64,000 bases of DNA from Mantamonas sphyraenae STR306. Taxonomy: Eukaryota > Protista > CRuMs. The stretch lies in NCBI GenBank assembly GCA_026936335.1, contig JAPMXV010000027.1:62001-126000 (forward strand). The letters are read 5' to 3'. Under the pieces are notes generated by a model. The model was not told where the DNA came from, did not search any database, and saw nothing but the letters and a program-made list of their open reading frames with translations. The translations under genes were made by a program, and so were the position numbers. Below, piece by piece: positions 1 to 64,000 of this stretch (position 1 is the stretch's first letter; every line of letters starts with the position of its first letter).

Positions 1-596
1 GTTTGAATCGCAACACCAGCGGCGACAGCACCTCGGAGCAGGAATCACCGCGACCGGATATGGATGAAACCGAAGTGGATGGCAAACTGCTCAATGTGTC
101 CGATGCCGAGCCTCTGGACAGCGAGCACTCTTCGTCGTCGCTGGGCGATCCAGGCACACCAGAGGTGATCCGCCGCGTGCAAGAGGAAGGAGAAAAGGTA
201 CAACAGGAGGAGGAAGAGCGCAAAAGGAAAGCATCGGCATCATCCACAGGGGCAACAGCGGCAGCAGCAGCACTGGCAGCAGCAGCAACTGAAGAGCCCT
301 CCAGCAGCGGGCTGCGACAGCGTACTGGAGGGCACGTTGAGACTGAAAAGGACACCGAGGCAAAGAGGAGCTCAGAAAAAGGCTCAAACAAGGGCAAGGG
401 CACGGAGAAAGGGTCTGGCAAAGGTAAAGGGAAGGGAAAGGGCAGCGAGAACAAGAAAGAAGAGGGAGCACAGGAGGCACAAGTGACCACAAGTGCAAGC
501 AACAGTTCGACAGGGCCATTGTTGGTGCTGTTGTTGCTTTCATTGGCAGCGCTGGGAGGCGCTGTGGCGACCGGGTTGCTTCCGGCAAGTGCGTGA
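1..596 (+). CDS. 3' part of an unknown protein: acidic/Lys-Gly-rich disordered tail ending in one C-terminal hydrophobic helix (tail-anchored membrane protein)
   Basis: Frame is open from the window edge to TGA at 594-596. It ends in PLLVLLLLSLAALGGAVATGLLPASA. Confidence 0.6.
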   Translation, partial: LNRNTSGDSTSEQESPRPDMDETEVDGKLLNVSDAEPLDSEHSSSSLGDPGTPEVIRRVQEEGEKVQQEEEERKRKASASSTGATAAAAALAAAATEEPSSSGLRQRTGGHVETEKDTEAKRSSEKGSNKGKGTEKGSGKGKGKGKGSENKKEEGAQEAQVTTSASNSSTGPLLVLLLLSLAALGGAVATGLLPASA

Positions 597-613
597 CGAC
601 GAGCACGCTTCTT

Positions 614-1710
614 TCATTGGTCCTTCTTCGCTGTGGCCGAGTCGGCGTCGTCCACAGCAGCGGGAGCCGTGGAGGTGGAGGTGGAGGTGGAAGGGGTGGG
701 AACAGGGCTGCGGTTGCCAAAGAGGCGGCCGAGCACAATGCGGTTGAAGAGAGTGGAGACGTCAAAGATGTGAAGTCGAGCGGGGAGGGCGCGGTGGTGC
801 TCCTTGAGCTTGCCTGGCGTGGCGTAGGCTGCCAGTACAATGAACACGGGAAATACAATGGCGTAGAAGCCATCGCTGACAAAGGTGGGGAAGAAATAGG
901 AGAAGGCGGTGCAGGGCAAGCCGAACCCCAGAAAGTACTCCCAGCGCTTTTCGATGTATCGGATGCGCCTCTCAAAGGTCCACATTTGTGCAGACCACAG
1001 GTATTCGAAGCTGTAGTAGGCGTAAAGGTAGGAAAAGAGGAGAAAGGCCAGCAGTGAGCCCAGGCGGGGGATAAAGCCGACGACAAAGACCTGCACGAGA
1101 TAGCCGATTACGACCATCATTCGGTAAATCTCGCCGCTGAGCATATCGCGTACGCTGTGTGTGTGGAGCAGGGCGGGAAGAGGGGCATGGGAGGGGCATG
1201 TGGGATGCGCTGTGTGAGCGTGTGTGACGTCATTTTTGGACGGTAGAACGAGGCCAAGGCACACACGTACGACAGGTAGGCCTCTGTGGGTTTGTCGTAC
1301 ATGTGGGTGTACGTCTCATTGGCAATCTCTTGGTAGAACTGGGTGTTGAGCACAAAGCTGAGGATGTACACGGGCAACACCCAGAAGATGGTGAAGAGGA
1401 GGTGGAAGGTAGAGTCAAACACGGCGGCGGCACGCTCCTGATTGGCAAGCGAAAGAATCCAGTGCATGGCAGGGATGACCACGAGGCGCGCCAAGGCCAT
1501 ACTGCCGAGAAAGATGACGCCGTTGAGGAGGATGCAGCGCAGAAAGAGAAACTTGAGCTTGTGATGGTCTCGCAGCAACTCGACCAGCTTGCCAAAGTTG
1601 AGGGCGTCGCTTAGGCCATTTCCGAGCAGGGTGAGGTGGAGTTTGAGGCGGTACGGAAGTGTGTAGGTTGTGGTCTTGCGCGGGGGCGCAGGATCCACGT
1701 GATCTGCCAT
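614..1710 (-). CDS. EI24: EI24 (etoposide-induced 2.4 / PIG8) family multi-pass ER membrane protein; 2 exons (1710-1271, 1154-614)
   Basis: Motifs CILLNGVIFLGS, FWVLPVYILSFVLNTQFYQEIA, YAYYSFEYLW, RIRYIEKRWEYFLGFGLP. Intron 1270-1155 (GTACGT...CACAG, phase 2) joins ORFs 1117-1878 and 614-1264. Confidence 0.85.
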
Positions 1711-1836
1711 CTGCGGGGAGTGTTTGGGCTTTGTTTGGCCCCCGCGCTGCACCTTCAAAACTATTTTGGATCGTCGTCGACGTCTGCAGCCAGTCTGTCC
1801 CACGCATTCGTTTGAGCAAACACATAGTTTGGGATC

Positions 1837-4800
1837 ATGGGCTGTGGACAGAGCACAAGCAAAAGCAACAAGACGCACCCGGAGAACGGAGGCGGCGCAG
1901 GGGCGTCGTCGTCCGACGGCCTGCAGAAGCCCAGCGGAGTCACACGGGACAGCGGGGCGGCACGTGGAACGTCACAGTCACAGGATGGCTCGACTCCATC
2001 CAACACCTCTGTGGATTCGATCTCACAAAGCATGCGTGGCCACACGCTCTCTCAAGATTCACCACCCAGCGGACACAGCAACAACCACGGGAAGAAGGTG
2101 CTTCAGGCCACACTGGCAGACGACGGCAACCCTAGCATTGTGTTGCCCAGCCTGGGTCCGTTGGATCCGCGCAACAGCTCGGACAGCCACGGCCGGTCGA
2201 GCGGACAGGCCAACGGCTCGCCCGGCTACGATTTCTCGCATCTGGGCGCAACACTGATGGGCGCCAACGCAGCGGACAAGGTGAGTGTGGGGCAGAGTAC
2301 GGGTCGATGTGCATGCAAACACACACACACAGGTCTGTGCGTGTGTGTGGCTCGTGAGAGTGTCAGCGTGTGCGCACGGCGGCTTTTGGCGAGGGATGGC
2401 CGTTTTGTGTGGTCCGTGCCTTTCGCGGCGCCCAACCGACTACTGACACGGAGCGATGGCCCTGCGCTCGCAGTTCCTGTCGCTCAAGAGCGGAGGATCG
2501 CTGGCGGACAGCAAGAACAACATCCAGGTGTGTGTGCGTGTTTGTCCTCCACGGGAATACGACGAAGCATCGTTCAACACAGGGTTGCTTTGCGCGTTCA
2601 TTCCTGCCGTCGACGCGAGCCTGCGCAGCACATCGCACAGCTCGCGCAATTCCATGTCGGGCACCCCCGTGGACCTGGTCTCTGCAGCCAGTGGCTCGGA
2701 TTCGCCCGTGAATGGGCCCGTGAGTGCCGGCGACGAACTGGTTCACTCGGCTTTGTACTTAACCAACCCGGCCAAGGAGTCGACTGTGTCGTACGCGTTT
2801 GACAACTGCTTCTGGACGGGCCAAAGCAACGCATCGGAGAACAAACACATGTACCGGGCCAAGGTGGCCAACGCAGACACCACGGCTCACGCGCAAATGT
2901 GTGCGCAGTTGAGCAAGCGGCTGTTGACAGAGTATGTGCACGGGTACAACGTGTCCCTGGTCACGTACGGCTCTTCAAAGACGGGCAAGTCCATGTCGCT
3001 GTTTGGCATGTCGCAGGGAGAGCCCTCACCACGCATAAGCGTGGGCCAACTTGCACATCTGCTTCCCAGCGACAATGAGGCGTTGCTGGATGCAGGGCGT
3101 GCATATGGCGTGCTGCAGCACTTTGTGCATGGCTTGTTTGCAGTCACAGACTCGGAAACGCGCGTGCTGGTCTCCATTTTCCAGGTGCTCGACGACAAGG
3201 CGGTGGATCTCATGAGTCCGTCGTCGCCACCTGCGCAATTCCACAGCAACCACCTCACATCGCACGAATACACTGGCCAGACCATTGTCGGGCTGACAGA
3301 GTCACGCGTCCGGTCGCCAGACCACATGCACGAGCTGATTGTGCAGGCGCAGCAGGTGCGAGCTGTGTACAACGCAGACCTGGCAACCCCGAGCCATGCT
3401 GCTTCTGTGTTTGTCAAGTTGAACATCCACGGCAGCGAACGCAGCACACAGGCCATGTTTGCAGACCTGGGCAGCTCGGATGCAGTGTACAGCACGCGGC
3501 AGGCGTTTCAGATGTCGCACGGCACAGCGCCGATCACAGGCATTCCCGCGGTGCGCAACGTGGTGCGTGCTCTGGCCAAGGTCAAAAACTCACACAAGAA
3601 GATTGCCATCCCTTACAACGACTCGATGCTCACCTTTTTGCTGAAGCAGGCGTTGGGAGGCAACAGCAAAACTGTGTGGCTGGCTGCCATCTCGCCGTCG
3701 GCTGAGGACTACACCGAGACTCACTCGACACTACAGTACGCCAACCAGATCAAAAAGATTGTCAATAACCCCGTGGCGCCCACTGAGGTGCCCGAACCCA
3801 TGGGTCTGCACGCTCTGGCCGATTCGCTCAAGGAACGCATGGAGAAAATCGACGACCAGCAGTCGTATCGCGATCTGCAAACCAAGGCCATGTTTTACGA
3901 GTCGGTGGCCTCGTCGCTGGAGAGTTCCTTGGACACTCTGGACAAGCTGACCCAGGCCGTGGCAAGGCAGCGAGCCACCTTTTTGCAGGTGGCAGGCATC
4001 GATGTGCCCTGCGACGATGCTGTGCTCGCGCTCTCCAACGCACGCGTGGCACTTGTCAACCTGCACCCGGACGCGTCGCTGAGCGAAGTGTTGCACTTCC
4101 GTCTGAACATGGGCGTCACCGTGCTGGGACTGGAGGACCCCGAGCGAGAGAAGCGGGTTCGATCCAACAGGAAGCCATCGCGCTCGCATGTGTCCAAGGT
4201 GGCACAGCTGGACGTGAGCTCGGGAGACAAGAGCAGTGAGGGCAAGCGTGTACGCGGAGCGGTCGAACGCATCCCGCTCACCGGCGCAGACATTGCGTAC
4301 AACCACGCGCTGCTGGAGCGACGCATCCGAGCGGGCCATTACCGCGGCGAGGACGATCGATTCCACTCGCCCGATGAGCAGTTGTCCATCTACCCGTTGG
4401 ACGGACAGGTGTATGTCAACGGCGTTCGCATTGGCGGATGGACACGTCTTCGGCCGTATGATCGCATTATGGTGGGCATGACGCACTTTTTCCGAGTGGA
4501 GATCACCGAGGACTCGCAAGGAGGCAACGACGAAGGGTCAAAGGCGTCCTCCTCCTCCTCGTCCAAACACTCGTCACTTGTGGAGCAGGTTGAGCAGCAG
4601 CTGTTGCGGCGCACAGACAGCGAAGGAGTGTGGGATGCCCAAAACAACGAGGTCCACATGGACGACTCGCTGGGTCAGCTGCCAGACGAGGCGCTGTTCA
4701 ATATTCTCGGACGCTTGAGTGCAGGCGAGCTGATGGGCTTGTTTCCGCTAAACTCGCGCTTCCAACGCGTTGTGTGCCCACGCTACACACGCGTGGTGGC

Positions 4801-7800
4801 CGGCGATTCACGTCTGGTCACCGTCAGGTTTGCCTTGCGCGAGCTGCTGAGCAAGCAACAGTTTCAAGGCGTGCAGATGCCGAGCTTGCTGGAAAACACA
4901 AACGTGGGTGCGTCGTCGTCGTCGTCTTCGTCGTCGATGTCATCCTCATCGTCGTCCTCATCAAGCAGCCGTTCGCGTAACCAATCTTCCAATCACACAC
5001 TGAGCACAGATCCAGTGCACGAGGTACCGTGGCTGCTTCTGAACGACGTGTGGGCAGACGGAGACGACGATGTGCTGTGGTCATCGTACGAGCGCAAACT
5101 GTTGCACATCAACGTCAAGACGATGCACCAGCAGCTGAACGTTCTGCGACAAAAGAGGCTGCTGTACGGAGCAGACCCGCTGTCGCCCTTTAGTGTGCAG
5201 ATCATGCAGAAGCTGAAGGAGGTGAAGGACAAGTTTGGTCCGTTTGAAAAGCAGTGGCCGAGGTTTCGGGCAAAGGAGATGAGTGAACGGCTTGCGTTGG
5301 AGCGCGAGTTGATGTGCACCTTGCCGGCTGTGTTTGCAGGCTCGCAAATGGCCCAGCGCATGGACAAACACCTCAATAGCAGCTACTACGCACAGTTTGC
5401 GCTTGTGGGCACTCGTCGTACCCTCAAAATCAGCCGCGAGGCTCTGAAGGCAGGCATCTCGGGAGACGACAGTGCGGCCGTGTTGAGGGAACACGTTTCA
5501 CAGCTGTGCTCCACTGGCAGCTGGTTCGACCTGCACGTGCGAGCCACACGCAACTTTGTCAACCGCAGCGCAGATTGGCAGGTGGGCGAATTCTTGCTGG
5601 CCATGGACGCGGTGCGAACGCAGTACCACGAGTATTTGGCCGGGCTTCACGGTGTGGCCAAGAACAAGCGGCAACTGCGACAAGCCAACGACTCATCCAG
5701 CAACGGCAACGGGTCGTCGTCGTCGTCGTCGTCATCGTCGTCTCTCTCTACAGAATCGGACCCACTGTATGTGGCGCCAACCACGACACGCGTGGCGGAG
5801 ACGGCCGTATCGTTGATGGCCATTTCACATCTGCTGGACGTGGACCACACCAAGGCTGGCGTAGAGCTGTTGGGTTTTGACGACCGTTCGTACGGCGTCT
5901 TGCATGTGCGCGTGGTGCCTGTGGTCTCGAAGGAGCTGGAGATGATTGAGGATCCCACAGATCTGGTGGGCTATCCCATGCGCATCGAGGTGCACATCAA
6001 CAAAGCGCAGCGACTGCCAAAGGACCTGCGCAACCGCAGGGTGTATCTGGAGTACCGGTTTGGGGAGAGCACACAGTATGCCATGCAACGCGTGGAGCCC
6101 GTGTCGCGCATCGAGGACGGGCTCGTGATTTTCGATCACCGGTACACGCTGCACATTGACACGGTGACCACCGAGGTGCTGGCATACCTGCAAACCGAAT
6201 TTCTGACGATCACACTTCACGTGAGGGAAGCTGTCGTGTCGCAGAAGCCCGCGCTTGACCTGCTCCAACAACGCCAGGCCATTGCGTCGCCAAAGGCACG
6301 CTCGACGGCGATCATCGACAAGGTGCACGCCAAGTCGACGGAACGGCTGAACGGAGCGTTGACGTCGCGAAAGCGAGCAAGCAGTGTGTATGGACTACAT
6401 GGCTCGAGCAAGGCGGTGGACAAGCAGACAGGCTTTGTGGTGTTGGATCTGGAGAACTTGCAACGGAACCGGGCGGTGGACACGAGTCAAGACGAAGGTC
6501 AGGGATGGTTTGTGAATGACAACGGACAAAACATGGGCAGGGTGCACATGCGCATTGTGCCCGTCGAAGACGACAACGAAGAGTTGGCGGCCGAGGTGGA
6601 CTTTGCCGAGCAGCTGCTGGGTCTGACGCTTCACTACCGCATCGAAATTGTGGCATTGACCGATCTGCACGAATCGCTTGTGGGCCACCCGCTGCTCATC
6701 CGGTTTGCATTCCATACGCTGGGAAACGTGATTTCGGCTCCGTTCCTCGGCTCTACGGGTCGCATCGACATCAAGAAGCGCACCGTATTGAGTTTGTTTA
6801 TTGTGGCTCCAGACTTTATCAACTTTCTAAAGGGGTCGTTGCGCGTGTCGCTGATGCTCTGTCCAAGCAAAATGGATGTGATTGAGGAGGCGATCGCAGC
6901 GGCAGCCGTGGCAGCAGAGTCTGGACCGACGATTTCGCCCAGTGCGAGCAGCGAACGGGTGCCGGGCAAACCCAAGTCGTCGTTTCTGGGGGACGCACCA
7001 CAACTGACAGGGTCGCCCAGCCTTGTGCGTGGGCGTGACGACGTGGCCCCTGTGTCGGACAGGCTGGATGACTCACCCACAGCACATGCAATCCGAGAAC
7101 GCGAAGCAAAGCGAAACGCAGACCGAGAAAGGGTGCGGCAGGAACAGGAAGAGAAGCAGCGGCAGGCAGAGGCCGAGAGGAAACGAGCAGCTGAGCGCGA
7201 GCGACAGAGACTGGCGGAGGAAGAGCGCGTGCGTGCTGCGGAGCAACAACGTGAAGCCGAGCGGGTTCGCAAGCAACAGGAGGAGCAGGCGGAGCGTGAT
7301 CGTGTCGAGAAGGAGCGCGTGCGAGCCGAGCAAGAGCGGCTTAGGCTGGCGGCAGAGGCAGCCATTGGCGACGATGTGGGATCCAGTGCAGACTTGGACG
7401 GTGGCATCGGATCTTCGCTGCGACAGGTGAAGGACGTGGAGGAGGAAGACGCGGTGATGATGATCGAAACGCCAACACCGCGAGGGTCGGGCCCAAACAC
7501 ACTGGCAGCGCCGTCCGTTGACGACGGCGAGGAGGAAGACGTGGGTCTGACTGTGGAAGACTTGCCGGAGGAGCTGCCAAGCCCGGCAGAAATCGAAGAG
7601 AACAACCGCAAGAAGCGGATGGCAACTCTGCGCAAAACGCCGCGCAACGCAGGAGCGCCCGAGGCCATGCGCGGTGTGCTTGTGGGCTTTGCGATGATGG
7701 ACCTCTTTGAATTGTCGTACAACATCGAAAGTACGGCGGTGTTGCCTGTGATGGCGGCGGGCAAGGACGGCATGGCAACACAGGAGCGTGTGGGCTCGCT

Positions 7801-10324
7801 GGCAGCCAGGATTGTGCCTGTGTCCGAGACCGGGTTGTCTGCCGACGAGGACATCAGTCTGTTGGTGGACGACTCTGAGGAGCTGTTGGGCCGGCGCACG
7901 GACTTGATCATGCACTTGTACGGACTGGGCGAGATGTCGGAGAAGTTGCAGCCGCACCAACTGTACGTGCAGTACCAGTTCCACGGGGACAAGAAAGTGC
8001 AGAGCACTGCAATGAGCCAAGTCGGAGTCAACAGCTCGCTGAGTGCCGAGTTGTCGGTGACCCACGAGCTGGATTACGAACGTGTGCTGACGTTCCATCT
8101 GGTGAACCAGAAACTGTTGCAGTTCTACTCACGACCTCTGATGTTCAAGGTGTACCGGGACGGCGAGCCCGAAGCGGAGCCGATGAAACTGGCGCCAGCG
8201 CTTCCGACGCTGCTGCCAGCGACGCCTGGAACGGCCGGCGTGGCACTTGCAATGCCGCTGTCAGGCAGCTCAGAGGGCAATGGAGGCTCGGCACGCAAGC
8301 GACGCGGGTCGATTGTGGTGCGCGAGAGCAGTGTGCTGGACATTGGTGTGCCGCAAGGAGTGCAGGTACGAACGGAGGACAGGCGGAAGCTTGGTGTGGC
8401 TCAGGTAGAACTGAGCATTCTGGGCCATATGTTGCCGCTGGAGATGGGGGACCACGGCGTGGCTGTGTTTGACACGAGTGGCTTTGAAATCGGAACGCTG
8501 CACCTGAGCATCACGCCGCTGAACTCGTTTGGCAAGAAGGATGAATCGCTGTTCTTTGACGAGCCATCAGAGATGCTTGGACAAGCAGTGAACCTGCTGG
8601 TGGAGGTTCAGGCGCTGAAGGGAGTGTCGTCGCGGCTGAGTGGCAGCCAGCTCTTCCTGGAATACCGATTCTTTGGGGACGAGCGCCCAGTGTCGACGCA
8701 ATTCTTCACAGTGATGGAGAACGGCAAGGCCAAGGTGGAGTACAAGCGCATCTTCCACATGGACAAAGCGTCGCAGGACTACATCGAGTATGTGTGTGGC
8801 AGCACGCTGCAGCTGACGCTGTGGCGTTACATGGACGGGTCGGAAGAGGTTGTGGGCAGGCTGGTGCGAGCGAGCAGCAAGGAAGAGGTGGAGAAGCTGG
8901 TGCAAGCGGTGCCAGATGGATACAACTACGCAGGCAGTGGGCAGATGAGCATGGTGGGACTGAGCTTTGGCCTGGACATCGAGGAGGAGGTGAGCGTGGT
9001 GAACCTGGACGGAAAAGTGCTGCTTCGGGCAAAAATGGCAGTAGTGCCGGTCAAGGCAGACTCGGAGGAACAGGACGAGGACGTGATGGTGGAAGACGAG
9101 TCGGAGCTGGTGGGGATGAACATGACGCTGCGGTTCAAGCTGCACGACGTGGTGTTGGAGGCGCAGAAGCGAGAGTTTTACGTGGAGTTTGCATTCTTTT
9201 CATTTGGAAGCATGCACAGCAAGGTGTTTGAGCCCGAGGCTTCGTCATCATCAGCCATGGAGCAAGTGTGGAAGGTGCGGGTGGACAAGGTGACAAACAA
9301 CTTTGTAGAATACCTGCAGACGGGCAATCTGCGTGTGCAACTGTTTGAGAAGCCTTTGGAGGCAGCAACGCCTGTGCGCGGATCGCTGGCGAGTGTGGGC
9401 GGCGGAGACAGGCTGCTGGACGTGGGCGGGAGCGGTACCAGCGCGGTGCGTCTGAGCGGATCGAAGCAAAGCACAACACTTGCGTCGTCGTTGAGGCAAG
9501 AGATGACGCTGGACGATCAGATGAGCAAGGAGGGATGGGAGCTGATTGGTCTGTGTCCACTGTACCTGGACGCACTTTCGTTCAACATCGAAATCGAAAG
9601 TACGGGGGGATTCCGAATTATCAACTCGTCAGGAGACGAGGTGGGCAACCTGGAGGTGGAAATCACCCCGGAGGACGACGAGCTGGTGGTGGATGACCCG
9701 TCGGAACTGCTTGGCAAAGAGCTGCACTTTCTGCTGACAGTGTTTGGCATGAACAGCCTGAGCAAAGAGGTGACGGAGGAGTTCAACGAGTATGCCGTGC
9801 GGTACACGTTCTTTGGAGACACAGAGGCGCATTGGACGGGAGCGAGCCATGTGTCGTCGAGCAAAGACTTGGGATTCCCGCGGTTCAACTACGACCACGA
9901 ACTGGACATCGAGAGCGTGGACGGCTCGTTCCTGGAGTTTACAAGCACGCCGATGAACATGGAAGTGTACGGACGCAAGGTGGATGAGGTACGAGTGCAG
10001 GACGCGTACTACGACGAAGAGGACGAGGAAGAGGAGGAAGCGGAGGAGCATGATGGGGAGCCACACCTGAGCCCAAGCAAGGGTAAAGGGCCGAGAAGGT
10101 TGTCTGTGAGCGCAAGTGCCCCCTTGCTGGCTGGGCTGGAAGACGGGAGCAGTGGGCGAGGGAGCGGGCGTTCGGTGCGCTTTTCGGACCGCAACATGCG
10201 AGGCAGCACGTCGTTGGCAGACGGACAGTCGCAACATCGCGGATCGCAAGGATCTGCAGGCAGTGGAGGAAACAAGCGGAAGGGCAAACGCAGGCGCGGA
10301 GCGAAACGGCGCGGCCCGCGCTGA
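1837..10324 (+). CDS. Giant kinesin-3-related protein: MGC acylation motif, degenerate motor, FHA, F-box, coiled coil and six C2-like repeats; 2 exons (1837-2280, 2474-10324)
   Basis: Motor motifs VCVRV, YAFDNCFW, GYNVSLVTYGSSKTGKS, IPYNDSMLTFLLKQALGGNSKT, ETHSTLQYA. Kinesin-3 pre-FHA motif LVNLHPDASLSEVLHFRL and FHA VYVNG..I.....L...DRIMVG..HFFR. F-box-like SLGQLPDEALFNILGRL. Intron 2281-2473 (GTGAGT...TACTGAC...CGCAG, phase 0). Confidence 0.85.
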
Positions 10325-10352
10325 AGCGACCAGACCAAGGGCAATTCGGCGA

Positions 10353-11054
10353 ATGAGTGACAGCGAGCGTGTGGAGGGAGACGAGAAACAGGCAATGGAA
10401 GAGGATGTAGGCAGTGGCGCAATTGGTGAAAGTGATGGTGTGGAGGTGGCGGAGGGAGAAGACCAATCAAGCACGACCGAGGAGGAACGCGAGGCCGTGG
10501 AACAAAATGAGGATGATTCGGGGAAGGAGCAGTTGGGGGAAACGGAAAAACAAGACGGGAAAGATGCTTCAGGGGCATCGGGGGCCGAAGAGGAAGTGAG
10601 TGTGCAGGTAGAGGCGGGAGGAGAAGAGGGCGTTGCAGCGACGATTGGGGAAGGGATCCCATACGCCGAAGCTGCAGAGTTGGACAGCGAGGGGATGTCA
10701 GAGTTGTTTCTGGATCCACGCAACAGTGCACTGGCGGCAGAGCTTGTGCTGCAGATGGAAGCGGAGAGCAAGGCTCTGAGCCGGGAATTGGCAAGCCTGT
10801 TGTCGTCGCTGCGCGGGTCGCTGAACGCAGAGATGCAGGTGACGAACGAACACCTGACGGTGTACAAAGAGAGCGCAGAGAGGACGAGCGACTGCGTGAA
10901 CGAGGCCATCCAGAGTGCGCACCTGTTTGTGAGCAACGTGGTTCAGATGCACAAGGACATGGCGCCGATTCAGGAGATGGCAGCCAAGATCAAGCAGATC
11001 CGGAAGACTCTAGACGCGTTGGAGGTGCACGTGAACAAAATGAAACGGGCTTGA
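10353..11054 (+). CDS. BORCS6: BLOC-1-related complex subunit 6 (BORCS6/lyspersin)-like coiled-coil protein with acidic N-terminus
   Basis: C-terminal helix LLSSLRGSL...YKESAERTSDCVNEAI...MAPIQEMAAKIKQIRKTLDALE resembles the BORCS6 C-terminus. First in-frame ATG after the kinesin stop is at 10353. Confidence 0.65.
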   Translation: MSDSERVEGDEKQAMEEDVGSGAIGESDGVEVAEGEDQSSTTEEEREAVEQNEDDSGKEQLGETEKQDGKDASGASGAEEEVSVQVEAGGEEGVAATIGEGIPYAEAAELDSEGMSELFLDPRNSALAAELVLQMEAESKALSRELASLLSSLRGSLNAEMQVTNEHLTVYKESAERTSDCVNEAIQSAHLFVSNVVQMHKDMAPIQEMAAKIKQIRKTLDALEVHVNKMKRA

Positions 11055-11131
11055 GAGTCGGGTTTTGCAGAGGGTGGGCGCCGCCAGGCATGGTTTTCTC
11101 TCGCGCGCGCGCAGAGGCAGGAAGGAAAACG

Positions 11132-13763
11132 ATGGAGGAGAGCGATTCGGATTGGTTTGAAACACCTCCTCGTGGGGCTGGTTTGGAACGGCGTGTTCAG
11201 GGCGAGGGAGGTGGCCAAGTGGTGCCCGAGACGCCCGAGGATGAGCTTGCGGGTGGTCGAGTTTGTCCGGTGTGCCATCTGCAGCTGGGAGATCTGGACG
11301 ACGAGGTAGGTCTGCGGGGCTGTAGAGTGTTGTCATTCTTTGTGTGTTTGTGCGAGTGGGGAGAGAGAAGGGAGTGTGGCTGACGCGGTGGGGTGACGCG
11401 TGAAGAGTGCGAACGAGCACGTCAACTCGTGCCTCGACACCAAGGAGGAAGAAGTGTCGTGGTCGGCGGCAAAGAGACTCAACTCGATCGAGAACGGACT
11501 GACAGAGGTGGATGAAGAGAACATGCGGCGGAATCTGGCACGAGAGCGTTGCGAATTGTGTGGCTTGGAGGTGGGCCTGCTGCGAGTTTCGGCGCGAAAG
11601 GCGCATCTGCTGAAGTGCTGCGAGAAGCTGGAGAGCCAGTTTCGGGTTTTGCGGGCAAAGAATGCGGGACAAAACGACATGATGGGCAAGGATTATACGT
11701 GTCCCGTGTGCCACGAGCAACTGGGGCGAGGGGTTGACGTGCGCGCGCGGCACATCAGGAACTGTGCGCGGGAACACAACATACAGCCGAGCGAGCTCGA
11801 TCCACGGAACGAAAGCTCGCGAATGAGTGCACGGCATGTAGAAGTACTGCGGAAGCGTGTTGTGGAGGACTCGAAAAGGATAGCAGACGAGGAGGACGGA
11901 GGTTTGAGCGTTGCCGAAGCGCTCGCGCTGGATCTCTCGCGCTCGTCGGGCGGTTCAAGCACGCAAGGGACCACAGACTGGAGCCAGCAAAGCAGGGAAG
12001 GACAGGCGACGACGAAAAGTGCAGTATTGTCGCACACACCGACCGTGGACGAGATGGTGAGCAGCGTGCTGGGCATGGACGAGCAGGAAGGGGAGGATGA
12101 AGGAGCAGAAGAGGAGGCAGAAGAGACCTCAGAGACAGCACAAAGGAAACCATCGCTTCCGCGATCGCGGTTTGCAACGCGTGCAAGCGCAGGAGGAGGT
12201 GCGTTGTGGCGGCTGTCGAAGGGGTCGTACAACCGCACCGATAGCTCTGCCTATGTGAGCAATCTGTTGCCGGAAGACGAACGTCCTGTTGCAAGCCAGG
12301 GTGAGGAGGAGGAGGCTGAGGGTAAGGAGGAGGAGGAGGATGAGGAGGAGGAGGAGGATGCAGGTGTGCTGACGGCATTCCTGGAGCTTGTGGACAAGGA
12401 GGAAGGAGCGGATGAAAACACAGAAGACGACAGCGTGGAGAACGTGCGTGCATGGTTCCGTAGCGAAAGCAACCGCTTGCGGGAGGAGATGGAGCAAAAA
12501 CTGGAAGCATTGGCGAGGGAAATGGACGAAAGGCTGGAACGCGTCTCTGCACGACATGCGCGACGTGCATCGAGCCCACCGATGTCAGGAAGGAGGTTGG
12601 GAAACCTAGAGAGTGTGCTGATGGAACAGGACGAGGAAGACGAGGTTGTGCTGATTGGCACGAGTACAACCAACAGAGCAAGCGAGGCGGGCTCTCAGGA
12701 AAGCGACGGGAGCAGCGACAGCAATGACTCGGTGCTGCGAGAAATGGCCAAGTTGGTTACGCGTTCACAGCCTGTGGAGCCTGTGAGTGGGAGGAAGGGG
12801 CGCAAAACGCCACAGAGCGCACAGAGACTAAGCAGACTGGCAGACGTAGGAGAAGGTGGAGGCGAACAAGGGACAATCCAGGGTACGACAGTTATCAAGG
12901 TGCCACGGAACAAGAAGCGAGGAGGCGCAAGGAAGAAGAAGCAGCAGCAGCCTGTGGGCCAAGCGACACCGGAGCGACAGGTGGTGAATGTGGCGTCTCG
13001 GTACGTGACGGGAGGAAGCGGGGCGCGCACTGATGAGAGCACAGTTTCGTTTGATATCCCGACACTGAGCGAAGTGCGTGCATTGCACAAGATCGAACGA
13101 AGCCCCGAGGCGAACTGGGCGATCGAGCTTTTGCGCAAGGACACACGTGGAGAGTACATGCAGTGGGACGAGGAGCAGCAACGGCGAGTGGTGCACTGTC
13201 TAGCGCAGAACGCAACGAGCAGGGAAACAGCTGTGGAGCAGTTGACGCGGACGTGGAAGATGTTGCACGGTGCTCGGGCGCCACGCACGCCAACTGATGC
13301 GCAAGGGACGAGCAAGCGATTGCAGATGGACGGACAAGACAACGCAGAGAATGCAGAGGAGAACATGACGTCATTTCAGGAGATGCCTGCAGCAAAGCGG
13401 TCACGTGTACTGACACACACCGCAGCGACACGCACATCTTCAACAGCGAGAAACCCGGGGATGGGGCGGAGGAGAGGCGCAGGGAGCAGCAGCAACAGTA
13501 GCAACAGTAGCAACAGTAGCAACAGTACCAGTGGGTCAGTAACGCAGGCTGTTGCAGAAGCCATCCGGGCACACACAAGCCTGTATGTGCGCGTGCTTGC
13601 CTTTGAGGAGGTGACGCTGCAGGAGGTGGAGGAGGCTGTGAAGGAGTGTGGAGTGCGTGTGGGCCAAGCAGAGCTGGTCGGATACCTGGAGAACCAGGGT
13701 GTGACATTCCAGGATCTGCGCAAGATGGAAAAGCGGAACGGGCCGTGGCGGCCGCCTCGCTGA
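11132..13763 (+). CDS. SLX4: SLX4-like structure-specific endonuclease scaffold; 2 exons (11132-11305, 11406-13763)
   Basis: Splicing (GTAGGT...GCTGAC...AAG) rebuilds the UBZ finger CPVC..LGDLDDE/SANEHVNSCLD. Two more CxxC..HxxxC fingers follow, then MLR-like ALALDLSRS, a divergent SAP-like segment and the C-terminal Slx1-binding domain AIRAHTSLYVRVLAFEEVTL...LVGYLENQGVTF. Confidence 0.75.
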
Positions 13764-13776
13764 GGCGACCAGGGAA

Positions 13777-16700
13777 ATGTTTGGCCAAAGTCGGCGGGGA
13801 AGGGCACTTGTGGGCAAATGTATAGGTTCTTTGCTCATGCGACGCAGTGTTGTCGAGGGTGAGCGGCGGATGGGCTCGGTGGGTGTCACTGTGCCGCAGC
13901 TGTTCAACGTGGAGTCGCGAGCAGCGTCGACAGAGCTGCTGGGCAGCAGAGGGGCGAGTTTGCACGCACGCATTGGCGAAGGTAGCACGCGGAGAGGAGG
14001 CGCAGGTCCGCTGGTGGTGCGAGAAGGAGGAAGAACAAGCAGCAAGGCGGGGGTGGTACGTCGCATTCAGACGAAAACACACGGCGGTCGAAAGAGCCTG
14101 GTGGAAACGGCCGAGTCGGGCCGTGTGACACTGCAATTTGACGGATGGTTTGGGAAGCGAGAGAGCGCAGAAAACGTGCGGACACAGCGTGTGCTGATGG
14201 AGTACATGGATGAAGGGAGCGGGACGCGCAAGTTGGGGGTTGTTCTGGGGCCGGTGACACGCGCCAAGTGGCGGTTGGTGAGCAGCGACGGGGAGTTGGT
14301 GGACGTGGGACGTCAGAGTATGACGTTTCAGTGGCCAGAAAGCCCCGAGTGGTTGGAGGGGATGGCTGCAGCTGCTCGCGAGGACGCCGAGGTGGATCTA
14401 AGCGAGCAAGCGGGCCAGCTGCAAGCCATGGAGACGAGCCTGCGTACGTGGTGTGAATCAAACAGCTCACGCAAGACAGTGGACGCTGTGTGGGAGCTGC
14501 TGCGTGCTCACCAGCGCGACGTGTTATCCGAGAGCGGCATGCATAGCCAGGCCGGCACAAGCACAGGCACAGTGAGTGCCATGGATCTGTTGACAGCCCT
14601 TTCGCAAGCGAACCAGAAGCCACTGCTGTTTCCAGAGGATGTGGAGGCGTGTGCACTACCGTATGCAGCGTTTTTGTTCCTGAGCGCAAACGCAAGTCAC
14701 TTCAAAGCGTCGATGTCGCTTCAGGGAGAGCACCAGGCTCGTTTCCACCTGCGTTCTCCTCGTGCTGTGCAGTTGGAGACGGCGCGTCGACAGAGGCTGC
14801 AGATGCAGGGCGAAGCGCAGGCGCAAAGGTTACTGCGTTTCGAGCGTCGCATCCGGGACGTGGACTACCGCAGCCGCAACCGGCTTGTGTGCAACCGTAC
14901 ATACCGTGGATCGTTGGATGTGCTGTCGTTGGCCAAGGACGCTGGCCTGGAGGGGGACGAAGAGGAGGCGGTGTTGGAAGACGAACGGCTGGCGTGGGAC
15001 AGCAAAGAGGATGCAAGTGTACTGCTTGCACTGCGACAGTATGCGCTGCAGCACGAAATGTCCAACAGTGTGGATGTGGTGGACGCGGGCACGTCGCGGC
15101 AGGTCCTGTCTGCGCTTGGAAGGCAGACACGACCGATTGACGCGGTGGTGCTGCTCATTCAGCTGGGCGTGTGGACAGAAGATGTGAACTTGAGCCGATT
15201 GCGTAGCACGGTGCCATTGGCAATGCCCAAGTGGGCGACCGAAGCCCAGCCGCACGGAGTGGATGTGGACGTGGAGTTGGGACTGCGCACGGAAGTGAAC
15301 GTGCCCCTGTTTGCCATTGACGACGCGTCGACAAAGGAGGTGGACGATGCGATTGGGTACGAGCGCACAGACGACGGGCGCGAGCTCGTGCACATTGTGA
15401 TTGCCGACGCGACGCGGTTCATTAACGCTGGTGACCGATTGGACGAGTTGGCACGTTCGCGGGTGGCCACCGCCTACCTGCCCGAAGGAAGCTTCACAAT
15501 GCTGCCAACGTGGCTGTCTCACCAGGCCATGTCTCTCAAGAGCCGTGGACGCGATGGAGGCGAGGAGCCGACGTGTGGGCTTGCCTTTACAGCCGAGCTG
15601 CGATCGCAGCCGCTGCATTCTGTGCGTTCGTTCTACTCGCTGGTGCAGCGCTTTGATGTGCGTCCCGTGCATCTCAGCAACGTAGTGCAGTGTACATACG
15701 GTCAGGTGGACCGCGTGCTGCGTGGCCAGGAGAGTGAGATGCCAGCGGAGCACCAGCAGGCCCTGCGCAACCTTCACCGAGTGGCGCAGGCTCGCTTCAA
15801 GGGTCGGGCAGACAATGGGGCAGTCAACATTGACTTTCCGGAAACCAATGTGCGGCTGTTCCGACCTCGGGCCGGTAGCGACTCGCGCGTGATGGTCATC
15901 GACGCCGAGCTGCCGCTGTATTCGTACAAACAGCGACCCAGCCAGCAGCTGGTATCTGAAATGATGATTATGACGGGTGAGATGACAGCCAGCTTTGCCA
16001 AGGAGCACGACATTCCCGTGCCGTTTCGGTCGCAGGCGTTGCCTGATGTGAGCGGAAGCGAGCAGAGTGACCTTTATGACGCAGGGTGTGCCCAATCTGA
16101 CTGGGCGGTGCAGCTCACGTTGGCGTACAATCGCCTGCGAACGATGCAAGCCGCGCGCACGGGGGTGGTTCCGCAACCGCATGCTGGGTTGGGCATCGAC
16201 ATGTACTCGCAATCGACATCTCCTATCCGCAGATACAAGGACCTGTTGGTACACCATCAGTTCAAGGCATTCCTGCGCAGCGGTGGCTCGCTTGCGCGCC
16301 TGCCCTTCAGCAGCAGCGATATCGAGCGGATGCTGCCATACATCGAGGAGCGCAACCAGGAGATCACTGAGCTTCAACGGGCCTCGGAGCGCTTCTGGCT
16401 CATGAGTTATCTCCAACGACATGGCTATGGCAAACGCTTCCCGGCGGTCGTACTGGATCCCTTTGAGCCCAACGACGAGCTGGAACCGATGTTTGACGGC
16501 ATCGACGGTCCTGTGGCCCTCGGACAAATGCCTCAGCGGCAGTTTGGCACCGTGTTGCTGCCCACACTTGGGTTGCGCACGACTGTTGGCCTCTCGCGTG
16601 AGCAGCCCCTGATGCGCGGTGAAGAGCTCAGTCTGTGCGTCGACGGGGTCAACGCCCACCGAGGAAGGTTGTTCTTTCGTGTCGCACCTCCACCCCGGCG

Positions 16701-16806
16701 CGGACGCGGGCGCGGAGGAGGAGGAGGAGGAGGCAAGGGAGGTGGAAGAAGAAGCGCAGGAAAACGGGGCGGTGATTCGGGAGGCAAGCGGGGTGGAGAG
16801 CACTGA
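13777..16806 (+). CDS. RNase II/RNB-family 3'-5' exoribonuclease, probably mitochondrial (Dss1-like), with Arg/Gly-rich tail
   Basis: Catalytic AIDDASTKEVDDAI, TAYLPEG, LVSEMMIM, HAGLGIDMYSQSTSPIRRYKDLLVHHQ. The N-terminus is Arg-rich and acid-poor, like a targeting peptide. Confidence 0.85.
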   Translation: MFGQSRRGRALVGKCIGSLLMRRSVVEGERRMGSVGVTVPQLFNVESRAASTELLGSRGASLHARIGEGSTRRGGAGPLVVREGGRTSSKAGVVRRIQTKTHGGRKSLVETAESGRVTLQFDGWFGKRESAENVRTQRVLMEYMDEGSGTRKLGVVLGPVTRAKWRLVSSDGELVDVGRQSMTFQWPESPEWLEGMAAAAREDAEVDLSEQAGQLQAMETSLRTWCESNSSRKTVDAVWELLRAHQRDVLSESGMHSQAGTSTGTVSAMDLLTALSQANQKPLLFPEDVEACALPYAAFLFLSANASHFKASMSLQGEHQARFHLRSPRAVQLETARRQRLQMQGEAQAQRLLRFERRIRDVDYRSRNRLVCNRTYRGSLDVLSLAKDAGLEGDEEEAVLEDERLAWDSKEDASVLLALRQYALQHEMSNSVDVVDAGTSRQVLSALGRQTRPIDAVVLLIQLGVWTEDVNLSRLRSTVPLAMPKWATEAQPHGVDVDVELGLRTEVNVPLFAIDDASTKEVDDAIGYERTDDGRELVHIVIADATRFINAGDRLDELARSRVATAYLPEGSFTMLPTWLSHQAMSLKSRGRDGGEEPTCGLAFTAELRSQPLHSVRSFYSLVQRFDVRPVHLSNVVQCTYGQVDRVLRGQESEMPAEHQQALRNLHRVAQARFKGRADNGAVNIDFPETNVRLFRPRAGSDSRVMVIDAELPLYSYKQRPSQQLVSEMMIMTGEMTASFAKEHDIPVPFRSQALPDVSGSEQSDLYDAGCAQSDWAVQLTLAYNRLRTMQAARTGVVPQPHAGLGIDMYSQSTSPIRRYKDLLVHHQFKAFLRSGGSLARLPFSSSDIERMLPYIEERNQEITELQRASERFWLMSYLQRHGYGKRFPAVVLDPFEPNDELEPMFDGIDGPVALGQMPQRQFGTVLLPTLGLRTTVGLSREQPLMRGEELSLCVDGVNAHRGRLFFRVAPPPRRGRGRGGGGGGGKGGGRRSAGKRGGDSGGKRGGEH

Positions 16807-16824
16807 ATGCACATGTCATCAGAT

Positions 16825-19800
16825 CTATTCGTTCAGGTACTCTTCCGCCTTCTCCACAACATACTGGACACGTTCGGCGTCGCCGTAGCGCTGCTCAAAC
16901 TTGGCGAATCGCTTGAAGAATGTGCGCATCTTCTTGGAGGAAAGCTTGAGGTGGATGGCGCGGTCATAAAGCCTGCGCACAGCAGCCACATCACCCTGCG
17001 GGTGCTTCTTGCGGAGCAGGTTGAGCTCGGCGTCGATGTACACAAGCCAAAAGTCGTTGCGGCGCGGGTAGTTGCTGACCATCTCCTCAAAGAGGGTGCG
17101 GCCCCGTTCGGGCTCACCGAGCGTAAACTCGAGCTTGGCAAACTTGAGGATGGTCTGCAGGTGTTTGCGACGGGGCAAGCTCTTGAGCGAACGTGCGAGC
17201 GTGTCCCGTGCACCCTGAACGTCATCTTGCTCCAGTTGGTACTTGCCCAGCGCCAGCCACACACGCGAGCTCTCGCGGAACTTTTTGCACATGGTGGCAA
17301 ACGTCTCTTGACCATATCCTGCTTGCCCGAACGCTGCAGGATGTCCACCAGCTGAAAGTACATTTCGCGCTTGTCGTTGTACAGCAATGCCTCTTGGAAC
17401 GTCTGCATCAGCGAGTCGTCGCTGCCGTACGCATTCTCCAGATTGAGCAGGGCCACCCACACGTTGAACTTCTCTCCCGGCTGTCGAATGCTGATCGTCT
17501 GCAATGCGCGCTTGCCAATCTCGCGTGCCTTGTCGATTTCCGCAAGCGTGATGTAGTACGACATGTACTTCATCCACACGTACGAACTGTCCGGATTGCC
17601 CATCACCAGTTTGTCGTAGTCGTCTGCGGTCTCGGGCAGCAGCCTGTCGTCCGCCATGGCCTCCTCCCGCTCCTGGATGGCCATTTCGCGCTCCCTCCTC
17701 TCAGCCTGTCGCTTCTTCTTCGACTTGCGCTTGTCTGCGTCCATGTCCTCCTCGTCATCGATGTCTTCTTCGTCGATTGGATCGCCCTCCTCATCCGAGT
17801 CCTCGTCGTCCGTCTCACCCTCGTCCGAGTCGACGCTGCGTCGTGCCGAAGCTGAAGACCCAGCCCCGCCCAGATGGAAGTTATCCCATTGGAATCCCGC
17901 GCGCTTCTTGGCCTTGGCCACCAGCGCGTCGTCGTCGTCATCGGAAGAGTCGTCCTCGTCCTCGACATCCGAATCGTCACTGCCGTCGTTGTCATTCTCG
18001 CTGTCGTCATCGTCCGAATCGACTGCAATCACGTCGTCGTCGTCGTCATCATCATCATCGTCCTCTGCCTGCCATTTGGCCATCAGTGCGTCGACGTCGA
18101 CGTCGTCATCCTCTTCGTCGTCCTCTTCATCGTCATCGTCATCCTCGCTCTCGCTTTCGCTTTCCTCGTCCTCGTCCTGCTTGCGTGACTTTGCGATGGC
18201 CGAGGCACTGATGTGTTCGTACTCATCGTCGTCATTTTCGTCGTCGCTGTCGCTGTTGTCGTTGTCGGTATCATTCTGGACCTCGCTGGGCTTGAGACTG
18301 AACGCCACACGCTTGTTGTCCACATCCACGTCGACAATCTTGGCTTTCACGAGGTCTCCCGGCTTAAACAGGTCGCTGGGCTTCTCGACATACTCGTCGG
18401 CAAGCTCGCGCACGTGACAGAGCCCAGAGATGTCGCTGTTCTTGATACGAACAAACACACCGTAGTCTGCCAGGGACTTGATGTGGCCCTTGACCACGGT
18501 GCCCTCCATTTCCTTGAGCTCGTCCCAGCCGATGCGCTTGGCCGACGCCTTGGAGGGAGCCACCTTGGAGCGACGCAGAGACAGGTCAATCTTGCCCTCG
18601 TCGGCCTCGTCGACACTGACGACGCGTGCGGTGACACGAAGCCCCACGGGGAACTGCTTGGTTGGGTCACGCACAAACTTGTCCGACAGCTCGGAAATGA
18701 GGGCGCGTGCAGCCAGGCCGGGGCCCAGCGTGATGAAGCAACCCTTTTTGGTGACGGATCGCACAAAGCCGTGCACAAGATCGCCTGCCTGCACATCGGT
18801 TGCATCTGCAATCTCCTCTTGGGCCACACAGGCCGAGGTGGGCTTGGCTGCACCCTTGGGAGCCACGCCCGTGCGAGAGGGACGCAGGGACAGATCGATG
18901 GCGCGGTGCTCTTCGTCGGCGTCAAGGACGTACACGCGCACCAGGTCACCCTTGCTGTACATGGCCAGCGTCTTTGCGCTGGTTGTTTGGTAGTGGTCGC
19001 TGACGTGAGTGACGTGCACGCGGCCCACGTGCCCGCGTGGAAGCTGCACACGAAGCACATCGCCTCGCTTGGCTGGACCCAGCACGCGGCCGGGCAGGAG
19101 GGCGTCCGTGACAACGCAATCAAGCTCTTGGCCATCCATGGCCAAATCCAAGGTGCCCTCGGCCGAGTCTGCGCTGAGCACAACGGCACGCACGGGATCG
19201 CCAGCTACAAAGTGTTCCTGCAGGTTGCGCAGCTGCTTGAGCTTGGTGGACACATCGAGCAGACGCACACGGCCACGCAGGCTGCTTGAAACATGGACCC
19301 AAACGGCATCCTTGGTGACGCGTTGCACGTAGCCATGTACGTCGTCGCCTGTCTGCAGTTCGTTCAGACGAGGCAACATGCGTCCTTCTCCCAGTGCAGA
19401 CGCACGTGCGCTGCACTCCCATCGGCCCTCCTTGTTCTTGGCCATGGCCACCACTTCCATCTCCTCGCCCGTGGAAAGACCGGCCATGGCGTCGTCCTGA
19501 GCCTCGTCATGCAACTCGGTGATGTGCACACGCCCCACAAAGCCCTTGCGCTTCACCATCACATAGTCGTCCTTGATCAAGCTGATGCGTGCCTTGAGCA
19601 CGCTGCCTTGTTCCACACTGCTGCTGGCCGTGGAGCTGCCTGCACTTCCGCTGGCGGAGCCGCTGCCTTCCAGCGACACAATGACCACGTGGCCTCCTTG
19701 CACAGACACACTCTGCTCCAGGCACACAGGATACTCTTCACCCACACGCACATTGTCCGGCAGATACCCCTTGCTGTTCAGCTCTTGCAGTGCTGCGTAC

Positions 19801-22800
19801 ATGACCGCAAACTTGCCTGCCACAGTGCCCGCCACCACCGCGTAGTCCTTCTTCAGCAGCAGCACACGTGCCTCACCCGACCTCTTGCTGGCACTCTTGG
19901 TCAGCAGCTTGCCCGCGGCCTTTTGTGAAAGGCCCTTTGCCTCTTCGGCCTGGCCTACGAGCTCTGTGTCGAGTGCAACGTCCACGCGTGCACGCAGCAC
20001 ATCGACGTCGAGCACACATCCCTGCACGCGCTTTCCCTTCTTGTACGTGTGCATGGAGCCGGCGTTGTGCTTGGCAGCGACGCAGACGACACCGTCGGCG
20101 TCGTCCGCACTCAGTTCCACTTGCTCGTCGCTCACAGCCGTGACACGCAGGGCCACCACTTGGCCCAGGCGCACCGATTGCAGCCAGGCCACGGGTTCCT
20201 CGGCGGCGTGGCTTGCCAGAACCTCGCGTTCCTCGATGAAGCCCTCGAGAAGCTCGACGCGCTCGTGGAGCCCCACGTCCGAAGGACGCAGGCTCAGTTC
20301 CAGCTGTGCATTGGTCTTGTCCACAGCCTGAACGACGGCAGCCACGGATTGGTCGGCACCAAACAGGCTCTGCGGATTGCTGACAAAGCGGTCGGCCAGG
20401 TTGGCCTTGTGGGCCAGGCCGGAAAGGTCGTCCATGAAGCCCACAAAGCAGCCATAGGCGGTGGTGCTGGACACATAGCCACGCAACACCATCTTCTTCT
20501 TGGCCTTGCGCACCGAAGAGGGCAAGTCGCCCGAGCGTGCAGCTGCCAACAGGCTGGGCTTCATCGTGACCGTCAATTGCAGACGTTCCTTGTTTGCACG
20601 CAGCACCAGGACCTCGTCCAAGGTGGAACCGGCCTGTGCGCGCGTCGAATGCGTGTGCCACAGCTCCGCCAGGCTAGCATGGTCCGACAGGTGTCCCCAA
20701 GGCAGCAGGGCCACTGCGCCCGAGTCTGCCGATGTGCCAAGGCGCACCAGGAGGCCCTTGGACGAAGACGACAGCACGTGGGCAGAGACAACGTCGCCCG
20801 GGGAGACCAGAGCAAACGTCTCGGACGTGTTGGTGACCTTGACAACGGGTCCTTTGGAGGAGGAAGGCGCACGTGAATCCGTGTCCATCATGTCCTGCTC
20901 GCTGGTAAGCATGCTGAGACGCAGGCGTTCGCGGGACGGGTCGCACGAGAGCACACGCACGAGGACAGGCTGGGCAAAGCTGTAGAGGTCGTGTGGGTCT
21001 GTGTCATCGTCGGCGGTACGTGCCATGTGGCGCAGCGACACTGTGCCGTACACGTTGTTGTAAAAGGTGACGGCGACGGAACGGTCACGGATGTTTGTGA
21101 CGACGCCGTGTGCCAGTTGGTTGTGCTGCAGACCCTCGTACGAGGTGATGATGCCGTTTTCGGTGTTGAGGAGCGTGCGCTTGCGCGTCAACGTGATGCG
21201 CTTCTTGTCCACATCCACGTCCCACACGCGAAAGGCCAGAGTTTTGCCCTTTTTGAACTTCTTTGCTGGAGTTTTCACCGGCACGTCGCCCAAGTGGATG
21301 GACGGGCACACGGCACGCAGTTTGTGGCCAAGCGAGAGCACAAGGCCCCACGATTCGACCGACAGCACCGTGGCCTGCACGTCGTCGCCCACATTGACGT
21401 CTTCCACACGAAGGTAGGGTTCGTCCAGAAGCGACTGCTCCAGCGTCACGTTGACCACATTTTCAAAGGTGTTGAGGGACAGCGCGCGTGCGTCCAGCTC
21501 CTGACCCAGCTGGAACTCCTTGCGCAGCGACGACACGCGCTCATCCGACGCACGCGAAATGTGTGCATACAGAGTGACGTCATTGTCATCCTCGTCGTCG
21601 TCGTCGTCCAGCTGCGCTTGCAGCAGGATGCCCACACCTTCGTCGATGCGGCGAACCACCGCCTTGCGGAAGATCTGGCCGAGTTGCACGCGCTCAGCGA
21701 TGCTGGGCGTCTCGTTCATGTCCAACAGGAAAGGCTGCAGGGAGAGACCCACCGATTTGTGTCGCATGTCGACATAGACAATGCGAGCGGTCACCGTGGT
21801 GCCCTTCATCTCCTCCAGAGTCGCCTGTGCGTCCTGCGCCTCCATGGGGATGTGGAACCAGTCGACCGTGCCCGTAAAATGCACGAGAAAGGACAGCTCG
21901 AGGCCGTTGTTGCGCACCTTTGTCACCTTGCCCTTCACAAGCATGCCCGGCTGCAGCGATTCGAGCGCAAGGACGGCGGCCAGGTCGTCGTGCAGCGGCG
22001 TCTCCTCCTGCTCATCTGCGCCGACATCGTTTGTGCCGTTGGAGAGCAGAGTGACGGGCAGAACACGTGTGTTGGCACTGGTCTTGGCCTTGGCTGCCTT
22101 CTTGCCCTTCTGTTTCTTCTTGCCCTTTGCGTTGCCGGTGTCTTCGTCGCCGCCCACACGCACCAGCAGAGGCTGGCCAACGTGCAACTCGTTGTCGCCT
22201 GCAGCCTTGTCCGAAAGGAAGCCCGTGGGCAATGCGGCGTTGCCAAAGTCCACCACATAGCCATGGTCTTCAACGCTCTTGACACAGGCCCAGGCGGAGA
22301 TCCCAGGCGCCAACTGGGTGACATCTGCGTTGATGGCCTCTGGGTTGGTCGACACTTCGATGCGTGTGCCCTTGTCCGTGCGTTCCAGCATGGTGATGCT
22401 CACCACGACGTACTGGTTGATGGCAAAAAGGTCGTCGAGGGACGGGAGGGCATCGTCCTCGTCCTCGTCCTCGTCCCCATTGTCGCTTTCGTTGTCGCTG
22501 GCAATCTCCTTTTCCAAAAGAGCAGACAGCGGTGTGCTGACGTTGGTCACGGGCAGGTAGGCCACCAGATTGCTGGGAAGCGAAAGCTCGACGTCAAAGT
22601 CGTTGATGACACGCACACAGGCCAGCAGGCGCATGCCCTCCTTCAGGCGCTGTGGGATGGGTAGTGGCAGGCGAGGTGTGAGAGGCGAGTGGCATGTGCG
22701 AGTGCAAATCGGGAGGCGGAGATGCTGCCGGGCGGACGCACATTGAAGGTGAGCAGTGGCACCGAGTTTGCCGTGGCTGCGGCCACCGTGGTTGTACGCT

Positions 22801-23375
22801 TGCCCTTGGGCCCCTTTGCGTTGCGAGCCTGTTTCTTGGCCTTGGATGCGCTTCGCGCTGCCTTGCGGCTGCTTGTGGCGACCGCGCCGCCCGCCTCCTT
22901 GGCTGCGGATTCAAAGAGAAAGTCTTCCTTGGCTTGCAGACGAGCCGTGCGCATCTCGAGGGGCGTAAGAACATTGGCGCCGCCTCGAGGAAAGTCTTGC
23001 ACCGTTTCGGCGCGTGCTCGTTTCGTGTCCGGTTGGCTGTGGGAGGTGAATGGGTGGGCGCCCGTGTCAGCTTGTCTGTGTGTGGAAATCCGTCGGGTGC
23101 AAGCGCCATGTGTGCACACTTGCATTGTGCAAGGGCGTCCCCAGTGCGCACCAGCATGCACATGACCAGGGAAAGGTCTCTATGCGGGTGTGGAGGGGAC
23201 ATGTGACCTGCAAGGACGCCACGGATGCTTAGCGTCGCATGCACGGCCAGGTCCGCCGCAGGGACTCGCGCAGAGGAGCACGCTTGGATTGCAGCACATG
23301 GCACAGCGGATGGAAACACTCTGTATGGGCCACATACCTGGATTCCGTAGGTGGGTCGCGCCGTTTGGTGGACAT
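16825..23375 (-). CDS. RRP5: rRNA biogenesis protein RRP5 (tandem S1 domains, acidic linker, HAT repeats); 3 exons (23375-23338, 23036-22742, 22649-16825); apparent 1-nt deletion near 17307
   Basis: N-terminal DFPRGG..LTPLE, many S1 repeats (SVEDHGYVVDFG, GYVSSTTAYGCFVGF), NPDSSYVWMKYM, EKFNVWVALLNLENAYG. The C-terminus FAKLEFTLGEPERGRTLFE lies in a second frame. Introns 23337-23037 and 22741-22650 are canonical and phase-compatible. Confidence 0.92.
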
Positions 23376-23452
23376 GGTGTGCCGGGAAGAGTTTCGCTGC
23401 CGCGGACGTCGCGGCAGCCCGCCCAACCAAATCGCACGGCCACGGGTGACAC
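23376..23452. promoter_or_regulatory. Probable bidirectional promoter region between RRP5 and BMS1 (77 nt between start codons)
   Basis: Divergent ATGs at 23375 (-) and 23453 (+). Inferred from geometry only. Confidence 0.5.
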
Positions 23453-25104
23453 ATGGAGGACGAGCCAAAGAAACCGCACAATGCGCCCAAGGCCGGCGCC
23501 AAGTTCTCCAAGAAACAGGCGAAAGTGGAGAAGCGGCGGGGTCGGGAAAAGGAGATGGCACGGAACCCAAAGGCGTTCATCTCGTACTCGGCGGTGAATG
23601 CGGCCAAGAACGTGCGCCGTCGCCAGGAACTGGACCAGAAGAAGCTGCATGCACAGGCAGTGAACAGGGAGGTGGAAGTGCCGCCTCCTGTGATGGTGGC
23701 CGTGGCTGGCCCGCCTGGGGTGAGTGTGTGCAGCGGGCGGGAGGCATGCAGGCGAGACGACGACGGACGCAGAATCCGTCTGGCATTTACGGCGAGCGAC
23801 GCTGACACGCAGGAGGGCTGTGGACACAATGGGACGCATGAACACACAGGTGGGCAAGAGCACTCTGATCCGTTCGCTGGTCAAGAACTACACACGACAG
23901 AACATCACGGACATCAAGGGCCCCATCACGGTTGTCAGCGGCAAGAACCGACGGCTGACGTTTTTCGAGTCGCCGTCCGACCTGAACGCAATGATGGACC
24001 TGGGAAAGGTTGCAGACGTGGTGTTGCTGATGGTGGATGCCAGCTACGGCTTTGAGATGGAGACGTTTGAGTTTCTGAACATTCTGCAGCAGCACGGTTT
24101 CCCACGCATCATGGGCGTGCTGACGCACCTGGACAAGTTTACGAGTGGCAAGACGCTGCGAAACACAAAGAAGAAGCTGAAGCACCGGTTCTGGACAGAG
24201 ATCTACGACGGTGCAAAGCTGTTTGAACTGAGCGGCCTTGTGAACGGCAAGTACCCAAAGTCGGAGGTGCACAACCTGGCCCGGTTCATCTCTGTGCTCA
24301 AGTTTCGTCCTCTGGTGTGGCGCAACACACATCCGTACGTGCTGTGCGACCGCGTGGAGGACATGACAAACCCAGAACTTGTGCGTACGCAACCGACGTG
24401 CGCACGCCGGGTCACGCTGTACGGATACACGCGCGGCTCGTACCTGAAGCCCGGCATGAAGGTGCACATTCCGGGAGTGGGGGACTTTTTCATGAAAAGT
24501 GTGACGGCGCTTGCAGACCCTTGTCCTCCGTCGAGCGCGAGCAAGGAGAAGCGCAAGAAGCTGAAGGACAAGGAGAAGCAGCTGTACGCGCCAATGAGCG
24601 ACGTGGGCGACATTGTGTACGACCAAGACGCAGTGTACATCAACTTGATGGACCACCAGGTGCACTTTTCGAACCTGAAGCAGGAGGACCAGCTGCTGGA
24701 CGAGCAGGGCAACCCGCTGGAAGAGGACCAGGTGATGGACGTCAACACCATCCAGGCAAACCCAGAAACGGCGGGCGTGCGCATGGTGAAGCAGATGCAG
24801 ACCAGCGAGCGCACGCTGAACGACATGCTGGAGGAGAGCGAGATGCAGCTGTTCACAGGCAGCAAGGCTCTCAAGAGCGGCGACTTTGCTGAGCTGGAGT
24901 CCGGTGTGGGTCAAGACGATGACAACGAGACTGAGGACAACCTCAAGCAGATGGTGGGCCAGTACAAGGCACGTGTGCGCGAGCAGCAGGAGGTGGATGG
25001 CGACGGGCGTGTCCGACGCCGCGCCGTGTTTGACATGGAGGACGAAGAGGAGGAGGACGACGAGATGGACGAAGAGGACCAACGCCACCATCCACGTGTA
25101 TTTG

Positions 25105-25135
<31 letters not shown>

Positions 25136-27293
25136 TGATGACGACGACGACGACGATATCGAGGAGATGGGCAACTGGAGGATGGAGGGCCGGGGCGACG
25201 ACGACGACGACGACGAAGGTGACGAAGATGATGAAGACGATGACAGTGACGATGGCAGCAACGGAGGCGAAGGCAGTTCGACGCGGTGGAAGCAAAAGAT
25301 GCTGAGCAGGGCTGTGGATGCACATGCGTTTGGGACACACCGGATGTCTTTGTGGAATCTGATCTATGGCAAAGAGGAGGACGAGGAGGGTGAGGAGGCG
25401 GGTGAGGGCGGTGAGGGTGACGACGACGACGGGGAGTTTTTCAGGCCTGTGGGCAAGCAGCGAGGAGGACGCGGAAGCGATGTGGGAGGGTCGTCGTCGT
25501 CTTCGTCGTCGTCGTCGTCGTCCTCGTCGTCGAGCAACAGCGAATCGGAATCCAAGGTGGCACGGCTGTTGCGGGACGCAGACGCAGTGGATTCGGCCAA
25601 GAGCATGTGCGCTTTGGAAGACTCGCAAGAGGAAAGCGAGCTGATGAGCATGGGTGACGATGAAGTGGACGAGTTGGTGGAGATGATGAGGGACCGCTTC
25701 TTCAAAGGAGCGTTTCTGGAGAGTGAGGCCGCAGAGAACGAGGAGCAGGCATTGGAGGCAGCGATCCACGACCGCAGTGAGGTCTATGGAGATTTCGAGG
25801 ACATGGAGGGTGGCGAGGCAGAAGGCGGTGAGGAAGAAGAGGACGGAGAAGAAGGGGAGGAAGACAGCGAGGCAGAAAACGATCGGATGGATGACATGCT
25901 GGAGGAGATGGAGTCAAGCGACAGGTTGAACAAGAAACGCGCAAAGAAGGCCGAGTTTATGAAGCAAGCAGAGGAGGAGTGGGACATGGACGACGACGAA
26001 TTCCTGGACAGCGTACGTGCGGCGACGGACAGCCAAAAGGCACTGAACAAGGAGATGGTGGAAGGGATGAGCGAAGAGGAGCGGGTTGCGTTTGAGGGCT
26101 TCCGTGCAGGTGTGTATGTGCGCATCGAGGTGGAGGGGATGCCGTGTGAGTTTGTGCAGAACCTGAACCCTCGGATGCCCATTATTGTGGGAGGGCTGCT
26201 GGCGAGTGAGGAGAAGATGGGCCTTGTGCAGGTGCGTCTCAAGCGCCACCGCTGGTTCAAGAAGATCCTCAAGACGAACGACCCAGTGATTGTGAGCCTG
26301 GGCTGGCGGCGGTTCCAGACGATGCCCATGTACAGCATGACGGATCACAACCTGCGCAACCGGTACCTGAAGTACACGCCGGAACACATGCACTGCGTGG
26401 CGACGTTCTTTGGGCCGATCACCCCACCAAACACAGGCATGGTGGCGTTTCAGAGCCTGAGCAACAAGCTGACGCACTTCCGCGTGAGTGCCACCGGGGT
26501 TGTTCTCGAGCTGGACAAGAGCTTCAAGATTGTGAAGAAGCTGAAGCTGGTAGGCTATCCGTACAAGATCTTCAAGAACACGGCATTTGTACGAGGGATG
26601 TTCAACTCGCCGCTGGAGGTGGCCAAGTTCCAGGGGGCGTCTGTGCGCACTGTGAGCGGCATTCGGGGCCAGATCAAGCGTGCGCTGAGCAATGACAACG
26701 GAAACTTCCGCGCCACGTTTGAGGACAAGCTGCTCATGAGCGACATTGTATTTCTCAAGGCCTGGCTTCCGGTGGAGCCGATGCGATACTTCAACCCGCT
26801 GACATCGCTTCTGGAATCCAGCGATCAGCGGTGGCGCTCCATGCGCACGGTGGCGCAGCTGCGTCTGGCAAACGACGTCCCGGTGCCAGTCAAGGCGGAC
26901 AGCGTGTACAAACCTGTGGAACGACCGCAAACGAGGCGATTCAACAAGCTGATGGTGCCACGTACGCTGGAAGAGTCGCTGCCGTTTGCAAGCAAGCCGA
27001 AGGAGGCAAAGAAACGGGCAAGCAACAAGCCCACGTTGGAGCAGCGGCGTGCTGTGGCGCGTGATCCGCACGAGAAGCGTGTGGCACGTGTGATGCACCA
27101 GCTGATGACCATCAAGAAGGAGAAGGATAGCAAGCGCAGCCTGAAGCGCAAGGCGTTTGAAAAGAAGGTGGGACAGCTCAAGGCCGAGGAGACAAAGCGA
27201 CGCGAGGCGTCTCTCAAGAAGGAAAAGGCCAAGGCAGCCAAGCTGAGGAGCCAAAAGGAGCGCAGGAGTGCCAAGAGGCAGCGTGTGGAGTAG
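23453..27293 (+). CDS. BMS1: Ribosome biogenesis GTPase BMS1; 2 exons (23453-23719, 23850-27293)
   Basis: RNPKAF; spliced P-loop [16 protein letters not shown]; [11 protein letters not shown]; [15 protein letters not shown]; [10 protein letters not shown]; [11 protein letters not shown]. Intron 23720-23849 (GTGAGT...CACAG). Confidence 0.95.
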
Positions 27294-27330
27294 CGCGGCG
27301 GGAGAGTCAAGGAAAAAAACCGAAACAAAG

Positions 27331-27877
27331 ATGCCCACCAAGCTGCTGCTTCTGCTTTGCCTTGTCGCAAGCGTCACAGCCTTCCAGTGCTGTGTCTTCC
27401 ACTCGCAGTATGCCCCACACATGTACGGTGGTACGTTGTCGCGGGAAAGAAAGGGGGAAGGAAGGAATGGCGCGCCGCTGACCCAAATCTCAAAAAGTGA
27501 TGTGCACGTCTTACTACTGCCCCAAGGCCATCACCGGCTGGGGCGAATCACTTAGCAACAACTTTGTCACCGATTGCTACTGGTGCGGCGAGTTTATCAA
27601 CCAAACTGGACCGTCCCAGCACGTTTTGGACATGGACAAGCTGAAGCCAGAGCCGCCGAAGGTGCCTGAGAAGGAGGACGGAGACCCCATCCCGTGCTGC
27701 CTCTACAGCAAGAAGGAATACTACTACACCGAGCCGCTGATGACAGAGGCCATGAACCCTGACTATCAAGCGTATTGCTCGGGTGAAACCGAGGGAATGA
27801 CTCTCATTGGCAACTGGGACGTCTCCGAGCTCGAGAACCAGTGCTTCTTTGTGGTCAACGGCACCAACGGACCGTAA
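27331..27877 (+). CDS. Small secreted cysteine-rich protein (~159 aa) with two related CC-containing modules; 2 exons (27331-27430, 27498-27877)
   Basis: Signal peptide MPTKLLLLLCLVASVTA. A 67-nt intron (GTACGT...GCTGAC...AAG, phase 1) joins ORFs 27268-27555 and 27497-27877. Confidence 0.7.
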
Positions 27878-27973
27878 AGGTGATGAGCAGCATGTGAGTC
27901 TTCCACTGTCCATTCGTGCAGCAACCGCAACAAAGCTGTGCTGCTGCGTCCCCACCACAATCCCCCACTGCAA

Positions 27974-28747
27974 ATGGTCTTGGCCCAAACTCCAGCAAGC
28001 GAGAGGATAGGCGGCGTGTTGGGCCTGGTGGCATGTGCAGTTGTGCTGTGGGCAGCACATGCAGGCGCCACAGGCCAGGTTGCCTGGTGGACGGTTCTGC
28101 TGCTCGGTGCAAGCCTAGTGCCTGGATTCACTCTTGTGTTTTGGGAGCACGAAGCACATACAATGGGTCTGAACCCCATGCAAGGGTTGCAGCATGTGCT
28201 CCTGCGCAGCCTCGGCGTGTGGTTGTTCGTCAGCGTTCCCGTCGCCTTCTTCCTCGCCGAACCTGTGCCCAGCCTGCTCAAACTGATTGCCCCGCCTGTG
28301 GCCACTTGGGTGGGTGGCAACATGTGGGTTCGTAGAGTGCGTGCTGCGCCAGGAACAACGTCCCGCGACGTCCGCTCGGCACAACACAACGCTGGCACCT
28401 TTCTCCTCTCCCTCACTGTCTCCAGCTCAGCCACCTGGCTGTGTGTCTACGAATATGTCTCGCCCATGTACACGATGCCTGTCAGTGCTGCTGCCGGAGG
28501 ATTGGCCCTCAACGAGCTCGGTGTCGCCGGCCTGCCCATCCTCCTCTGTGTCCTCCTGCAGACGGCCCCTGAGAGCAAATACTGGGCTGTCATGCCCGTG
28601 GCTGGCCTTTCCCTCCTCATCTTTGTCTACATCTTTGCCAAGGCGGCCCACACGGGCTTTGTGCTCTCGCTGCAACCGGGAGGCCGCCCACGCACGCACA
28701 TGGCCAAACCAATGCCACCGCGCTCAGGGTACGCTGCCTCCTCGTAG
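27974..28747 (+). CDS. Hypothetical multi-pass membrane protein (about 7-8 hydrophobic segments)
   Basis: Uninterrupted hydrophobic ORF filling the gap between neighbours. No family recognised. Confidence 0.6.
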   Translation: MVLAQTPASERIGGVLGLVACAVVLWAAHAGATGQVAWWTVLLLGASLVPGFTLVFWEHEAHTMGLNPMQGLQHVLLRSLGVWLFVSVPVAFFLAEPVPSLLKLIAPPVATWVGGNMWVRRVRAAPGTTSRDVRSAQHNAGTFLLSLTVSSSATWLCVYEYVSPMYTMPVSAAAGGLALNELGVAGLPILLCVLLQTAPESKYWAVMPVAGLSLLIFVYIFAKAAHTGFVLSLQPGGRPRTHMAKPMPPRSGYAASS

Positions 28748-28828
28748 CCACGCCGCTATTCCGCACTCTCGCTCCTTCTGTCCCACAAACAAAACGTACA
28801 TCCTCCCTTCCCCCCTTTCTCGCTCACA

Positions 28829-31255
28829 ATGTTGGCGTCGCATCGTTTCCGCAGAACCTTTCCGTTTCTTGTCTTCGCCATTGCTCTGTTCACCTCGGCA
28901 GTGGCGTGTCATGCTGCCAATGTGCAGGTTTTGGTGGGCACAAACGTACCGGAGCGAGTCTCGCAGCGCATGCACGAGCTCGTGGGCCAGGTCCAAGGCC
29001 CGCTTCCCTCGGGCGTTGACTCACTCGTCCTTTCTTTCGGCAACACGAGCATCAGCGACGCAATTATCGTCGCAGCTGACATGGCTGCCATTCAGGGAGA
29101 CGGTTACGTGCTCAAGAGTGTCCTCCAGGGCACCACGCTGACACTGGCCGCCGACGGCAAAAAGGGCGAGAATTTCGCCTTGCCCACAAACCTCGGCGCC
29201 GTTTACGCAAGCTACGCCTTGCTCAAGGCTGCTGGCTTCTCTTTTCTGCATCCCCTCACGCCCAAGGCGCCGTCTGATTGGCACACGCTCGACACGTGCG
29301 TCCACACGCCGCTGCAGGCTCACGAGACGCCGTACTGGCCGGTGCGGCAGTGGCACTACCACTCGGAGCATCCACTGGAACTGACCGACGTCCTGCAGGG
29401 ATTCGGACGCAACCGTCAGTGGAACGACGCCGCTGGCTTCAAGAGCATGCTGCCGGAGGTGGACCTGTACGCAGAGTGGCTGGTGGCAAACAGGCAGAAC
29501 CGCATCGAATGGTCCATGCTACGCGCCGCCGAGTGGGACACGTTTGCCACGTCTTCGGAGCGCCAGCAGCGACTGCACACCGTGGTGGACATTTTCCACG
29601 CATACGGCGTGGCGTGTGCGCCGGACGTGCCCATTGCGGAGATCCAACAGCACGGTTGGTACCTTGTGCGCGACCAGAAGGCCAGCCTGAACGAACAGTT
29701 CCAACAGATCCGCGCAGGAATCGACTGGTTCATGGCCGTCGGCTTTGACTTTCTCAGCAGCGAGTCGGGCATCACCGAGTTTTCGCACGGCGGCTGCGAC
29801 CTCATGCTGGCATGGATCAACGAGACAGCCAACTACGTGACCCAACAGTATCCTCCTGCACGGGCATACATCAAGGTGCACATCAGTGCTGGTCAGACCT
29901 GCCCCAACCTCACCGACCCGGTCACACACAAGAAGCCCCTCAACTTCAACTATCTGCCCGTGTATGCCTCCCCAGCCATGGGAATCATGCCACACACTGT
30001 TCAGTTCTACCGCTTCGACGATCCCTCTTCAGGCACGTATGGCAACACGGACTTTCGCTCCATGTTCGCCTTTCTCACAGACGAGATGGGCGGCGCCCGC
30101 GAGGTGGTCTACCACGGCGAGACAGCGTACTGGGTCAGCTACGACATCAACGTGCCCCTCTTTCTGCCCGTGTATGCTGACAGTCGCCTGTACGATCTGC
30201 GAATGATTGCCGCCGCAGAGACTGCCTCTGGTCGCAGGATGCAGGGCCAGAACAACTTCCACAGCGGCTCCGAGTGGGCGTACTGGCTCAACGATGTCAT
30301 GACCATGAGTGCGGTGTGGAATCCCCACATGGAAATCCATTCGCACGAGCAGGCCTTTGCAGCCATTCTGGACGAAACGCTCGCGCCGTTTGGCGAAGCC
30401 GCCAAGCCACTCGCCTCCTTTGTCACCCAATGGGTGTCTGTCAATCGCGAGTACCAAATATTGGGCACCGTCGACGGCCATCGGGCAAACGACACATACA
30501 AGCGCAACGGTCAGGCGTACCTGGAGGGCTGGGACGCATGGGCACAGGTGGCCGCTCTCCTGGGCGGGGCTCACTGGCAGCCTGAGCGCCAGAGCATCAT
30601 CGACATTCGCAACCCAGGCACACAGACCCCAGACTACGCAAGCCAGGTGCAGCCTGTGTTGGCTGCTCAGGCCCAGGCCTTTGACATGCTCGCCACCGAG
30701 TTGCAGCAGGCTCTGTCCTCCGCCCACGTGCCACCTGCCATGCATGAGTATGTGGACGAAATTGTAGACAGTGCGCTGATGTCGCGCAACCGTGCAGTGC
30801 AAGTGTGGGCCCTCTACGACTACGCGTGGGGCTTCAACAGGGTCAACGACACATGGCGCAACGAGCGTCTCCATACAGCCGAGGAGGCGCTCAACAATTC
30901 CATCCCCATTGTCAAACGACGAGAAGCTGCCTATCGCGTTCCCGTCGACCGCATTGCTGGCTGGTGGGACACCGATGCTCCCACCAGCTACGTCCAGGGC
31001 TACCTGTGGCAGGTCCACTCCCTCTACTTTTTCTGGCGCGACTACAGCCGTGCTTTTGAAACCTCCTTTGACGTGCTGTCACCCTGCTACCTCAACATCG
31101 AGGATCCCACGGCCATCGCAAAGGGCGACGGCTGGGCCCTCACCCTCATGGAGATCCTCAACGAGGTCATCAAAAAGTTCCCATTCATCAGCGGACTGCT
31201 GAAGAACTGTCTTGTGGCACCCGATCACGAACTGGTGTTCCCAAGGGATCTGTGA
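28829..31255 (+). CDS. Secreted or lysosomal uncharacterised hydrolase-like protein (GH20/GH67-type N-terminal domain followed by a probable TIM barrel)
   Basis: Signal peptide. DGYVL...LTLAADG...LGAVYASYALL...GFSFLHP...ETPYWPVR matches the hexosaminidase domain-2-like entry pattern. 808 aa, intronless, several N-glycosylation sequons. Confidence 0.6.
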   Translation: MLASHRFRRTFPFLVFAIALFTSAVACHAANVQVLVGTNVPERVSQRMHELVGQVQGPLPSGVDSLVLSFGNTSISDAIIVAADMAAIQGDGYVLKSVLQGTTLTLAADGKKGENFALPTNLGAVYASYALLKAAGFSFLHPLTPKAPSDWHTLDTCVHTPLQAHETPYWPVRQWHYHSEHPLELTDVLQGFGRNRQWNDAAGFKSMLPEVDLYAEWLVANRQNRIEWSMLRAAEWDTFATSSERQQRLHTVVDIFHAYGVACAPDVPIAEIQQHGWYLVRDQKASLNEQFQQIRAGIDWFMAVGFDFLSSESGITEFSHGGCDLMLAWINETANYVTQQYPPARAYIKVHISAGQTCPNLTDPVTHKKPLNFNYLPVYASPAMGIMPHTVQFYRFDDPSSGTYGNTDFRSMFAFLTDEMGGAREVVYHGETAYWVSYDINVPLFLPVYADSRLYDLRMIAAAETASGRRMQGQNNFHSGSEWAYWLNDVMTMSAVWNPHMEIHSHEQAFAAILDETLAPFGEAAKPLASFVTQWVSVNREYQILGTVDGHRANDTYKRNGQAYLEGWDAWAQVAALLGGAHWQPERQSIIDIRNPGTQTPDYASQVQPVLAAQAQAFDMLATELQQALSSAHVPPAMHEYVDEIVDSALMSRNRAVQVWALYDYAWGFNRVNDTWRNERLHTAEEALNNSIPIVKRREAAYRVPVDRIAGWWDTDAPTSYVQGYLWQVHSLYFFWRDYSRAFETSFDVLSPCYLNIEDPTAIAKGDGWALTLMEILNEVIKKFPFISGLLKNCLVAPDHELVFPRDL

Positions 31256-31315
31256 AGTGTACAGGTGTAAAGGTGCAGCGCTGCGGGGCGAAACCCAAAA
31301 GCATCCCTGGCGGCC

Positions 31316-33111
31316 ATGGCAAGTCTCGCCAGAGAGCGTCCACGCCCAAATACATCCTCACGACCATTGCCATCCACCACGTCCACTTCTTCAGCTGAGG
31401 AGGACCCTGTCGAAGTGGCTGTGCCTATGCAGGAGGACACTGAACAGGCTGAGCCACTCCCCACGGGTGTGGAGGCCACAGAGATGGACTCTGACCACGA
31501 TGGCCCCCAGAAAGTCAGCAGCGATGTTCGACACAAAGACGACGACAACGACGAGGTGTCGACGACAACGACGACGAGGAACGACTGGGCACAGGCCTCT
31601 CCCTTGTCGAGTTTGCTCCGAGACGGTCCCAACAGCTCTACCCAGACCTTTCCGGCCACCAAGCGTTTGTGGCGTCACAAAGGAGCACCACACGTGTACA
31701 GAATGACCAAGGCACCACCGCCTCGGCTGCAGAAGACCAGCCGGGGCGTTTGCAGGCCACCGAAACGGAAGCGGCGGACGTGGACAGGCCGCCACTGCCG
31801 CAACAACACGACGGCAGACAAGACACACAGGCCAACCAAGCCATGCCGGTGGTAAAGACACGCAAGAAGCTGCGCAAGATTGTAGACAAGCAGTATGACC
31901 TGCACCTGGCTACGGGCTTGCACACGGAAGATCTTGATGTGACGGCCTCCACCGTGGCCATGGCCGTGGGCCACTCCATCATTGTGGACGCAAATGGACA
32001 GCAGACAGATTGGGTCGAGCAACGAGAGGGTCAGCCACGGCCACGGCGCGTACTGGACGACAGGGAGCGAGGGGAAGACGACGGCGAGGAGGAAGAGCAG
32101 GACGACGAACAGGATGGCGACGAGTCGACAGTGAAGCTTCGGGCCGTGGTGGAAGTGGACAAAGATGGCCAGGCTCGGCTGTGGCACTACATCGAAGACC
32201 AGGACTCACTCGTGTCGCTGTCGTTCCTCTACGGCGTGTCACAGTTTCAGCTGCGTGCAGCCAACAGGATGGCCAACACAAGCAATGTGCAGGAGCGGGA
32301 CAAGCTGCACATCCCTCTCGAGGTCTCCAAACAGGCCAACGGCAAGTTCAGGGTCACCATGGCGGACGGCACGACGCACCAGGTGGAAGAGAACAGCAAC
32401 GACGCAGTGCGCGAGTACAACACAAAGAAGCTGGTCAACCGCTTTGTGCTCAAGGCCAAGGGTTGCTCCAAGGAGGAGGCCCGCATGTACATTGAAGACA
32501 ACGCGTTGAACATCGACCGTGCTCTCAAGCAATACCACGACGATCTGTTGTGGGAACAGCTGCACACAATGCCCGTACAATCACGCAGCGATCCACGTGC
32601 CATGGGCAACCACGACATCTGGGTGGCGGCCAGCAAGCAGCTCAAGGTGGGTGACTTCAGCGTCCACAAACCTGCTCTCGACCATCGACACCCCAGCGAC
32701 GCAGAAAACGACAGCCACAGCAGCAACAACCATGAGACAGATGACAGACACACAGGCACATCCATGTTGGCCAATGCACGCATCCAATGGCGCAGGTGGA
32801 CACTCCGTGGTTCCAGTGTGCGCTACACGCCGCTCGACCAGTCTGCACCGTCGTCCGCCACCACCACCACCACCTCCTCCTCCTCCTCCTCCTCGTCCTC
32901 CACCGCATCGATGATTCCTTCCTCCTCCTCCTCCCTGGCCCCCATCGACGACGACCTCGAAGTTGGCGACGGAGACGGCTGGCGCCAGCGACTTTCGCGC
33001 GCCATGTCCTTCCGTCCCGTCGACCACTCCCGCCGTTGGACGAAGCTTCCGTCTTTGGCGACTTCCTCAAGCACGGACGAGGAATGGGTGGAAATGCAGG
33101 CGTGGAAATGA
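31316..33111 (+). CDS. Intracellular LysM + UBA-like domain protein; apparent 1-nt deletion near 31555
   Basis: LysM HYIEDQDSLVSLSFLYGVSQFQLRAANRM...KLHIP, followed by UBA-like LVNRFV..AKGCSKEEARMYIEDNALNIDRALKQYHDD. Adding one G at GAG(G)GTGTC fuses ORFs 31316 and 31669. A later ATG start is an alternative. Confidence 0.65.
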
Positions 33112-33252
33112 AACGAGCGGAGTCTGCCCCATCTCAACTCCCACCTCCCACCTCCCACGCGCCCTTCCTTTGTCCATTCCCTCTCCCGTCTACCTACCTT
33201 TGCGTATACACATCCAGAAGCCCAGTTTTCCGTCTCCGAACACGCACCTGCG

Positions 33253-35316
33253 ATGCAGAAACAAAAGTGGATTCTGCGCGCCGCGGTTGCGGTGGCGTTG
33301 ACCATGCTCCCTGTGCTCATGGCCCTGGAAAATTGTTCTCAAAGAGAGCCATTGTCACACACCAGTATGGCACCTTGTTCATCCACAACCTTCAACTGCC
33401 AGGGGCAACGGCTGCCTCAGCTCCACGCCGCGCGCTGTGCCGTGAACTGCTCCAGCGTGCGCCGCGTCTGCTCACCCCCCTACACGGGTGACGGCTGTTC
33501 CTTCTGTACTCCTTCACACTATACGTTCGAAGACCGCTGTGAACCATGTCCGGCCAACTGTGGCCAGCAGGTGTTCTCCTTTGCCGTCAACTTTTTCATC
33601 TCCGCCCTCTTTGTCATCACTCTCCTTGGCAGCAGCGAAAAGTTCCTCCTCCAGCTCACCCTCACCTACCAGGGACTTCAAATTGTCAACATTGTCGTCG
33701 GCTCCCTGGAGGCCAGCAAGGCGCTGCTCAACGACCCGCGCGTCTTCAATCCCCTTTCCCTCCTCAGCTTTGTGCGCCCTCTCCAGCTGGACTTCAGTAG
33801 CAACCAGGGTTACTGCCTGTTTCCCAACGACAGCTCCTCCCGCATGCTCATGGTTTCCGTAGCTCCGCTTGCCGCCATCTTTCTCTCTTGGCTTCGCAAG
33901 GTCCTCCTTCGACTCATGTCCCGCACCTCCTTCCTCGGCAACACCTCCGGTGCCACCCTCAGCAGCGACTGGCGCGAGTTGCTCGAGATTGATTTCCACC
34001 GCTCCATCATTCTCGTCTTCCAGTTCACCTTCATCCCCATGAGCGACACCGTCGCACGTGCACTCGACGCCACAGCCGGCGGCCGATGGTACCTCTACTT
34101 TGCCAACGTCTCTGTCCTTGAATTTGCTGTGCCCATGGCCGTCGTCCTCTTCCTCGTCGTCGGCCTCATCGCCTTTACCTTTACACGCATTGCCTACGAC
34201 AACAACTCGAGCAAGGACGCACGTATGCACCGCAAGTTCCAATCCATCTATCAACTCTACAAGCCCGAGAAGTACTACTGGACAGCCATCACTCTGGCCA
34301 AGAACTTTGCCCTGTGCATTGTGCGCCACACAGTCACCCCCGACCTCGCCAAGTTTCTCGTGCTCACCGTCTCCATGCTCGCCTCGGTCATTGCCCACGT
34401 GCGAGTTGAGCCATTCCAATCGCGCGTTCTTACCCTCCTTGAGATGCTCCTTTCCGTCATGGCTCTTGGCTTTGCCATTGTTGGCCTGGCCAGTGTGATT
34501 GTCGTCGACTCTGGTGGCCAGGAGCCGATCGGCCTCCTTTGGACCTGGTGCATCATCAGCATCCTCATCCTTCTCCTCATTGCATTTATGCTCACCTCGC
34601 AGAACAAGCGCATCCAGGCAGCGTTGCGTGCACACCCGGCCATGGTGTACGTCCTCGACCACCTGCTCTCCCAGGCCACACTCACCGACCTCAACACGCC
34701 GCTCAGCAAGCTCAGCGTCTACGAGCAGCTTGTGGAAGCAAACATGAACGAGGCCTCCTTCACAGACGTCAGCATCGTCACCAGCGGCTACACGATGATG
34801 AACAGGCCGCTGCAAGGCCGTCCCACACGCACCGTCGTCAGTGTGCCGGCCCATCTCTTCCTGCAGTACAAGCGCTCCTCCCTCACCGTCCAAGTCTGGT
34901 CTTTGGGTGCAGCTGCCACTGCCTACGCTGACATCGTGGACATGGCTCCCTCCGTCGGCAGGCAATCCAGCTCCATCGAAGACGTCGTCGGCAGTGTCGA
35001 GAACCTCGCCTCCTCCGACCCGTCGTCCTCACTGCTCGCAAAGCGATCATCCAAGGGCAAAGCCAAGGCCATGCGCCCTCCCAAGCTCACAGACAGTGTC
35101 AACATCGAAATCACCCTCCTGGCCATCCACGACGCACCCATGATGTACAACACGCCATCCGGCGGCTCTTCTAGCGCCACTGGTGACAATCCCCGCGAGA
35201 CCAAGCCCTCTAGGCCGCGAAGGCTCTCGGCAAACGTCTCTGGCCCGTCGCAACTCCGCATCCACTGGCAGGTCATTGCCGCAAAGTCGCGCCTGGAAGC
35301 AAGCAGTTCGATCTGA
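33253..35316 (+). CDS. Receptor-like protein: signal peptide, Cys-rich EGF/furin-like ectodomain, about 7-8 TM helices, cytoplasmic tail
   Basis: CSPPYTGDGCSFCTPSHYTFEDRCEPCP precedes the first TM. IYQLYKPEKYYW and HVRVEPFQS resemble the protist TRP-like/GPCR-like TM domain. Confidence 0.65.
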   Translation: MQKQKWILRAAVAVALTMLPVLMALENCSQREPLSHTSMAPCSSTTFNCQGQRLPQLHAARCAVNCSSVRRVCSPPYTGDGCSFCTPSHYTFEDRCEPCPANCGQQVFSFAVNFFISALFVITLLGSSEKFLLQLTLTYQGLQIVNIVVGSLEASKALLNDPRVFNPLSLLSFVRPLQLDFSSNQGYCLFPNDSSSRMLMVSVAPLAAIFLSWLRKVLLRLMSRTSFLGNTSGATLSSDWRELLEIDFHRSIILVFQFTFIPMSDTVARALDATAGGRWYLYFANVSVLEFAVPMAVVLFLVVGLIAFTFTRIAYDNNSSKDARMHRKFQSIYQLYKPEKYYWTAITLAKNFALCIVRHTVTPDLAKFLVLTVSMLASVIAHVRVEPFQSRVLTLLEMLLSVMALGFAIVGLASVIVVDSGGQEPIGLLWTWCIISILILLLIAFMLTSQNKRIQAALRAHPAMVYVLDHLLSQATLTDLNTPLSKLSVYEQLVEANMNEASFTDVSIVTSGYTMMNRPLQGRPTRTVVSVPAHLFLQYKRSSLTVQVWSLGAAATAYADIVDMAPSVGRQSSSIEDVVGSVENLASSDPSSSLLAKRSSKGKAKAMRPPKLTDSVNIEITLLAIHDAPMMYNTPSGGSSSATGDNPRETKPSRPRRLSANVSGPSQLRIHWQVIAAKSRLEASSSI

Positions 35317-35354
35317 AAAGTGAATGCATTTGTGCACTGCAAACCATACGTCTC

Positions 35355-38300
35355 TCACACCTCCACAGTCTCGCCTGCTGCCACTTTGCCACTTTCAAAC
35401 ACCATCTGTGCCACGCCGCCGCTTTCCAGGCCGACAAACACTGTTCCCACGCCACTCTCCCTGTCCAGCTCCACGGCCAACCCTTCCGCCAAAGCACCCC
35501 CGTCCACAAGTTGCTCGCACACGGCCTCCATGTTCCTGTCTGCGTCACGCACAATCAGCACAGGGCCGTTGTTCCCCTCCCCTGCCATCACCACGAAGCG
35601 GTTGTGCCACACCAGCGACCGCACGAGTAGTCCGGCTTCCACGCTGCACAACAGGCGTCCGTTGATCGAAAACACGTGCATCTTCAAATCCACCGCACTT
35701 GCCATGCACACACGCCCGTCCTCAGCCATCGCCAGGACGTCAACTTTGAGGTCGAGCGGATGCCGAATTGACCTGTGGAAGCGTCCGTTGCGCAGACCAA
35801 ACAGGATGCACGTCCCATCCGTGCTCCCGCTCGCCACCAAATCCTGCTCCTCACACACGCTCACGCACTGCACGCGGTCGTCGTGACCACGCAGCACATG
35901 CACAGGGGCCGCATCTCGACTTCCGCACAGTTCCTCCATTCGCCACACCATCACTGTCGTGTCTGCGCTTCCGCTGGCGAGCCACTCTCCGTTGCGGCTC
36001 ACATCGATGCACGTCACCTTGTCCCGGTGCCGCGTCACTGTGTGCTTCAGCATCGGCTCGTTTGCCACGCTGCTCACCTTCAGACCTCCGTCCCAGTGGC
36101 CACACGACACCAAGAATCGCCCGTCTCGGCTCACTCGGAAGCTGTCACGCATCGAATCCACCTCCGCATCACGTGCTATGCCCACAAAGTTGCTGCGCCG
36201 CTCCTTGTTCGAAAACAGTCCCCCCACGCTCTCCAACAGCACATTTGACTTTGGCATTGCACCACGTACCGTCACCTCCTGATTTGCCCACGTGTGCACC
36301 AATGTGCGTCCTTCACTATCCACTGTGCGCAGCGTCCCGTCACGCACGCTACACGCCTCAATCCCGCGGCCTTCCCCGCCTCCAATATCCACGTAGTACT
36401 GCTTCGCCGTGGCCGACCACTCCACTTCCACCGTCTGTACCACCTTTCGTTGCACGTGAGCCTTTGTGAACAGTTGGGACGGTGTCTGTCCGAAGCTGGC
36501 AATCTGCGCCTCGGTCGCCTCGCGCATCACCTCGTCCTCGATGCTCTCCACGTCGACGGCCCCCTCGTATGTCAGGTAGTAGAACAGGTTGTGTGCCTTG
36601 ACCGCTTCGCGTCCACGCTGCTTGTATCCAAACACAAGGTCCACCCAGGCGTGCAGTTGTCTGCTCACGTGTTCGCTCTCCAGCGCAAGCCGGTTCAGAC
36701 GCACAAACTCATCCGGCGACCCATTTGCCCACGGCGGCAACTGGACGTCGTCCACGTGCACTCCGTCCTGCGTATGGCCAAATTCCACACCGTTGATGTT
36801 GGTGAGAAACTCGGGCATGTAGAAAAACTCTGGGATCAGCTCCTTCACGTCGCTGTTGGACCGCATGCACGAATTCCACGTCTCGGCCACACTGAAGAAC
36901 ATGCGGTCCGGGTGGTCAAAAGTGCCGCCCTGCAAGTCGATCGCCAAACTCGTAAACGGCTCCAGGCGCAGCAAGTAGTGCAACACAATCCCCTCCGTGC
37001 TGTAGTGCGACCCGTAGTGGAAACGAGGCATCATCTCATCGTCTTCCATCTCGTTGAACCGCTCCAGAATGCCTTCCAGGCGTTCGGGGTTCAGCGCACC
37101 CACAGGCTTGCTGAGGTCGCGGTACACGTCCGGGTTGTCCAGATCCAACTCCTGCGACGTGTAGTCCGATAGAACCCATGGAAACACCGGGTACTGGCTC
37201 AGATCGTTGTATGTGCGCCCTGCAATCGTATTGATCTGCATCAGATACTCAAAGTTGGACATCTGGCCGCCCTGCCACTGCCGCGTGACGTCTTTGCGGT
37301 TCAGCAGCTTCCTCGGCGTGCCCAGGTACATCTCCACGCAGTTGGGCATGCTCTGCCACTGCAGCCTGTGGTAGAAAGCATTGCGGTCCGAGCGCGTATC
37401 AAAGGCAAACAACACACTCGTCTGCTTGGTGAGAAACAGTTCCATGGCGCAGTTCCGCAGCCTGTACTTGCGCGAATACACTGCTTCGATGCTTTCCATG
37501 CCCCACTGCTTGTCGCGTGCTTGTTTGATCACGCCTTCTTCGTTCTGTCCACCAGGCAGTCGGTCCACCACAAAGACAAGCGACACCGTGCCAGCGCGCG
37601 ACACAAGCTCAGCCTGCCCATGGATGACCATTCCCGCCTTGATCATCTTGCAAGGAAGCACAATCAGCTTCCTCTCCTCTCCTTGGCCATCCATAGGTTC
37701 TTGCAGCAGCAACAGGTCGTCTGCCTGAGCCTGCGAGATGCCACCCATCGACAGCCGAGGCGATGACGACGCCGATGAAGACGACGAGGACACCGACGAC
37801 GACGACGACGATGACGACGACGAACCAGGTGTCGGTGTCTCACTGCCTCCCATCTCTTCGTCGTCGTCTTCCTCCTCCACACTCACCGTACGCACGGTGA
37901 CGCTCGTGTTGAGCTGCAATTCGCCCAACAGCTGGCGCTGCTCCTCCGCTTGCTCCTCCAGCGACGGCCCTGCGCTCTGCAGAGGCTCAGCCTTGGTCAG
38001 AGCACACCCTTCATGGGCGCTCCCTTCGTAGTCCCGTTTGATCTTGCGGCGCATGCGGTACGGATCTTCTCCGCGGTGGATCTTGAAGAACACCCGCTGC
38101 TCCTGTTCACCCAACAGATCGCTGAACTGCGTACCATCGTCGTCTTCCCACTGCAAACGAGCGCTGCTCACATCCATATCCTCGGCCTCGCCCGCATCAC
38201 CTGCTGCTTGGCTCTTGCTGAACTGCTCGTTCACGCCGATGCGCGAGCTGACGAACGAGCCCCACGCGCCGCGTTTTCCGTACAACTCACGCACCATCGA

Positions 38301-41300
38301 CCTCCACGCACGCTGGTTTTGTCGAGCAGCGTTCTCTGACTGCAGTAGGGTGTGCGCTCTGCGGATCCCCTCGTCCACGCGCATCGTACCCAACACCTCC
38401 TGTGCCTCTTCCTGCATCTGCAGGGCATGTGGCTCCAGACCCAGTGCGCTGTTCAACGCCTGCTCGGTGCGCGATTCCAGCCTCGACAGCTCCTTCTTCA
38501 CGTTCCCCAGCAGCTTCGTCACCAGCTGGCTATGGTTGGCCAGCGCCAACTTGAGCAGTTCTGCGTTTTCGTGCACGTCCACGGCCATCTCGTGCAGCTG
38601 GTCAATCAGAAGCGGAAGGTGCTCGTTGCTCGACGAACCCATGGCCAGCAGCTGGTACAGCGTGAACAAACGCAGCTCGTCGCTCACCAGCTGCTCGCTG
38701 CGCAGCATGACGATGTTGTGCTCGCTCCGCTGCACGGGATCCAAGTGCACCCCCAATGTCGTGATGCACACGTTGCACATGCGCTGCACGTCCTCCAATT
38801 CGTTGCACTCGGCAATGCGCGTCACCAGCACACGCAGCACAATGCGCAGCAGGCCACCCTTGCGTCGCTTGGCCACGGGTGTCTGCAGCGCAGACCACGT
38901 CATTCCGTGCACCAGATTCTCAAAGTGCATCGGGTCAAACACGCGCACAAACACTTTGGCCACATTGGCATCTTTCCACTGGCCGTCTGCATCGCGATCC
39001 AGCCCATCGTCAGCCAGCACATTGCTCGTGCCCAGCATCACAAAATCCTCCTCGCCTGTGCTCTGCTCCCCGCTGCTGCTGCTGCTACTACCACTGCTAC
39101 TGCTACTGCTACTGCTGCTGTTGTTAACGGTACCTTCCACATGGCGTTGGCCCAGCACCACCGCGTCCCCTTCTTCATCTTCGGCGACACTGCCGTCCGC
39201 CGGAATGTTGTCCGCGTGTTGAGGCGCACCTCCACGCAGCTCACGAGGCATGTGAAACAAAAAGTCCTCCACAAACAGCCACAGGTACGTTAGGTTCTGC
39301 AGATACGTACGGCTGAGAGGCGACGTGTCGCTGCGTTTGATGTCTTCGCCCACGCTGACCAGCACGGCTTCCAGCACATCGCCCAGCACCATCAGTCCGT
39401 CGCCATGACCCTGTCCCTGCTTGGAGAGCGAGGCCACGTGGTGCAACGACGACTGGAACACATGCGTGCTGCTGTCGTCTTCTTCGTCGTCGCCCTCGAT
39501 CGCTGTTTCTACCAAGTCGGATTGCGTGCGCATGCTGTGCAGTGTCAGGATCTTCAGATTGTTCACAACCATCATGTACACGGGGTCGCTGCGCCGTGCC
39601 TCTGTGTCTGAACCACTTCCAGCGCTTTCGGCACAGCGCAACAGCCACAATTGCCACCCGCGTGACTCCATCAGCGCACTGCGGTTGCGCGCACGCGTGT
39701 TTAGCAACACGCTCAGATCCTGCAGCCATCGAGCACACATGTCTGCGTCTCTGCTGAACAGGACCAGTTGGAATAGTGTCTTGAGCAGGCCTGGAAACTC
39801 GATTGTTTGCTCGCCATCCAAGAAAATGTGCGAGCCGCCGTCCTCCTCTTCTCCTCCCTCCAGGGGCAGCTGGCCAAGCAGAAAGCCCAACAGCACTCCG
39901 TACACGCGGTCGGTCAGCGTAAACTGGGTGAGCAGCGCCGTCACGGCATCAAATCCCCCCTGCTGCTCAAACTTCTTCCGGATTCGCTTGTTGCTTGTGA
40001 TGTACGCCCCGAGGAGCCGCACGCCCATCATGCGCACCTCTTCTTCCGAATCACTCATCATGGCCAGCATGGCGTGCCAACCACTTTCCTTGCCCATGTA
40101 CGACAGCAGGTTCTTTGGCACGGGATCGGCTGTGAGAAGACCGAGCAACAGCGATACAACTTGTCTTACCTGCTCCACATCGCTGCAGTCAAACAGGAAA
40201 CGCATCAGAGCTTGCAGCTCATGCAACGCCACGTCCGAGCTCATCATGGCTCGCATCATCGCAAACAGCATGCTGCGGATTGGCTTCAGCGCCACCTGGG
40301 GATCCTCGGGCCTCCACACGTCCTGATTGCCTTGCTTCGTCTGTGCTCCCGGGTCGCGTGCGTCAAAGTAGAAAAACGCACGGCTGGCATCCAGGAGGCG
40401 CTGCACGCCCACCAGTTTGCGCACGCGCGTCACGTCCTCGTTCACAAGCTCCATTTGCATTTGCACAACTTCCTGCTGCACCACCAGAGGCGTGGTGCTC
40501 CAAAGCGCATGGTTGAACACCAGGTGCGTGTCGATGTCGTCCAGCAATGGCTTGTACGTGACCGCGGCGTGTCGGAGTTCAAACACCGCGACCACAATCT
40601 CCAGTGACAGCGACTGTGCGCTCAATTTGCACATGATGTGCTGCAGCAGATCAAACAGCTGCTGCTTGTGTGCCTCTTGCTTGTTCAGGTCATTGTGAAG
40701 CAGCTGCGTCAAGAGTGACAGGATGTACGCGTTCACCTGTGGGTTAAAGTGGCCCTCGTCATCCACATGGTCTGCAATCAGCGGCACCAGCACAGAGAGG
40801 CCACCCACAGAGTAAAACGCGTGCACCACGTCCATCACTCCCTCAACACGCGTGCCACCCAGCATGATCGCATTGGTCTGCGATTGCACCTTGCCGTTGG
40901 CTCCCGCAGACGACGAGGTGGAACTCGACGACGAAGATGATGAGCCACCGCCCACCATACTGTCCCCGTGGCCCTTGTTGTTCAAGCGTACGTCCAGTAG
41001 CTCGTGGCTGTCACCCGACACAGCCAAAGGGTCGTACACACACATCACCGACTTGCTGAGAGTGGAGTCCTCACCAGCAGAGTCTTCGATGCGTGAAAAA
41101 GCGCCGTGGTAGTCCGGGCCGATGGCATACAGCTGTTGCACTTGGGCCGCCTTGAGCTCTGTGTCAAAAAGCTGCACGGTGCCCATCTGGCCTGAAAACA
41201 CACCTGCGTCCAGGGCTGCGTTGTTTCCAACAAAGCATTGGGTGATACTGCTGCCAGAGGTCGGGTACTTGAGAGTGAGCTTGTCTGTTCCCACCTGTTC

Positions 41301-42206
41301 GCCGTCCAGGTAGAGCGCAGCTGTGCTGCTGCCCCACGGCATGAGCTCGTGGTGCAGCGTCACAACCACGTGGTACCAGCGACACAGTGCCCACGGTTGG
41401 TCGAGGGGTACAGTGCAAGAGTGGCGTGCGCCTTTCACGACGCTGTTGATCAGCAAGCCGTTCTTCAGCACGCACGCCTCTACGCCGTTGTCCTGGCCCA
41501 GGAACGAAAACAGGCGCGCCGTGAGCGAGGAGCTAGGGCCACGCAGCGCCTCCATGCGCATCCACACCGCAAAGGAGAACCCCTTGTGTGGCATGGCAAA
41601 CTGCGGCAAGGCCAACCCGGAAAAGTGTCCGCTGAGGTCAAAGAATGCCTGCGGACCTGTGCCACCATGGCAAAAGTTGCGCAGGATGGTGAGGAGCATT
41701 GGCAGCTGTTTGGGCAATTTCCCCTGTGCGTCTGGGCGCAGCAGGCACAAAAAGAGTTTCAGCTCGCGCACTGTGAGGGACGTCGCGCCAAGCAGCTGCA
41801 CAATGAAGGCAAGGTTGGGTACCAATGGGCCGTTGGGATTGGCGCGGATGGTCAAAAGCAGCTTGTGCATCAATGAGTGCTTGGAGGCCATCAGGCAGTT
41901 GGCCAAGGAGCTTTGTAGGTGGTGGGAAATTGTGGCCAGCATGGCCGCTCGGGCCGACGGGATCCACGAGTCAAACAGGTCGACCATCAGCCAGAGGATG
42001 TTGGGGTTTACGGCACGCGCTTCCACCACTTCCTTGAGTTCGTCCGTCGAGTCCACAGGCACGTCTGGCACGTCGACGAGTTCAAACACGAGCACGCTGA
42101 GAAATTCCTCGTCCAACTCCGAGCCCATCAGCTCGTGCACCAATTGCTTGGCGTGGCGGATGTCCACCGACGACAGGATGTACTTGAGCGTTTCCCTTGT
42201 GGACAT
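35355..42206 (-). CDS. BEACH-domain protein, neurobeachin/LRBA/NBEAL type (ConA-like, ARM, PH-BEACH, WD40)
   Basis: MSNFEYLMQINTIAGRTYNDLSQYPVFPWVLSDY, FHYGSHYS, DVKELIPEFFYMPEFL, WVDLVFGYKQRG, FGQTPSQLF, C-terminal WD40 repeats. Start taken as MSTRETLKY; exact start uncertain. Confidence 0.92.
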   Translation of the reverse strand: MSTRETLKYILSSVDIRHAKQLVHELMGSELDEEFLSVLVFELVDVPDVPVDSTDELKEVVEARAVNPNILWLMVDLFDSWIPSARAAMLATISHHLQSSLANCLMASKHSLMHKLLLTIRANPNGPLVPNLAFIVQLLGATSLTVRELKLFLCLLRPDAQGKLPKQLPMLLTILRNFCHGGTGPQAFFDLSGHFSGLALPQFAMPHKGFSFAVWMRMEALRGPSSSLTARLFSFLGQDNGVEACVLKNGLLINSVVKGARHSCTVPLDQPWALCRWYHVVVTLHHELMPWGSSTAALYLDGEQVGTDKLTLKYPTSGSSITQCFVGNNAALDAGVFSGQMGTVQLFDTELKAAQVQQLYAIGPDYHGAFSRIEDSAGEDSTLSKSVMCVYDPLAVSGDSHELLDVRLNNKGHGDSMVGGGSSSSSSSSTSSSAGANGKVQSQTNAIMLGGTRVEGVMDVVHAFYSVGGLSVLVPLIADHVDDEGHFNPQVNAYILSLLTQLLHNDLNKQEAHKQQLFDLLQHIMCKLSAQSLSLEIVVAVFELRHAAVTYKPLLDDIDTHLVFNHALWSTTPLVVQQEVVQMQMELVNEDVTRVRKLVGVQRLLDASRAFFYFDARDPGAQTKQGNQDVWRPEDPQVALKPIRSMLFAMMRAMMSSDVALHELQALMRFLFDCSDVEQVRQVVSLLLGLLTADPVPKNLLSYMGKESGWHAMLAMMSDSEEEVRMMGVRLLGAYITSNKRIRKKFEQQGGFDAVTALLTQFTLTDRVYGVLLGFLLGQLPLEGGEEEDGGSHIFLDGEQTIEFPGLLKTLFQLVLFSRDADMCARWLQDLSVLLNTRARNRSALMESRGWQLWLLRCAESAGSGSDTEARRSDPVYMMVVNNLKILTLHSMRTQSDLVETAIEGDDEEDDSSTHVFQSSLHHVASLSKQGQGHGDGLMVLGDVLEAVLVSVGEDIKRSDTSPLSRTYLQNLTYLWLFVEDFLFHMPRELRGGAPQHADNIPADGSVAEDEEGDAVVLGQRHVEGTVNNSSSSSSSSSGSSSSSSGEQSTGEEDFVMLGTSNVLADDGLDRDADGQWKDANVAKVFVRVFDPMHFENLVHGMTWSALQTPVAKRRKGGLLRIVLRVLVTRIAECNELEDVQRMCNVCITTLGVHLDPVQRSEHNIVMLRSEQLVSDELRLFTLYQLLAMGSSSNEHLPLLIDQLHEMAVDVHENAELLKLALANHSQLVTKLLGNVKKELSRLESRTEQALNSALGLEPHALQMQEEAQEVLGTMRVDEGIRRAHTLLQSENAARQNQRAWRSMVRELYGKRGAWGSFVSSRIGVNEQFSKSQAAGDAGEAEDMDVSSARLQWEDDDGTQFSDLLGEQEQRVFFKIHRGEDPYRMRRKIKRDYEGSAHEGCALTKAEPLQSAGPSLEEQAEEQRQLLGELQLNTSVTVRTVSVEEEDDDEEMGGSETPTPGSSSSSSSSSSVSSSSSSASSSPRLSMGGISQAQADDLLLLQEPMDGQGEERKLIVLPCKMIKAGMVIHGQAELVSRAGTVSLVFVVDRLPGGQNEEGVIKQARDKQWGMESIEAVYSRKYRLRNCAMELFLTKQTSVLFAFDTRSDRNAFYHRLQWQSMPNCVEMYLGTPRKLLNRKDVTRQWQGGQMSNFEYLMQINTIAGRTYNDLSQYPVFPWVLSDYTSQELDLDNPDVYRDLSKPVGALNPERLEGILERFNEMEDDEMMPRFHYGSHYSTEGIVLHYLLRLEPFTSLAIDLQGGTFDHPDRMFFSVAETWNSCMRSNSDVKELIPEFFYMPEFLTNINGVEFGHTQDGVHVDDVQLPPWANGSPDEFVRLNRLALESEHVSRQLHAWVDLVFGYKQRGREAVKAHNLFYYLTYEGAVDVESIEDEVMREATEAQIASFGQTPSQLFTKAHVQRKVVQTVEVEWSATAKQYYVDIGGGEGRGIEACSVRDGTLRTVDSEGRTLVHTWANQEVTVRGAMPKSNVLLESVGGLFSNKERRSNFVGIARDAEVDSMRDSFRVSRDGRFLVSCGHWDGGLKVSSVANEPMLKHTVTRHRDKVTCIDVSRNGEWLASGSADTTVMVWRMEELCGSRDAAPVHVLRGHDDRVQCVSVCEEQDLVASGSTDGTCILFGLRNGRFHRSIRHPLDLKVDVLAMAEDGRVCMASAVDLKMHVFSINGRLLCSVEAGLLVRSLVWHNRFVVMAGEGNNGPVLIVRDADRNMEAVCEQLVDGGALAEGLAVELDRESGVGTVFVGLESGGVAQMVFESGKVAAGETVEV

Positions 42207-42407
42207 GCAACGTTTGTGTGTGTGTTTGCCTGAGGTTGACTGCAGTACACGTTTGGTCTGGTCCTCCACGCGCGCATCAACATCTGCACCTCCGTGATTC
42301 GCCCGCCTGGGTGTGAAGTGCAGCAGGTGAAGTCGGTTGCGATTGTGCGGACCAGTTGTGGCAGGTCCTGCGCGCCACTGAAGCAAACCCAAAGACTAAA
42401 GTGGGCC

Positions 42408-45400
42408 ATGAGTAGCGAAGTCAGCAGCGTGCGGCTGCCTTTCAGCGTTGTGGAGTGTACATCGGAAGATGATGGGCATCCTGTGTCGGAGCTGACCACA
42501 GGCAACGTATACTCGGCCGGCTGGTGTTCGGCGAAGCTCAGCGACTTTCCGCAACAGGTGGTGCTGAGCTTCGGGGACAAGCCAGTGACGCTGAAACAGC
42601 TGCAAGTTATGTCACACGAAACTATGATTGCCACACGGGTCGATCTGGCCATCGGGACCCCCATTCCTGTGGACGAGCAGGACGAGACGGAGGCCACACA
42701 CAAGTTCAAGCGAATCGGGTAGGTTTCTGACCACAAAAACACCAGTACATACACATGGCGCGGTCAATAGGCGGATTCGTGCGTATGTGCACGTTTTGCC
42801 CCTTGTATGGGCTTCGTCGATGTGTGCATGGGCAAGACGCGACGCTCAGCGTGCGCTCAGCCGTTTTTTGGCGCCAAAGAAAGTTGAATCTGCACGCGCG
42901 CTTGCTGACGCCAAGACGATGGGCACACACACACACGTCCGCACCACAGGTTCTTCCACTTTGGCGACAACGAAAAGACAGAATTCCAGGCGCGGGAGAT
43001 GAAAAGCCTGCACCTGAACCACACGGGAACCATGTTGATGCTTAGTCTGCACAAAAACCACATCAATGAGCACAACCTGTTCTCGCAGGTAGGCCTGGTG
43101 GCCATAAATGCCGTGGGCTACGAGGCTCCGCCAGAGAAACAACGCAGGCTGGTGCGCCAGGCCAATGGACCGGGAGACGACGGCGCAGAGCTGGCCAGCA
43201 AGTACGCAGGCAAGCCATCCACTCTGGAGGACCTTGTGTCGGCGATCGACTTTGACGTGGTCACTTCCGAGCAAATCCGTGAGCTGGAGCGCCAGAAGAA
43301 GATTGCGTCCCAGCAGGAGCGGTACGATGACGCTGCGAATCTGCGCGACGCGATCGTTTACCTGCAAAGCGTGGGCAAGCACCTGGCGCGGCTGGAAAGC
43401 CGCAAGCGCGCAGCTGCCAACTCGGAGGACTTTCACGCGGCCAAGGAACTCAAGATGGAAATCGACTCGCTGCGGGAGCAGGTGGACGCGACAGTCGCCC
43501 AAAAGCTGGGTATCCAAACCCAGCAGGATTATTACAACGAAGGAATCAGCATGGAGCAGCAACAACAGCAGCAACAGCAGCAACCACAGCCACAGCAACA
43601 ACAGAGGCAGAGGCAGGCGATCAGCAAAGTGACCAACATGATGGAGCAGCAAATGATGGAACAACACCAACTCCAGCAACAGCAAGAGACACAGCAGCAA
43701 CAGCACCACCAACAACAGCCACAACAGCAAGTGCAAACGCAGCAGGACCATGATGAGATCCCTATTGGAGGCGGTGGACGAAACCTAGTCGACTACTCGG
43801 CCGTGCAGGCCGGTAGCGACGACGTGCCGATGATCCACGGTGGGCACACGATGGAAGAGCAGCCGCAAGCACGGCAGGTGCAACAGCAGCAACAGCAGGT
43901 GGCACAGAGCCATGACGAAATCCCCATCGGCGGTGGTGGCAAAAACTTGGTGGACTACTCGGCCGTCGAGGCCGGAAGCGACGACGTACCCGTTATCCAC
44001 AACAAGCGAGGAGCTGGCTTGCGTGAAAAGCCCATCAAAGCGCAGAAACAGTCGCAAGAAGGCGCAGAGAGCAGTGTAGACCACGACGAGATTCCGATTG
44101 GGGGCGGAGGCAAGAACCTGGTGGACTACTCTGCCGTGGATGCCGGAAGCGACGACGTGCCGGTGGCATCCAGCAGCAGGGGAGCAGCAAAGGCCAAGGC
44201 GTCGCCAAAGAAGAAGGCTGTGCGAATGGACTTTGGAGGCGCCGGAGGCGGAGGCGGCGCATCCTCGGGTGGCATCACCGGCGGTTCGTCGGCAGCGGAC
44301 CTGGACAATCCGGATCCGATTCCGGGCAGCAAGGCGAAAGAGGTGGAGCCGTGGGTGGGTGTGCTCAACGAGTACGTAGTGCAGTGTCTGCTGTCGAAGA
44401 ATTGGAAGCTGCGCGAGCACGGAGCACAGGAGACGGAGAAGCTGATGAGTCGCAGCAGCGCGTCCAAGGCGTTGGTGCATGAAGTGGTGTGCCAGATCTT
44501 GGTGCAACTCACACAGGATCGCAACGCCATGGTGTGTGTGGCAGCCATGCAGCTTTTGGACTCGCTGGCGGCGGGCGTGAGCCAAAAGCTGAGCAAGAAA
44601 GAGGTGCAGACCGACATGGAACCAGTGCTGCCGCATTTGGTGGCCAAGTTGGGTGACAATAACCCCAAGGTGCGCAATGCAGCAGAGTCCACGCTGCTGG
44701 ATCTGGCTGCACACAGCAACGTGGGCTGCAAAATGGTGGCTGCCATGACGCTTCGCAAGATGAAGAGTATGAGCTCACCCAAGCCCGTGCAGGGCCGCCT
44801 GTCGCTGTTGGAGAAGCTGGTGCCCGAGTACGGGTTGGACAACGAGCACGGCCTGGGTACGGACACCCTGATGGACTTTCTGCTCAAGTGTTTCGACCAC
44901 GCAAACGCACAGGTGCGCAAGGGGGCGCAGAACGTGACGCTAAAAGTGTACGCCATCATTGGCCCGCAGGTCATGCCATACCTGGACAAGCTGAAGCCTG
45001 CCCTTCTGGAGAAGTTGAACGCAGCCATGGAGAACATGGAGGTGGGAGGCGGGAAGAAGACCACCTCCTCCGCCTCGTCCAGTGGCGCGGCCAAAGCCAA
45101 GGCCAACAAGCGAGCTGGAGCGTCCAAAGCTGCCTCAAGCTCAGGCCGCAAGGAAGAGGACAAAGACAAAGAAACGAAAGCCGGATCGACTGGGAGGAGG
45201 AAACGCGGCGAGGAACCGGGAAGCAAACCCAAAGCGAGGGCAGGGACCAGGAAGAAGAGGCAGGAGGAGGAGGAGGATTCCAGCGAGGATGATGAGGACG
45301 ACGAGGAAGAGGAACAAGTGGTGGTGCGCAAGAAGCGCAGCAACAAGCCGCGGCGGGACAGCGGCGACGAAGGCAGCCAAGGGTCGCGCTCTTCCATTGA

Positions 45401-46226
45401 CGCTGGCAAGGGGATCAACATCAACATCAATGTGTACGGTGGCGGAGGCGTAGATGGAGGTGGAAGGGCGTCGCCACAGTCTGCGGTTGTGCAGGCAAGC
45501 AGCTCAAGCACGAGCAGCAGCACGAGCAGCACGAGTTCAGACATGCGAGGCAGTGTGAACCGCAGCACCAGCCTGAGGAGAGTGATTCCACAGCAACAGC
45601 AGCAACAGCAGCAACAACAGCAACAGCAAGGGAACAAGAACACCAAGGAATTGCAGGAACCGTTGGAGTCGCCCATTGCCAAGGTCAACACCCCGAGGCG
45701 AGAGATGATCAACGACAGCGAAATGGACGCGGGAGAACTGGTGGATGGGGAGGACGAACTGATCGCTCTGGACGACAAGACTTGCCAATTCTGTGGCGAG
45801 CATGATGAGGGCTTTGACAAGGACAAGCTGTATCTGCATTTTTGGAAGCGTTGCCCCATGCTCACGAGCTGTCAGCACTGTACACAGATTGTGGAAATTC
45901 CGTACCTGAACGAACACTACCTTTCGGAGTGTGAGAGCGGCACCAGCTTCCAGCAGTGCCCCAGGTGTCGCCAGGCCATCCCGTTGACCCAGTACGACCG
46001 ACACGTACGCACCAAGGTGTGCAAGCCAGCCAAGAGCGCGTCGGGCTTTGTGCGCTGTCCTTTGTGCGAGGAGGATTTGCCTCTGAACAGCAGTGACGAG
46101 CAGCAGATGTGGCGCAAGCATCTGATGACCAAGGACGGCTGTGCCAAGAACCCGCGAATCCAGGGCACCCAGCAGCCCAAGAAGCGCGAGAGCAGGCTCA
46201 AGCGGCCGACCAAGGTCAAGCGGTGA
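42408..46226 (+). CDS. CEP104: Centrosomal/ciliary tip protein CEP104 (jelly-roll, coiled coil, TOG domain, zinc-finger array); 2 exons (42408-42718, 42950-46226)
   Basis: TSEDDGHPVSEL, GWCS..FPQ, spliced FKRIG/FFHFGDNEKTEFQAREMKS, NEHNLFSQVGLVAIN, TOG SKNWKLRE, CQFCGEHD...LHFWKRCPMLTSC. Intron 42719-42949. Confidence 0.92.
43749..44162 (+). repeat. Three copies of a 27-aa coding repeat in CEP104 (43749-43829, 43911-43991, 44082-44162)
   Basis: HDEIPIGGGG[RK]NLVDYSAV[QED]AGSDDVP x3, with many synonymous differences between copies. Confidence 0.9.
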
Positions 46227-47295
46227 ACGCGAGGCACGGTGGGCCGTCGACAACACGTGGCGGCGGATTGTCCAAAAGATGGTACTTCTCTGTCATTCGG
46301 ATGTTGCGCCAGCGATTGAAGAGTGTTTGGACAGTGGTGATGATCCAGTAGATTGCGATCAGGGAGCCAGCGCCGTAGACGGTGATTTCCGTGAGCTTGA
46401 CCAGGCAGAAACAGGCAATGAATACAGTCACGGAGATTCCCATGTGAAGCCAGTGGGAACACAGGCCAATGACAGCCGAAGCAGCGGCCGCCATGAAGTG
46501 CGTTTTGGGTTGCAGGCGCCCCTCGACGTGGAGAATCCACATGCCAATCTGGCCTGCGATTTGGACAGCAAAGAGAATAAAGGTGAAAAACTCCCGATAC
46601 TGCGCTCCAGGGATGTAGGCGAGGCCAATGAGGCCACAGGCGATGGCGAGGACGATCAAGAGGGCGACAAACATCGAGGTGTAGGAGTCGAGGAAAACAA
46701 AGTAGCGGTCTGCCAGCACCGCCACCACCAAATACACAGAAAACTTGATGCCATACTCCCTGATGACATCTGCCCACGGGTCGAGGAACACCAGGAGGAC
46801 GAAAGAGAACAGGAACGGCCACCACGACCCGCCGTAGTTGAGGGCGTAGTACACAGACGCGTTGGCCACCATGCAATGCACGACTGAGCGCACAAGGTTG
46901 TTGATCTCAGAGGGGTACAGAGGAAGCGTTTTGTCAAAGGGAGACTCGTGCACAGAGATGGCCTCCTGGTGCGCCTTGGCAAGGCGGGCAAGATATTGTG
47001 GAATCGCCGCTTTGCCGCGCAGCCGTTTGTCAATGCCGACAGCTTCCAAATGAGGACTTTTCTGTGCTGCCACGCGTTGCATCTGCTTGAGGATGAGTTC
47101 CCAGGCAGGGCTGGCGTCCGTGATGCGGTGAAGGCGGTGACATGTGGCTCCCAGCTTGGCCAGCGAGCACGGGTGGTGTCGCAGGTGCATGCAAATGCGT
47201 GCCAGCACCTCGTCGGGAAGAAAAACCAGATGCGAGCCATCGAAATCCTGGTCCGACCACTCCTCCGACAGGGTGTGCTGCAGGGATGGCTTCAT
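46216..47295 (-). CDS. F-box + multi-pass membrane domain protein, paralogue 1
   Basis: EEWSDQD...LVFLPDEVLARICMHL...SLAKLGATCHRLHRI....AW, followed by about 7-8 hydrophobic segments. Confidence 0.8.
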   Translation of the reverse strand: MKPSLQHTLSEEWSDQDFDGSHLVFLPDEVLARICMHLRHHPCSLAKLGATCHRLHRITDASPAWELILKQMQRVAAQKSPHLEAVGIDKRLRGKAAIPQYLARLAKAHQEAISVHESPFDKTLPLYPSEINNLVRSVVHCMVANASVYYALNYGGSWWPFLFSFVLLVFLDPWADVIREYGIKFSVYLVVAVLADRYFVFLDSYTSMFVALLIVLAIACGLIGLAYIPGAQYREFFTFILFAVQIAGQIGMWILHVEGRLQPKTHFMAAAASAVIGLCSHWLHMGISVTVFIACFCLVKLTEITVYGAGSLIAIYWIITTVQTLFNRWRNIRMTEKYHLLDNPPPRVVDGPPCLAFTA

Positions 47296-47413
47296 TCCCG
47301 GTTTGTGTCTCGTGGCAGTCGGTTCTCCTGGTGCCGCTGGGGTGCATTCCAATTCTCCATGTTGGACCAGATATCTGGTCGTCATTGCCAAAAGAGCTCT
47401 TTTCATTTCCCCG

Positions 47414-48475
47414 CTAGAACACCATGCACGGACGCTCGTCCAGGAAGCGGGGGTCCGGGAAAATTTCATCCGCACGCTTGGTCTCCTTTGCCATGTCATC
47501 GAGACGTCCCCGCCCGTGCTTCATCACAGACCAGAACGCATAGACTCCGGGAGCAGAAACAAGCAGATGAGGCTGATTGAAACACAGGCTGATGAGCATG
47601 GCGGCAGAGGAGGCCACCAAAGCGATGAGGCCCAGCCACCACTTGCGCAGGTATGCTGCGCCCCCACACATGGTCTGGATCACCAGTGACAAGGGTCTCC
47701 ACACCAAGCCATACACAGTGAGGATCTCCAGGTAGAACGCCAGTGCAGAGACGCCGCAAATCACCAACCAATCCCACAAGTTGTCCAGCCTGTTGGTTTG
47801 CTTCCATTCCGCGCCCACAACGCCAAGTGCACCCAGCAGCGCAATGGTCACACTCACAAGCAGCATGTCCCTGCTGCCGAGCGACGGAAAGCTGCAATGG
47901 GCCAGGAGCGAGACGGCAACAAACGCCCCTGGAACGACAGTGAAGTCCCTGACAGAGACTCGAAACGGAGAGGTGGTAGCCAAGAGGATGGGAGAGGCGA
48001 CCAAGGGCCAATACGACCCGTTTTCTGTGCTGGCGAAATGGACGGCCCAGTTTGCGCCGAGAAAGTGGAGAAGGGAGTGCAGGAGCCACACCACATCCCT
48101 CGCAAAGAGAGGCAAGGGAACCGTGAACACATATTCGGGGCTCTGTACAGTGTACTGCTGTCGGAGGCGAGCACAGGCTTCGGCAATGGTGCGGCGCACC
48201 TGGTCTGCGCAAGGTTTGCCCCGCACTCGCGGCCGCTGGATGTGTTCACTCTGCAATTCCGGGTGCACGCGTGTCACATGCACATACTGCTCTGCAATGG
48301 CTTCCCATGCCTCACTTTCGTCCACGATGCGATGCAGACGCCGACAAGTGGCTCCCAAGCGGGCGAGCGAGATTGGATGCCGTTCCAAGTGGCTGCACAC
48401 ATTCAGCAGCACCTCTTCTGGCAGAAACACAAACGCAGACGTACGCTCGTCTTGCAATGCCCACTCGTTCTCCAT
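47414..48475 (-). CDS. F-box + multi-pass membrane domain protein, paralogue 2
   Basis: MENEWALQD...FVFLPEEVLLNVCSHL...SLARLGATCRRLHRIV...EAW. TM region starts HFLGANWAVHFASTENGSYWPL. Confidence 0.8.
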   Translation of the reverse strand: MENEWALQDERTSAFVFLPEEVLLNVCSHLERHPISLARLGATCRRLHRIVDESEAWEAIAEQYVHVTRVHPELQSEHIQRPRVRGKPCADQVRRTIAEACARLRQQYTVQSPEYVFTVPLPLFARDVVWLLHSLLHFLGANWAVHFASTENGSYWPLVASPILLATTSPFRVSVRDFTVVPGAFVAVSLLAHCSFPSLGSRDMLLVSVTIALLGALGVVGAEWKQTNRLDNLWDWLVICGVSALAFYLEILTVYGLVWRPLSLVIQTMCGGAAYLRKWWLGLIALVASSAAMLISLCFNQPHLLVSAPGVYAFWSVMKHGRGRLDDMAKETKRADEIFPDPRFLDERPCMVF

Positions 48476-48567
48476 GGGGTGTGTAAAACCCAGACTGGAC
48501 CCGAGTCGAGGGATGTTCTTTTGTTGTTGTTTCGCTGCCCCTGCTCTCGCATGCCACACACTCTCTC

Positions 48568-49707
48568 TCAGTCTCTCTTTTTGCGAAGCGACTTTGCACG
48601 CTCGGAACGTCGCTTGCGCAACCATTCGTGATTGTCTGTGGTGGCCTTGACGTAGGGCGGCTCGTCGGAAAACTCGGGCATGGGCAGGAGTTCCAGGAGC
48701 TTCTCTGCGTGTGCTTGCCACCTGCGCCGCCTCTCCCACCACCAGTGAGCCAAATAGTACGCAAAGACGGCATGAGGCACGGTGGTCAGAGCATACATGG
48801 CCTGGCCGGAGAAGTAGGTTGGCGAGAAACCAATGACAAAACCGAGTGCAGCAAAGGCCACCGACCACCATGTGATCCATAGGGCGGGAAGGAGCAGGGC
48901 CACAAACATCCATCGATGGGTGAAGGCACTGATGACATCGTAGGCCTCCAGCACCCACAGGAGCAGGTTGACGACAAAGAGCGCCGACACGGTGTGCCCC
49001 TCCTGCTTCTCCTTCCATTGATTGCCCTCTGCGTGCGCCAACTCGACAAAGAACCACAGAATGACTTGGAGCACAAAGAGTAGGAGCACCAGAGGCACGA
49101 CGTGAGCGGCCACGCGTGCGTAGGTGTCGAGCAACCAGCCCAGCAGGGCATAGACTGCCAGTGCGGATAGTTGGTTGACCCCAAGGGGCAATACGTCGTA
49201 CATGGGCACCAGGATGACCAGTGACGTCACCAGAGGCCACCAGCTGCCATCCCAGGCCGTGGCCCACCACACAGCCGCGTTCCCGGCCACAAAGTGCGCC
49301 AGCATCGTCCACGGCATGTGTTTGTGTTCGTTGCTCTGTATCACGTCAGGCACGCCGCCAGCCTGGTCCCTCAGTCCGTTCTTGCATCGCTCCCTGATTT
49401 CGTTGCGTTCCCGCTCCCGAAGCCGTCGCAACGCCTCCCGCCTCTCTTCCGCCCCTGCGCGCCCTCTGGTGCGCACCTGCAGTCCCGACGGATCCATACT
49501 CAATCCACATGTTTCGTAAGCCCGTGACACAGAGTCCCACGCTTCGCTCTGTGCAACCACACGCCGCAGCCGTCGGCAAGTTCCGCCGAATCGCTCCAAC
49601 GACATGGGCGAGCACCGCAGCTGCATGCACACCTGCTCCAGCACCTCGTCGGGTAGAAACACCAACGCACACGTCTCCTCGTCCTGCTCCGCCCAATCCT
49701 CCTCCAT
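48568..49707 (-). CDS. F-box + multi-pass membrane domain protein, paralogue 3
   Basis: MEEDWAEQD...LVFLPDEVLEQVCMQL...SLERFGGTCRRLRRVV...EAW. TM region starts HFVAGNAAVWWATAWDGSWWPL. Confidence 0.8.
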   Translation of the reverse strand: MEEDWAEQDEETCALVFLPDEVLEQVCMQLRCSPMSLERFGGTCRRLRRVVAQSEAWDSVSRAYETCGLSMDPSGLQVRTRGRAGAEERREALRRLRERERNEIRERCKNGLRDQAGGVPDVIQSNEHKHMPWTMLAHFVAGNAAVWWATAWDGSWWPLVTSLVILVPMYDVLPLGVNQLSALAVYALLGWLLDTYARVAAHVVPLVLLLFVLQVILWFFVELAHAEGNQWKEKQEGHTVSALFVVNLLLWVLEAYDVISAFTHRWMFVALLLPALWITWWSVAFAALGFVIGFSPTYFSGQAMYALTTVPHAVFAYYLAHWWWERRRRWQAHAEKLLELLPMPEFSDEPPYVKATTDNHEWLRKRRSERAKSLRKKRD

Positions 49708-49756
49708 CACACGGTGTTTGCAGCGGGGCGTTTGTTTCGGTTTGTAGTGCCACACA

Positions 49757-51430
49757 TCACGCGTCGTCCCCATTCAGCATCCTCTTCAACACTGCCTGCA
49801 ACACCACTCCGTTGGCCCTTCCGCCACTCTTGGCCATCACCTTGCCCACAAAGAAGCCAAACAGCTTGTGCTTGCCCTGCCTGTACTCTTGCAGCTTGTC
49901 GTTGTGGTCTGCCAGCACCTGCTCGCACCACACCTGCAACTCGCCCTCGTCACTCACTTGCTCCATGCCCATCTGCTTCACCAGCGCACGCACGTCTTCC
50001 ACCTTTCCTGCCTGCTGCCCGACGCACATTTCCTCCAACACCAACTTGACCTGCTTGCCACTGATCACCTCCTCCTCCCACAACGACACCAGCTGTGCCA
50101 TGCGTTTGCTGTCCACAGGCGACGCAGCCAAATCCAGCATTTCTGCGTTCAGATGTCCCATCAGCTCGCTCATGATCAGGTTGTTGACGCGTGTGGCGTC
50201 TGCCTCTGGCACCGCTGCCATCACCTCTTCAAAGTACTCGCTGGCATGGTTCTCGTTCACCAACACACGTGCGCTGTGTGTGCTCAGTCCATACTGCGCC
50301 TCCAGCCGTGCACGCCGTGCTTCGGGCAATTCCGGCAGCGTGGCACGCACCCGCTCCACCCACTCTGGGCCAATGTCCAGCGGAAGCAGATCCGGTTCGG
50401 GGAAGAATCGATAATCCGCCGCACTCTCCTTGTCACGCATGGGTGCGGTGACCATGCGCACGGCGTCGAACAGCAACGTCTGTTGGGCCACCTCGCCTCC
50501 TGCCTCCAACACCTCGATTTGTCGTGCACACTCGTACTCAATGGCCTTTTGCACGTGTCGGATGCTGTTCAGATTCTTGATTTCCGTCCGTGTTCCAAAC
50601 GGCGCCCCCGGCCGTCGCACACTCACGTTGACGTCGCAACGCAACGACCCCTTTTCCATGTCCCCGTCACAGGTTCCCACTGCACGCAACAGGGCCTGCA
50701 CACCCTTTACATACGCCCCTGCTTCTGCGGCTGTGCGCATGTCCGCTTCCGACACGAGTTCCATCAGCGCCATGCCCGCTCGGTTGAGATCAATAAATGT
50801 AAAGTGGTCGTGTTGCTCGTGCATGCTCTTGCCACTGTCCTGCTCCAGGCATACATGCGATACACGCACACGCTTCTCCCGCGTGTCTTGGGGTCGCTTG
50901 CCTGCCTGTACACTCACCTGCACCGCCCCGCCGAGCAACACGGGCGTGCGCGCCTGCGTGATCTGGTACCCCTGCGGCAGATCCACGTAAAAGTAGTGTT
51001 TCCGGTCAAAGTACGACCGTGGCGACACAGTGCTCCCCAGAGCCAGTCCCGTCTTGATGGCTGCCTCCACACACGCGCTATTGGCCACGGGCAGAGTGCC
51101 GGGGAGTGCCATGTCCACGCGCGACACTCGCGAGTTGGGCAGCGCCGCAAAGGCCGTCTCGGTGTCCGAGAACAGCTTGGAATGTGCCTTCACCTGTGCG
51201 TGGATTTCAATCCCAATCACCGGTTCCCACTCTCCCGTGCTTCCCGCCACCAAGTGTCCTCCGCGTGCATAGAACGCAGCCGTGTCCGCATGCTCGCTCC
51301 TCTCGTCCAGCTCCTGCGGCACCAGCGTGTGTGCTGCTGCTGTCTGGTCACACTCCCTGTGCCCTCTCGCCGTCCACTTCCACCTCGACACCGACGCCTG
51401 CCGTGCCACACCGCCCGACCGGCCAAACAT
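49757..51430 (-). CDS. GATB: Mitochondrial Glu-tRNA(Gln) amidotransferase subunit B (GatB/PET112)
   Basis: VIGIEIHAQ, DMALPGTLP, FDRKHYFYVDLPQGYQITQ, LEQDSGKS, LRCDVNVSV, RTEIKNLNS, DYRFFPEPDL. Arg-rich presequence. Confidence 0.95.
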   Translation of the reverse strand: MFGRSGGVARQASVSRWKWTARGHRECDQTAAAHTLVPQELDERSEHADTAAFYARGGHLVAGSTGEWEPVIGIEIHAQVKAHSKLFSDTETAFAALPNSRVSRVDMALPGTLPVANSACVEAAIKTGLALGSTVSPRSYFDRKHYFYVDLPQGYQITQARTPVLLGGAVQVSVQAGKRPQDTREKRVRVSHVCLEQDSGKSMHEQHDHFTFIDLNRAGMALMELVSEADMRTAAEAGAYVKGVQALLRAVGTCDGDMEKGSLRCDVNVSVRRPGAPFGTRTEIKNLNSIRHVQKAIEYECARQIEVLEAGGEVAQQTLLFDAVRMVTAPMRDKESAADYRFFPEPDLLPLDIGPEWVERVRATLPELPEARRARLEAQYGLSTHSARVLVNENHASEYFEEVMAAVPEADATRVNNLIMSELMGHLNAEMLDLAASPVDSKRMAQLVSLWEEEVISGKQVKLVLEEMCVGQQAGKVEDVRALVKQMGMEQVSDEGELQVWCEQVLADHNDKLQEYRQGKHKLFGFFVGKVMAKSGGRANGVVLQAVLKRMLNGDDA

Positions 51431-51471
51431 GGAGAGGTTGCTGTGTGCTGAGCAGCGCGGCAGCCCGACCA
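51431..51471. promoter_or_regulatory. 41-nt spacer between divergent GatB and Nup58-like start codons
   Basis: GatB has no other in-frame Met before its conserved domain. Nup58-like ATG is at 51472. Inferred from geometry only. Confidence 0.4.
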
Positions 51472-53175
51472 ATGACCTCACGCTTTGGCCGCTCTCGCAC
51501 CAGCGGCAGCTCGTCATCGCGCTCCAGCGGAAGCACGCGCTCGGGGTTTGGCAGCCGCAGCAGCAGGGACAAGGACAAGGATAAGGACAAGGACAAGGAC
51601 GACAGCGACGACGAGAAGAAGAGCAGCAGCACGCGCCGAGCCGGCGGCTTTGGCGCGCGCCGCTCCTCCCTGGGCAGGGACAAAGACAAGGACAAAGACA
51701 AGGATAAGGACGGCAGCGACGATGAAGGCGACAAGAAAAAGACGGGCAGCAGCCGGTGGGGATCGCGACGCTCTTCCCTAGGCTCCTCCTCCAGGAAGGA
51801 GAGCAGCGACGTCAAACGAGGCGTCACAAACCACAATGTGCAGATGACCACCAAGTATGAGGACCTACCCGACGACTGGAAGGATTCCATCCGCGACTTT
51901 GAGTAGGTTTGGTTGGTGGCCCCTCCTGCCTGTGGCCTGTGTGCAGTGCGTGGAGCTCCCAGCTTTGCTCCACGTCCGGCCTGATCCGCTCACCCACAGA
52001 CCACACCCGCGCGCACCCGCAGCTACGAGGTGTCCAAGTTTCGTATTGCCCTCGCAGACATTGACAAGGAGGAGACGACGCCCGAGAACGTGCCCACCAT
52101 GCTTATGGACGTCAGCAAGGACACCGACGCAAAGATGAAGGTGCGTCGTGCATTTTTTGGCGCCCAAGTTCGCCCCTCCTCACACGGACGCGCTGTATCC
52201 CCCTCCCCACACCACCACACTCACTCACTCCTTCACTCGTATGCCGGTGCATGCCATGGCTCTGTCCCCACACAGAAACTGACGTCCATCCTGAATGCCA
52301 TCACCATGGAACGCAGCGCGATCACCGCGCTGCACAAGGAAGTGACGCAGGAGCTGCGCAACGCAGACATTGTGCGACGGGAGCTGGAGTATTTGTCAAA
52401 CAGCAGCAGTCTGGCAGCCACGTACCTGTCGTCGAACCATCTGCCCACGCCGTACTTCTGGTCGCTGCTGGAGCGATTTGAGAAGCGGCTGGAGGAGTAT
52501 GCAAAGACGATTGCGGAGCTCAGCGAGCTGTTGGAGCCTGTGGAGCACGAGGCATTCACACCGCAAATGTTGGAGAAGATTGTGCACAACGAACACGAGT
52601 ACTTTCTGGCCACGGCATCACTGGTGGGTACAGTGCACGAGGAGGTGCAGAATGCCAAGGAGCACTTTATCAAGCATGTCAAACCCAAAGCAGGCTTCTT
52701 TGACGACGAAGAGCAACGCACACAGCGCTTGGAACAGTTCCGCACCAAACAAAAGGACATGCTGTCACAGGAGCGCTATCTGCAGAACCTGATCTTCCCC
52801 AACGGCACGCCGGCCGAGGAGCGCCAACGTGAGGAGGAGGAGAAGGCGTACAGCGGACGCAGCGGCAGTCGATGGGGGGCGTCGCGGTCGTCTGCAGGGG
52901 GCAGTCGCTTCGGCGCATCGCGTGCAAGTCGCTCGGGCAGCAGCAGCGGCAGCAGCGGCAGCGGCAGCCGCTTTGGACGCTCGCGGGCTGACGAGAAGAA
53001 GGATGAGGAGGAAGGAGGCAGCAGACGCAGTTCCCTCTCCAGGCGGACCACCCGTTCCAGCAGTGACTCCAGTGCAGGACGCCGCTCAAACCTGCGCGTC
53101 GACACGGGCAACCGCACGGGCACGTTCAGCCGAGGCTCCAGCCGTACCAGTGGCAGCAGCCGCTTTGGGCGTTGA
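51472..53175 (+). CDS. NUP58: Nucleoporin Nup58/Nup49-like central-channel protein with atypical charged FG/WG tails; 3 exons (51472-51902, 52023-52140, 52276-53175)
   Basis: Coiled-coil core TKYEDLPDDWKDSIRDF..., PTPYFWSLLERFEKRLEEYAKTIAEL, TPQMLEKIV....EYFLATASLVGTVHEEVQNAKEHF resembles the Nup58 pattern. FG motifs on both sides. Introns 51903-52022 and 52141-52275 are canonical. Confidence 0.7.
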
Positions 53176-53276
53176 ACCAACCACTGGCAGTCTTGTGGAG
53201 AATGGGAGTGTGGGCCAGCGCAGCGCGCGGTGCAATCCAAAACGAAAACAAAGCTCCCTTTCAACGATCGTCGCCT

Positions 53277-54410
53277 ATGCAGGACCGGGGTCCCCTGGAC
53301 GGTCTCCCACAAGAGGTGTTGCTCAGGGTGATGGCATATTTGCAACCAGAGGACCTTGCTAGACTCGGTGGCACGTGCCACAGGTTGCAGAACATCGTCC
53401 GCTCCCTGCCGTTGTGGGAGGAGGTGCACCACTCCGACATGTCCCTGGCAAATGTCGTCGGCGCTGACCCAGTGTTTGCGCAACTGGTACCGCCTGCAGA
53501 AGGCGATGGCAGCTGGTTTGGAGAGGTGTCGGGGCAACGCAGATTCATTGTTGCCTACTTCGACCAGATCCACGCACGAGCGCAGGAGGACGAGCAGAAA
53601 CTGCGACATGGGATGTGGTACCGCCGTATCATGGCCCTGTGTGCCCTGTGGCCGTTGTCAATGGCAGCGTGGACACTTGTGGAACGTTGGTGGGGCGCTC
53701 CACGCGCATACTGCATGGGCCTGGCCTGGTACAGCCTTGCCGTGCTCATGCTTACCACTCGTACGTGGGTGGTGAAACATGTGCTACCGCAGCCGAGCAT
53801 AACTTTCACGCGAGGCAGACACGCTCCGGCGTTGTTTCTCATCGTCATGCCGTTCCTCCTGGCGGCTCTTCTCCCTGCAGCCATGGCAGACGGCTGGATA
53901 CCCATTCCTTGGACGCCTGTCTTTATCCTCGTTGACATGGCTGTGCTGTACGTGACGCAAGACTGGCGTCCGCAGCACTTCCCCATTTCTCTTTTCAGAT
54001 CCATGCTCGTCATCAACACTGTGCCGTTGGGGCTTTGGATGGATGACATGGTACCTTTGCTACTTGTCCAGGGTTGTGTTGCGCTCTGCGTGATTGCGGC
54101 TGCGACTGTTCACTGGAAGATCTTGGTGGCTGAATCGATGCTCCTCGGAGCCCTCCTCACAGATCCGGAGCTTGCCATCGTCACTCCGGCTGCCGTGGCG
54201 CTCATTGCGGCTACTGTATACATCGGCGCCCTTGAAGTGGGCCATACAGCTTTGGTCCGCCAACACCAGCGGATTATTGCGTGCCACACACTCCCCCTCG
54301 AGCTGCGCCAGGCTCTGAGCTATCCTCCTTGGCTGGCTGCTCGACTACCCTCCCATCACATGCGTGCCTATGTCCGCTCTCTCCCGTCTGCGAGGCACGC
54401 TGCAGTGTGA
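53277..54410 (+). CDS. F-box + multi-pass membrane domain protein, divergent member 4
   Basis: PLDGLPQEVLLRVMAYLQPEDLARLGGTCHRLQNIV...PLW, followed by about 8 hydrophobic segments. Confidence 0.8.
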   Translation: MQDRGPLDGLPQEVLLRVMAYLQPEDLARLGGTCHRLQNIVRSLPLWEEVHHSDMSLANVVGADPVFAQLVPPAEGDGSWFGEVSGQRRFIVAYFDQIHARAQEDEQKLRHGMWYRRIMALCALWPLSMAAWTLVERWWGAPRAYCMGLAWYSLAVLMLTTRTWVVKHVLPQPSITFTRGRHAPALFLIVMPFLLAALLPAAMADGWIPIPWTPVFILVDMAVLYVTQDWRPQHFPISLFRSMLVINTVPLGLWMDDMVPLLLVQGCVALCVIAAATVHWKILVAESMLLGALLTDPELAIVTPAAVALIAATVYIGALEVGHTALVRQHQRIIACHTLPLELRQALSYPPWLAARLPSHHMRAYVRSLPSARHAAV

Positions 54411-55012
54411 CGATGCAGAGAAAGAAAGTACAAGGCTATTTTACATTTCGCGGTTCTCCTGCTCCTTGCCATAGCTCTTCATGCCAGACATGCCAGGGAG
54501 GAGGGTCTCTTGTTGTCGATGCGTTCGTGTGTCCCCCCAAGGTATGGTGTGGTTCCAACGAGCAACCAACGAAGCGGAGGAAAGAGTGAATGGTGAGTGG
54601 GGAGATGCACAAGCTCGAGCATGCATCCTTGGGGACAGGTGGGAGTGGCCGTCGACCCCAGCATTGTTCGTCGGTGATGCATCCGGAGCACGTGGGAACC
54701 CTCTGCACCACCGACTGACACACCGCCGAGTCGCTCGTACCTGCGATCCAACTGGCCACATGCATTCGCCGCCAGTCCACGCAGAGGCCACCCTCCCTGC
54801 CCCAAAGCTTGCTCCGTTGCATCAGCATCCCACACTCATCACACATACCATTCCCCCACCTCTTGCTACTCGGCTCGCCCAAATCCACACCCTGTCCATA
54901 TCAGGGCTCCCACAAACACACTGTCCATCCTCCGTCCCCGGCTCCTGTCATCCCCAGCTGTAGATTGCATCCTTCCATCCTCCTTCCATCATCCATCTCC
55001 TCCTCTGTGGGC

Positions 55013-56380
55013 TCACTGTTCGCCTGACCCACGGCTCTGCTTCGGACGCGCATACTCCACACCCGGGTGCTTCCTCTTCCACCGAATTCGACTGTGCCCC
55101 ACAACGTGTCCCCGTATCCACTCCCGTGTCAGTCTCATCTCTCCCTTCTTCCTCTTCTTCTCCCCCCACCCCCCACTCCCTGCCCCTGCGAAGAAGCAAA
55201 AACGCACCGGTTGCCGAACCAGTTGTTCACCTGCGTTGCCGTCAACGAGCTCGCCTCTGCCAATGCCATCTTCTCCTCGTCTGTGGTGCCCATGTCCCGC
55301 ATCCGTGTCAGCCTCCCTCGTCCCATGTTCGCTCTCCATTTCCTCCCTCCTCCCATCCACTCCTGTGCCCCATCGTGCGTATTTGCAGAGCAAAAATCAC
55401 ACGTCATTCCCGGATTGCCCCCTTGGCCCTTGCGAGAGAGAAAAAAAGACACGTCCCGCCGGCCCTCGCCGAAAAAAATCGCCCCGCCGCCGATCTTTTT
55501 CCTTGATCCTTCCGCTGCACCACCTTTCCACACCCTTCCTTTTCTGCCCATGCCTCCGCATGCATACGCGTTTCCCCCCTCCTCCACTCGCCTCTCTGTA
55601 TCACTTACACGACGGGTAAGGGTTGTCCAGGTGGCTGTGCAGATCCGTGTCAGCGCCGGAATTCTCTTCGTTCCTTGTCACTTCTCCGTCGCTGCTCGCT
55701 GCCGTCTCCCGAGAAAACGCCCCCCCCACCGCCCACGCTTCCTCCTCCCCCTCCTTTCTTCTCTCCTTCCACCTACTCCAGAAACCACTGTGTGCATCCA
55801 TCACCGTGCCCTCCTGCGTGTAAGTCTCTCCCTGGCCCTTGTGCATCGCGTGATAAAAAAAAAGTCCGTCTGGGAGCCGTCCGCGTTGGTGGCCATTTTC
55901 CACCGCCGCAAAAACTCGGCTCTCCGTCTGCCTCCCCTCGCCACTCACCTGATGCAGAACCTGCGTCGACTCCTTGCTTGCCCGCTTCCTGCCCTTGCTC
56001 CCTCGTCCCGAGCTGCTGCTTCCGCCCTCTTGCTCGTTGTGCCGTCCACTGTTGCTTCGACGGTTTTCTTTCTGACGCGAGTTTGCGCCCGAGCTCGTCT
56101 CGCTGTCCACGCTCAGCGTTGACGTCGAAGACGTTTCGCTTGCATTGTCGTCAAAGTACTGCTGCATGTGGTCTGCACTGCTGCTCTCGTCCTCCATCTC
56201 CTCCTCGTCCACGCTGTTGTACCTCAGTCGAAGCCGTGCTCCACTTGGTTGCGAGTTGCGCAGCTCCACAAGGAAGCGAGAAGCCAGCAGCATCGATTGG
56301 AACTCGGGCGTCATCTGCATCGGAGCAGACACGGGTGTCATCTGCCACGCACGCGGCGCTGCCAGATATCTTGTGTACAT
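55013..56380 (-). CDS. TALE-class (PBX-like) homeodomain transcription factor; 5 exons (56380-55949, 55787-55777, 55634-55609, 55280-55208, 55091-55013)
   Basis: Spliced product KGRKRASKESTQVLHQ/WFL/DHLDNPYPS/YEEKMALAEASSLTATQVNNWFGN/RRIRWKRK has the PYP loop extension and WFGN helix 3. All four introns are GTRNGT...CACAG with compatible phases (0,2,1,2). Alternative start at 56425. Confidence 0.9.
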
Positions 56381-57188
56381 GTTTTGAGTGTTCTTGTCTT
56401 GCGGCGTCTTGGGAGACTGCTGCATCTGAGAGTATGTGCCGCGTCAGTGTCCGTTCGCTTGTCAAACGTCCAGAAACGCATTTCTCACCCGCCCCACCCT
56501 CGGCCATGCACACGTCCACACACCCTTTGCACCATGTACATCACATCCCCCATGTCTGGGGATGCATGTGGTGGTCTTGCATGCTCGCTTGCAGTGCACT
56601 ACATACCTTGTGGGAATTTGTCGTTGGGTTGGGTTTGCTGCAAGCGCGCACTGACCACTCATCCGAGGTGCACGGATGCAGGATGACAGGATGGGCGGAA
56701 TGGACGCGTGCACAGGGCGCACCGAGGGGACATCTGGACATATGTGGGATGCATATGGAGACAACGGGCAGGGTGGCGGGTGCAGACGGCTTGTGGTGGC
56801 GGGAAGTTGGCGCCACTTGACAGGTCCGCGGTTGGATGCGTGGATGTGAGAGGGATGGACACGGGGAAGCATCTCGGGGGCAAGTACAGAGTGTGCAAGT
56901 GCCATCGAAGCAGGTGTGGAGATGTGGTGGTCGTGTGCGCGGTGGCAGGAGGCCGAAACAAGGGGCAAACGTTTTCAGGAACGACATCGGAAGCCCGTCT
57001 CCCTGGGTATGGGACAATGACCGCTTTGCAAGGCACACCAACGGGGATTTGGGGATGAAAGTTGGGATCGGTGGGGGATTGGGAAGGATGTGGAGGCCGG
57101 TGCATGCGTGGTACGAGGGTGGGGTGCGGGGTGCGCACGCTGAGGCAGCCATAGCCCCCCACACATTGCTGGCGATCTGCACCCGACC

Positions 57189-57662
57189 ATGGGTTTGAAC
57201 CTTTTCCAAGCAACGCATGCATCATTTCGCATGCTTCCACTCTGGGTGCAGGTGTGGATGGGGCTCTTCCTTGGTCCGAGCATTTTCTTGCCGCTGGTTG
57301 TTGTCACAGAGGAGCCCATGGTCCCTCTGGTGCTATGTGGGTCTGCGTTGGTGTTTGTGGCCATTCCCAATTCCTATCTGATCTGGGATAACGGCGGTGG
57401 ACTGTGCAAGCGCATGGCCCTCCCGCACATTCCGCACGCCTCCCTGGCGCTTGTATACTGCCTGGGGCGGCTCCTCGGTGCGGGATACGCTGAACTGGGA
57501 CTTGGAGGTTCCATTACCGCGTGGGACTCTTTGCTGGGGATCGTGTTGTGGGTGTACGCGGCCATTTGGGCAGTATCGCTCGCCTTTGACATCAACGACG
57601 TGCGTGTGGTGTGGATGACCGGGGACAAGCACATGGTGCGCTACGATCTTGCTGCTGCATGA
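57189..57662 (+). CDS. Small ~4-TM membrane protein of unknown function, copy A
   Basis: 157-aa hydrophobic ORF (LPLWVQVWM...RMALPHI...SLAFDINDV..W.TGD), conserved in a second copy at 63566-64000. Confidence 0.75.
   Translation: MGLNLFQATHASFRMLPLWVQVWMGLFLGPSIFLPLVVVTEEPMVPLVLCGSALVFVAIPNSYLIWDNGGGLCKRMALPHIPHASLALVYCLGRLLGAGYAELGLGGSITAWDSLLGIVLWVYAAIWAVSLAFDINDVRVVWMTGDKHMVRYDLAAA
57252..57644 (+). repeat. Left arm of an inverted duplication (at least 393 bp); partner at 63608-64000
   Basis: Colinear and gap-free with the reverse complement of 63608-64000; slightly above 90% identity by eye. Confidence 0.95.
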
Positions 57663-57689
57663 GGTCAACCCCAATGTATTCAAAGCGTT

Positions 57690-59210
57690 TCAGCGTGGCG
57701 TGAACTTCATTGGCAGACCACTGCTGGGCCGCATGGTGATCTTGAGCTCGCGCTTCCAGTAGGCGTCCATGTCGTTTGCCAGCACGACGGCCTCCATGTC
57801 CAGGGCACGCACGACATGCACGATGGCGACAACTGCTTCAGCGACGGCAAAGTTCTTCCCCACACATCCGCGCTTCCCCATCATGAAAGGCATAAAGGCA
57901 AACGGATCACGCTCGCTGACAGAGGCGGCATCAAGGAAGCGGCTGGGACGCCATTCGAGGACATCGTCGCCCCAGATGCGTGCATCACGGCCAAAGAGAA
58001 ACGGGGAGGCCATGACGATGGTTCCCTTGGGGATGAGGACATCGCCGAGGCGGTCCTCTTCCGTGTTGACGCGGTTGGTCAGAGGCGCAGGCGGGAACAA
58101 GCGCATTGTCTCATTGAAGATGGCTGTGACGACAACCAACTTCTCGAGATGTTCGGCCTGGACGTTGCCGTCACCAACAATGTCTTCGATTTCCTCGCGT
58201 GCTCGCTCGATCCACTCGGGGTTCTGTGCAAGGTAGGCAAGCGATGCACTGAGGGCAATGGCCGTGGTTTCGTGTCCGGCTACCACAAAGGTCAGCACGT
58301 TGTTGAGCAGCTCGTCGTCGGACAGCTTTTCGTCGCCGACGCCCTCAAACAGCACGCTGAGCAGGTCGTCCGTCTCTGCATCTCCAGCTTCCCACTGTTT
58401 GCGTCGTTGTTCAATGATGGCCAGACAGTTGGCATGCAGCCGGTCGCGGGCAGCTCGCTTGGCCTTGTTGCTGCTCGTGGGCAAACTCTTGGTGAAGGGT
58501 AGGATGATGCCCAGTACAAGTGCCACGTCAATCTTGGGCAGAAGAGTGTTCATGAGCGCATAGATCGAATCTTCGCCCTGTGCATCCTCGCCCGTCTTGA
58601 GCGCCTCAAAGTCAAAAGAAAACCCGGCTTGGCCGATGACGTCAAGCGTGTACTCGGAGCAGATTTGGTGACACAACACCGTGCTTCCCTCGTTCTCCTC
58701 AAGCTTCTTGACCAGGAATGCGCTGAGGATGTTGAACGTGGCCATCAGACGTCCCACACTGCGGTGCGAAAAAGCAGGACCAATCAAACGGCGCTGGTTG
58801 TCATGCTTTTCGCCCTCGCTGGTGAGCAGTCCATCACCCAAGAGGGGTTTGAGGGTGTTGCGAATGTCCGCAGGCCGCACCCAGATGCTACTCTTGGCGC
58901 TGAGAAAGATGTGTTTGACCATGGCAAGGTCTGTGGTCAGCAGGCGGACCTCGCCGAGCCACACGCGATACAGCAGGAGGTCGGGCCAACCGGCATCCCT
59001 GCACCATCGCAAATGGGGTTCGACGGCGTCTTCCCGAGCAATCTCGAGAAAGTTGCCCCACAGGAGACTGGCAGGCGGCGCTGCCATGTTGGCAAGATCC
59101 TTTGGCAGAAACCACCAATTGTACACGAGACGCCACACCACCTTGATGAGGATGTACGCCGTGAAAGCGAGCAGGAGGATGCCGGCGTAGTGCAAAATGT
59201 CGCCAATCAT
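57690..59210 (-). CDS. Cytochrome P450, ER-anchored
   Basis: N-terminal TM anchor, GDGLLTSEGEKH..QRRLI.PAF, I-helix AGHETT, K-helix ETMR, PSRF, heme motif FMMGKRGCVGKNFA. Confidence 0.95.
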   Translation of the reverse strand: MIGDILHYAGILLLAFTAYILIKVVWRLVYNWWFLPKDLANMAAPPASLLWGNFLEIAREDAVEPHLRWCRDAGWPDLLLYRVWLGEVRLLTTDLAMVKHIFLSAKSSIWVRPADIRNTLKPLLGDGLLTSEGEKHDNQRRLIGPAFSHRSVGRLMATFNILSAFLVKKLEENEGSTVLCHQICSEYTLDVIGQAGFSFDFEALKTGEDAQGEDSIYALMNTLLPKIDVALVLGIILPFTKSLPTSSNKAKRAARDRLHANCLAIIEQRRKQWEAGDAETDDLLSVLFEGVGDEKLSDDELLNNVLTFVVAGHETTAIALSASLAYLAQNPEWIERAREEIEDIVGDGNVQAEHLEKLVVVTAIFNETMRLFPPAPLTNRVNTEEDRLGDVLIPKGTIVMASPFLFGRDARIWGDDVLEWRPSRFLDAASVSERDPFAFMPFMMGKRGCVGKNFAVAEAVVAIVHVVRALDMEAVVLANDMDAYWKRELKITMRPSSGLPMKFTPR

Positions 59211-59271
59211 CTCTGGTTGGGTGTGGGAGCGCGCAGCGGTGACCAAACACACATTGCCCGTCATCCAGCCG

Positions 59272-61089
59272 ATGCCATCCAAGAGCAAGAAGCGCAGTGT
59301 GCGGTGGAGTGACGAAGTCGTAGCAGAGGAGGCTGAGGACAGCCGGGAGGCAGATGAGGATGAGGAGGATGAGGAGGAGGAGGAGGACGGCGGAACGGGT
59401 GGCTGGGGCAGCAGCCGTAGCGAGGACGAGGACGACGACGAGACGTCACATGGTGCAAGAGGGGCAGACGATGGGACATGGGGACGCAGTGGGGACAAAG
59501 GCACTGGTCAAGACGGGGAGGAGGGAGACGAGCAGGAGGAGGAGGAAGAGGAGGAGGACGGAGCTGCCAATCCGTTCTCGTTGTACAGGCGGACGGCCCA
59601 CAAGCAGCAGGCGGCGTTGCACGATGCCATGCGTGCGCAGAGCCAACGGGAAAAGGAGGAACGCAAGGAGAAGCGCAAGGAAAAGCGAGCCATGGTGAAG
59701 AAGGAGCGGGAGCTTGCGAAACGAGGGGTTGGCGCCAAAAGCTCAACGACGACAAGCCGGTCGGAGGCGGCGAAGCTGAGCAACCTGACGACGGCAGAGA
59801 TGCTGGCCGCAGCGAAGAAGGCAAAGCGAACAGGGAAATCCAAATCCAAGGTGGGCCAGGGAACAAAGGGGAAGCAAGCGGGTGGTGGTGGACAGGGACG
59901 AGGAGGCGAGGCAGCAGCGGGAGGCAGGACACCTCAGCCACGCAAACAGGCACCCCAACCGCAACCACGACCAGAGCCTGTGCTTGCAGAGGCACCGAGC
60001 TCATCCAGCATCCGGGAGCTGTTGGACTCGTACATGGACATGGAAGACGAGCGAAAGAACGCAGGAGGAGGCGTGGGAAGCAACAGCAGCGCAGCAGCAA
60101 CGAGGGACTCTGAACCGGAGGTGTTGCACCACGACCACACGACCAGCAGCCACTTTGCAAACCCACACAAGATCCAATCGATTGTGTCTGCTCACCAGCA
60201 GCGGCGGTGGGCGATCAAAACGTACCAAGAACAGCAGGAGAAGCGGCGGCTACAACGCAAGCGGGAGAAGCTGACGAAGCGGCAGGAGCTGCTGATGCAG
60301 GGCCTGAGTGAAGAGGACGTCAAGGCGGCATTGGCGTCTTGGGGGGACATGGATCTGGAAAGCGACGACGGATCGAACGGTGACGGCGACGACGACGAAG
60401 AGGAAGAGATGGACGAGCAGACTTTGATGCAGGAAATGGCCTGGTCTGCACTTGCGCGTCCCAAGTGGAACACAACGAAGCGTGTGCAACGGGAACTGGA
60501 TCGATTGCGGGCAGGCACGTTTGACGCGGAGCACGCCTTGCAGGAAGAGGCGGCCAGGTACCATGCGACGCAAGGGGCACACGCAGACGCAGAGCGACAG
60601 ATGGTGTTTGAGTCAGGCAAGCTGGCGACGCAGCTGACCAACGTGGATGCTAGCCTGCCCAAGTATGTGCAGCTGCAATCGTTGCAGGGCACGCAAGAGG
60701 ACGAAGGCAAGCAGTTGCTGCTAAAACGCAAGGTGGGCAAGCAAGTGAGCAAGGAGTGGAAGCGGAGCGTAAGTATGCACAAGCCAGACATCATGGAGTT
60801 GTTTGACGGCAGCGCACGGCAGGCACAGAGCTGCGGATTGCCAAGCTACGCACTGTTTGGGGATTCCCAGCAAAAGACAGGCAAGGGCAAGGGTGGATCG
60901 CGTGCAAACAGCGTCACGACCACAGGCGAGGGCGATCTGTTTGCACCGCCGTCGCACGTGGCTTGGGTGGAAGCCCATGACGACCTCGAGGGATCCGGTG
61001 TTGTTGGCCCCTCGAGGGATGTGCGATCGTTCGTGCACGGATCCATGACCCTGGCTGAGGAAATGTTGTACTTTGAGTGTGGCAGGTGA
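59272..61089 (+). CDS. Hypothetical charged, low-complexity protein with an N-terminal RVxF-type motif
   Basis: Long ORF with the local codon style; MPSKSKKRSVRWSD, acidic tracts and basic coiled coils. No family recognised. Confidence 0.65.
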   Translation: MPSKSKKRSVRWSDEVVAEEAEDSREADEDEEDEEEEEDGGTGGWGSSRSEDEDDDETSHGARGADDGTWGRSGDKGTGQDGEEGDEQEEEEEEEDGAANPFSLYRRTAHKQQAALHDAMRAQSQREKEERKEKRKEKRAMVKKERELAKRGVGAKSSTTTSRSEAAKLSNLTTAEMLAAAKKAKRTGKSKSKVGQGTKGKQAGGGGQGRGGEAAAGGRTPQPRKQAPQPQPRPEPVLAEAPSSSSIRELLDSYMDMEDERKNAGGGVGSNSSAAATRDSEPEVLHHDHTTSSHFANPHKIQSIVSAHQQRRWAIKTYQEQQEKRRLQRKREKLTKRQELLMQGLSEEDVKAALASWGDMDLESDDGSNGDGDDDEEEEMDEQTLMQEMAWSALARPKWNTTKRVQRELDRLRAGTFDAEHALQEEAARYHATQGAHADAERQMVFESGKLATQLTNVDASLPKYVQLQSLQGTQEDEGKQLLLKRKVGKQVSKEWKRSVSMHKPDIMELFDGSARQAQSCGLPSYALFGDSQQKTGKGKGGSRANSVTTTGEGDLFAPPSHVAWVEAHDDLEGSGVVGPSRDVRSFVHGSMTLAEEMLYFECGR

Positions 61090-61402
61090 TGTCATGCAGG
61101 GCTTGGGCGTGCAGGCCGAGGAGCGTCGTGCGATTGCGCAAACAAGCAAAAAAACCTTTGCAAACCAAACCAAGTGAGTCGATGACATTGCATGCACAGT
61201 TGCACCAGGGTCCATGAAGTATTGGGCCAGAAGTGTGAGCTGGTGGAGGATGCAGGGGAACCAGGGAGGAGCCACCAGCGCGTGGATTTTTCGACAACCG
61301 CGTGCATTTTCCTGCCAGCGGACCAGGCGCCCGTGTTGAGGAGCCCTCCAGGCTGACACAGATCGATTGCACGGCGGTGAACCAATCGCACACGTACACA
61401 GA

Positions 61403-63556
61403 ATGGCGTCGCTGCCGAAAGTGGACATCATTGTGGGAACCACGGACGGTGAGGAGGACGACGGCAACTGGGAGTTTGCCGGGTGGGGCGAAACGCGGCG
61501 AATGACAAGCGTGCTCGTGGACGAAGCAGGGGCCGTGCACTCTGTGAACAGTGAAAACGCAGACGAGGGTGCACGCACGCGCTCTCCGTCGGTGAGGTTG
61601 CATGCAGAGGGTGAGGAGCTTTCTGAAGATGGCACGGAGGAGAGCGAGGAGGGTGAAGAAGGAGAGGAGGGCGAAGAAGGCGCGGATGCGGCGCTGCTTG
61701 CCTCCCGCAAGCGCAAGAAGTATGGGGCTACAGGAAAGGATGGAAACGGCGATGATGATGACAGTGAGCATTCGGGAGCCAAGGCGCAATCCCACCATCC
61801 GAAACTGGGCCGGTGGAAGAGCACAAGCATCCCGGGCAACGACATCACAAGCAGCTGCTTCTACGCCGCCGCTCTGTGCACCGTCGACGCAGGCACGTTC
61901 AGCTTTGTGTCCCTGTTGGTGGTGGCGGGTCTGCTGTACCTCTTTCGAGACATCTACGCAGAGGTCGGCTCCGCTGTGCGTCTCAACGGCGGCGTGTACA
62001 CACTGATGCTGAACACGACCACCAAAAAGACGGCAGCAGTGGCAGCCAGCATGTGTCTGCTGTCCTACATCTGCACGGCTGTGATTTCGGCAAATTCGTC
62101 CGCGCACTACCTGGCCACATTGGCCGACGTCAACGTAACCTGGACGACCATCATCATCCTGGGCATCTTTGCCCTGCTGACTCTGATTGGCATTTCCGAG
62201 AGTGCCACTGTGGCCCTGGTGATCTTTGGCTTCCATATTTTGTCGCTGGTGGTGCTGGCTGTGGCCTGCGTGGTGCACATTGCACAGGACCCGGCCCAAT
62301 TCATGGCCAACTGGGATCCGCCCGTCCTGGGCACTTCTCTGCGTTCCACAAATGTGTTCAACGCCATTTTCTTTGGCTTCACGGCGGGCGTGCTGGGTGT
62401 GAGCGGTTTCGAGAGCGCAAGCAACCTGATCGAGTCGATGAAGCGCGATGAGAAGGAGGACGTGTACCCGTTCTCCCTCAACACAATGTGGATCTTGGTC
62501 AGCGTGATCAACCCGCTGCTGGCTTTCCTGTCCATGGGCATGGCGTCGGTGGAAGACATCGCCACAGAGTACCAGAATTCCTTGCTCAGCCGCATGGCGT
62601 TGGTGGCCGGCGGCCAATGGCTGCAGTTTGTGATTGTGTTGGACGCCACCGTGGTGCTTTCTGGCTCCGTGCTGACGGCTTACGTGGGTGTGGGCGGTCT
62701 GCTGGAACGCATGACGCTCGACCGCATCATGCCACCCGTGTTTCTGCATCGCAACCGCCGCGGAGCAAACTACGTCATCATCCTGTCCTTCTTTGCGCTG
62801 ACGACCACCCTGTACTTTATGGTCAACGGAGAGACGGAGACGCTGGCGGGCGTGTACTCGGTTAGCTTCCTTGGTGTGATGCTCCTCTTTGCCGTGGGCA
62901 ACCTGGTGCTCAAGTTCAAGCGCAGCCGTCTGCCGCGCAATGTCAAGGCTCATCCACTGGCCTGTGTGGTGGCCGCCCTGATGGTCATGTCCGCCGTGGT
63001 TGGCATCATTGTCAACAAGCCGACCATCCTGATTCCGTTCACCATCCTGTGGTTCGCCTCCCTGCTTGTGATCTTTGTCATGTTGCTGCGCTACCGCATC
63101 CTCAAGTACATGCTGCACATGCTGCGTGACGTGCTCAAGAACAAGCCCAAGAAGTATCGCAACGTCATCGTTATGGTCAAGCGTTGGCTCAAGAACATCA
63201 ACGAGCAGAAAGTCATTTTTTTCGCCAAGGATGACGACCTACAGCTCATCAACAAGGCCATCCTGTATGTGCGCGAGAACGAACTCACCGAGTGCATGGA
63301 GATTGTTCACGTCTACGACAAAGAAGAGAACCTGCCCCCCATGCTGCGCGAGAACGTGCGTCTGCTTGACAAGTGCTATCCCAAGATCCGTGTGGACCTG
63401 GTTCTCGTCCAGGGCCGCTTCTCGCCCGAGCTCACCGACGCCATCTCCCGGAAGCTCGACGTGCCCAAGAACTTTATGTTTATGGCCTGTCCCGACTTTC
63501 AGCGCGCCAAGTATGATTTGAGTGCGTTTGGCGGCCTGAGAGTGATTACAGCATGA
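61403..63556 (+). CDS. APC-superfamily amino-acid permease with a C-terminal soluble (USP-like) domain
   Basis: GNDITSSCFY, YAEVGSAVRLNGGVY, LGVSGFESASN, LSGSVLTAYVG, LAGVYSVSFLGVM, INKAILYVRENE; about 12 TM helices. Confidence 0.88.
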   Translation: MASLPKVDIIVGTTDGEEDDGNWEFAGWGETRRMTSVLVDEAGAVHSVNSENADEGARTRSPSVRLHAEGEELSEDGTEESEEGEEGEEGEEGADAALLASRKRKKYGATGKDGNGDDDDSEHSGAKAQSHHPKLGRWKSTSIPGNDITSSCFYAAALCTVDAGTFSFVSLLVVAGLLYLFRDIYAEVGSAVRLNGGVYTLMLNTTTKKTAAVAASMCLLSYICTAVISANSSAHYLATLADVNVTWTTIIILGIFALLTLIGISESATVALVIFGFHILSLVVLAVACVVHIAQDPAQFMANWDPPVLGTSLRSTNVFNAIFFGFTAGVLGVSGFESASNLIESMKRDEKEDVYPFSLNTMWILVSVINPLLAFLSMGMASVEDIATEYQNSLLSRMALVAGGQWLQFVIVLDATVVLSGSVLTAYVGVGGLLERMTLDRIMPPVFLHRNRRGANYVIILSFFALTTTLYFMVNGETETLAGVYSVSFLGVMLLFAVGNLVLKFKRSRLPRNVKAHPLACVVAALMVMSAVVGIIVNKPTILIPFTILWFASLLVIFVMLLRYRILKYMLHMLRDVLKNKPKKYRNVIVMVKRWLKNINEQKVIFFAKDDDLQLINKAILYVRENELTECMEIVHVYDKEENLPPMLRENVRLLDKCYPKIRVDLVLVQGRFSPELTDAISRKLDVPKNFMFMACPDFQRAKYDLSAFGGLRVITA

Positions 63557-63565
63557 ATGAATGCA

Positions 63566-64000
63566 TCAATTTCCATCGACATAGATGTGATTGGACTCAA
63601 CAATGGTGTAGCGCACCATGTGCTTGTCCCCGGTCATCCACACCACACGAGTGTCGTTGATGTCAAATGCGAGGGCGATCAACCAAATAGCTGCGTACAC
63701 CCACAACACGATCCCCAGCAAAGAATCCCACGCGGCGATGGGACCTCCAAGTCCCAGTTCAGCGTATCCCGCACCGAGGAGCCGCCCCAGGCAGTACGCC
63801 AGCGCCAGGGCAGCGTGCGGAATCTGTGGGATCGCCAAGCGCTTGCACAGTCCACCGCCGTTATCCCAGATCAGATAGGAGTTGGGAATGGCCACAAACA
63901 CCAACGCAGACCCACATAGCACCAGAGGGACCATGGGCTCCTCTGTGACAACAACCAGCGGCAAGAAAACGCTCGGACCAAGGAAGAGCCCCATCCACAC
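63566..64000 (-). CDS. Small membrane protein, copy B (5' end lies outside the window)
   Basis: Near-identical to 57189-57662 but with a different C-terminus (RYTIVESNHIYVDGN vs RYDLAAA). Confidence 0.75.
   Translation of the reverse strand: MWMGLFLGPSVFLPLVVVTEEPMVPLVLCGSALVFVAIPNSYLIWDNGGGLCKRLAIPQIPHAALALAYCLGRLLGAGYAELGLGGPIAAWDSLLGIVLWVYAAIWLIALAFDINDTRVVWMTGDKHMVRYTIVESNHIYVDGN
63608..64000 (-). repeat. Right arm of the inverted duplication; continues past the window edge
   Basis: Reverse complement matches 57252-57644. Confidence 0.95.

What the first reader, a model, noticed from the sequence alone, without database searches (positions are those of the whole stretch)
1837..10324. 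Membrane-tethered kinesin-3 derivative carrying an F-box: candidate microtubule-bound SCF ligase scaffold
Seen: after removing intron 2281-2473, the protein begins MGCGQS. It then has a kinesin-like motor (~2520-3770), a kinesin-3-type FHA (~4050-4500), an F-box-like segment SLGQLPDEALFNILGRLSAGELMGLFPLNSRFQRVV (~4667-4775), a charged coiled coil, six C2-like modules and a C-terminal RSVRF motif. Known: G2/C3 N-termini are typical myristoylation/palmitoylation signals and target many protist proteins to the flagellar membrane; F-boxes bind Skp1; RVxF motifs dock PP1. I know of no characterised kinesin with an F-box. Inference: a scaffold linking membrane, microtubules and ubiquitination, loosely analogous to Costal2/KIF7 in Hedgehog signalling but with the ligase adaptor built in.
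Basis: partly seen in the sequence, partly recalled or inferred. Interest (0 to 1): 0.8.

Follow-up and report, generated by a model that had tools for sequence, protein, structure and literature searches.

The report
Kinesin-3 pseudo-motor with F-box-like insert
A small marine flagellate (Mantamonas sphyraenae) has a giant kinesin-3-type gene whose motor has probably lost its ATPase, which carries a short insert resembling the F-box that docks ubiquitin-ligase machinery and six copies of a known kinesin-3 tail domain; the gene and most domains are confirmed, but the ligase link and the membrane anchor remain predictions.

Summary
The gene is real. A stop-free 2622-codon ORF (2456-10324, +) has a collinear 49-51% identical orthologue in the Mantamonas plastica transcriptome.

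Confirmed:
- Kinesin motor (Pfam E 5.5e-40) with a Walker A-type P-loop but non-canonical switch I/II, in both species.
- Kinesin-3 FHA (KIF1A/KIF1B structures, E 4e-7).
- Six tail modules, in both species.

Corrected:
- The modules are not C2 domains. They are the kinesin-3 tail beta-sandwich ("MATH") solved in C. elegans KLP-6 (7WRG, E 3.9e-18).
- The "coiled coil" is an E/R-rich stretch that the orthologue lacks.
- RSVRF is a chance-level, unconserved match.

F-box-like segment (res 738-784): below Pfam cut-offs (15-18 bits). However, it is the top Pfam family in both species, scores 91% in a profile-profile comparison with this genome's own F-boxes (controls 16% or less), and is a conserved island in an ~85-aa insert between FHA and CC2. 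Skp1 binding is untested; both AlphaFold models were too poor to use.

Exon 1 (MGCGQS): supported by codon bias and splice signals, with no RNA evidence.

A second Mantamonas kinesin elsewhere in the genome has a Pfam-significant U-box plus F-box.

Verdict: a new variant of kinesin-3; the ubiquitin-scaffold reading is plausible but unproven. This stretch was also noted by other readers of the scan.

The parts
1837..2280 (+). Candidate exon 1: MGCGQSTSKSNK... followed by a low-complexity S/G/N-rich leader (148 codons). Predicted N-myristoylation (G2) and palmitoylation (C3) site.
   Evidence: Translation. In-frame codon log-odds +0.236 per codon and GC3 0.72, like the kinesin ORF (+0.27, 0.75); all five other frames are negative. 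It is the first start codon after an in-frame stop. No RNA evidence.
2281..2473 (+). Candidate intron (193 nt): AAG|GTGAGT donor, TACTGAC branch-like motif at 2441-2447, CAG| acceptor at 2471-2473. It contains the alternative start ATG at 2456.
   Evidence: Sequence. No codon periodicity (GC by codon position 0.66/0.61/0.59). The TGA at 2444-2446 closes the kinesin frame upstream, so 2473 is the only in-frame acceptor I could find by reading.
2474..10324 (+). Exon 2, the body of the gene. The open frame runs from ATG 2456; the stop is at 10322-10324.
   Evidence: Collinear with M. plastica transcriptome proteins P0001 and P0032.
2519..3772 (+). Divergent kinesin motor domain. P-loop GSSKTGKS (2969-2992); switch I ATPSH instead of SSRSH (within 3371-3412); switch II DLGSSD instead of DLAGSE (3464-3481); K-rich L12 and PYNDS...GGNSKT (3578-3673).
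   Evidence: Pfam PF00225 E 5.5e-40, residues 124-435. Best solved relatives are KIF13B and KLP-6 at E ~2e-23. Motifs read from the alignments. DLGSSD is identical in M. plastica P0032, whose switch I is further degraded.
4049..4516 (+). Kinesin-3-type FHA domain, split by a ~35-aa basic insert. The canonical Gly-Arg is Gly-Leu in both species.
   Evidence: KIF1A 4EGX E 4.3e-7, KIF1B 2EH0 E 3.9e-6; profile E 1.8e-8; Pfam FHA only E 0.051. The other four hits of the exhaustive search are kinesin-3 FHA regions.
4667..4807 (+). F-box-like segment, SLGQLPDEALFNILGRLSAGELMGL-(8 aa)-RVVCPRYTRVVAGD. It lies in an ~85-90 aa insert (about 4517-4822) between the FHA and the CC2 motif.
   Evidence: Pfam F-box and F-box-like are the top two families but sub-threshold: E 0.02, 15 bits here and E 0.003, 17.9 bits in M. 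plastica. An HMM of 20 F-boxes from this genome finds this site as the best match in both full proteins, p ~1e-4. hhalign gives 91%, E 1e-6, score 32, against at most 5.7% for 55 other windows, at most 16% (score 9.7 +/- 2.0) for 150 column shuffles, and 1.2% reversed. Identity to the orthologue is 63% here against 23-33% upstream. All language-model neighbours are F-box families.
4823..4864 (+). CC2-like motif VRFALRELLSKQQF. It resembles the kinesin-3 'W/F-x-F-A-x-x-E-L' motif that normally follows the FHA within ~15-25 residues.
   Evidence: By eye against P0002, P0004 and P0005. Conserved in M. plastica. Role of CC2 from PMC9314371.
5024..5644 (+). Conserved, predicted helical region in the position of the kinesin-3 MBS domain. 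Homology to MBS was not detectable.
   Evidence: Up to 80-83% identity to M. plastica. No PDB sequence match. AlphaFold model of low confidence.
5792..6358 (+). Tail module 1 (kinesin-3 'MATH'-type beta-sandwich).
   Evidence: Profile of the six modules against KLP-6 7WRG residues 700-842, E 3.9e-18. Domain identity from PMC9314371. Boundaries.
6428..6970 (+). Tail module 2.
7088..7363 (+). E/R/A-rich charged stretch (E 24, R 23, A 17 of 96 residues), more like an ER/K single helix or spacer than a coiled coil. Not conserved in M. plastica.
7682..8254 (+). Tail module 3.
8393..8905 (+). Tail module 4.
8933..9460 (+). Tail module 5.
9545..10072 (+). Tail module 6.
10169..10183 (+). RSVRF, an RVxF-pattern match judged to be chance.
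   Evidence: It is the single match in 2622 aa, where my rough estimate is about three by chance. It lies in a poorly aligned stretch (17% identity, 50% gaps) of the M. plastica tail, which shows no RVxF-type motif.
10271..10321 (+). Polybasic C-terminus (NKRKGKRRRGAKRRGPR). A K/R/G-rich end is also present in M. plastica.

Best explanation
This is an intact gene, known so far only from Mantamonas, of the kinesin-3 family. Its layout is: motor, neck/CC1, FHA, an insert carrying an F-box-derived domain, CC2, a helical region, six tandem kinesin-3 'MATH'-type beta-sandwich domains, and a polybasic end.

Shown:
- The domain homologies.
- The six-fold tail in two species.
- The non-canonical switch I (ATPSH) and switch II (DLGSSD). 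Switch II is identical in both species.
- The statistically specific F-box resemblance.

Inferred:
- The motor no longer hydrolyses ATP normally, so the protein acts as a scaffold rather than a transporter.
- Exon 1 is spliced on and gives an N-myristoylated, palmitoylated membrane anchor.
- The F-box-like domain docks Skp1, either to bring SCF ubiquitin-ligase activity to a membrane-cytoskeleton site or as a non-SCF Skp1 module. It sits at the FHA-CC2 hinge that controls kinesin-3 self-folding in KLP-6.
- The six beta-sandwich modules and the basic tail provide multivalent partner or lipid binding.
For: - ORF and orthologue.
- Motor: Pfam E 5.5e-40. The nearest solved motors are kinesin-3 KIF13B and KLP-6.
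- Degenerate switch motifs, conserved or further decayed in M. plastica P0032.
- FHA: KIF1A and KIF1B structures.
- Tail modules: KLP-6 MATH domain at E 3.9e-18; six copies in both species.
- F-box: top Pfam family in both species; own-genome F-box HMM p ~1e-4 at the same site in both; hhalign 91% against controls of 16% or less; a conservation island; language-model neighbours all F-box.
- The genome has Skp1, cullins and at least 70 above-threshold F-boxes.
- A second Mantamonas kinesin carries a Pfam-significant U-box plus F-box, conserved in M. plastica.
- Exon 1: codon bias, flat intron, consensus splice signals. NMT is present in the genome.
Against: - The F-box scores only 15-18 bits, against Pfam cut-offs of 20.5 and 24.3. 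Only helices 1-2 align without an 8-residue insert.
- The segment is absent from the 94 genome-wide PF12937 matches.
- A PDB profile search gave no significant F-box hit; FBXO2 scored E 0.86.
- AlphaFold models had pLDDT 52 and 41, and Foldseek found nothing.
All M. plastica isoforms are 5'-truncated, so the N-terminus is unconfirmed in a second species.
- ATG 2456 would give a normal kinesin-3 N-terminus without exon 1.
- The L11/alpha4 microtubule-binding motif is strongly diverged, so microtubule binding itself is uncertain.
Confidence: 0.45

Rival explanations
1. This is a divergent kinesin-3 pseudo-motor or structural linker with no ubiquitin connection. The F-box-like segment is a relic of an F-box, or a convergent LPxE-helix motif, that now serves only as a structural or regulatory element at the FHA-CC2 hinge and does not bind Skp1.
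For: - Pfam scores are below cut-off.
- The second half aligns only with an 8-aa insert.
- The conserved Glu of LPxE is Arg in M. plastica.
- The segment was not picked up in the genome-wide F-box scan.
- There is no structural support.
- In KLP-6 the FHA-CC2 junction is an intramolecular packing site.
Against: - The profile-profile score is far above all controls.
- F-box is the top family in both orthologues by two unrelated methods.
- The hydrophobic F-box core positions are conserved across ~50% overall divergence.
- This lineage demonstrably fuses F-boxes to kinesins.
Confidence: 0.35
2. The gene starts at ATG 2456, and 1837-2280 is not part of it. The protein would then be cytosolic, not acylated, and the MGCGQS opening irrelevant. 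This rival concerns only the N-terminus and is compatible with either reading of the F-box.
For: - ATG 2456 lies 20 codons before beta-strand 1, a typical kinesin-3 N-terminus.
- No transcript evidence is available.
- GTRAGT sites are not enriched in the window.
Against: - 1837-2280 has coding-type codon bias in exactly the frame that joins the kinesin frame, while the proposed intron has none.
- Read without splicing, that frame runs on to 2802 across the motor-coding region in another frame.
- The donor, branch and acceptor signals are consensus-like and uniquely in phase.
- The divergent EI24-like gene starts at 1710, leaving a compact 126-nt inter-ATG gap.
Confidence: 0.22
3. It is an active, if unusual, transport kinesin-3. 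The altered switch motifs still support ATP turnover, and the tail modules bind vesicle cargo as in KIF1A and KIF13.
For: - The Walker A pattern GxxxxGKS is intact.
- The K-rich L12 and the alpha5/alpha6 motifs are retained.
- The altered switch II is conserved rather than decaying.
Against: - The switch I Ser-Ser-Arg and the switch II Gly and Glu are all replaced. From established kinesin enzymology, these residues are needed for hydrolysis.
- Switch I is further eroded in M. plastica.
- L11/alpha4 is non-canonical.
Confidence: 0.1

Closest known systems
Kinesin-3 family, especially C. elegans KLP-6 (PDB 7WRG), KIF13B and KIF1A
   Same: Motor followed by neck/CC1, FHA, a CC2 motif, and the tail beta-sandwich that Wang et al. 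2022 named the MATH domain. The nearest solved motors and FHA domains are all kinesin-3.
   Different: - Switch I and II are non-canonical.
- The FHA is split by a basic insert and lacks the Gly-Arg.
- An ~85-aa insert with an F-box-like domain lies between FHA and CC2.
- There are six MATH-type modules instead of one.
- The MBS is not detectable by sequence.
- No PH, CAP-Gly or other Pfam-detectable cargo domain was found.
- There is a putative acylated N-terminal exon.
F-box domain proteins (Pfam PF00646 and PF12937; SCF substrate receptors)
   Same: L-P-x-E, hydrophobic helix 1-2 pattern, V-C-x-R-aromatic helix 3 pattern, ~45-55 aa. Profile-profile probability 91% against 20 F-boxes of the same genome.
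   Different: Below Pfam gathering scores, with an 8-residue insert before helix 3. It is embedded in the middle of a kinesin. Skp1 binding is untested.
Mantamonas kinesin-U-box-F-box gene (G000 contig C30, locus L023; M. plastica P0031)
   Same: A kinesin motor and an F-box in one polypeptide, in the same organism, conserved between two Mantamonas species.
   Different: That gene has a canonical motor (GQTGSGKT, SSRSH, DLAGSE), is short (~630 aa), carries a U-box as well, and its F-box passes Pfam's cut-off. It has no FHA or MATH-type modules and is not a paralogue of the segment studied here.
Predicted F-box plus kinesin proteins catalogued by Wickstead et al. 2010 (Monosiga brevicollis 38064, F-BOX-KISc; Batrachochytrium BDEG_00161, FBOX-WD40x3-KISc-Nuclease)
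   Same: An F-box and a kinesin motor annotated in one predicted protein.
   Different: The F-box is N-terminal to the motor, and the kinesin groups differ (X12 and kinesin-4/10). They are single-species, uncharacterised gene models that may be fusion artefacts.
Costal2/KIF7 (from my own knowledge)
   Same: A kinesin-derived protein with impaired motility, used as a signalling scaffold.
   Different: Kinesin-4 family, no F-box, no acylation. This is an analogy only.

Membership tests
Kinesin superfamily | Kinesin motor domain above the Pfam gathering score | tested here: met
   PF00225 E 5.5e-40, 137.8 bits against a cut-off of 29.3.
Kinesin superfamily (catalytically competent motor) | Canonical P-loop GxxxxGK[ST], switch I SSRSH and switch II DLAGSE | tested here: not met
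   The P-loop pattern is kept (GSSKTGKS). Switch I is ATPSH and switch II is DLGSSD. M. plastica has SDPNY and DLGSSD.
Kinesin-3 | FHA domain C-terminal to the neck/CC1 | tested here: met
   KIF1A 4EGX E 4.3e-7, KIF1B 2EH0 E 3.9e-6; profile E 1.8e-8.
Kinesin-3 | Tail 'MATH' beta-sandwich as in KLP-6, KIF1A and KIF13 | tested here: met
   Module profile against 7WRG residues 700-842, E 3.9e-18. Domain definition from PMC9314371.
Kinesin-3 | MBS domain between CC2 and MATH | tested here: inconclusive
   No sequence match to KIF13B or KLP-6 MBS. The model's confidence was too low to compare folds.
Kinesin-3 | Motor-domain phylogeny places it in the kinesin-3 clade | not tested
   Only ranked similarity is available: KIF13B and KLP-6 score best, with kinesin-8 KIF18A close behind.
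F-box (PF00646 / PF12937) | Score above the Pfam gathering threshold | tested here: not met
   15.0-15.1 bits here and 16.0-17.9 bits in M. plastica, against cut-offs of 24.3 and 20.5. Not listed in the genome-wide scan.
F-box (PF00646 / PF12937) | Profile-level similarity over the three-helix motif (LPxE...VCxxW) | tested here: met
   hhalign 91%, E 1e-6. Controls: at most 5.7% for other windows, at most 16% for shuffles, 1.2% reversed. Alignment shown.
F-box (PF00646 / PF12937) | Three-helix F-box fold | tested here: inconclusive
   The AlphaFold model predicts three short helices in the right places, but pLDDT is 52. Foldseek found no match.
F-box (PF00646 / PF12937) | Binds Skp1 | not testable with these tools
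   Skp1 genes are present. No complex prediction or experiment was available.
C2 domain | Match to a C2 family profile | tested here: not met
   Best hits are RPGRIP1-type C2 at E 0.07-0.15, in two of six modules only. The modules match the kinesin-3 MATH-type domain instead.
Dual-acylated (myristoyl/palmitoyl) N-terminus | Met-Gly start with Cys3 and Ser6 on the mature mRNA; NMT present in the organism | tested here: inconclusive
   MGCGQS is read directly, and NMT is in the genome. The exon's inclusion rests on codon bias and splice signals only, and acylation itself is untested.
PP1-docking RVxF motif | [RK]-x(0,1)-[VI]-{P}-[FW], conserved in orthologues | tested here: not met
   One match, at or below my rough chance estimate, in an unconserved stretch of the M. 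plastica tail that shows no RVxF-type motif.

The most novel reading that the evidence does not exclude
Mantamonas has put ubiquitin-ligase docking modules directly onto kinesins. In this reading, this ATPase-dead, membrane-anchored kinesin-3 derivative recruits Skp1/SCF through an internal F-box placed at the autoinhibition hinge, and uses its six MATH-type modules as multivalent substrate or cargo receptors. The separate kinesin-U-box-F-box gene would be a second, motile version of the same idea. That would be a cytoskeleton-addressed ubiquitination system not described in any organism.
Probability: 0.3. Interest if true: 0.75.

Novelty: new variant of a known kind. Interest (0 to 1): 0.55.

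Why it matters
Kinesin-3 tails are usually cargo adaptors. A kinesin-3 with dead catalytic switches, six copies of the recently defined tail beta-sandwich and an inserted F-box would show that motor proteins can be rebuilt into fixed platforms for ubiquitin signalling.

It comes from a deep-branching lineage (CRuMs) near the base of Amorphea. Together with the clear kinesin-U-box-F-box gene in the same genome, it offers two testable cases of direct motor-ligase fusion.

If the F-box does not bind Skp1, the gene is still a useful natural experiment on the FHA-CC2 hinge and on repetition of the MATH-type domain.

Tried and rejected
- Structure: both AlphaFold jobs, each with a two-sequence alignment, gave low confidence (pLDDT 52 and 41). 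Foldseek on the first gave nothing. No structural claim is made.
- F-box against solved structures: the best F-box protein, FBXO2, scored only E 0.86.
- MBS domain: not detectable by sequence.
- Relatives: the word-index search and the exhaustive 1.84-billion-protein profile search found only the M. plastica orthologue plus ordinary kinesin-3 FHA hits. The motor search found no 5' fragment of the orthologue. The look-up of encoding contigs had no record. All three M. plastica isoforms are 5'-truncated.
- Paralogues: there is no paralogue of the F-box-like segment in the genome.
- Rejected readings: C2 identity of the modules; RVxF/PP1 docking; a conserved coiled coil.
- Splice-site enrichment: GTRAGT is not enriched in the window, so it is uninformative.
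- Literature: phrase searches for F-box or U-box kinesins returned nothing.
- Joined model: exon 1 and exon 2 were searched separately by reference. The joined protein was not built or searched.

Full report
**Source organism.** The window is G000 contig C27, 62,001-126,000. The assembly has 25,061,354 bases in 78 contigs, the longest 751,365. These figures match the published FALCON assembly of Mantamonas sphyraenae: 25.06 Mb, 78 contigs, longest 751,365 bp, 59.2% GC (PMC10492846). Earlier notes of this scan named the same organism. I take the identification as confirmed.

**The gene.** One open frame runs from 2456 to the TGA at 10322-10324: 2622 codons with no stop.
- The word-index search of 5.8 billion proteins found a single relative, P0001. 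It is an M. plastica transcriptome protein (EukProt EP00003).
- P0001 is collinear with this ORF from inside the motor to the C-terminus at 49-51% identity.
- An exhaustive profile search of 1.84 billion representatives, using the FHA-to-helical region, found only that orthologue plus four ordinary kinesin-3 proteins that match on the FHA.
- The gene is therefore real, conserved and expressed in a sister species, and so far seen only in Mantamonas.

**Motor.** Pfam Kinesin scores E 5.5e-40. The nearest solved motors are kinesin-3 KIF13B and KLP-6 (E ~2e-23), followed by KIF18A, KIF14 and KIF1A. Alignments show:
- the Walker A pattern retained (GSSKTGKS);
- switch I SSRSH replaced by ATPSH, with a 3-residue deletion;
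- switch II DLAGSE replaced by DLGSSD;
- the L11/alpha4 motif (LKEGxNINxSL) unrecognisable;
- PYRDS changed to PYNDS;
- a K-rich L12, GGNSKT and alpha6 kept.

The longer M. plastica isoform P0032 has the identical DLGSSD and an even more eroded switch I, SDPNY. The non-canonical state is therefore old and maintained. From established kinesin enzymology, loss of the switch I Arg/Ser and of the switch II Gly/Glu predicts little or no ATP hydrolysis. That is an inference, not a measurement, and microtubule binding is likewise untested.

**FHA.** The region 4049-4516 matches the solved FHA domains of KIF1A (4EGX, E 4.3e-7) and KIF1B (2EH0, E 3.9e-6) in two blocks separated by a basic insert of roughly 35 aa. 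The two-species profile gives E 1.8e-8. Pfam FHA alone is sub-threshold at E 0.051. The Gly-Arg of canonical phosphothreonine-binding FHA domains is Gly-Leu in both species, so phosphopeptide binding is doubtful.

**Tail modules.**
- Six units share a pattern (G-x-L-x-V-x-I-x-P ... D-P-x-E-L-L-G ... Y-x-F) and align at about 20% pairwise identity.
- Individually they give no Pfam hit better than E 0.07, to RPGRIP1-type C2 domains.
- Their profile hits chain A of 7WRG, residues 700-842, at E 3.9e-18.
- 7WRG is full-length C. elegans KLP-6. That stretch is the eight-stranded beta-sandwich its authors named the MATH domain and found conserved in KIF1A/B and KIF13A/B (PMC9314371).
- The modules are thus a known kinesin-3 tail domain, not C2.
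- The same HMM finds six copies in M. plastica too. In the M. sphyraenae genome it finds single copies at only two other loci, on C60 and C28; both also have kinesin-motor matches nearby.
- The six-fold repetition is the unusual feature.

**F-box-like segment.** In ordinary kinesin-3 proteins, the FHA's last strand (HxFRF) is followed within about 15-25 residues by the CC2 motif (W/F-x-F-A-x-x-E-L), as in P0002, P0004 and P0005. Here THFFRVEI and VRFALRELL are about 105 residues apart. The extra ~85-90 residues contain SLGQLPDEALFNILGRLSAGELMGLFPLNSRFQRVVCPRYTRVVAGD.

Evidence for an F-box:
1. On the isolated segment, the two Pfam F-box families are the top hits in M. sphyraenae (E 0.02, 15 bits) and independently in M. 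plastica (E 0.003, 17.9 bits, and E 0.01).
2. An HMM built from 20 bona fide F-boxes of this genome finds this site as the best match in each full-length orthologue, at p ~1e-4.
3. hhalign of the two-species segment against those F-boxes gives 91% probability, E 1e-6, score 32. It aligns helix 3 as RVVCPRYTRVV after an 8-residue insert. MAFFT produces the same alignment.
4. Controls for point 3: 55 other windows of the same protein pair reach at most 5.7%; 150 column shuffles reach at most 16%, with score 9.7 +/- 2.0; the reversed segment reaches 1.2%.
5. The segment is a conservation island: 63% identity against 23-33% in the 60 residues upstream and 43% downstream.
6. Language-model nearest neighbours are all F-box clusters for both species, at 0.92 and 0.93. 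The tool warns that such scores alone are weak evidence.

Evidence against:
- All Pfam scores are under the gathering cut-offs of 20.5 and 24.3 bits.
- The site is not among the 94 genome-wide PF12937 matches.
- The Glu of LPxE is Arg in M. plastica.
- A PDB profile search gave FBXO2 only E 0.86, behind chance hits.
- Both AlphaFold models were of low confidence, and Foldseek was empty.

My estimate is about 0.7 that the segment derives from an F-box and about 0.4-0.5 that it binds Skp1. The genome encodes Skp1, several cullins and more than 70 above-threshold F-boxes.

**Context that raises the prior.** I cross-referenced the genome-wide kinesin and F-box matches.
- On contig C30, one ORF contains the end of a canonical motor, a U-box (E 1.1e-17) and an F-box-like domain above Pfam's cut-off (E 2.3e-7, 30.9 bits).
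- It has an M. plastica orthologue with the same four Pfam domains (P0031). F-box-bearing kinesins therefore do exist in this lineage.
- On C52, an F-box plus MATH_2 protein lies immediately upstream of another kinesin gene.
- Literature phrase searches found no described F-box or U-box kinesin.
- Additional file 3 of Wickstead et al. 2010 does list two predicted proteins with an F-box and a kinesin motor: Monosiga 38064 and Batrachochytrium BDEG_00161. The bare combination has therefore been catalogued, though never characterised.

**N-terminal exon.**
- 1837-2280 reads MGCGQSTSKSNK....
- Its codon log-odds (+0.236 per codon) and GC3 (0.72) match the kinesin ORF. The other five frames are negative.
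- The proposed intron shows no periodicity.
- The intron has AAG|GTGAGT, TACTGAC 27 nt before the acceptor, and CAG|.
- A TGA at 2444-2446 closes the kinesin frame, so 2473 is the only in-phase acceptor I could find.
- Read unspliced, the exon-1 frame would run on to 2802 across the motor-coding region in another frame.
- A divergent EI24-like gene starts at 1710, leaving 126 nt between the two start codons, in keeping with this compact genome.
- MGCGQS fits the myristoylation pattern G-{EDRKHPFYW}-x-x-[STAGCN]-{P}, with Cys3 available for palmitoylation (pattern quoted from my own knowledge). NMT is present in the genome.
- Against: - I put exon-1 inclusion at about 0.75.

**Rejected details.**
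- RSVRF is the only RVxF-pattern match in the protein, where my rough estimate is about three by chance. It lies in an unconserved stretch of the M. plastica tail, which shows no RVxF-type motif.
- The E/R/A-rich stretch (7088-7363) is replaced by an acidic, Ser/Thr-rich stretch in M. plastica. It is best read as a spacer.
- The polybasic C-terminus is shared by both species.

**How it most likely works.**

Shown: a kinesin-3 backbone with non-canonical catalytic switches, an F-box-like insert at the FHA-CC2 junction, and a six-fold MATH-type tail.

Inferred: it is a scaffold rather than a transporter. It would be anchored to a membrane by N-terminal acylation and perhaps by the basic tail. 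It may hold on to microtubules through the pseudo-motor, and it may dock Skp1 through the insert.

In KLP-6, the CC2 helix packs on the FHA and bridges it to the MBS to build the autoinhibitory supramodule. An F-box placed immediately before CC2 could couple Skp1 binding to the folded or open state. This is speculation. Non-SCF Skp1/F-box complexes (Rcy1, Ctf13; from my own knowledge) are an alternative to a true SCF ligase.

**Verdict.** I rate it a new variant of kinesin-3 of moderate interest. Other first-stage notes of this scan cover the same stretch (the dead motor and the six-fold module), and I tested both here.

Noticed in passing
G000 contig C30, about 175,762-177,900, minus strand (locus L023:3263-5396): An intact kinesin gene with a canonical motor, a coiled coil, a U-box (Pfam E 1.1e-17) and an F-box-like domain above Pfam's cut-off (E 2.3e-7). 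The M. plastica orthologue P0031 has the same four Pfam domains. I found no description of a kinesin-U-box-F-box protein in the literature searched.
   Followed up: partly
G000 contig C52 (locus L024:494-2674 and 2767-6270, + strand): An F-box plus MATH_2 protein (726 aa) lies directly upstream, on the same strand, of a kinesin gene (1167 aa). This could be adjacent genes or one interrupted gene.
   Followed up: no
window 10353-11054 (+): A BORCS6 homologue (PF10157, E 3.8e-18) starts 28 nt after the kinesin stop codon. BORC is known (from my own knowledge) to couple lysosomes to kinesin-1 and kinesin-3, so the adjacency may or may not be meaningful.
   Followed up: no
window 1117-1710 (-): The first exon of an EI24-like membrane protein (PF07264, E 2.2e-6, just under the cut-off). 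It is divergent from the kinesin gene, with its ATG 126 nt from the kinesin's exon-1 ATG. The reading frame appears to run into an intron near 1200.
   Followed up: no
window 47101-53429 (G000 C27:109,101-115,429): Four above-threshold F-box-like matches cluster within ~6.3 kb of this window: three on the minus strand and one on the plus strand.
   Followed up: no
G000 C60:313,348-313,830 and C28:62,587-63,030: These are the only other copies of the kinesin-3 MATH-type tail module in the genome, one per locus. Both loci also have kinesin-motor matches nearby, so they are presumably the organism's conventional kinesin-3 genes.
   Followed up: no

Follow-up and report, generated by a model that had tools for sequence, protein, structure and literature searches.

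Four intronless genes, henceforth referred to as W1 to W4, are found within the window, the 64,000-nucleotide stretch of Mantamonas sphyraenae DNA analysed here, and each encodes a putative membrane F-box protein (Table 1). The open reading frames (ORFs) were found at the positions given in the earlier note, and its description of three tandem genes with a fourth 3.5 kb away was confirmed, W1-W3 being on the minus strand and W4 on the plus strand. Spacers of 49-118 bp occur in this region (46.0-54.5 kb of the window). Start codons were selected by paralogue alignment and codon-position GC. The portion of a longer W1 ORF above 47295 is probably noncoding, because its stretch 47296-47499 does not display the coding GC3 pattern. 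A 632-aa ORF starting at GTG and reaching 49312 was rejected as a model of W2, as it arises from read-through upstream of the gene and runs over W3 in a different frame. An alternative W3 ATG at 49773 would result in a 17 bp overlap with the end of the GatB gene. All four genes have a GC3 of 0.67-0.74 and a GC2 of 0.40-0.45, and the same pattern was observed in the neighbouring CEP104, GatB and P450 genes. This similarity to bona fide neighbours argues against ORFs that arose by chance from GC-rich sequence, and by this measure W1-W4 are genuine coding genes. Sequencing runs X1-X4 represent one strain and contained 0 differences.

Table 1 Genes and encoded features of the membrane F-box locus, with the basis of each assignment.
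Feature	Positions	Strand	Description and basis
W1 gene	46216-47295	-	359-aa membrane F-box protein; coordinates include stop; ORF and Met positions
W1 F-box	47101-47223	-	PF12937, 26.6 bits (hmmscan), 30.2 bits (six-frame search)
W1 polytopic helical region	46330-46914	-	About residues 128-322; hydropathy; AF2 helices at 128-342
W1 C-terminal proline motif PPPRVVDGPPC	46234-46266	-	Common to W2 and W3; P346 and P353 invariant in alignment
W2 gene	47414-48475	-	353-aa membrane F-box protein; start MENEW; ORF, Met positions, paralogue alignment
W2 F-box	48296-48427	-	PF12937, 37.9 bits (hmmscan); PF00646, 21.8 bits
W2 polytopic helical region	47579-48130	-	Hydropathy
W3 gene	48568-49707	-	379-aa membrane F-box protein; start MEEDW; ORF, Met positions, alignment, codon-position GC
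W3 F-box	49525-49659	-	PF12937, 22.9 bits (hmmscan), 26.5 bits (six-frame search)
W3 polytopic helical region	48832-49305	-	Hydropathy
W4 gene	53277-54410	+	377-aa membrane F-box protein; alternative ATG at 53202
W4 F-box	53298-53429	+	PF12937, 41.0 bits (hmmscan); PF00646, 34.0 bits
W4 polytopic helical region	53628-54224	+	Hydropathy; motifs ADGW.P.PW and LWMDD common to C68 and C27b

The four proteins have the same layout, consisting of an N-terminal F-box, a linker of 60-90 residues and an all-helical region. The F-box was identified with PF12937, for which the cut-off is 24.3 bits, and all four matches were above that cut-off in a six-frame search of the genome; W2 and W4 were also matched by PF00646. 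No match to LRR, WD40 or Kelch domains was obtained at E<=1 by hmmscan against Pfam, and no RING family was among the Pfam matches at E<=1. The N-terminal F-box in all four proteins and the absence of the usual soluble binding domains, both of which had been proposed from the sequence alone, were thus borne out. The family F-box profile could be aligned over its full length to the F-box of Skp2 in the Skp1-Skp2 structure 1FS1. Its core carries Leu at the position of the canonical Trp of the CKxW motif together with a two-residue insertion, so Skp1 binding could be altered.

The all-helical region contains 4-6 strongly hydrophobic segments. A 19-residue Kyte-Doolittle mean >1.6 (peak 2.9) was observed for 4-5 segments per protein, compared to 0 segments in 21 of the 22 non-membrane F-box ORFs of the genome. 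These hydropathy results support the assignment of W1-W4 as multi-pass membrane proteins. AF2 models of W1 (4-row alignment, pLDDT 47.8) and W4 (3-row alignment, pLDDT 45.5) are both of low confidence; they are entirely helical, the linker being followed by about 8 helices. Because of this low confidence no fold was assigned, and an ESM Atlas fold search with the W1 model (TM<=0.30 by query) is meaningless. The multi-pass character suggested previously stands, and the count of 7-8 transmembrane segments that came with it is plausible but provisional. The proteins have K/R-rich C-terminal tails and a long N-terminal domain devoid of a signal peptide, features that fit a predicted N-in/C-in topology; in the positive-inside count the loops were short and charge-poor.

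About 79 F-box matches were found in the 25-Mb genome, and a census was conducted on 35 F-box ORFs with 1.5-kb flanks out of these ~79 loci. Thirteen of the 35 ORFs inspected are polytopic. At least three of the 13 (C22, C32 and C9) contain both an F-box and a Tmemb_185A domain (PF10269), each above cut-off; Tmemb_185A was also found in C38, C72 and C36, which contain no F-box in the same ORF. In a tree of the F-boxes, built from just 63 columns, ten of the 13 membrane-type F-boxes fall in one clade (89/74), among them those of W1-W4, C22 and C32; the classical F-box-WD40 protein L043 is in the same clade. The core variant TC[RHK] was present in 11/13 membrane-type F-boxes vs 4/22 others (Fisher p=2e-4, for sequences that are not phylogenetically independent). 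Taken from sequence, these data place W1-W4 in a wider, lineage-expanded class of polytopic F-box proteins that makes up roughly one third of the sampled F-box genes.

Proteins combining an F-box with Tmemb_185A were also identified in other eukaryotes as two ESM Atlas clusters, one of them commonest in Evosea/Amoebozoa. Like W1-W4, F-box + Tmemb_185A proteins lack LRR, WD40 and Kelch domains and consist of an N-terminal F-box, a 60-100-residue linker and an all-helical polytopic domain, and they share with W1-W4 the core variant TC[RHK]xL and the F-box clade. They differ in matching PF10269, whereas W1-W4 gave no match even at E<=1 and a scan of the whole genome placed no PF10269 match in the window. 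C56, clearly related to C22 and C32 (BLAST 1e-16), was likewise unmatched at E<=1, which indicates that the Pfam model is insensitive in this lineage. A repeated unit, DG......W...F(V/I)P...W, was observed at helix starts in C22, C56 and C38.

Neither profile-profile comparison nor iterative HMM searching linked the W1-W3 membrane domain to the F-box + Tmemb_185A proteins. With hhalign, alignments of W1-W3 to Tmemb_185A-type domains (E=0.18-0.33) did not outperform the reversed controls. In an iterative HMM search with decoys, the groups closed without merging and W1-W3 were not recruited. Comparison of the W groups with the Tmemb_185A, C75 and C55 groups by hhalign with reversed controls was not significant save for a weak signal from the W4 group.

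The motifs previously noted in W1-W3 were recovered in the alignment, namely E.W..QD on the N-terminal side of the F-box, H[CF]...N..V..A....GS[WY]WP[FL] and the C-terminal P.P...D..P. Protein identity among paralogues is 25-32%, a divergence too great for dN/dS comparison, and identity among the membrane regions of W1-W4 is 21-25%. The WWP motif of W1-W3 was considered as a family hallmark and rejected, as it is not common to the other groups; the W1-W3 unit [DGN]GS[WY]WP[LF] is also out of register with the repeated unit of the Tmemb_185A type. No match at E<=0.001 was obtained when W2, W4 and the F-box + Tmemb_185A protein C32 served as queries in word-indexed searches for homologues. An exhaustive hmmsearch of 1.84 billion representative proteins was conducted with a linker plus transmembrane profile that combined W4 with W1-W3, later found not to be alignable, and only 2 matches were obtained, neither of which was accepted as a relative. 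These matches were broken into 16 and 5 short stretches; one of the two proteins has no Pfam family, and the only Pfam match of the other is borderline and to an unrelated family. Given this fragmentation and the lack of a fitting Pfam family, both were treated as compositional. At the level of sequence, relatives of the W1-W3 membrane domain were not detectable among the 1.84 billion representatives, in which the nearest relatives of the lineage are barely sampled. W1-W3 are interpreted as a young tandem triplet whose membrane domain could be assigned to no family.

W4 is distinct. All four genes had been proposed to form one family, and the common architecture was upheld, but W4 and W1-W3 are not close paralogues, and no homology between its membrane region and theirs was detectable by BLAST, hhalign or iterative HMM. 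Instead, W4 groups with C68 and C27b, the membrane-region motifs ADGW.P.PW and LWMDD being common to all three. Their DGW.P.PW unit aligns in register with C22, such that DGW.P.PWT..F falls opposite the repeated DG......W...FVP. The three proteins together gave a weak hhalign match to the Tmemb_185A-type group (E=0.0048 vs 0.026 for the reversed control), and C27b alone gave E=3.3e-4 vs 0.053 reversed. The W4/C68/C27b subfamily may be a divergent Tmemb_185A type.

W1-W4 are interpreted here, with moderate confidence, as putative integral-membrane SCF substrate receptors. Since no signal peptide precedes the N-terminal F-box, this domain should face the cytosol, where it would dock on Skp1. The docked protein would then bring the Cul1-Rbx1 ligase to a cellular membrane. 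The C-terminal polytopic domain would hold the complex in the membrane and choose its target, probably a membrane protein encountered in the bilayer or next to it. This domain would stand in for the LRR, WD40 or Kelch domain of soluble F-box proteins. The genome contains the core of an SCF system, with 2 Skp1 genes on contig C35 (104.9 and 53.5 bits) and at least 5 cullin loci.

Yeast Rcy1 and the RAVE complex are examples in which Skp1 is used with no cullin. W1-W4 could similarly bind Skp1 alone and act in membrane trafficking or organelle dynamics instead of ubiquitylation. The departure of the F-box core from the canonical form, the presence of a second, divergent Skp1 paralogue and the residence of W1-W4 in the membrane are all compatible with such a role. 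We regard it as unlikely, given that the F-boxes score as expected for this domain and that the genome encodes cullins. Alternatively, the membrane domain may itself be the functional part, for instance as a TMEM185-like transporter, channel, enzyme or scaffold, with the F-box mainly tying the abundance of its own protein to SCF through autoubiquitylation instead of recruiting other substrates. Autoubiquitylation is common among F-box proteins, and C38, C72 and C36 indicate that the membrane domain can stand alone. The recurrent fusion of polytopic domains to E3 modules, with RING in plants and with the F-box here and in Amoebozoa, is better explained by ligase targeting, which makes a mere turnover handle improbable.

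Decay of at least one of the four genes into a duplicate without function is very unlikely: the membrane regions are fast-evolving, as their low identity indicates, but each of the four reading frames is uninterrupted and shows coding-type GC3, the F-boxes are intact and W1-W3 have kept their motifs at both ends. A soluble helical bundle, in place of transmembrane segments, can be given almost no credence, for although several predicted helices are just moderately hydrophobic and the number of transmembrane segments is not fixed, each protein has several 19-residue windows with a mean of 2.0-2.9 against the membrane threshold of 1.6, and the same test gave none in 21 of the 22 other F-box ORFs.

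The interpretation of W1-W4 as membrane-embedded SCF receptors can be compared to several known systems. Membrane-associated F-box proteins include FBXL2, which is geranylgeranylated, Fbw7-beta, which has a transmembrane segment, and yeast Mdm30/Mfb1 on mitochondria. These resemble W1-W4 as F-box proteins working at a membrane; they combine a lipid anchor or one helix with LRR or WD40, whereas W1-W4 are polytopic proteins that lack a soluble binding domain. Hrd1, Doa10/MARCH6 and the MARCH family are the transmembrane RING ligases of ERAD and endomembranes. Their job is likely analogous, as a membrane-embedded ligase component that meets membrane substrates, but they carry a RING, and W1-W4 have neither a RING nor a sequence relationship to them and would act through a modular, SCF-type assembly. 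In plants, AtPPRT1 (AT1G68820) is a C3HC4 RING E3 ligase with a Tmemb_185A domain, and according to the discussion of that study, E3 activity is absent when the transmembrane domains are truncated (PMC6358930). Plant PPRT and W1-W4 alike join a polytopic membrane domain to a ubiquitin-ligase module. The order is reversed: PPRT has a C-terminal RING that binds E2 directly, and W1-W4 have an N-terminal F-box, which would depend on Skp1 and Cul1. For W1-W3 the likeness to PPRT is one of architecture.

No paper on polytopic or transmembrane F-box proteins, or on TMEM185 combined with an F-box, was found within the literature that could be searched. The earlier note had presented the locus as an undescribed system, to be abandoned if an annotated family with the same architecture existed. 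F-box + PF10269 proteins in the genome and in the ESM Atlas are in part such a family, and the plant RING fusion further narrows the claim; what is left of it is the lack of a published description and the unassigned membrane domain of W1-W3.

More speculatively, the polytopic F-box proteins could constitute a large SCF-based system that surveys or regulates membrane proteins, with mutually unalignable subfamilies of receptors in the role that transmembrane RING ligases have in the well-studied models. The W1-W3 domain would then be a new, lineage-only fold whose tandem diversification tracks different membrane targets. This broader scheme is tentative and is put forward as a possibility only. 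The suggestion of the earlier note that tandem diversification reflects recognition of variable targets (pathogen, prey or non-self) is a conjecture.

SCF receptors are soluble in the textbook description, and membrane substrates are usually ascribed to transmembrane RING ligases. In many F-box proteins of Mantamonas, the polytopic region is the sole other domain, and the same idea is seen as F-box + Tmemb_185A in Amoebozoa and as RING + Tmemb_185A in plants. W1-W4 would be a lineage-specific offshoot of this membrane F-box theme, and the genome-wide class is more notable than the four genes alone. Mantamonas is a deep-branching eukaryote of the CRuMs, near the base of Amorphea. Recurrence in Mantamonas, Amoebozoa and plants suggests an old, overlooked route by which cullin-RING ligases are brought into the membrane, and gives a hint that the uncharacterised TMEM185 family may function as a membrane module for the targeting of E3 ligases.

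The four intronless ORFs W1–W4 were recovered where the earlier note had placed them, and its description of the proteins was confirmed. All four carry an F-box above the Pfam cut-off in a genome scan, no LRR, WD40 or Kelch domain was matched by any of them at E ≤ 1, and the three motifs listed for W1–W3 were all found in the alignment. Two of these motifs are candidates for a regulatory or docking role: the conserved acidic E.W..QD, which precedes the F-box, and P.P...D..P at the C terminus. Longer ORFs for the W genes were rejected as artefacts of reading through GC-rich DNA: over the 68 codons 5' of the W1 Met at 47295, GC3 is 0.52 and GC2 is 0.65, compared with 0.72 and 0.40 in the W1 gene itself, and a 632-aa W2 ORF opening with GTG runs over W3 in a different frame.

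The locus is very compact. Gene order on the minus strand is GatB, W3, W2, W1, with spacers of 49, 92 and 118 bp; the GatB stop and the W3 start are separated only by window positions 49708-49756. CEP104 and W1 are convergent and share 11 bp of coding sequence at the stop codons (window 46216-46226). The CEP104 ORF begins at window 42999 partway through the CEP104_N domain, its residues 1-40 aligning with profile positions 81-120, so at least one upstream exon must exist and CEP104 has an intron, while the F-box genes have none. A 1-base insertion at window 48592, in the W3 3' end, occurs in one low-depth X4 contig (depth 5.6) and is absent from the other three runs; it is therefore probably an assembly error. 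The four sequencing runs, none of them RNA, represent one strain without differences. The genome analyzed has 25,061,354 bases in 78 contigs at ~59% GC; the published assembly, GCA_026936335.1, is reported at 25.06 Mb, 78 primary contigs and 59.19% GC (PMC10492846). That genome paper makes no mention of F-box or ubiquitin, and its protein predictions were deposited at Figshare (PMC10492846), which is probably why the window's own proteins are absent from protein libraries.

In each W protein, mean Kyte-Doolittle hydropathy rises above 1.6 (maximum 2.9) in 4-5 windows of 19 residues, and weak AF2 models are entirely helical and place about eight long helices after the linker. Of 22 other F-box ORFs from the genome put through the same hydropathy test, 21 had no such segment. 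Because the test divides the two kinds so cleanly, it is very unlikely that the hydrophobic region is a soluble helical bundle.

Genome-wide, ~79 F-box matches were obtained, together with two Skp1 genes and at least five cullins. Of 35 F-box ORFs taken into the hydropathy census from those ~79 matches, 13 have 3-8 hydrophobic segments C-terminal to the F-box: W1–W4 and, labelled by contig, C22, C32, C9, C56, C55, C68, C75a, C75b and C27b. About one in three of the sampled F-box genes thus encodes a polytopic membrane protein. A profile of the four W proteins matched only W1–W4 at full length in the genome. An ESM Atlas look-up returned an F-box cluster with Tmemb_185A (PF10269) in 23% of its members. 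A PF10269 genome scan gave about nine ORFs, and both domains exceed Pfam cut-offs in C22 (818 aa), C32 (579 aa) and C9 (622 aa). Further loci are listed in the table.

Coordinates of the W genes (likely CDS, from paralogue alignment, Met positions and codon-position composition) and of other F-box and Skp1 loci in the genome
Feature	Location	Strand	Description
W1	window 46216-47295	-	likely CDS
W2	window 47414-48475	-	likely CDS
W3	window 48568-49707	-	likely CDS
W4	window 53277-54410	+	likely CDS
C27b	G000:C27:128987-131603 (L034:505-3120:-)	-	872-aa ORF, F-box at residue 496, 5 hydrophobic segments after it
C51 pairs	G000:C51:21683-26505	-	F-box at 24645 and 26407 alternating with Tmemb_185A at 23774 and 25079-25573, in different ORFs
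C75 cluster	G000:C75:38046-41266 (L047, L014, L052)	+	second tandem cluster, three F-box genes
L026	G000:C33:44279-44407	+	very strong F-box match (59 bits), membrane-type TCRRL core, ORF only 120 aa
C4 cluster	G000:C4:175126-181659 (L028, L032, L038)	+	three tandem genes, F-box near residue 501, ORFs 999-1038 aa
Skp1	G000:C35:33786-33926	+	
Skp1	G000:C35:38361-38504	+	

C27b lies ~3 kb beyond the window end, bringing contig C27 to five membrane F-box genes in 23 kb. The C51 pairs are probably two more tandem F-box-Tmemb_185A genes split by an intron or frameshift. In the C75 cluster, two genes (530 and 517 aa) have 5-6 hydrophobic segments; the third, a 235-aa ORF with a near-identical F-box, has no membrane region within the ORF and is therefore either truncated or continued past an intron. 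L026 may likewise extend past an intron, possibly to a membrane domain. No hydrophobic segments were found in the C4 tandem ORFs.

A link among the membrane-type genes is visible in the F-box. A TC[RHK] core is present in 11/13 membrane-type F-boxes versus 4/22 others (P = 2e-4, inflated by paralogy), the soluble F-boxes mostly carrying the canonical VC+xW at that position. One clade (89/74), in a tree resting on only 63 columns, holds 10 of the 13, including W1–W4, C22 and C32, and also the classical F-box-WD40 protein L043. These F-box data make a shared origin of the membrane F-box genes plausible but do not prove it.

By BLAST, the membrane regions form a Tmemb_185A-like group (C22, C32, C56, C38, C36, C72), the C75 pair and W1–W3. 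No relation between W4 and W1–W3 was detected outside the F-box. The W4 F-box clusters with those of C27b and C68 (support 81/90), and the membrane regions of these three share the motifs ADGW.P.PW and LWMD[DG]. Profile-profile comparison of this subfamily with the Tmemb_185A group gave a weak match (E = 0.0048; reversed control 0.026), and C27b alone gave E = 3.3e-4 (reversed control 0.053). The subfamily aligns with Tmemb_185A-type proteins over their repeated DG......W...FVP unit, which suggests, without securing it, that the W4 subfamily comprises divergent Tmemb_185A members. W1–W3 gave no signal above controls. A Pfam miss carries little weight in this genome, since C56, clearly related to C22 and C32, also lacks a PF10269 match at E ≤ 1.

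Word-indexed homologue searches with W2 and W4 returned no matches. An exhaustive search of 1.84 billion representatives with a linker and TM profile yielded two fragmented matches, one without a Pfam family and one borderline to an unrelated family; both were treated as compositional. Because CRuMs are thinly sampled, deep absence does not follow from blank searches, and the missing outside relatives are taken to show fast divergence or lineage restriction. An Atlas look-up with C32 found two F-box + Tmemb_185A clusters (scores 0.93 and 0.91), one having 56 members and being commonest in Evosea. The earlier note had called the system apparently undescribed; no description of polytopic F-box proteins was found in the literature searched, but the F-box-Tmemb_185A architecture already exists in databases. 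W1–W4 are a new, lineage-specific variant of a polytopic F-box class that includes F-box-Tmemb_185A. In plants, Tmemb_185A is joined to a RING E3 domain in AtPPRT1 (PMC6358930; also PMC8169666), and AtPPRT1 truncated of its TM domains has no E3 activity, according to that paper's discussion (PMC6358930).

The interpretation offered in the earlier note is supported in part: on balance, W1–W4 most likely serve as membrane-resident SCF substrate receptors. The F-box would face the cytosol, because the N-terminal domain containing it (~130 residues) has no signal peptide ahead and the C-terminal tails are K/R-rich. It would bind Skp1-Cul1, and the polytopic domain would hold the complex in the membrane and pick membrane targets. 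One of the two Skp1 genes, which lie 4.5 kb apart, is clearly divergent (53.5 versus 104.9 bits) and could be a candidate partner of membrane-type F-boxes with their unusual TC[RHK]xL core. It is rather unlikely that the F-box instead joins a Skp1 complex of a non-SCF kind, and similarly doubtful that it governs turnover of its own protein; that the W genes are decaying duplicates is highly improbable.

For this deep-branching protist, whose membrane F-box class is present in databases and unstudied in the literature searched, the genome-wide share of polytopic F-box genes is more interesting than the four-gene locus itself.
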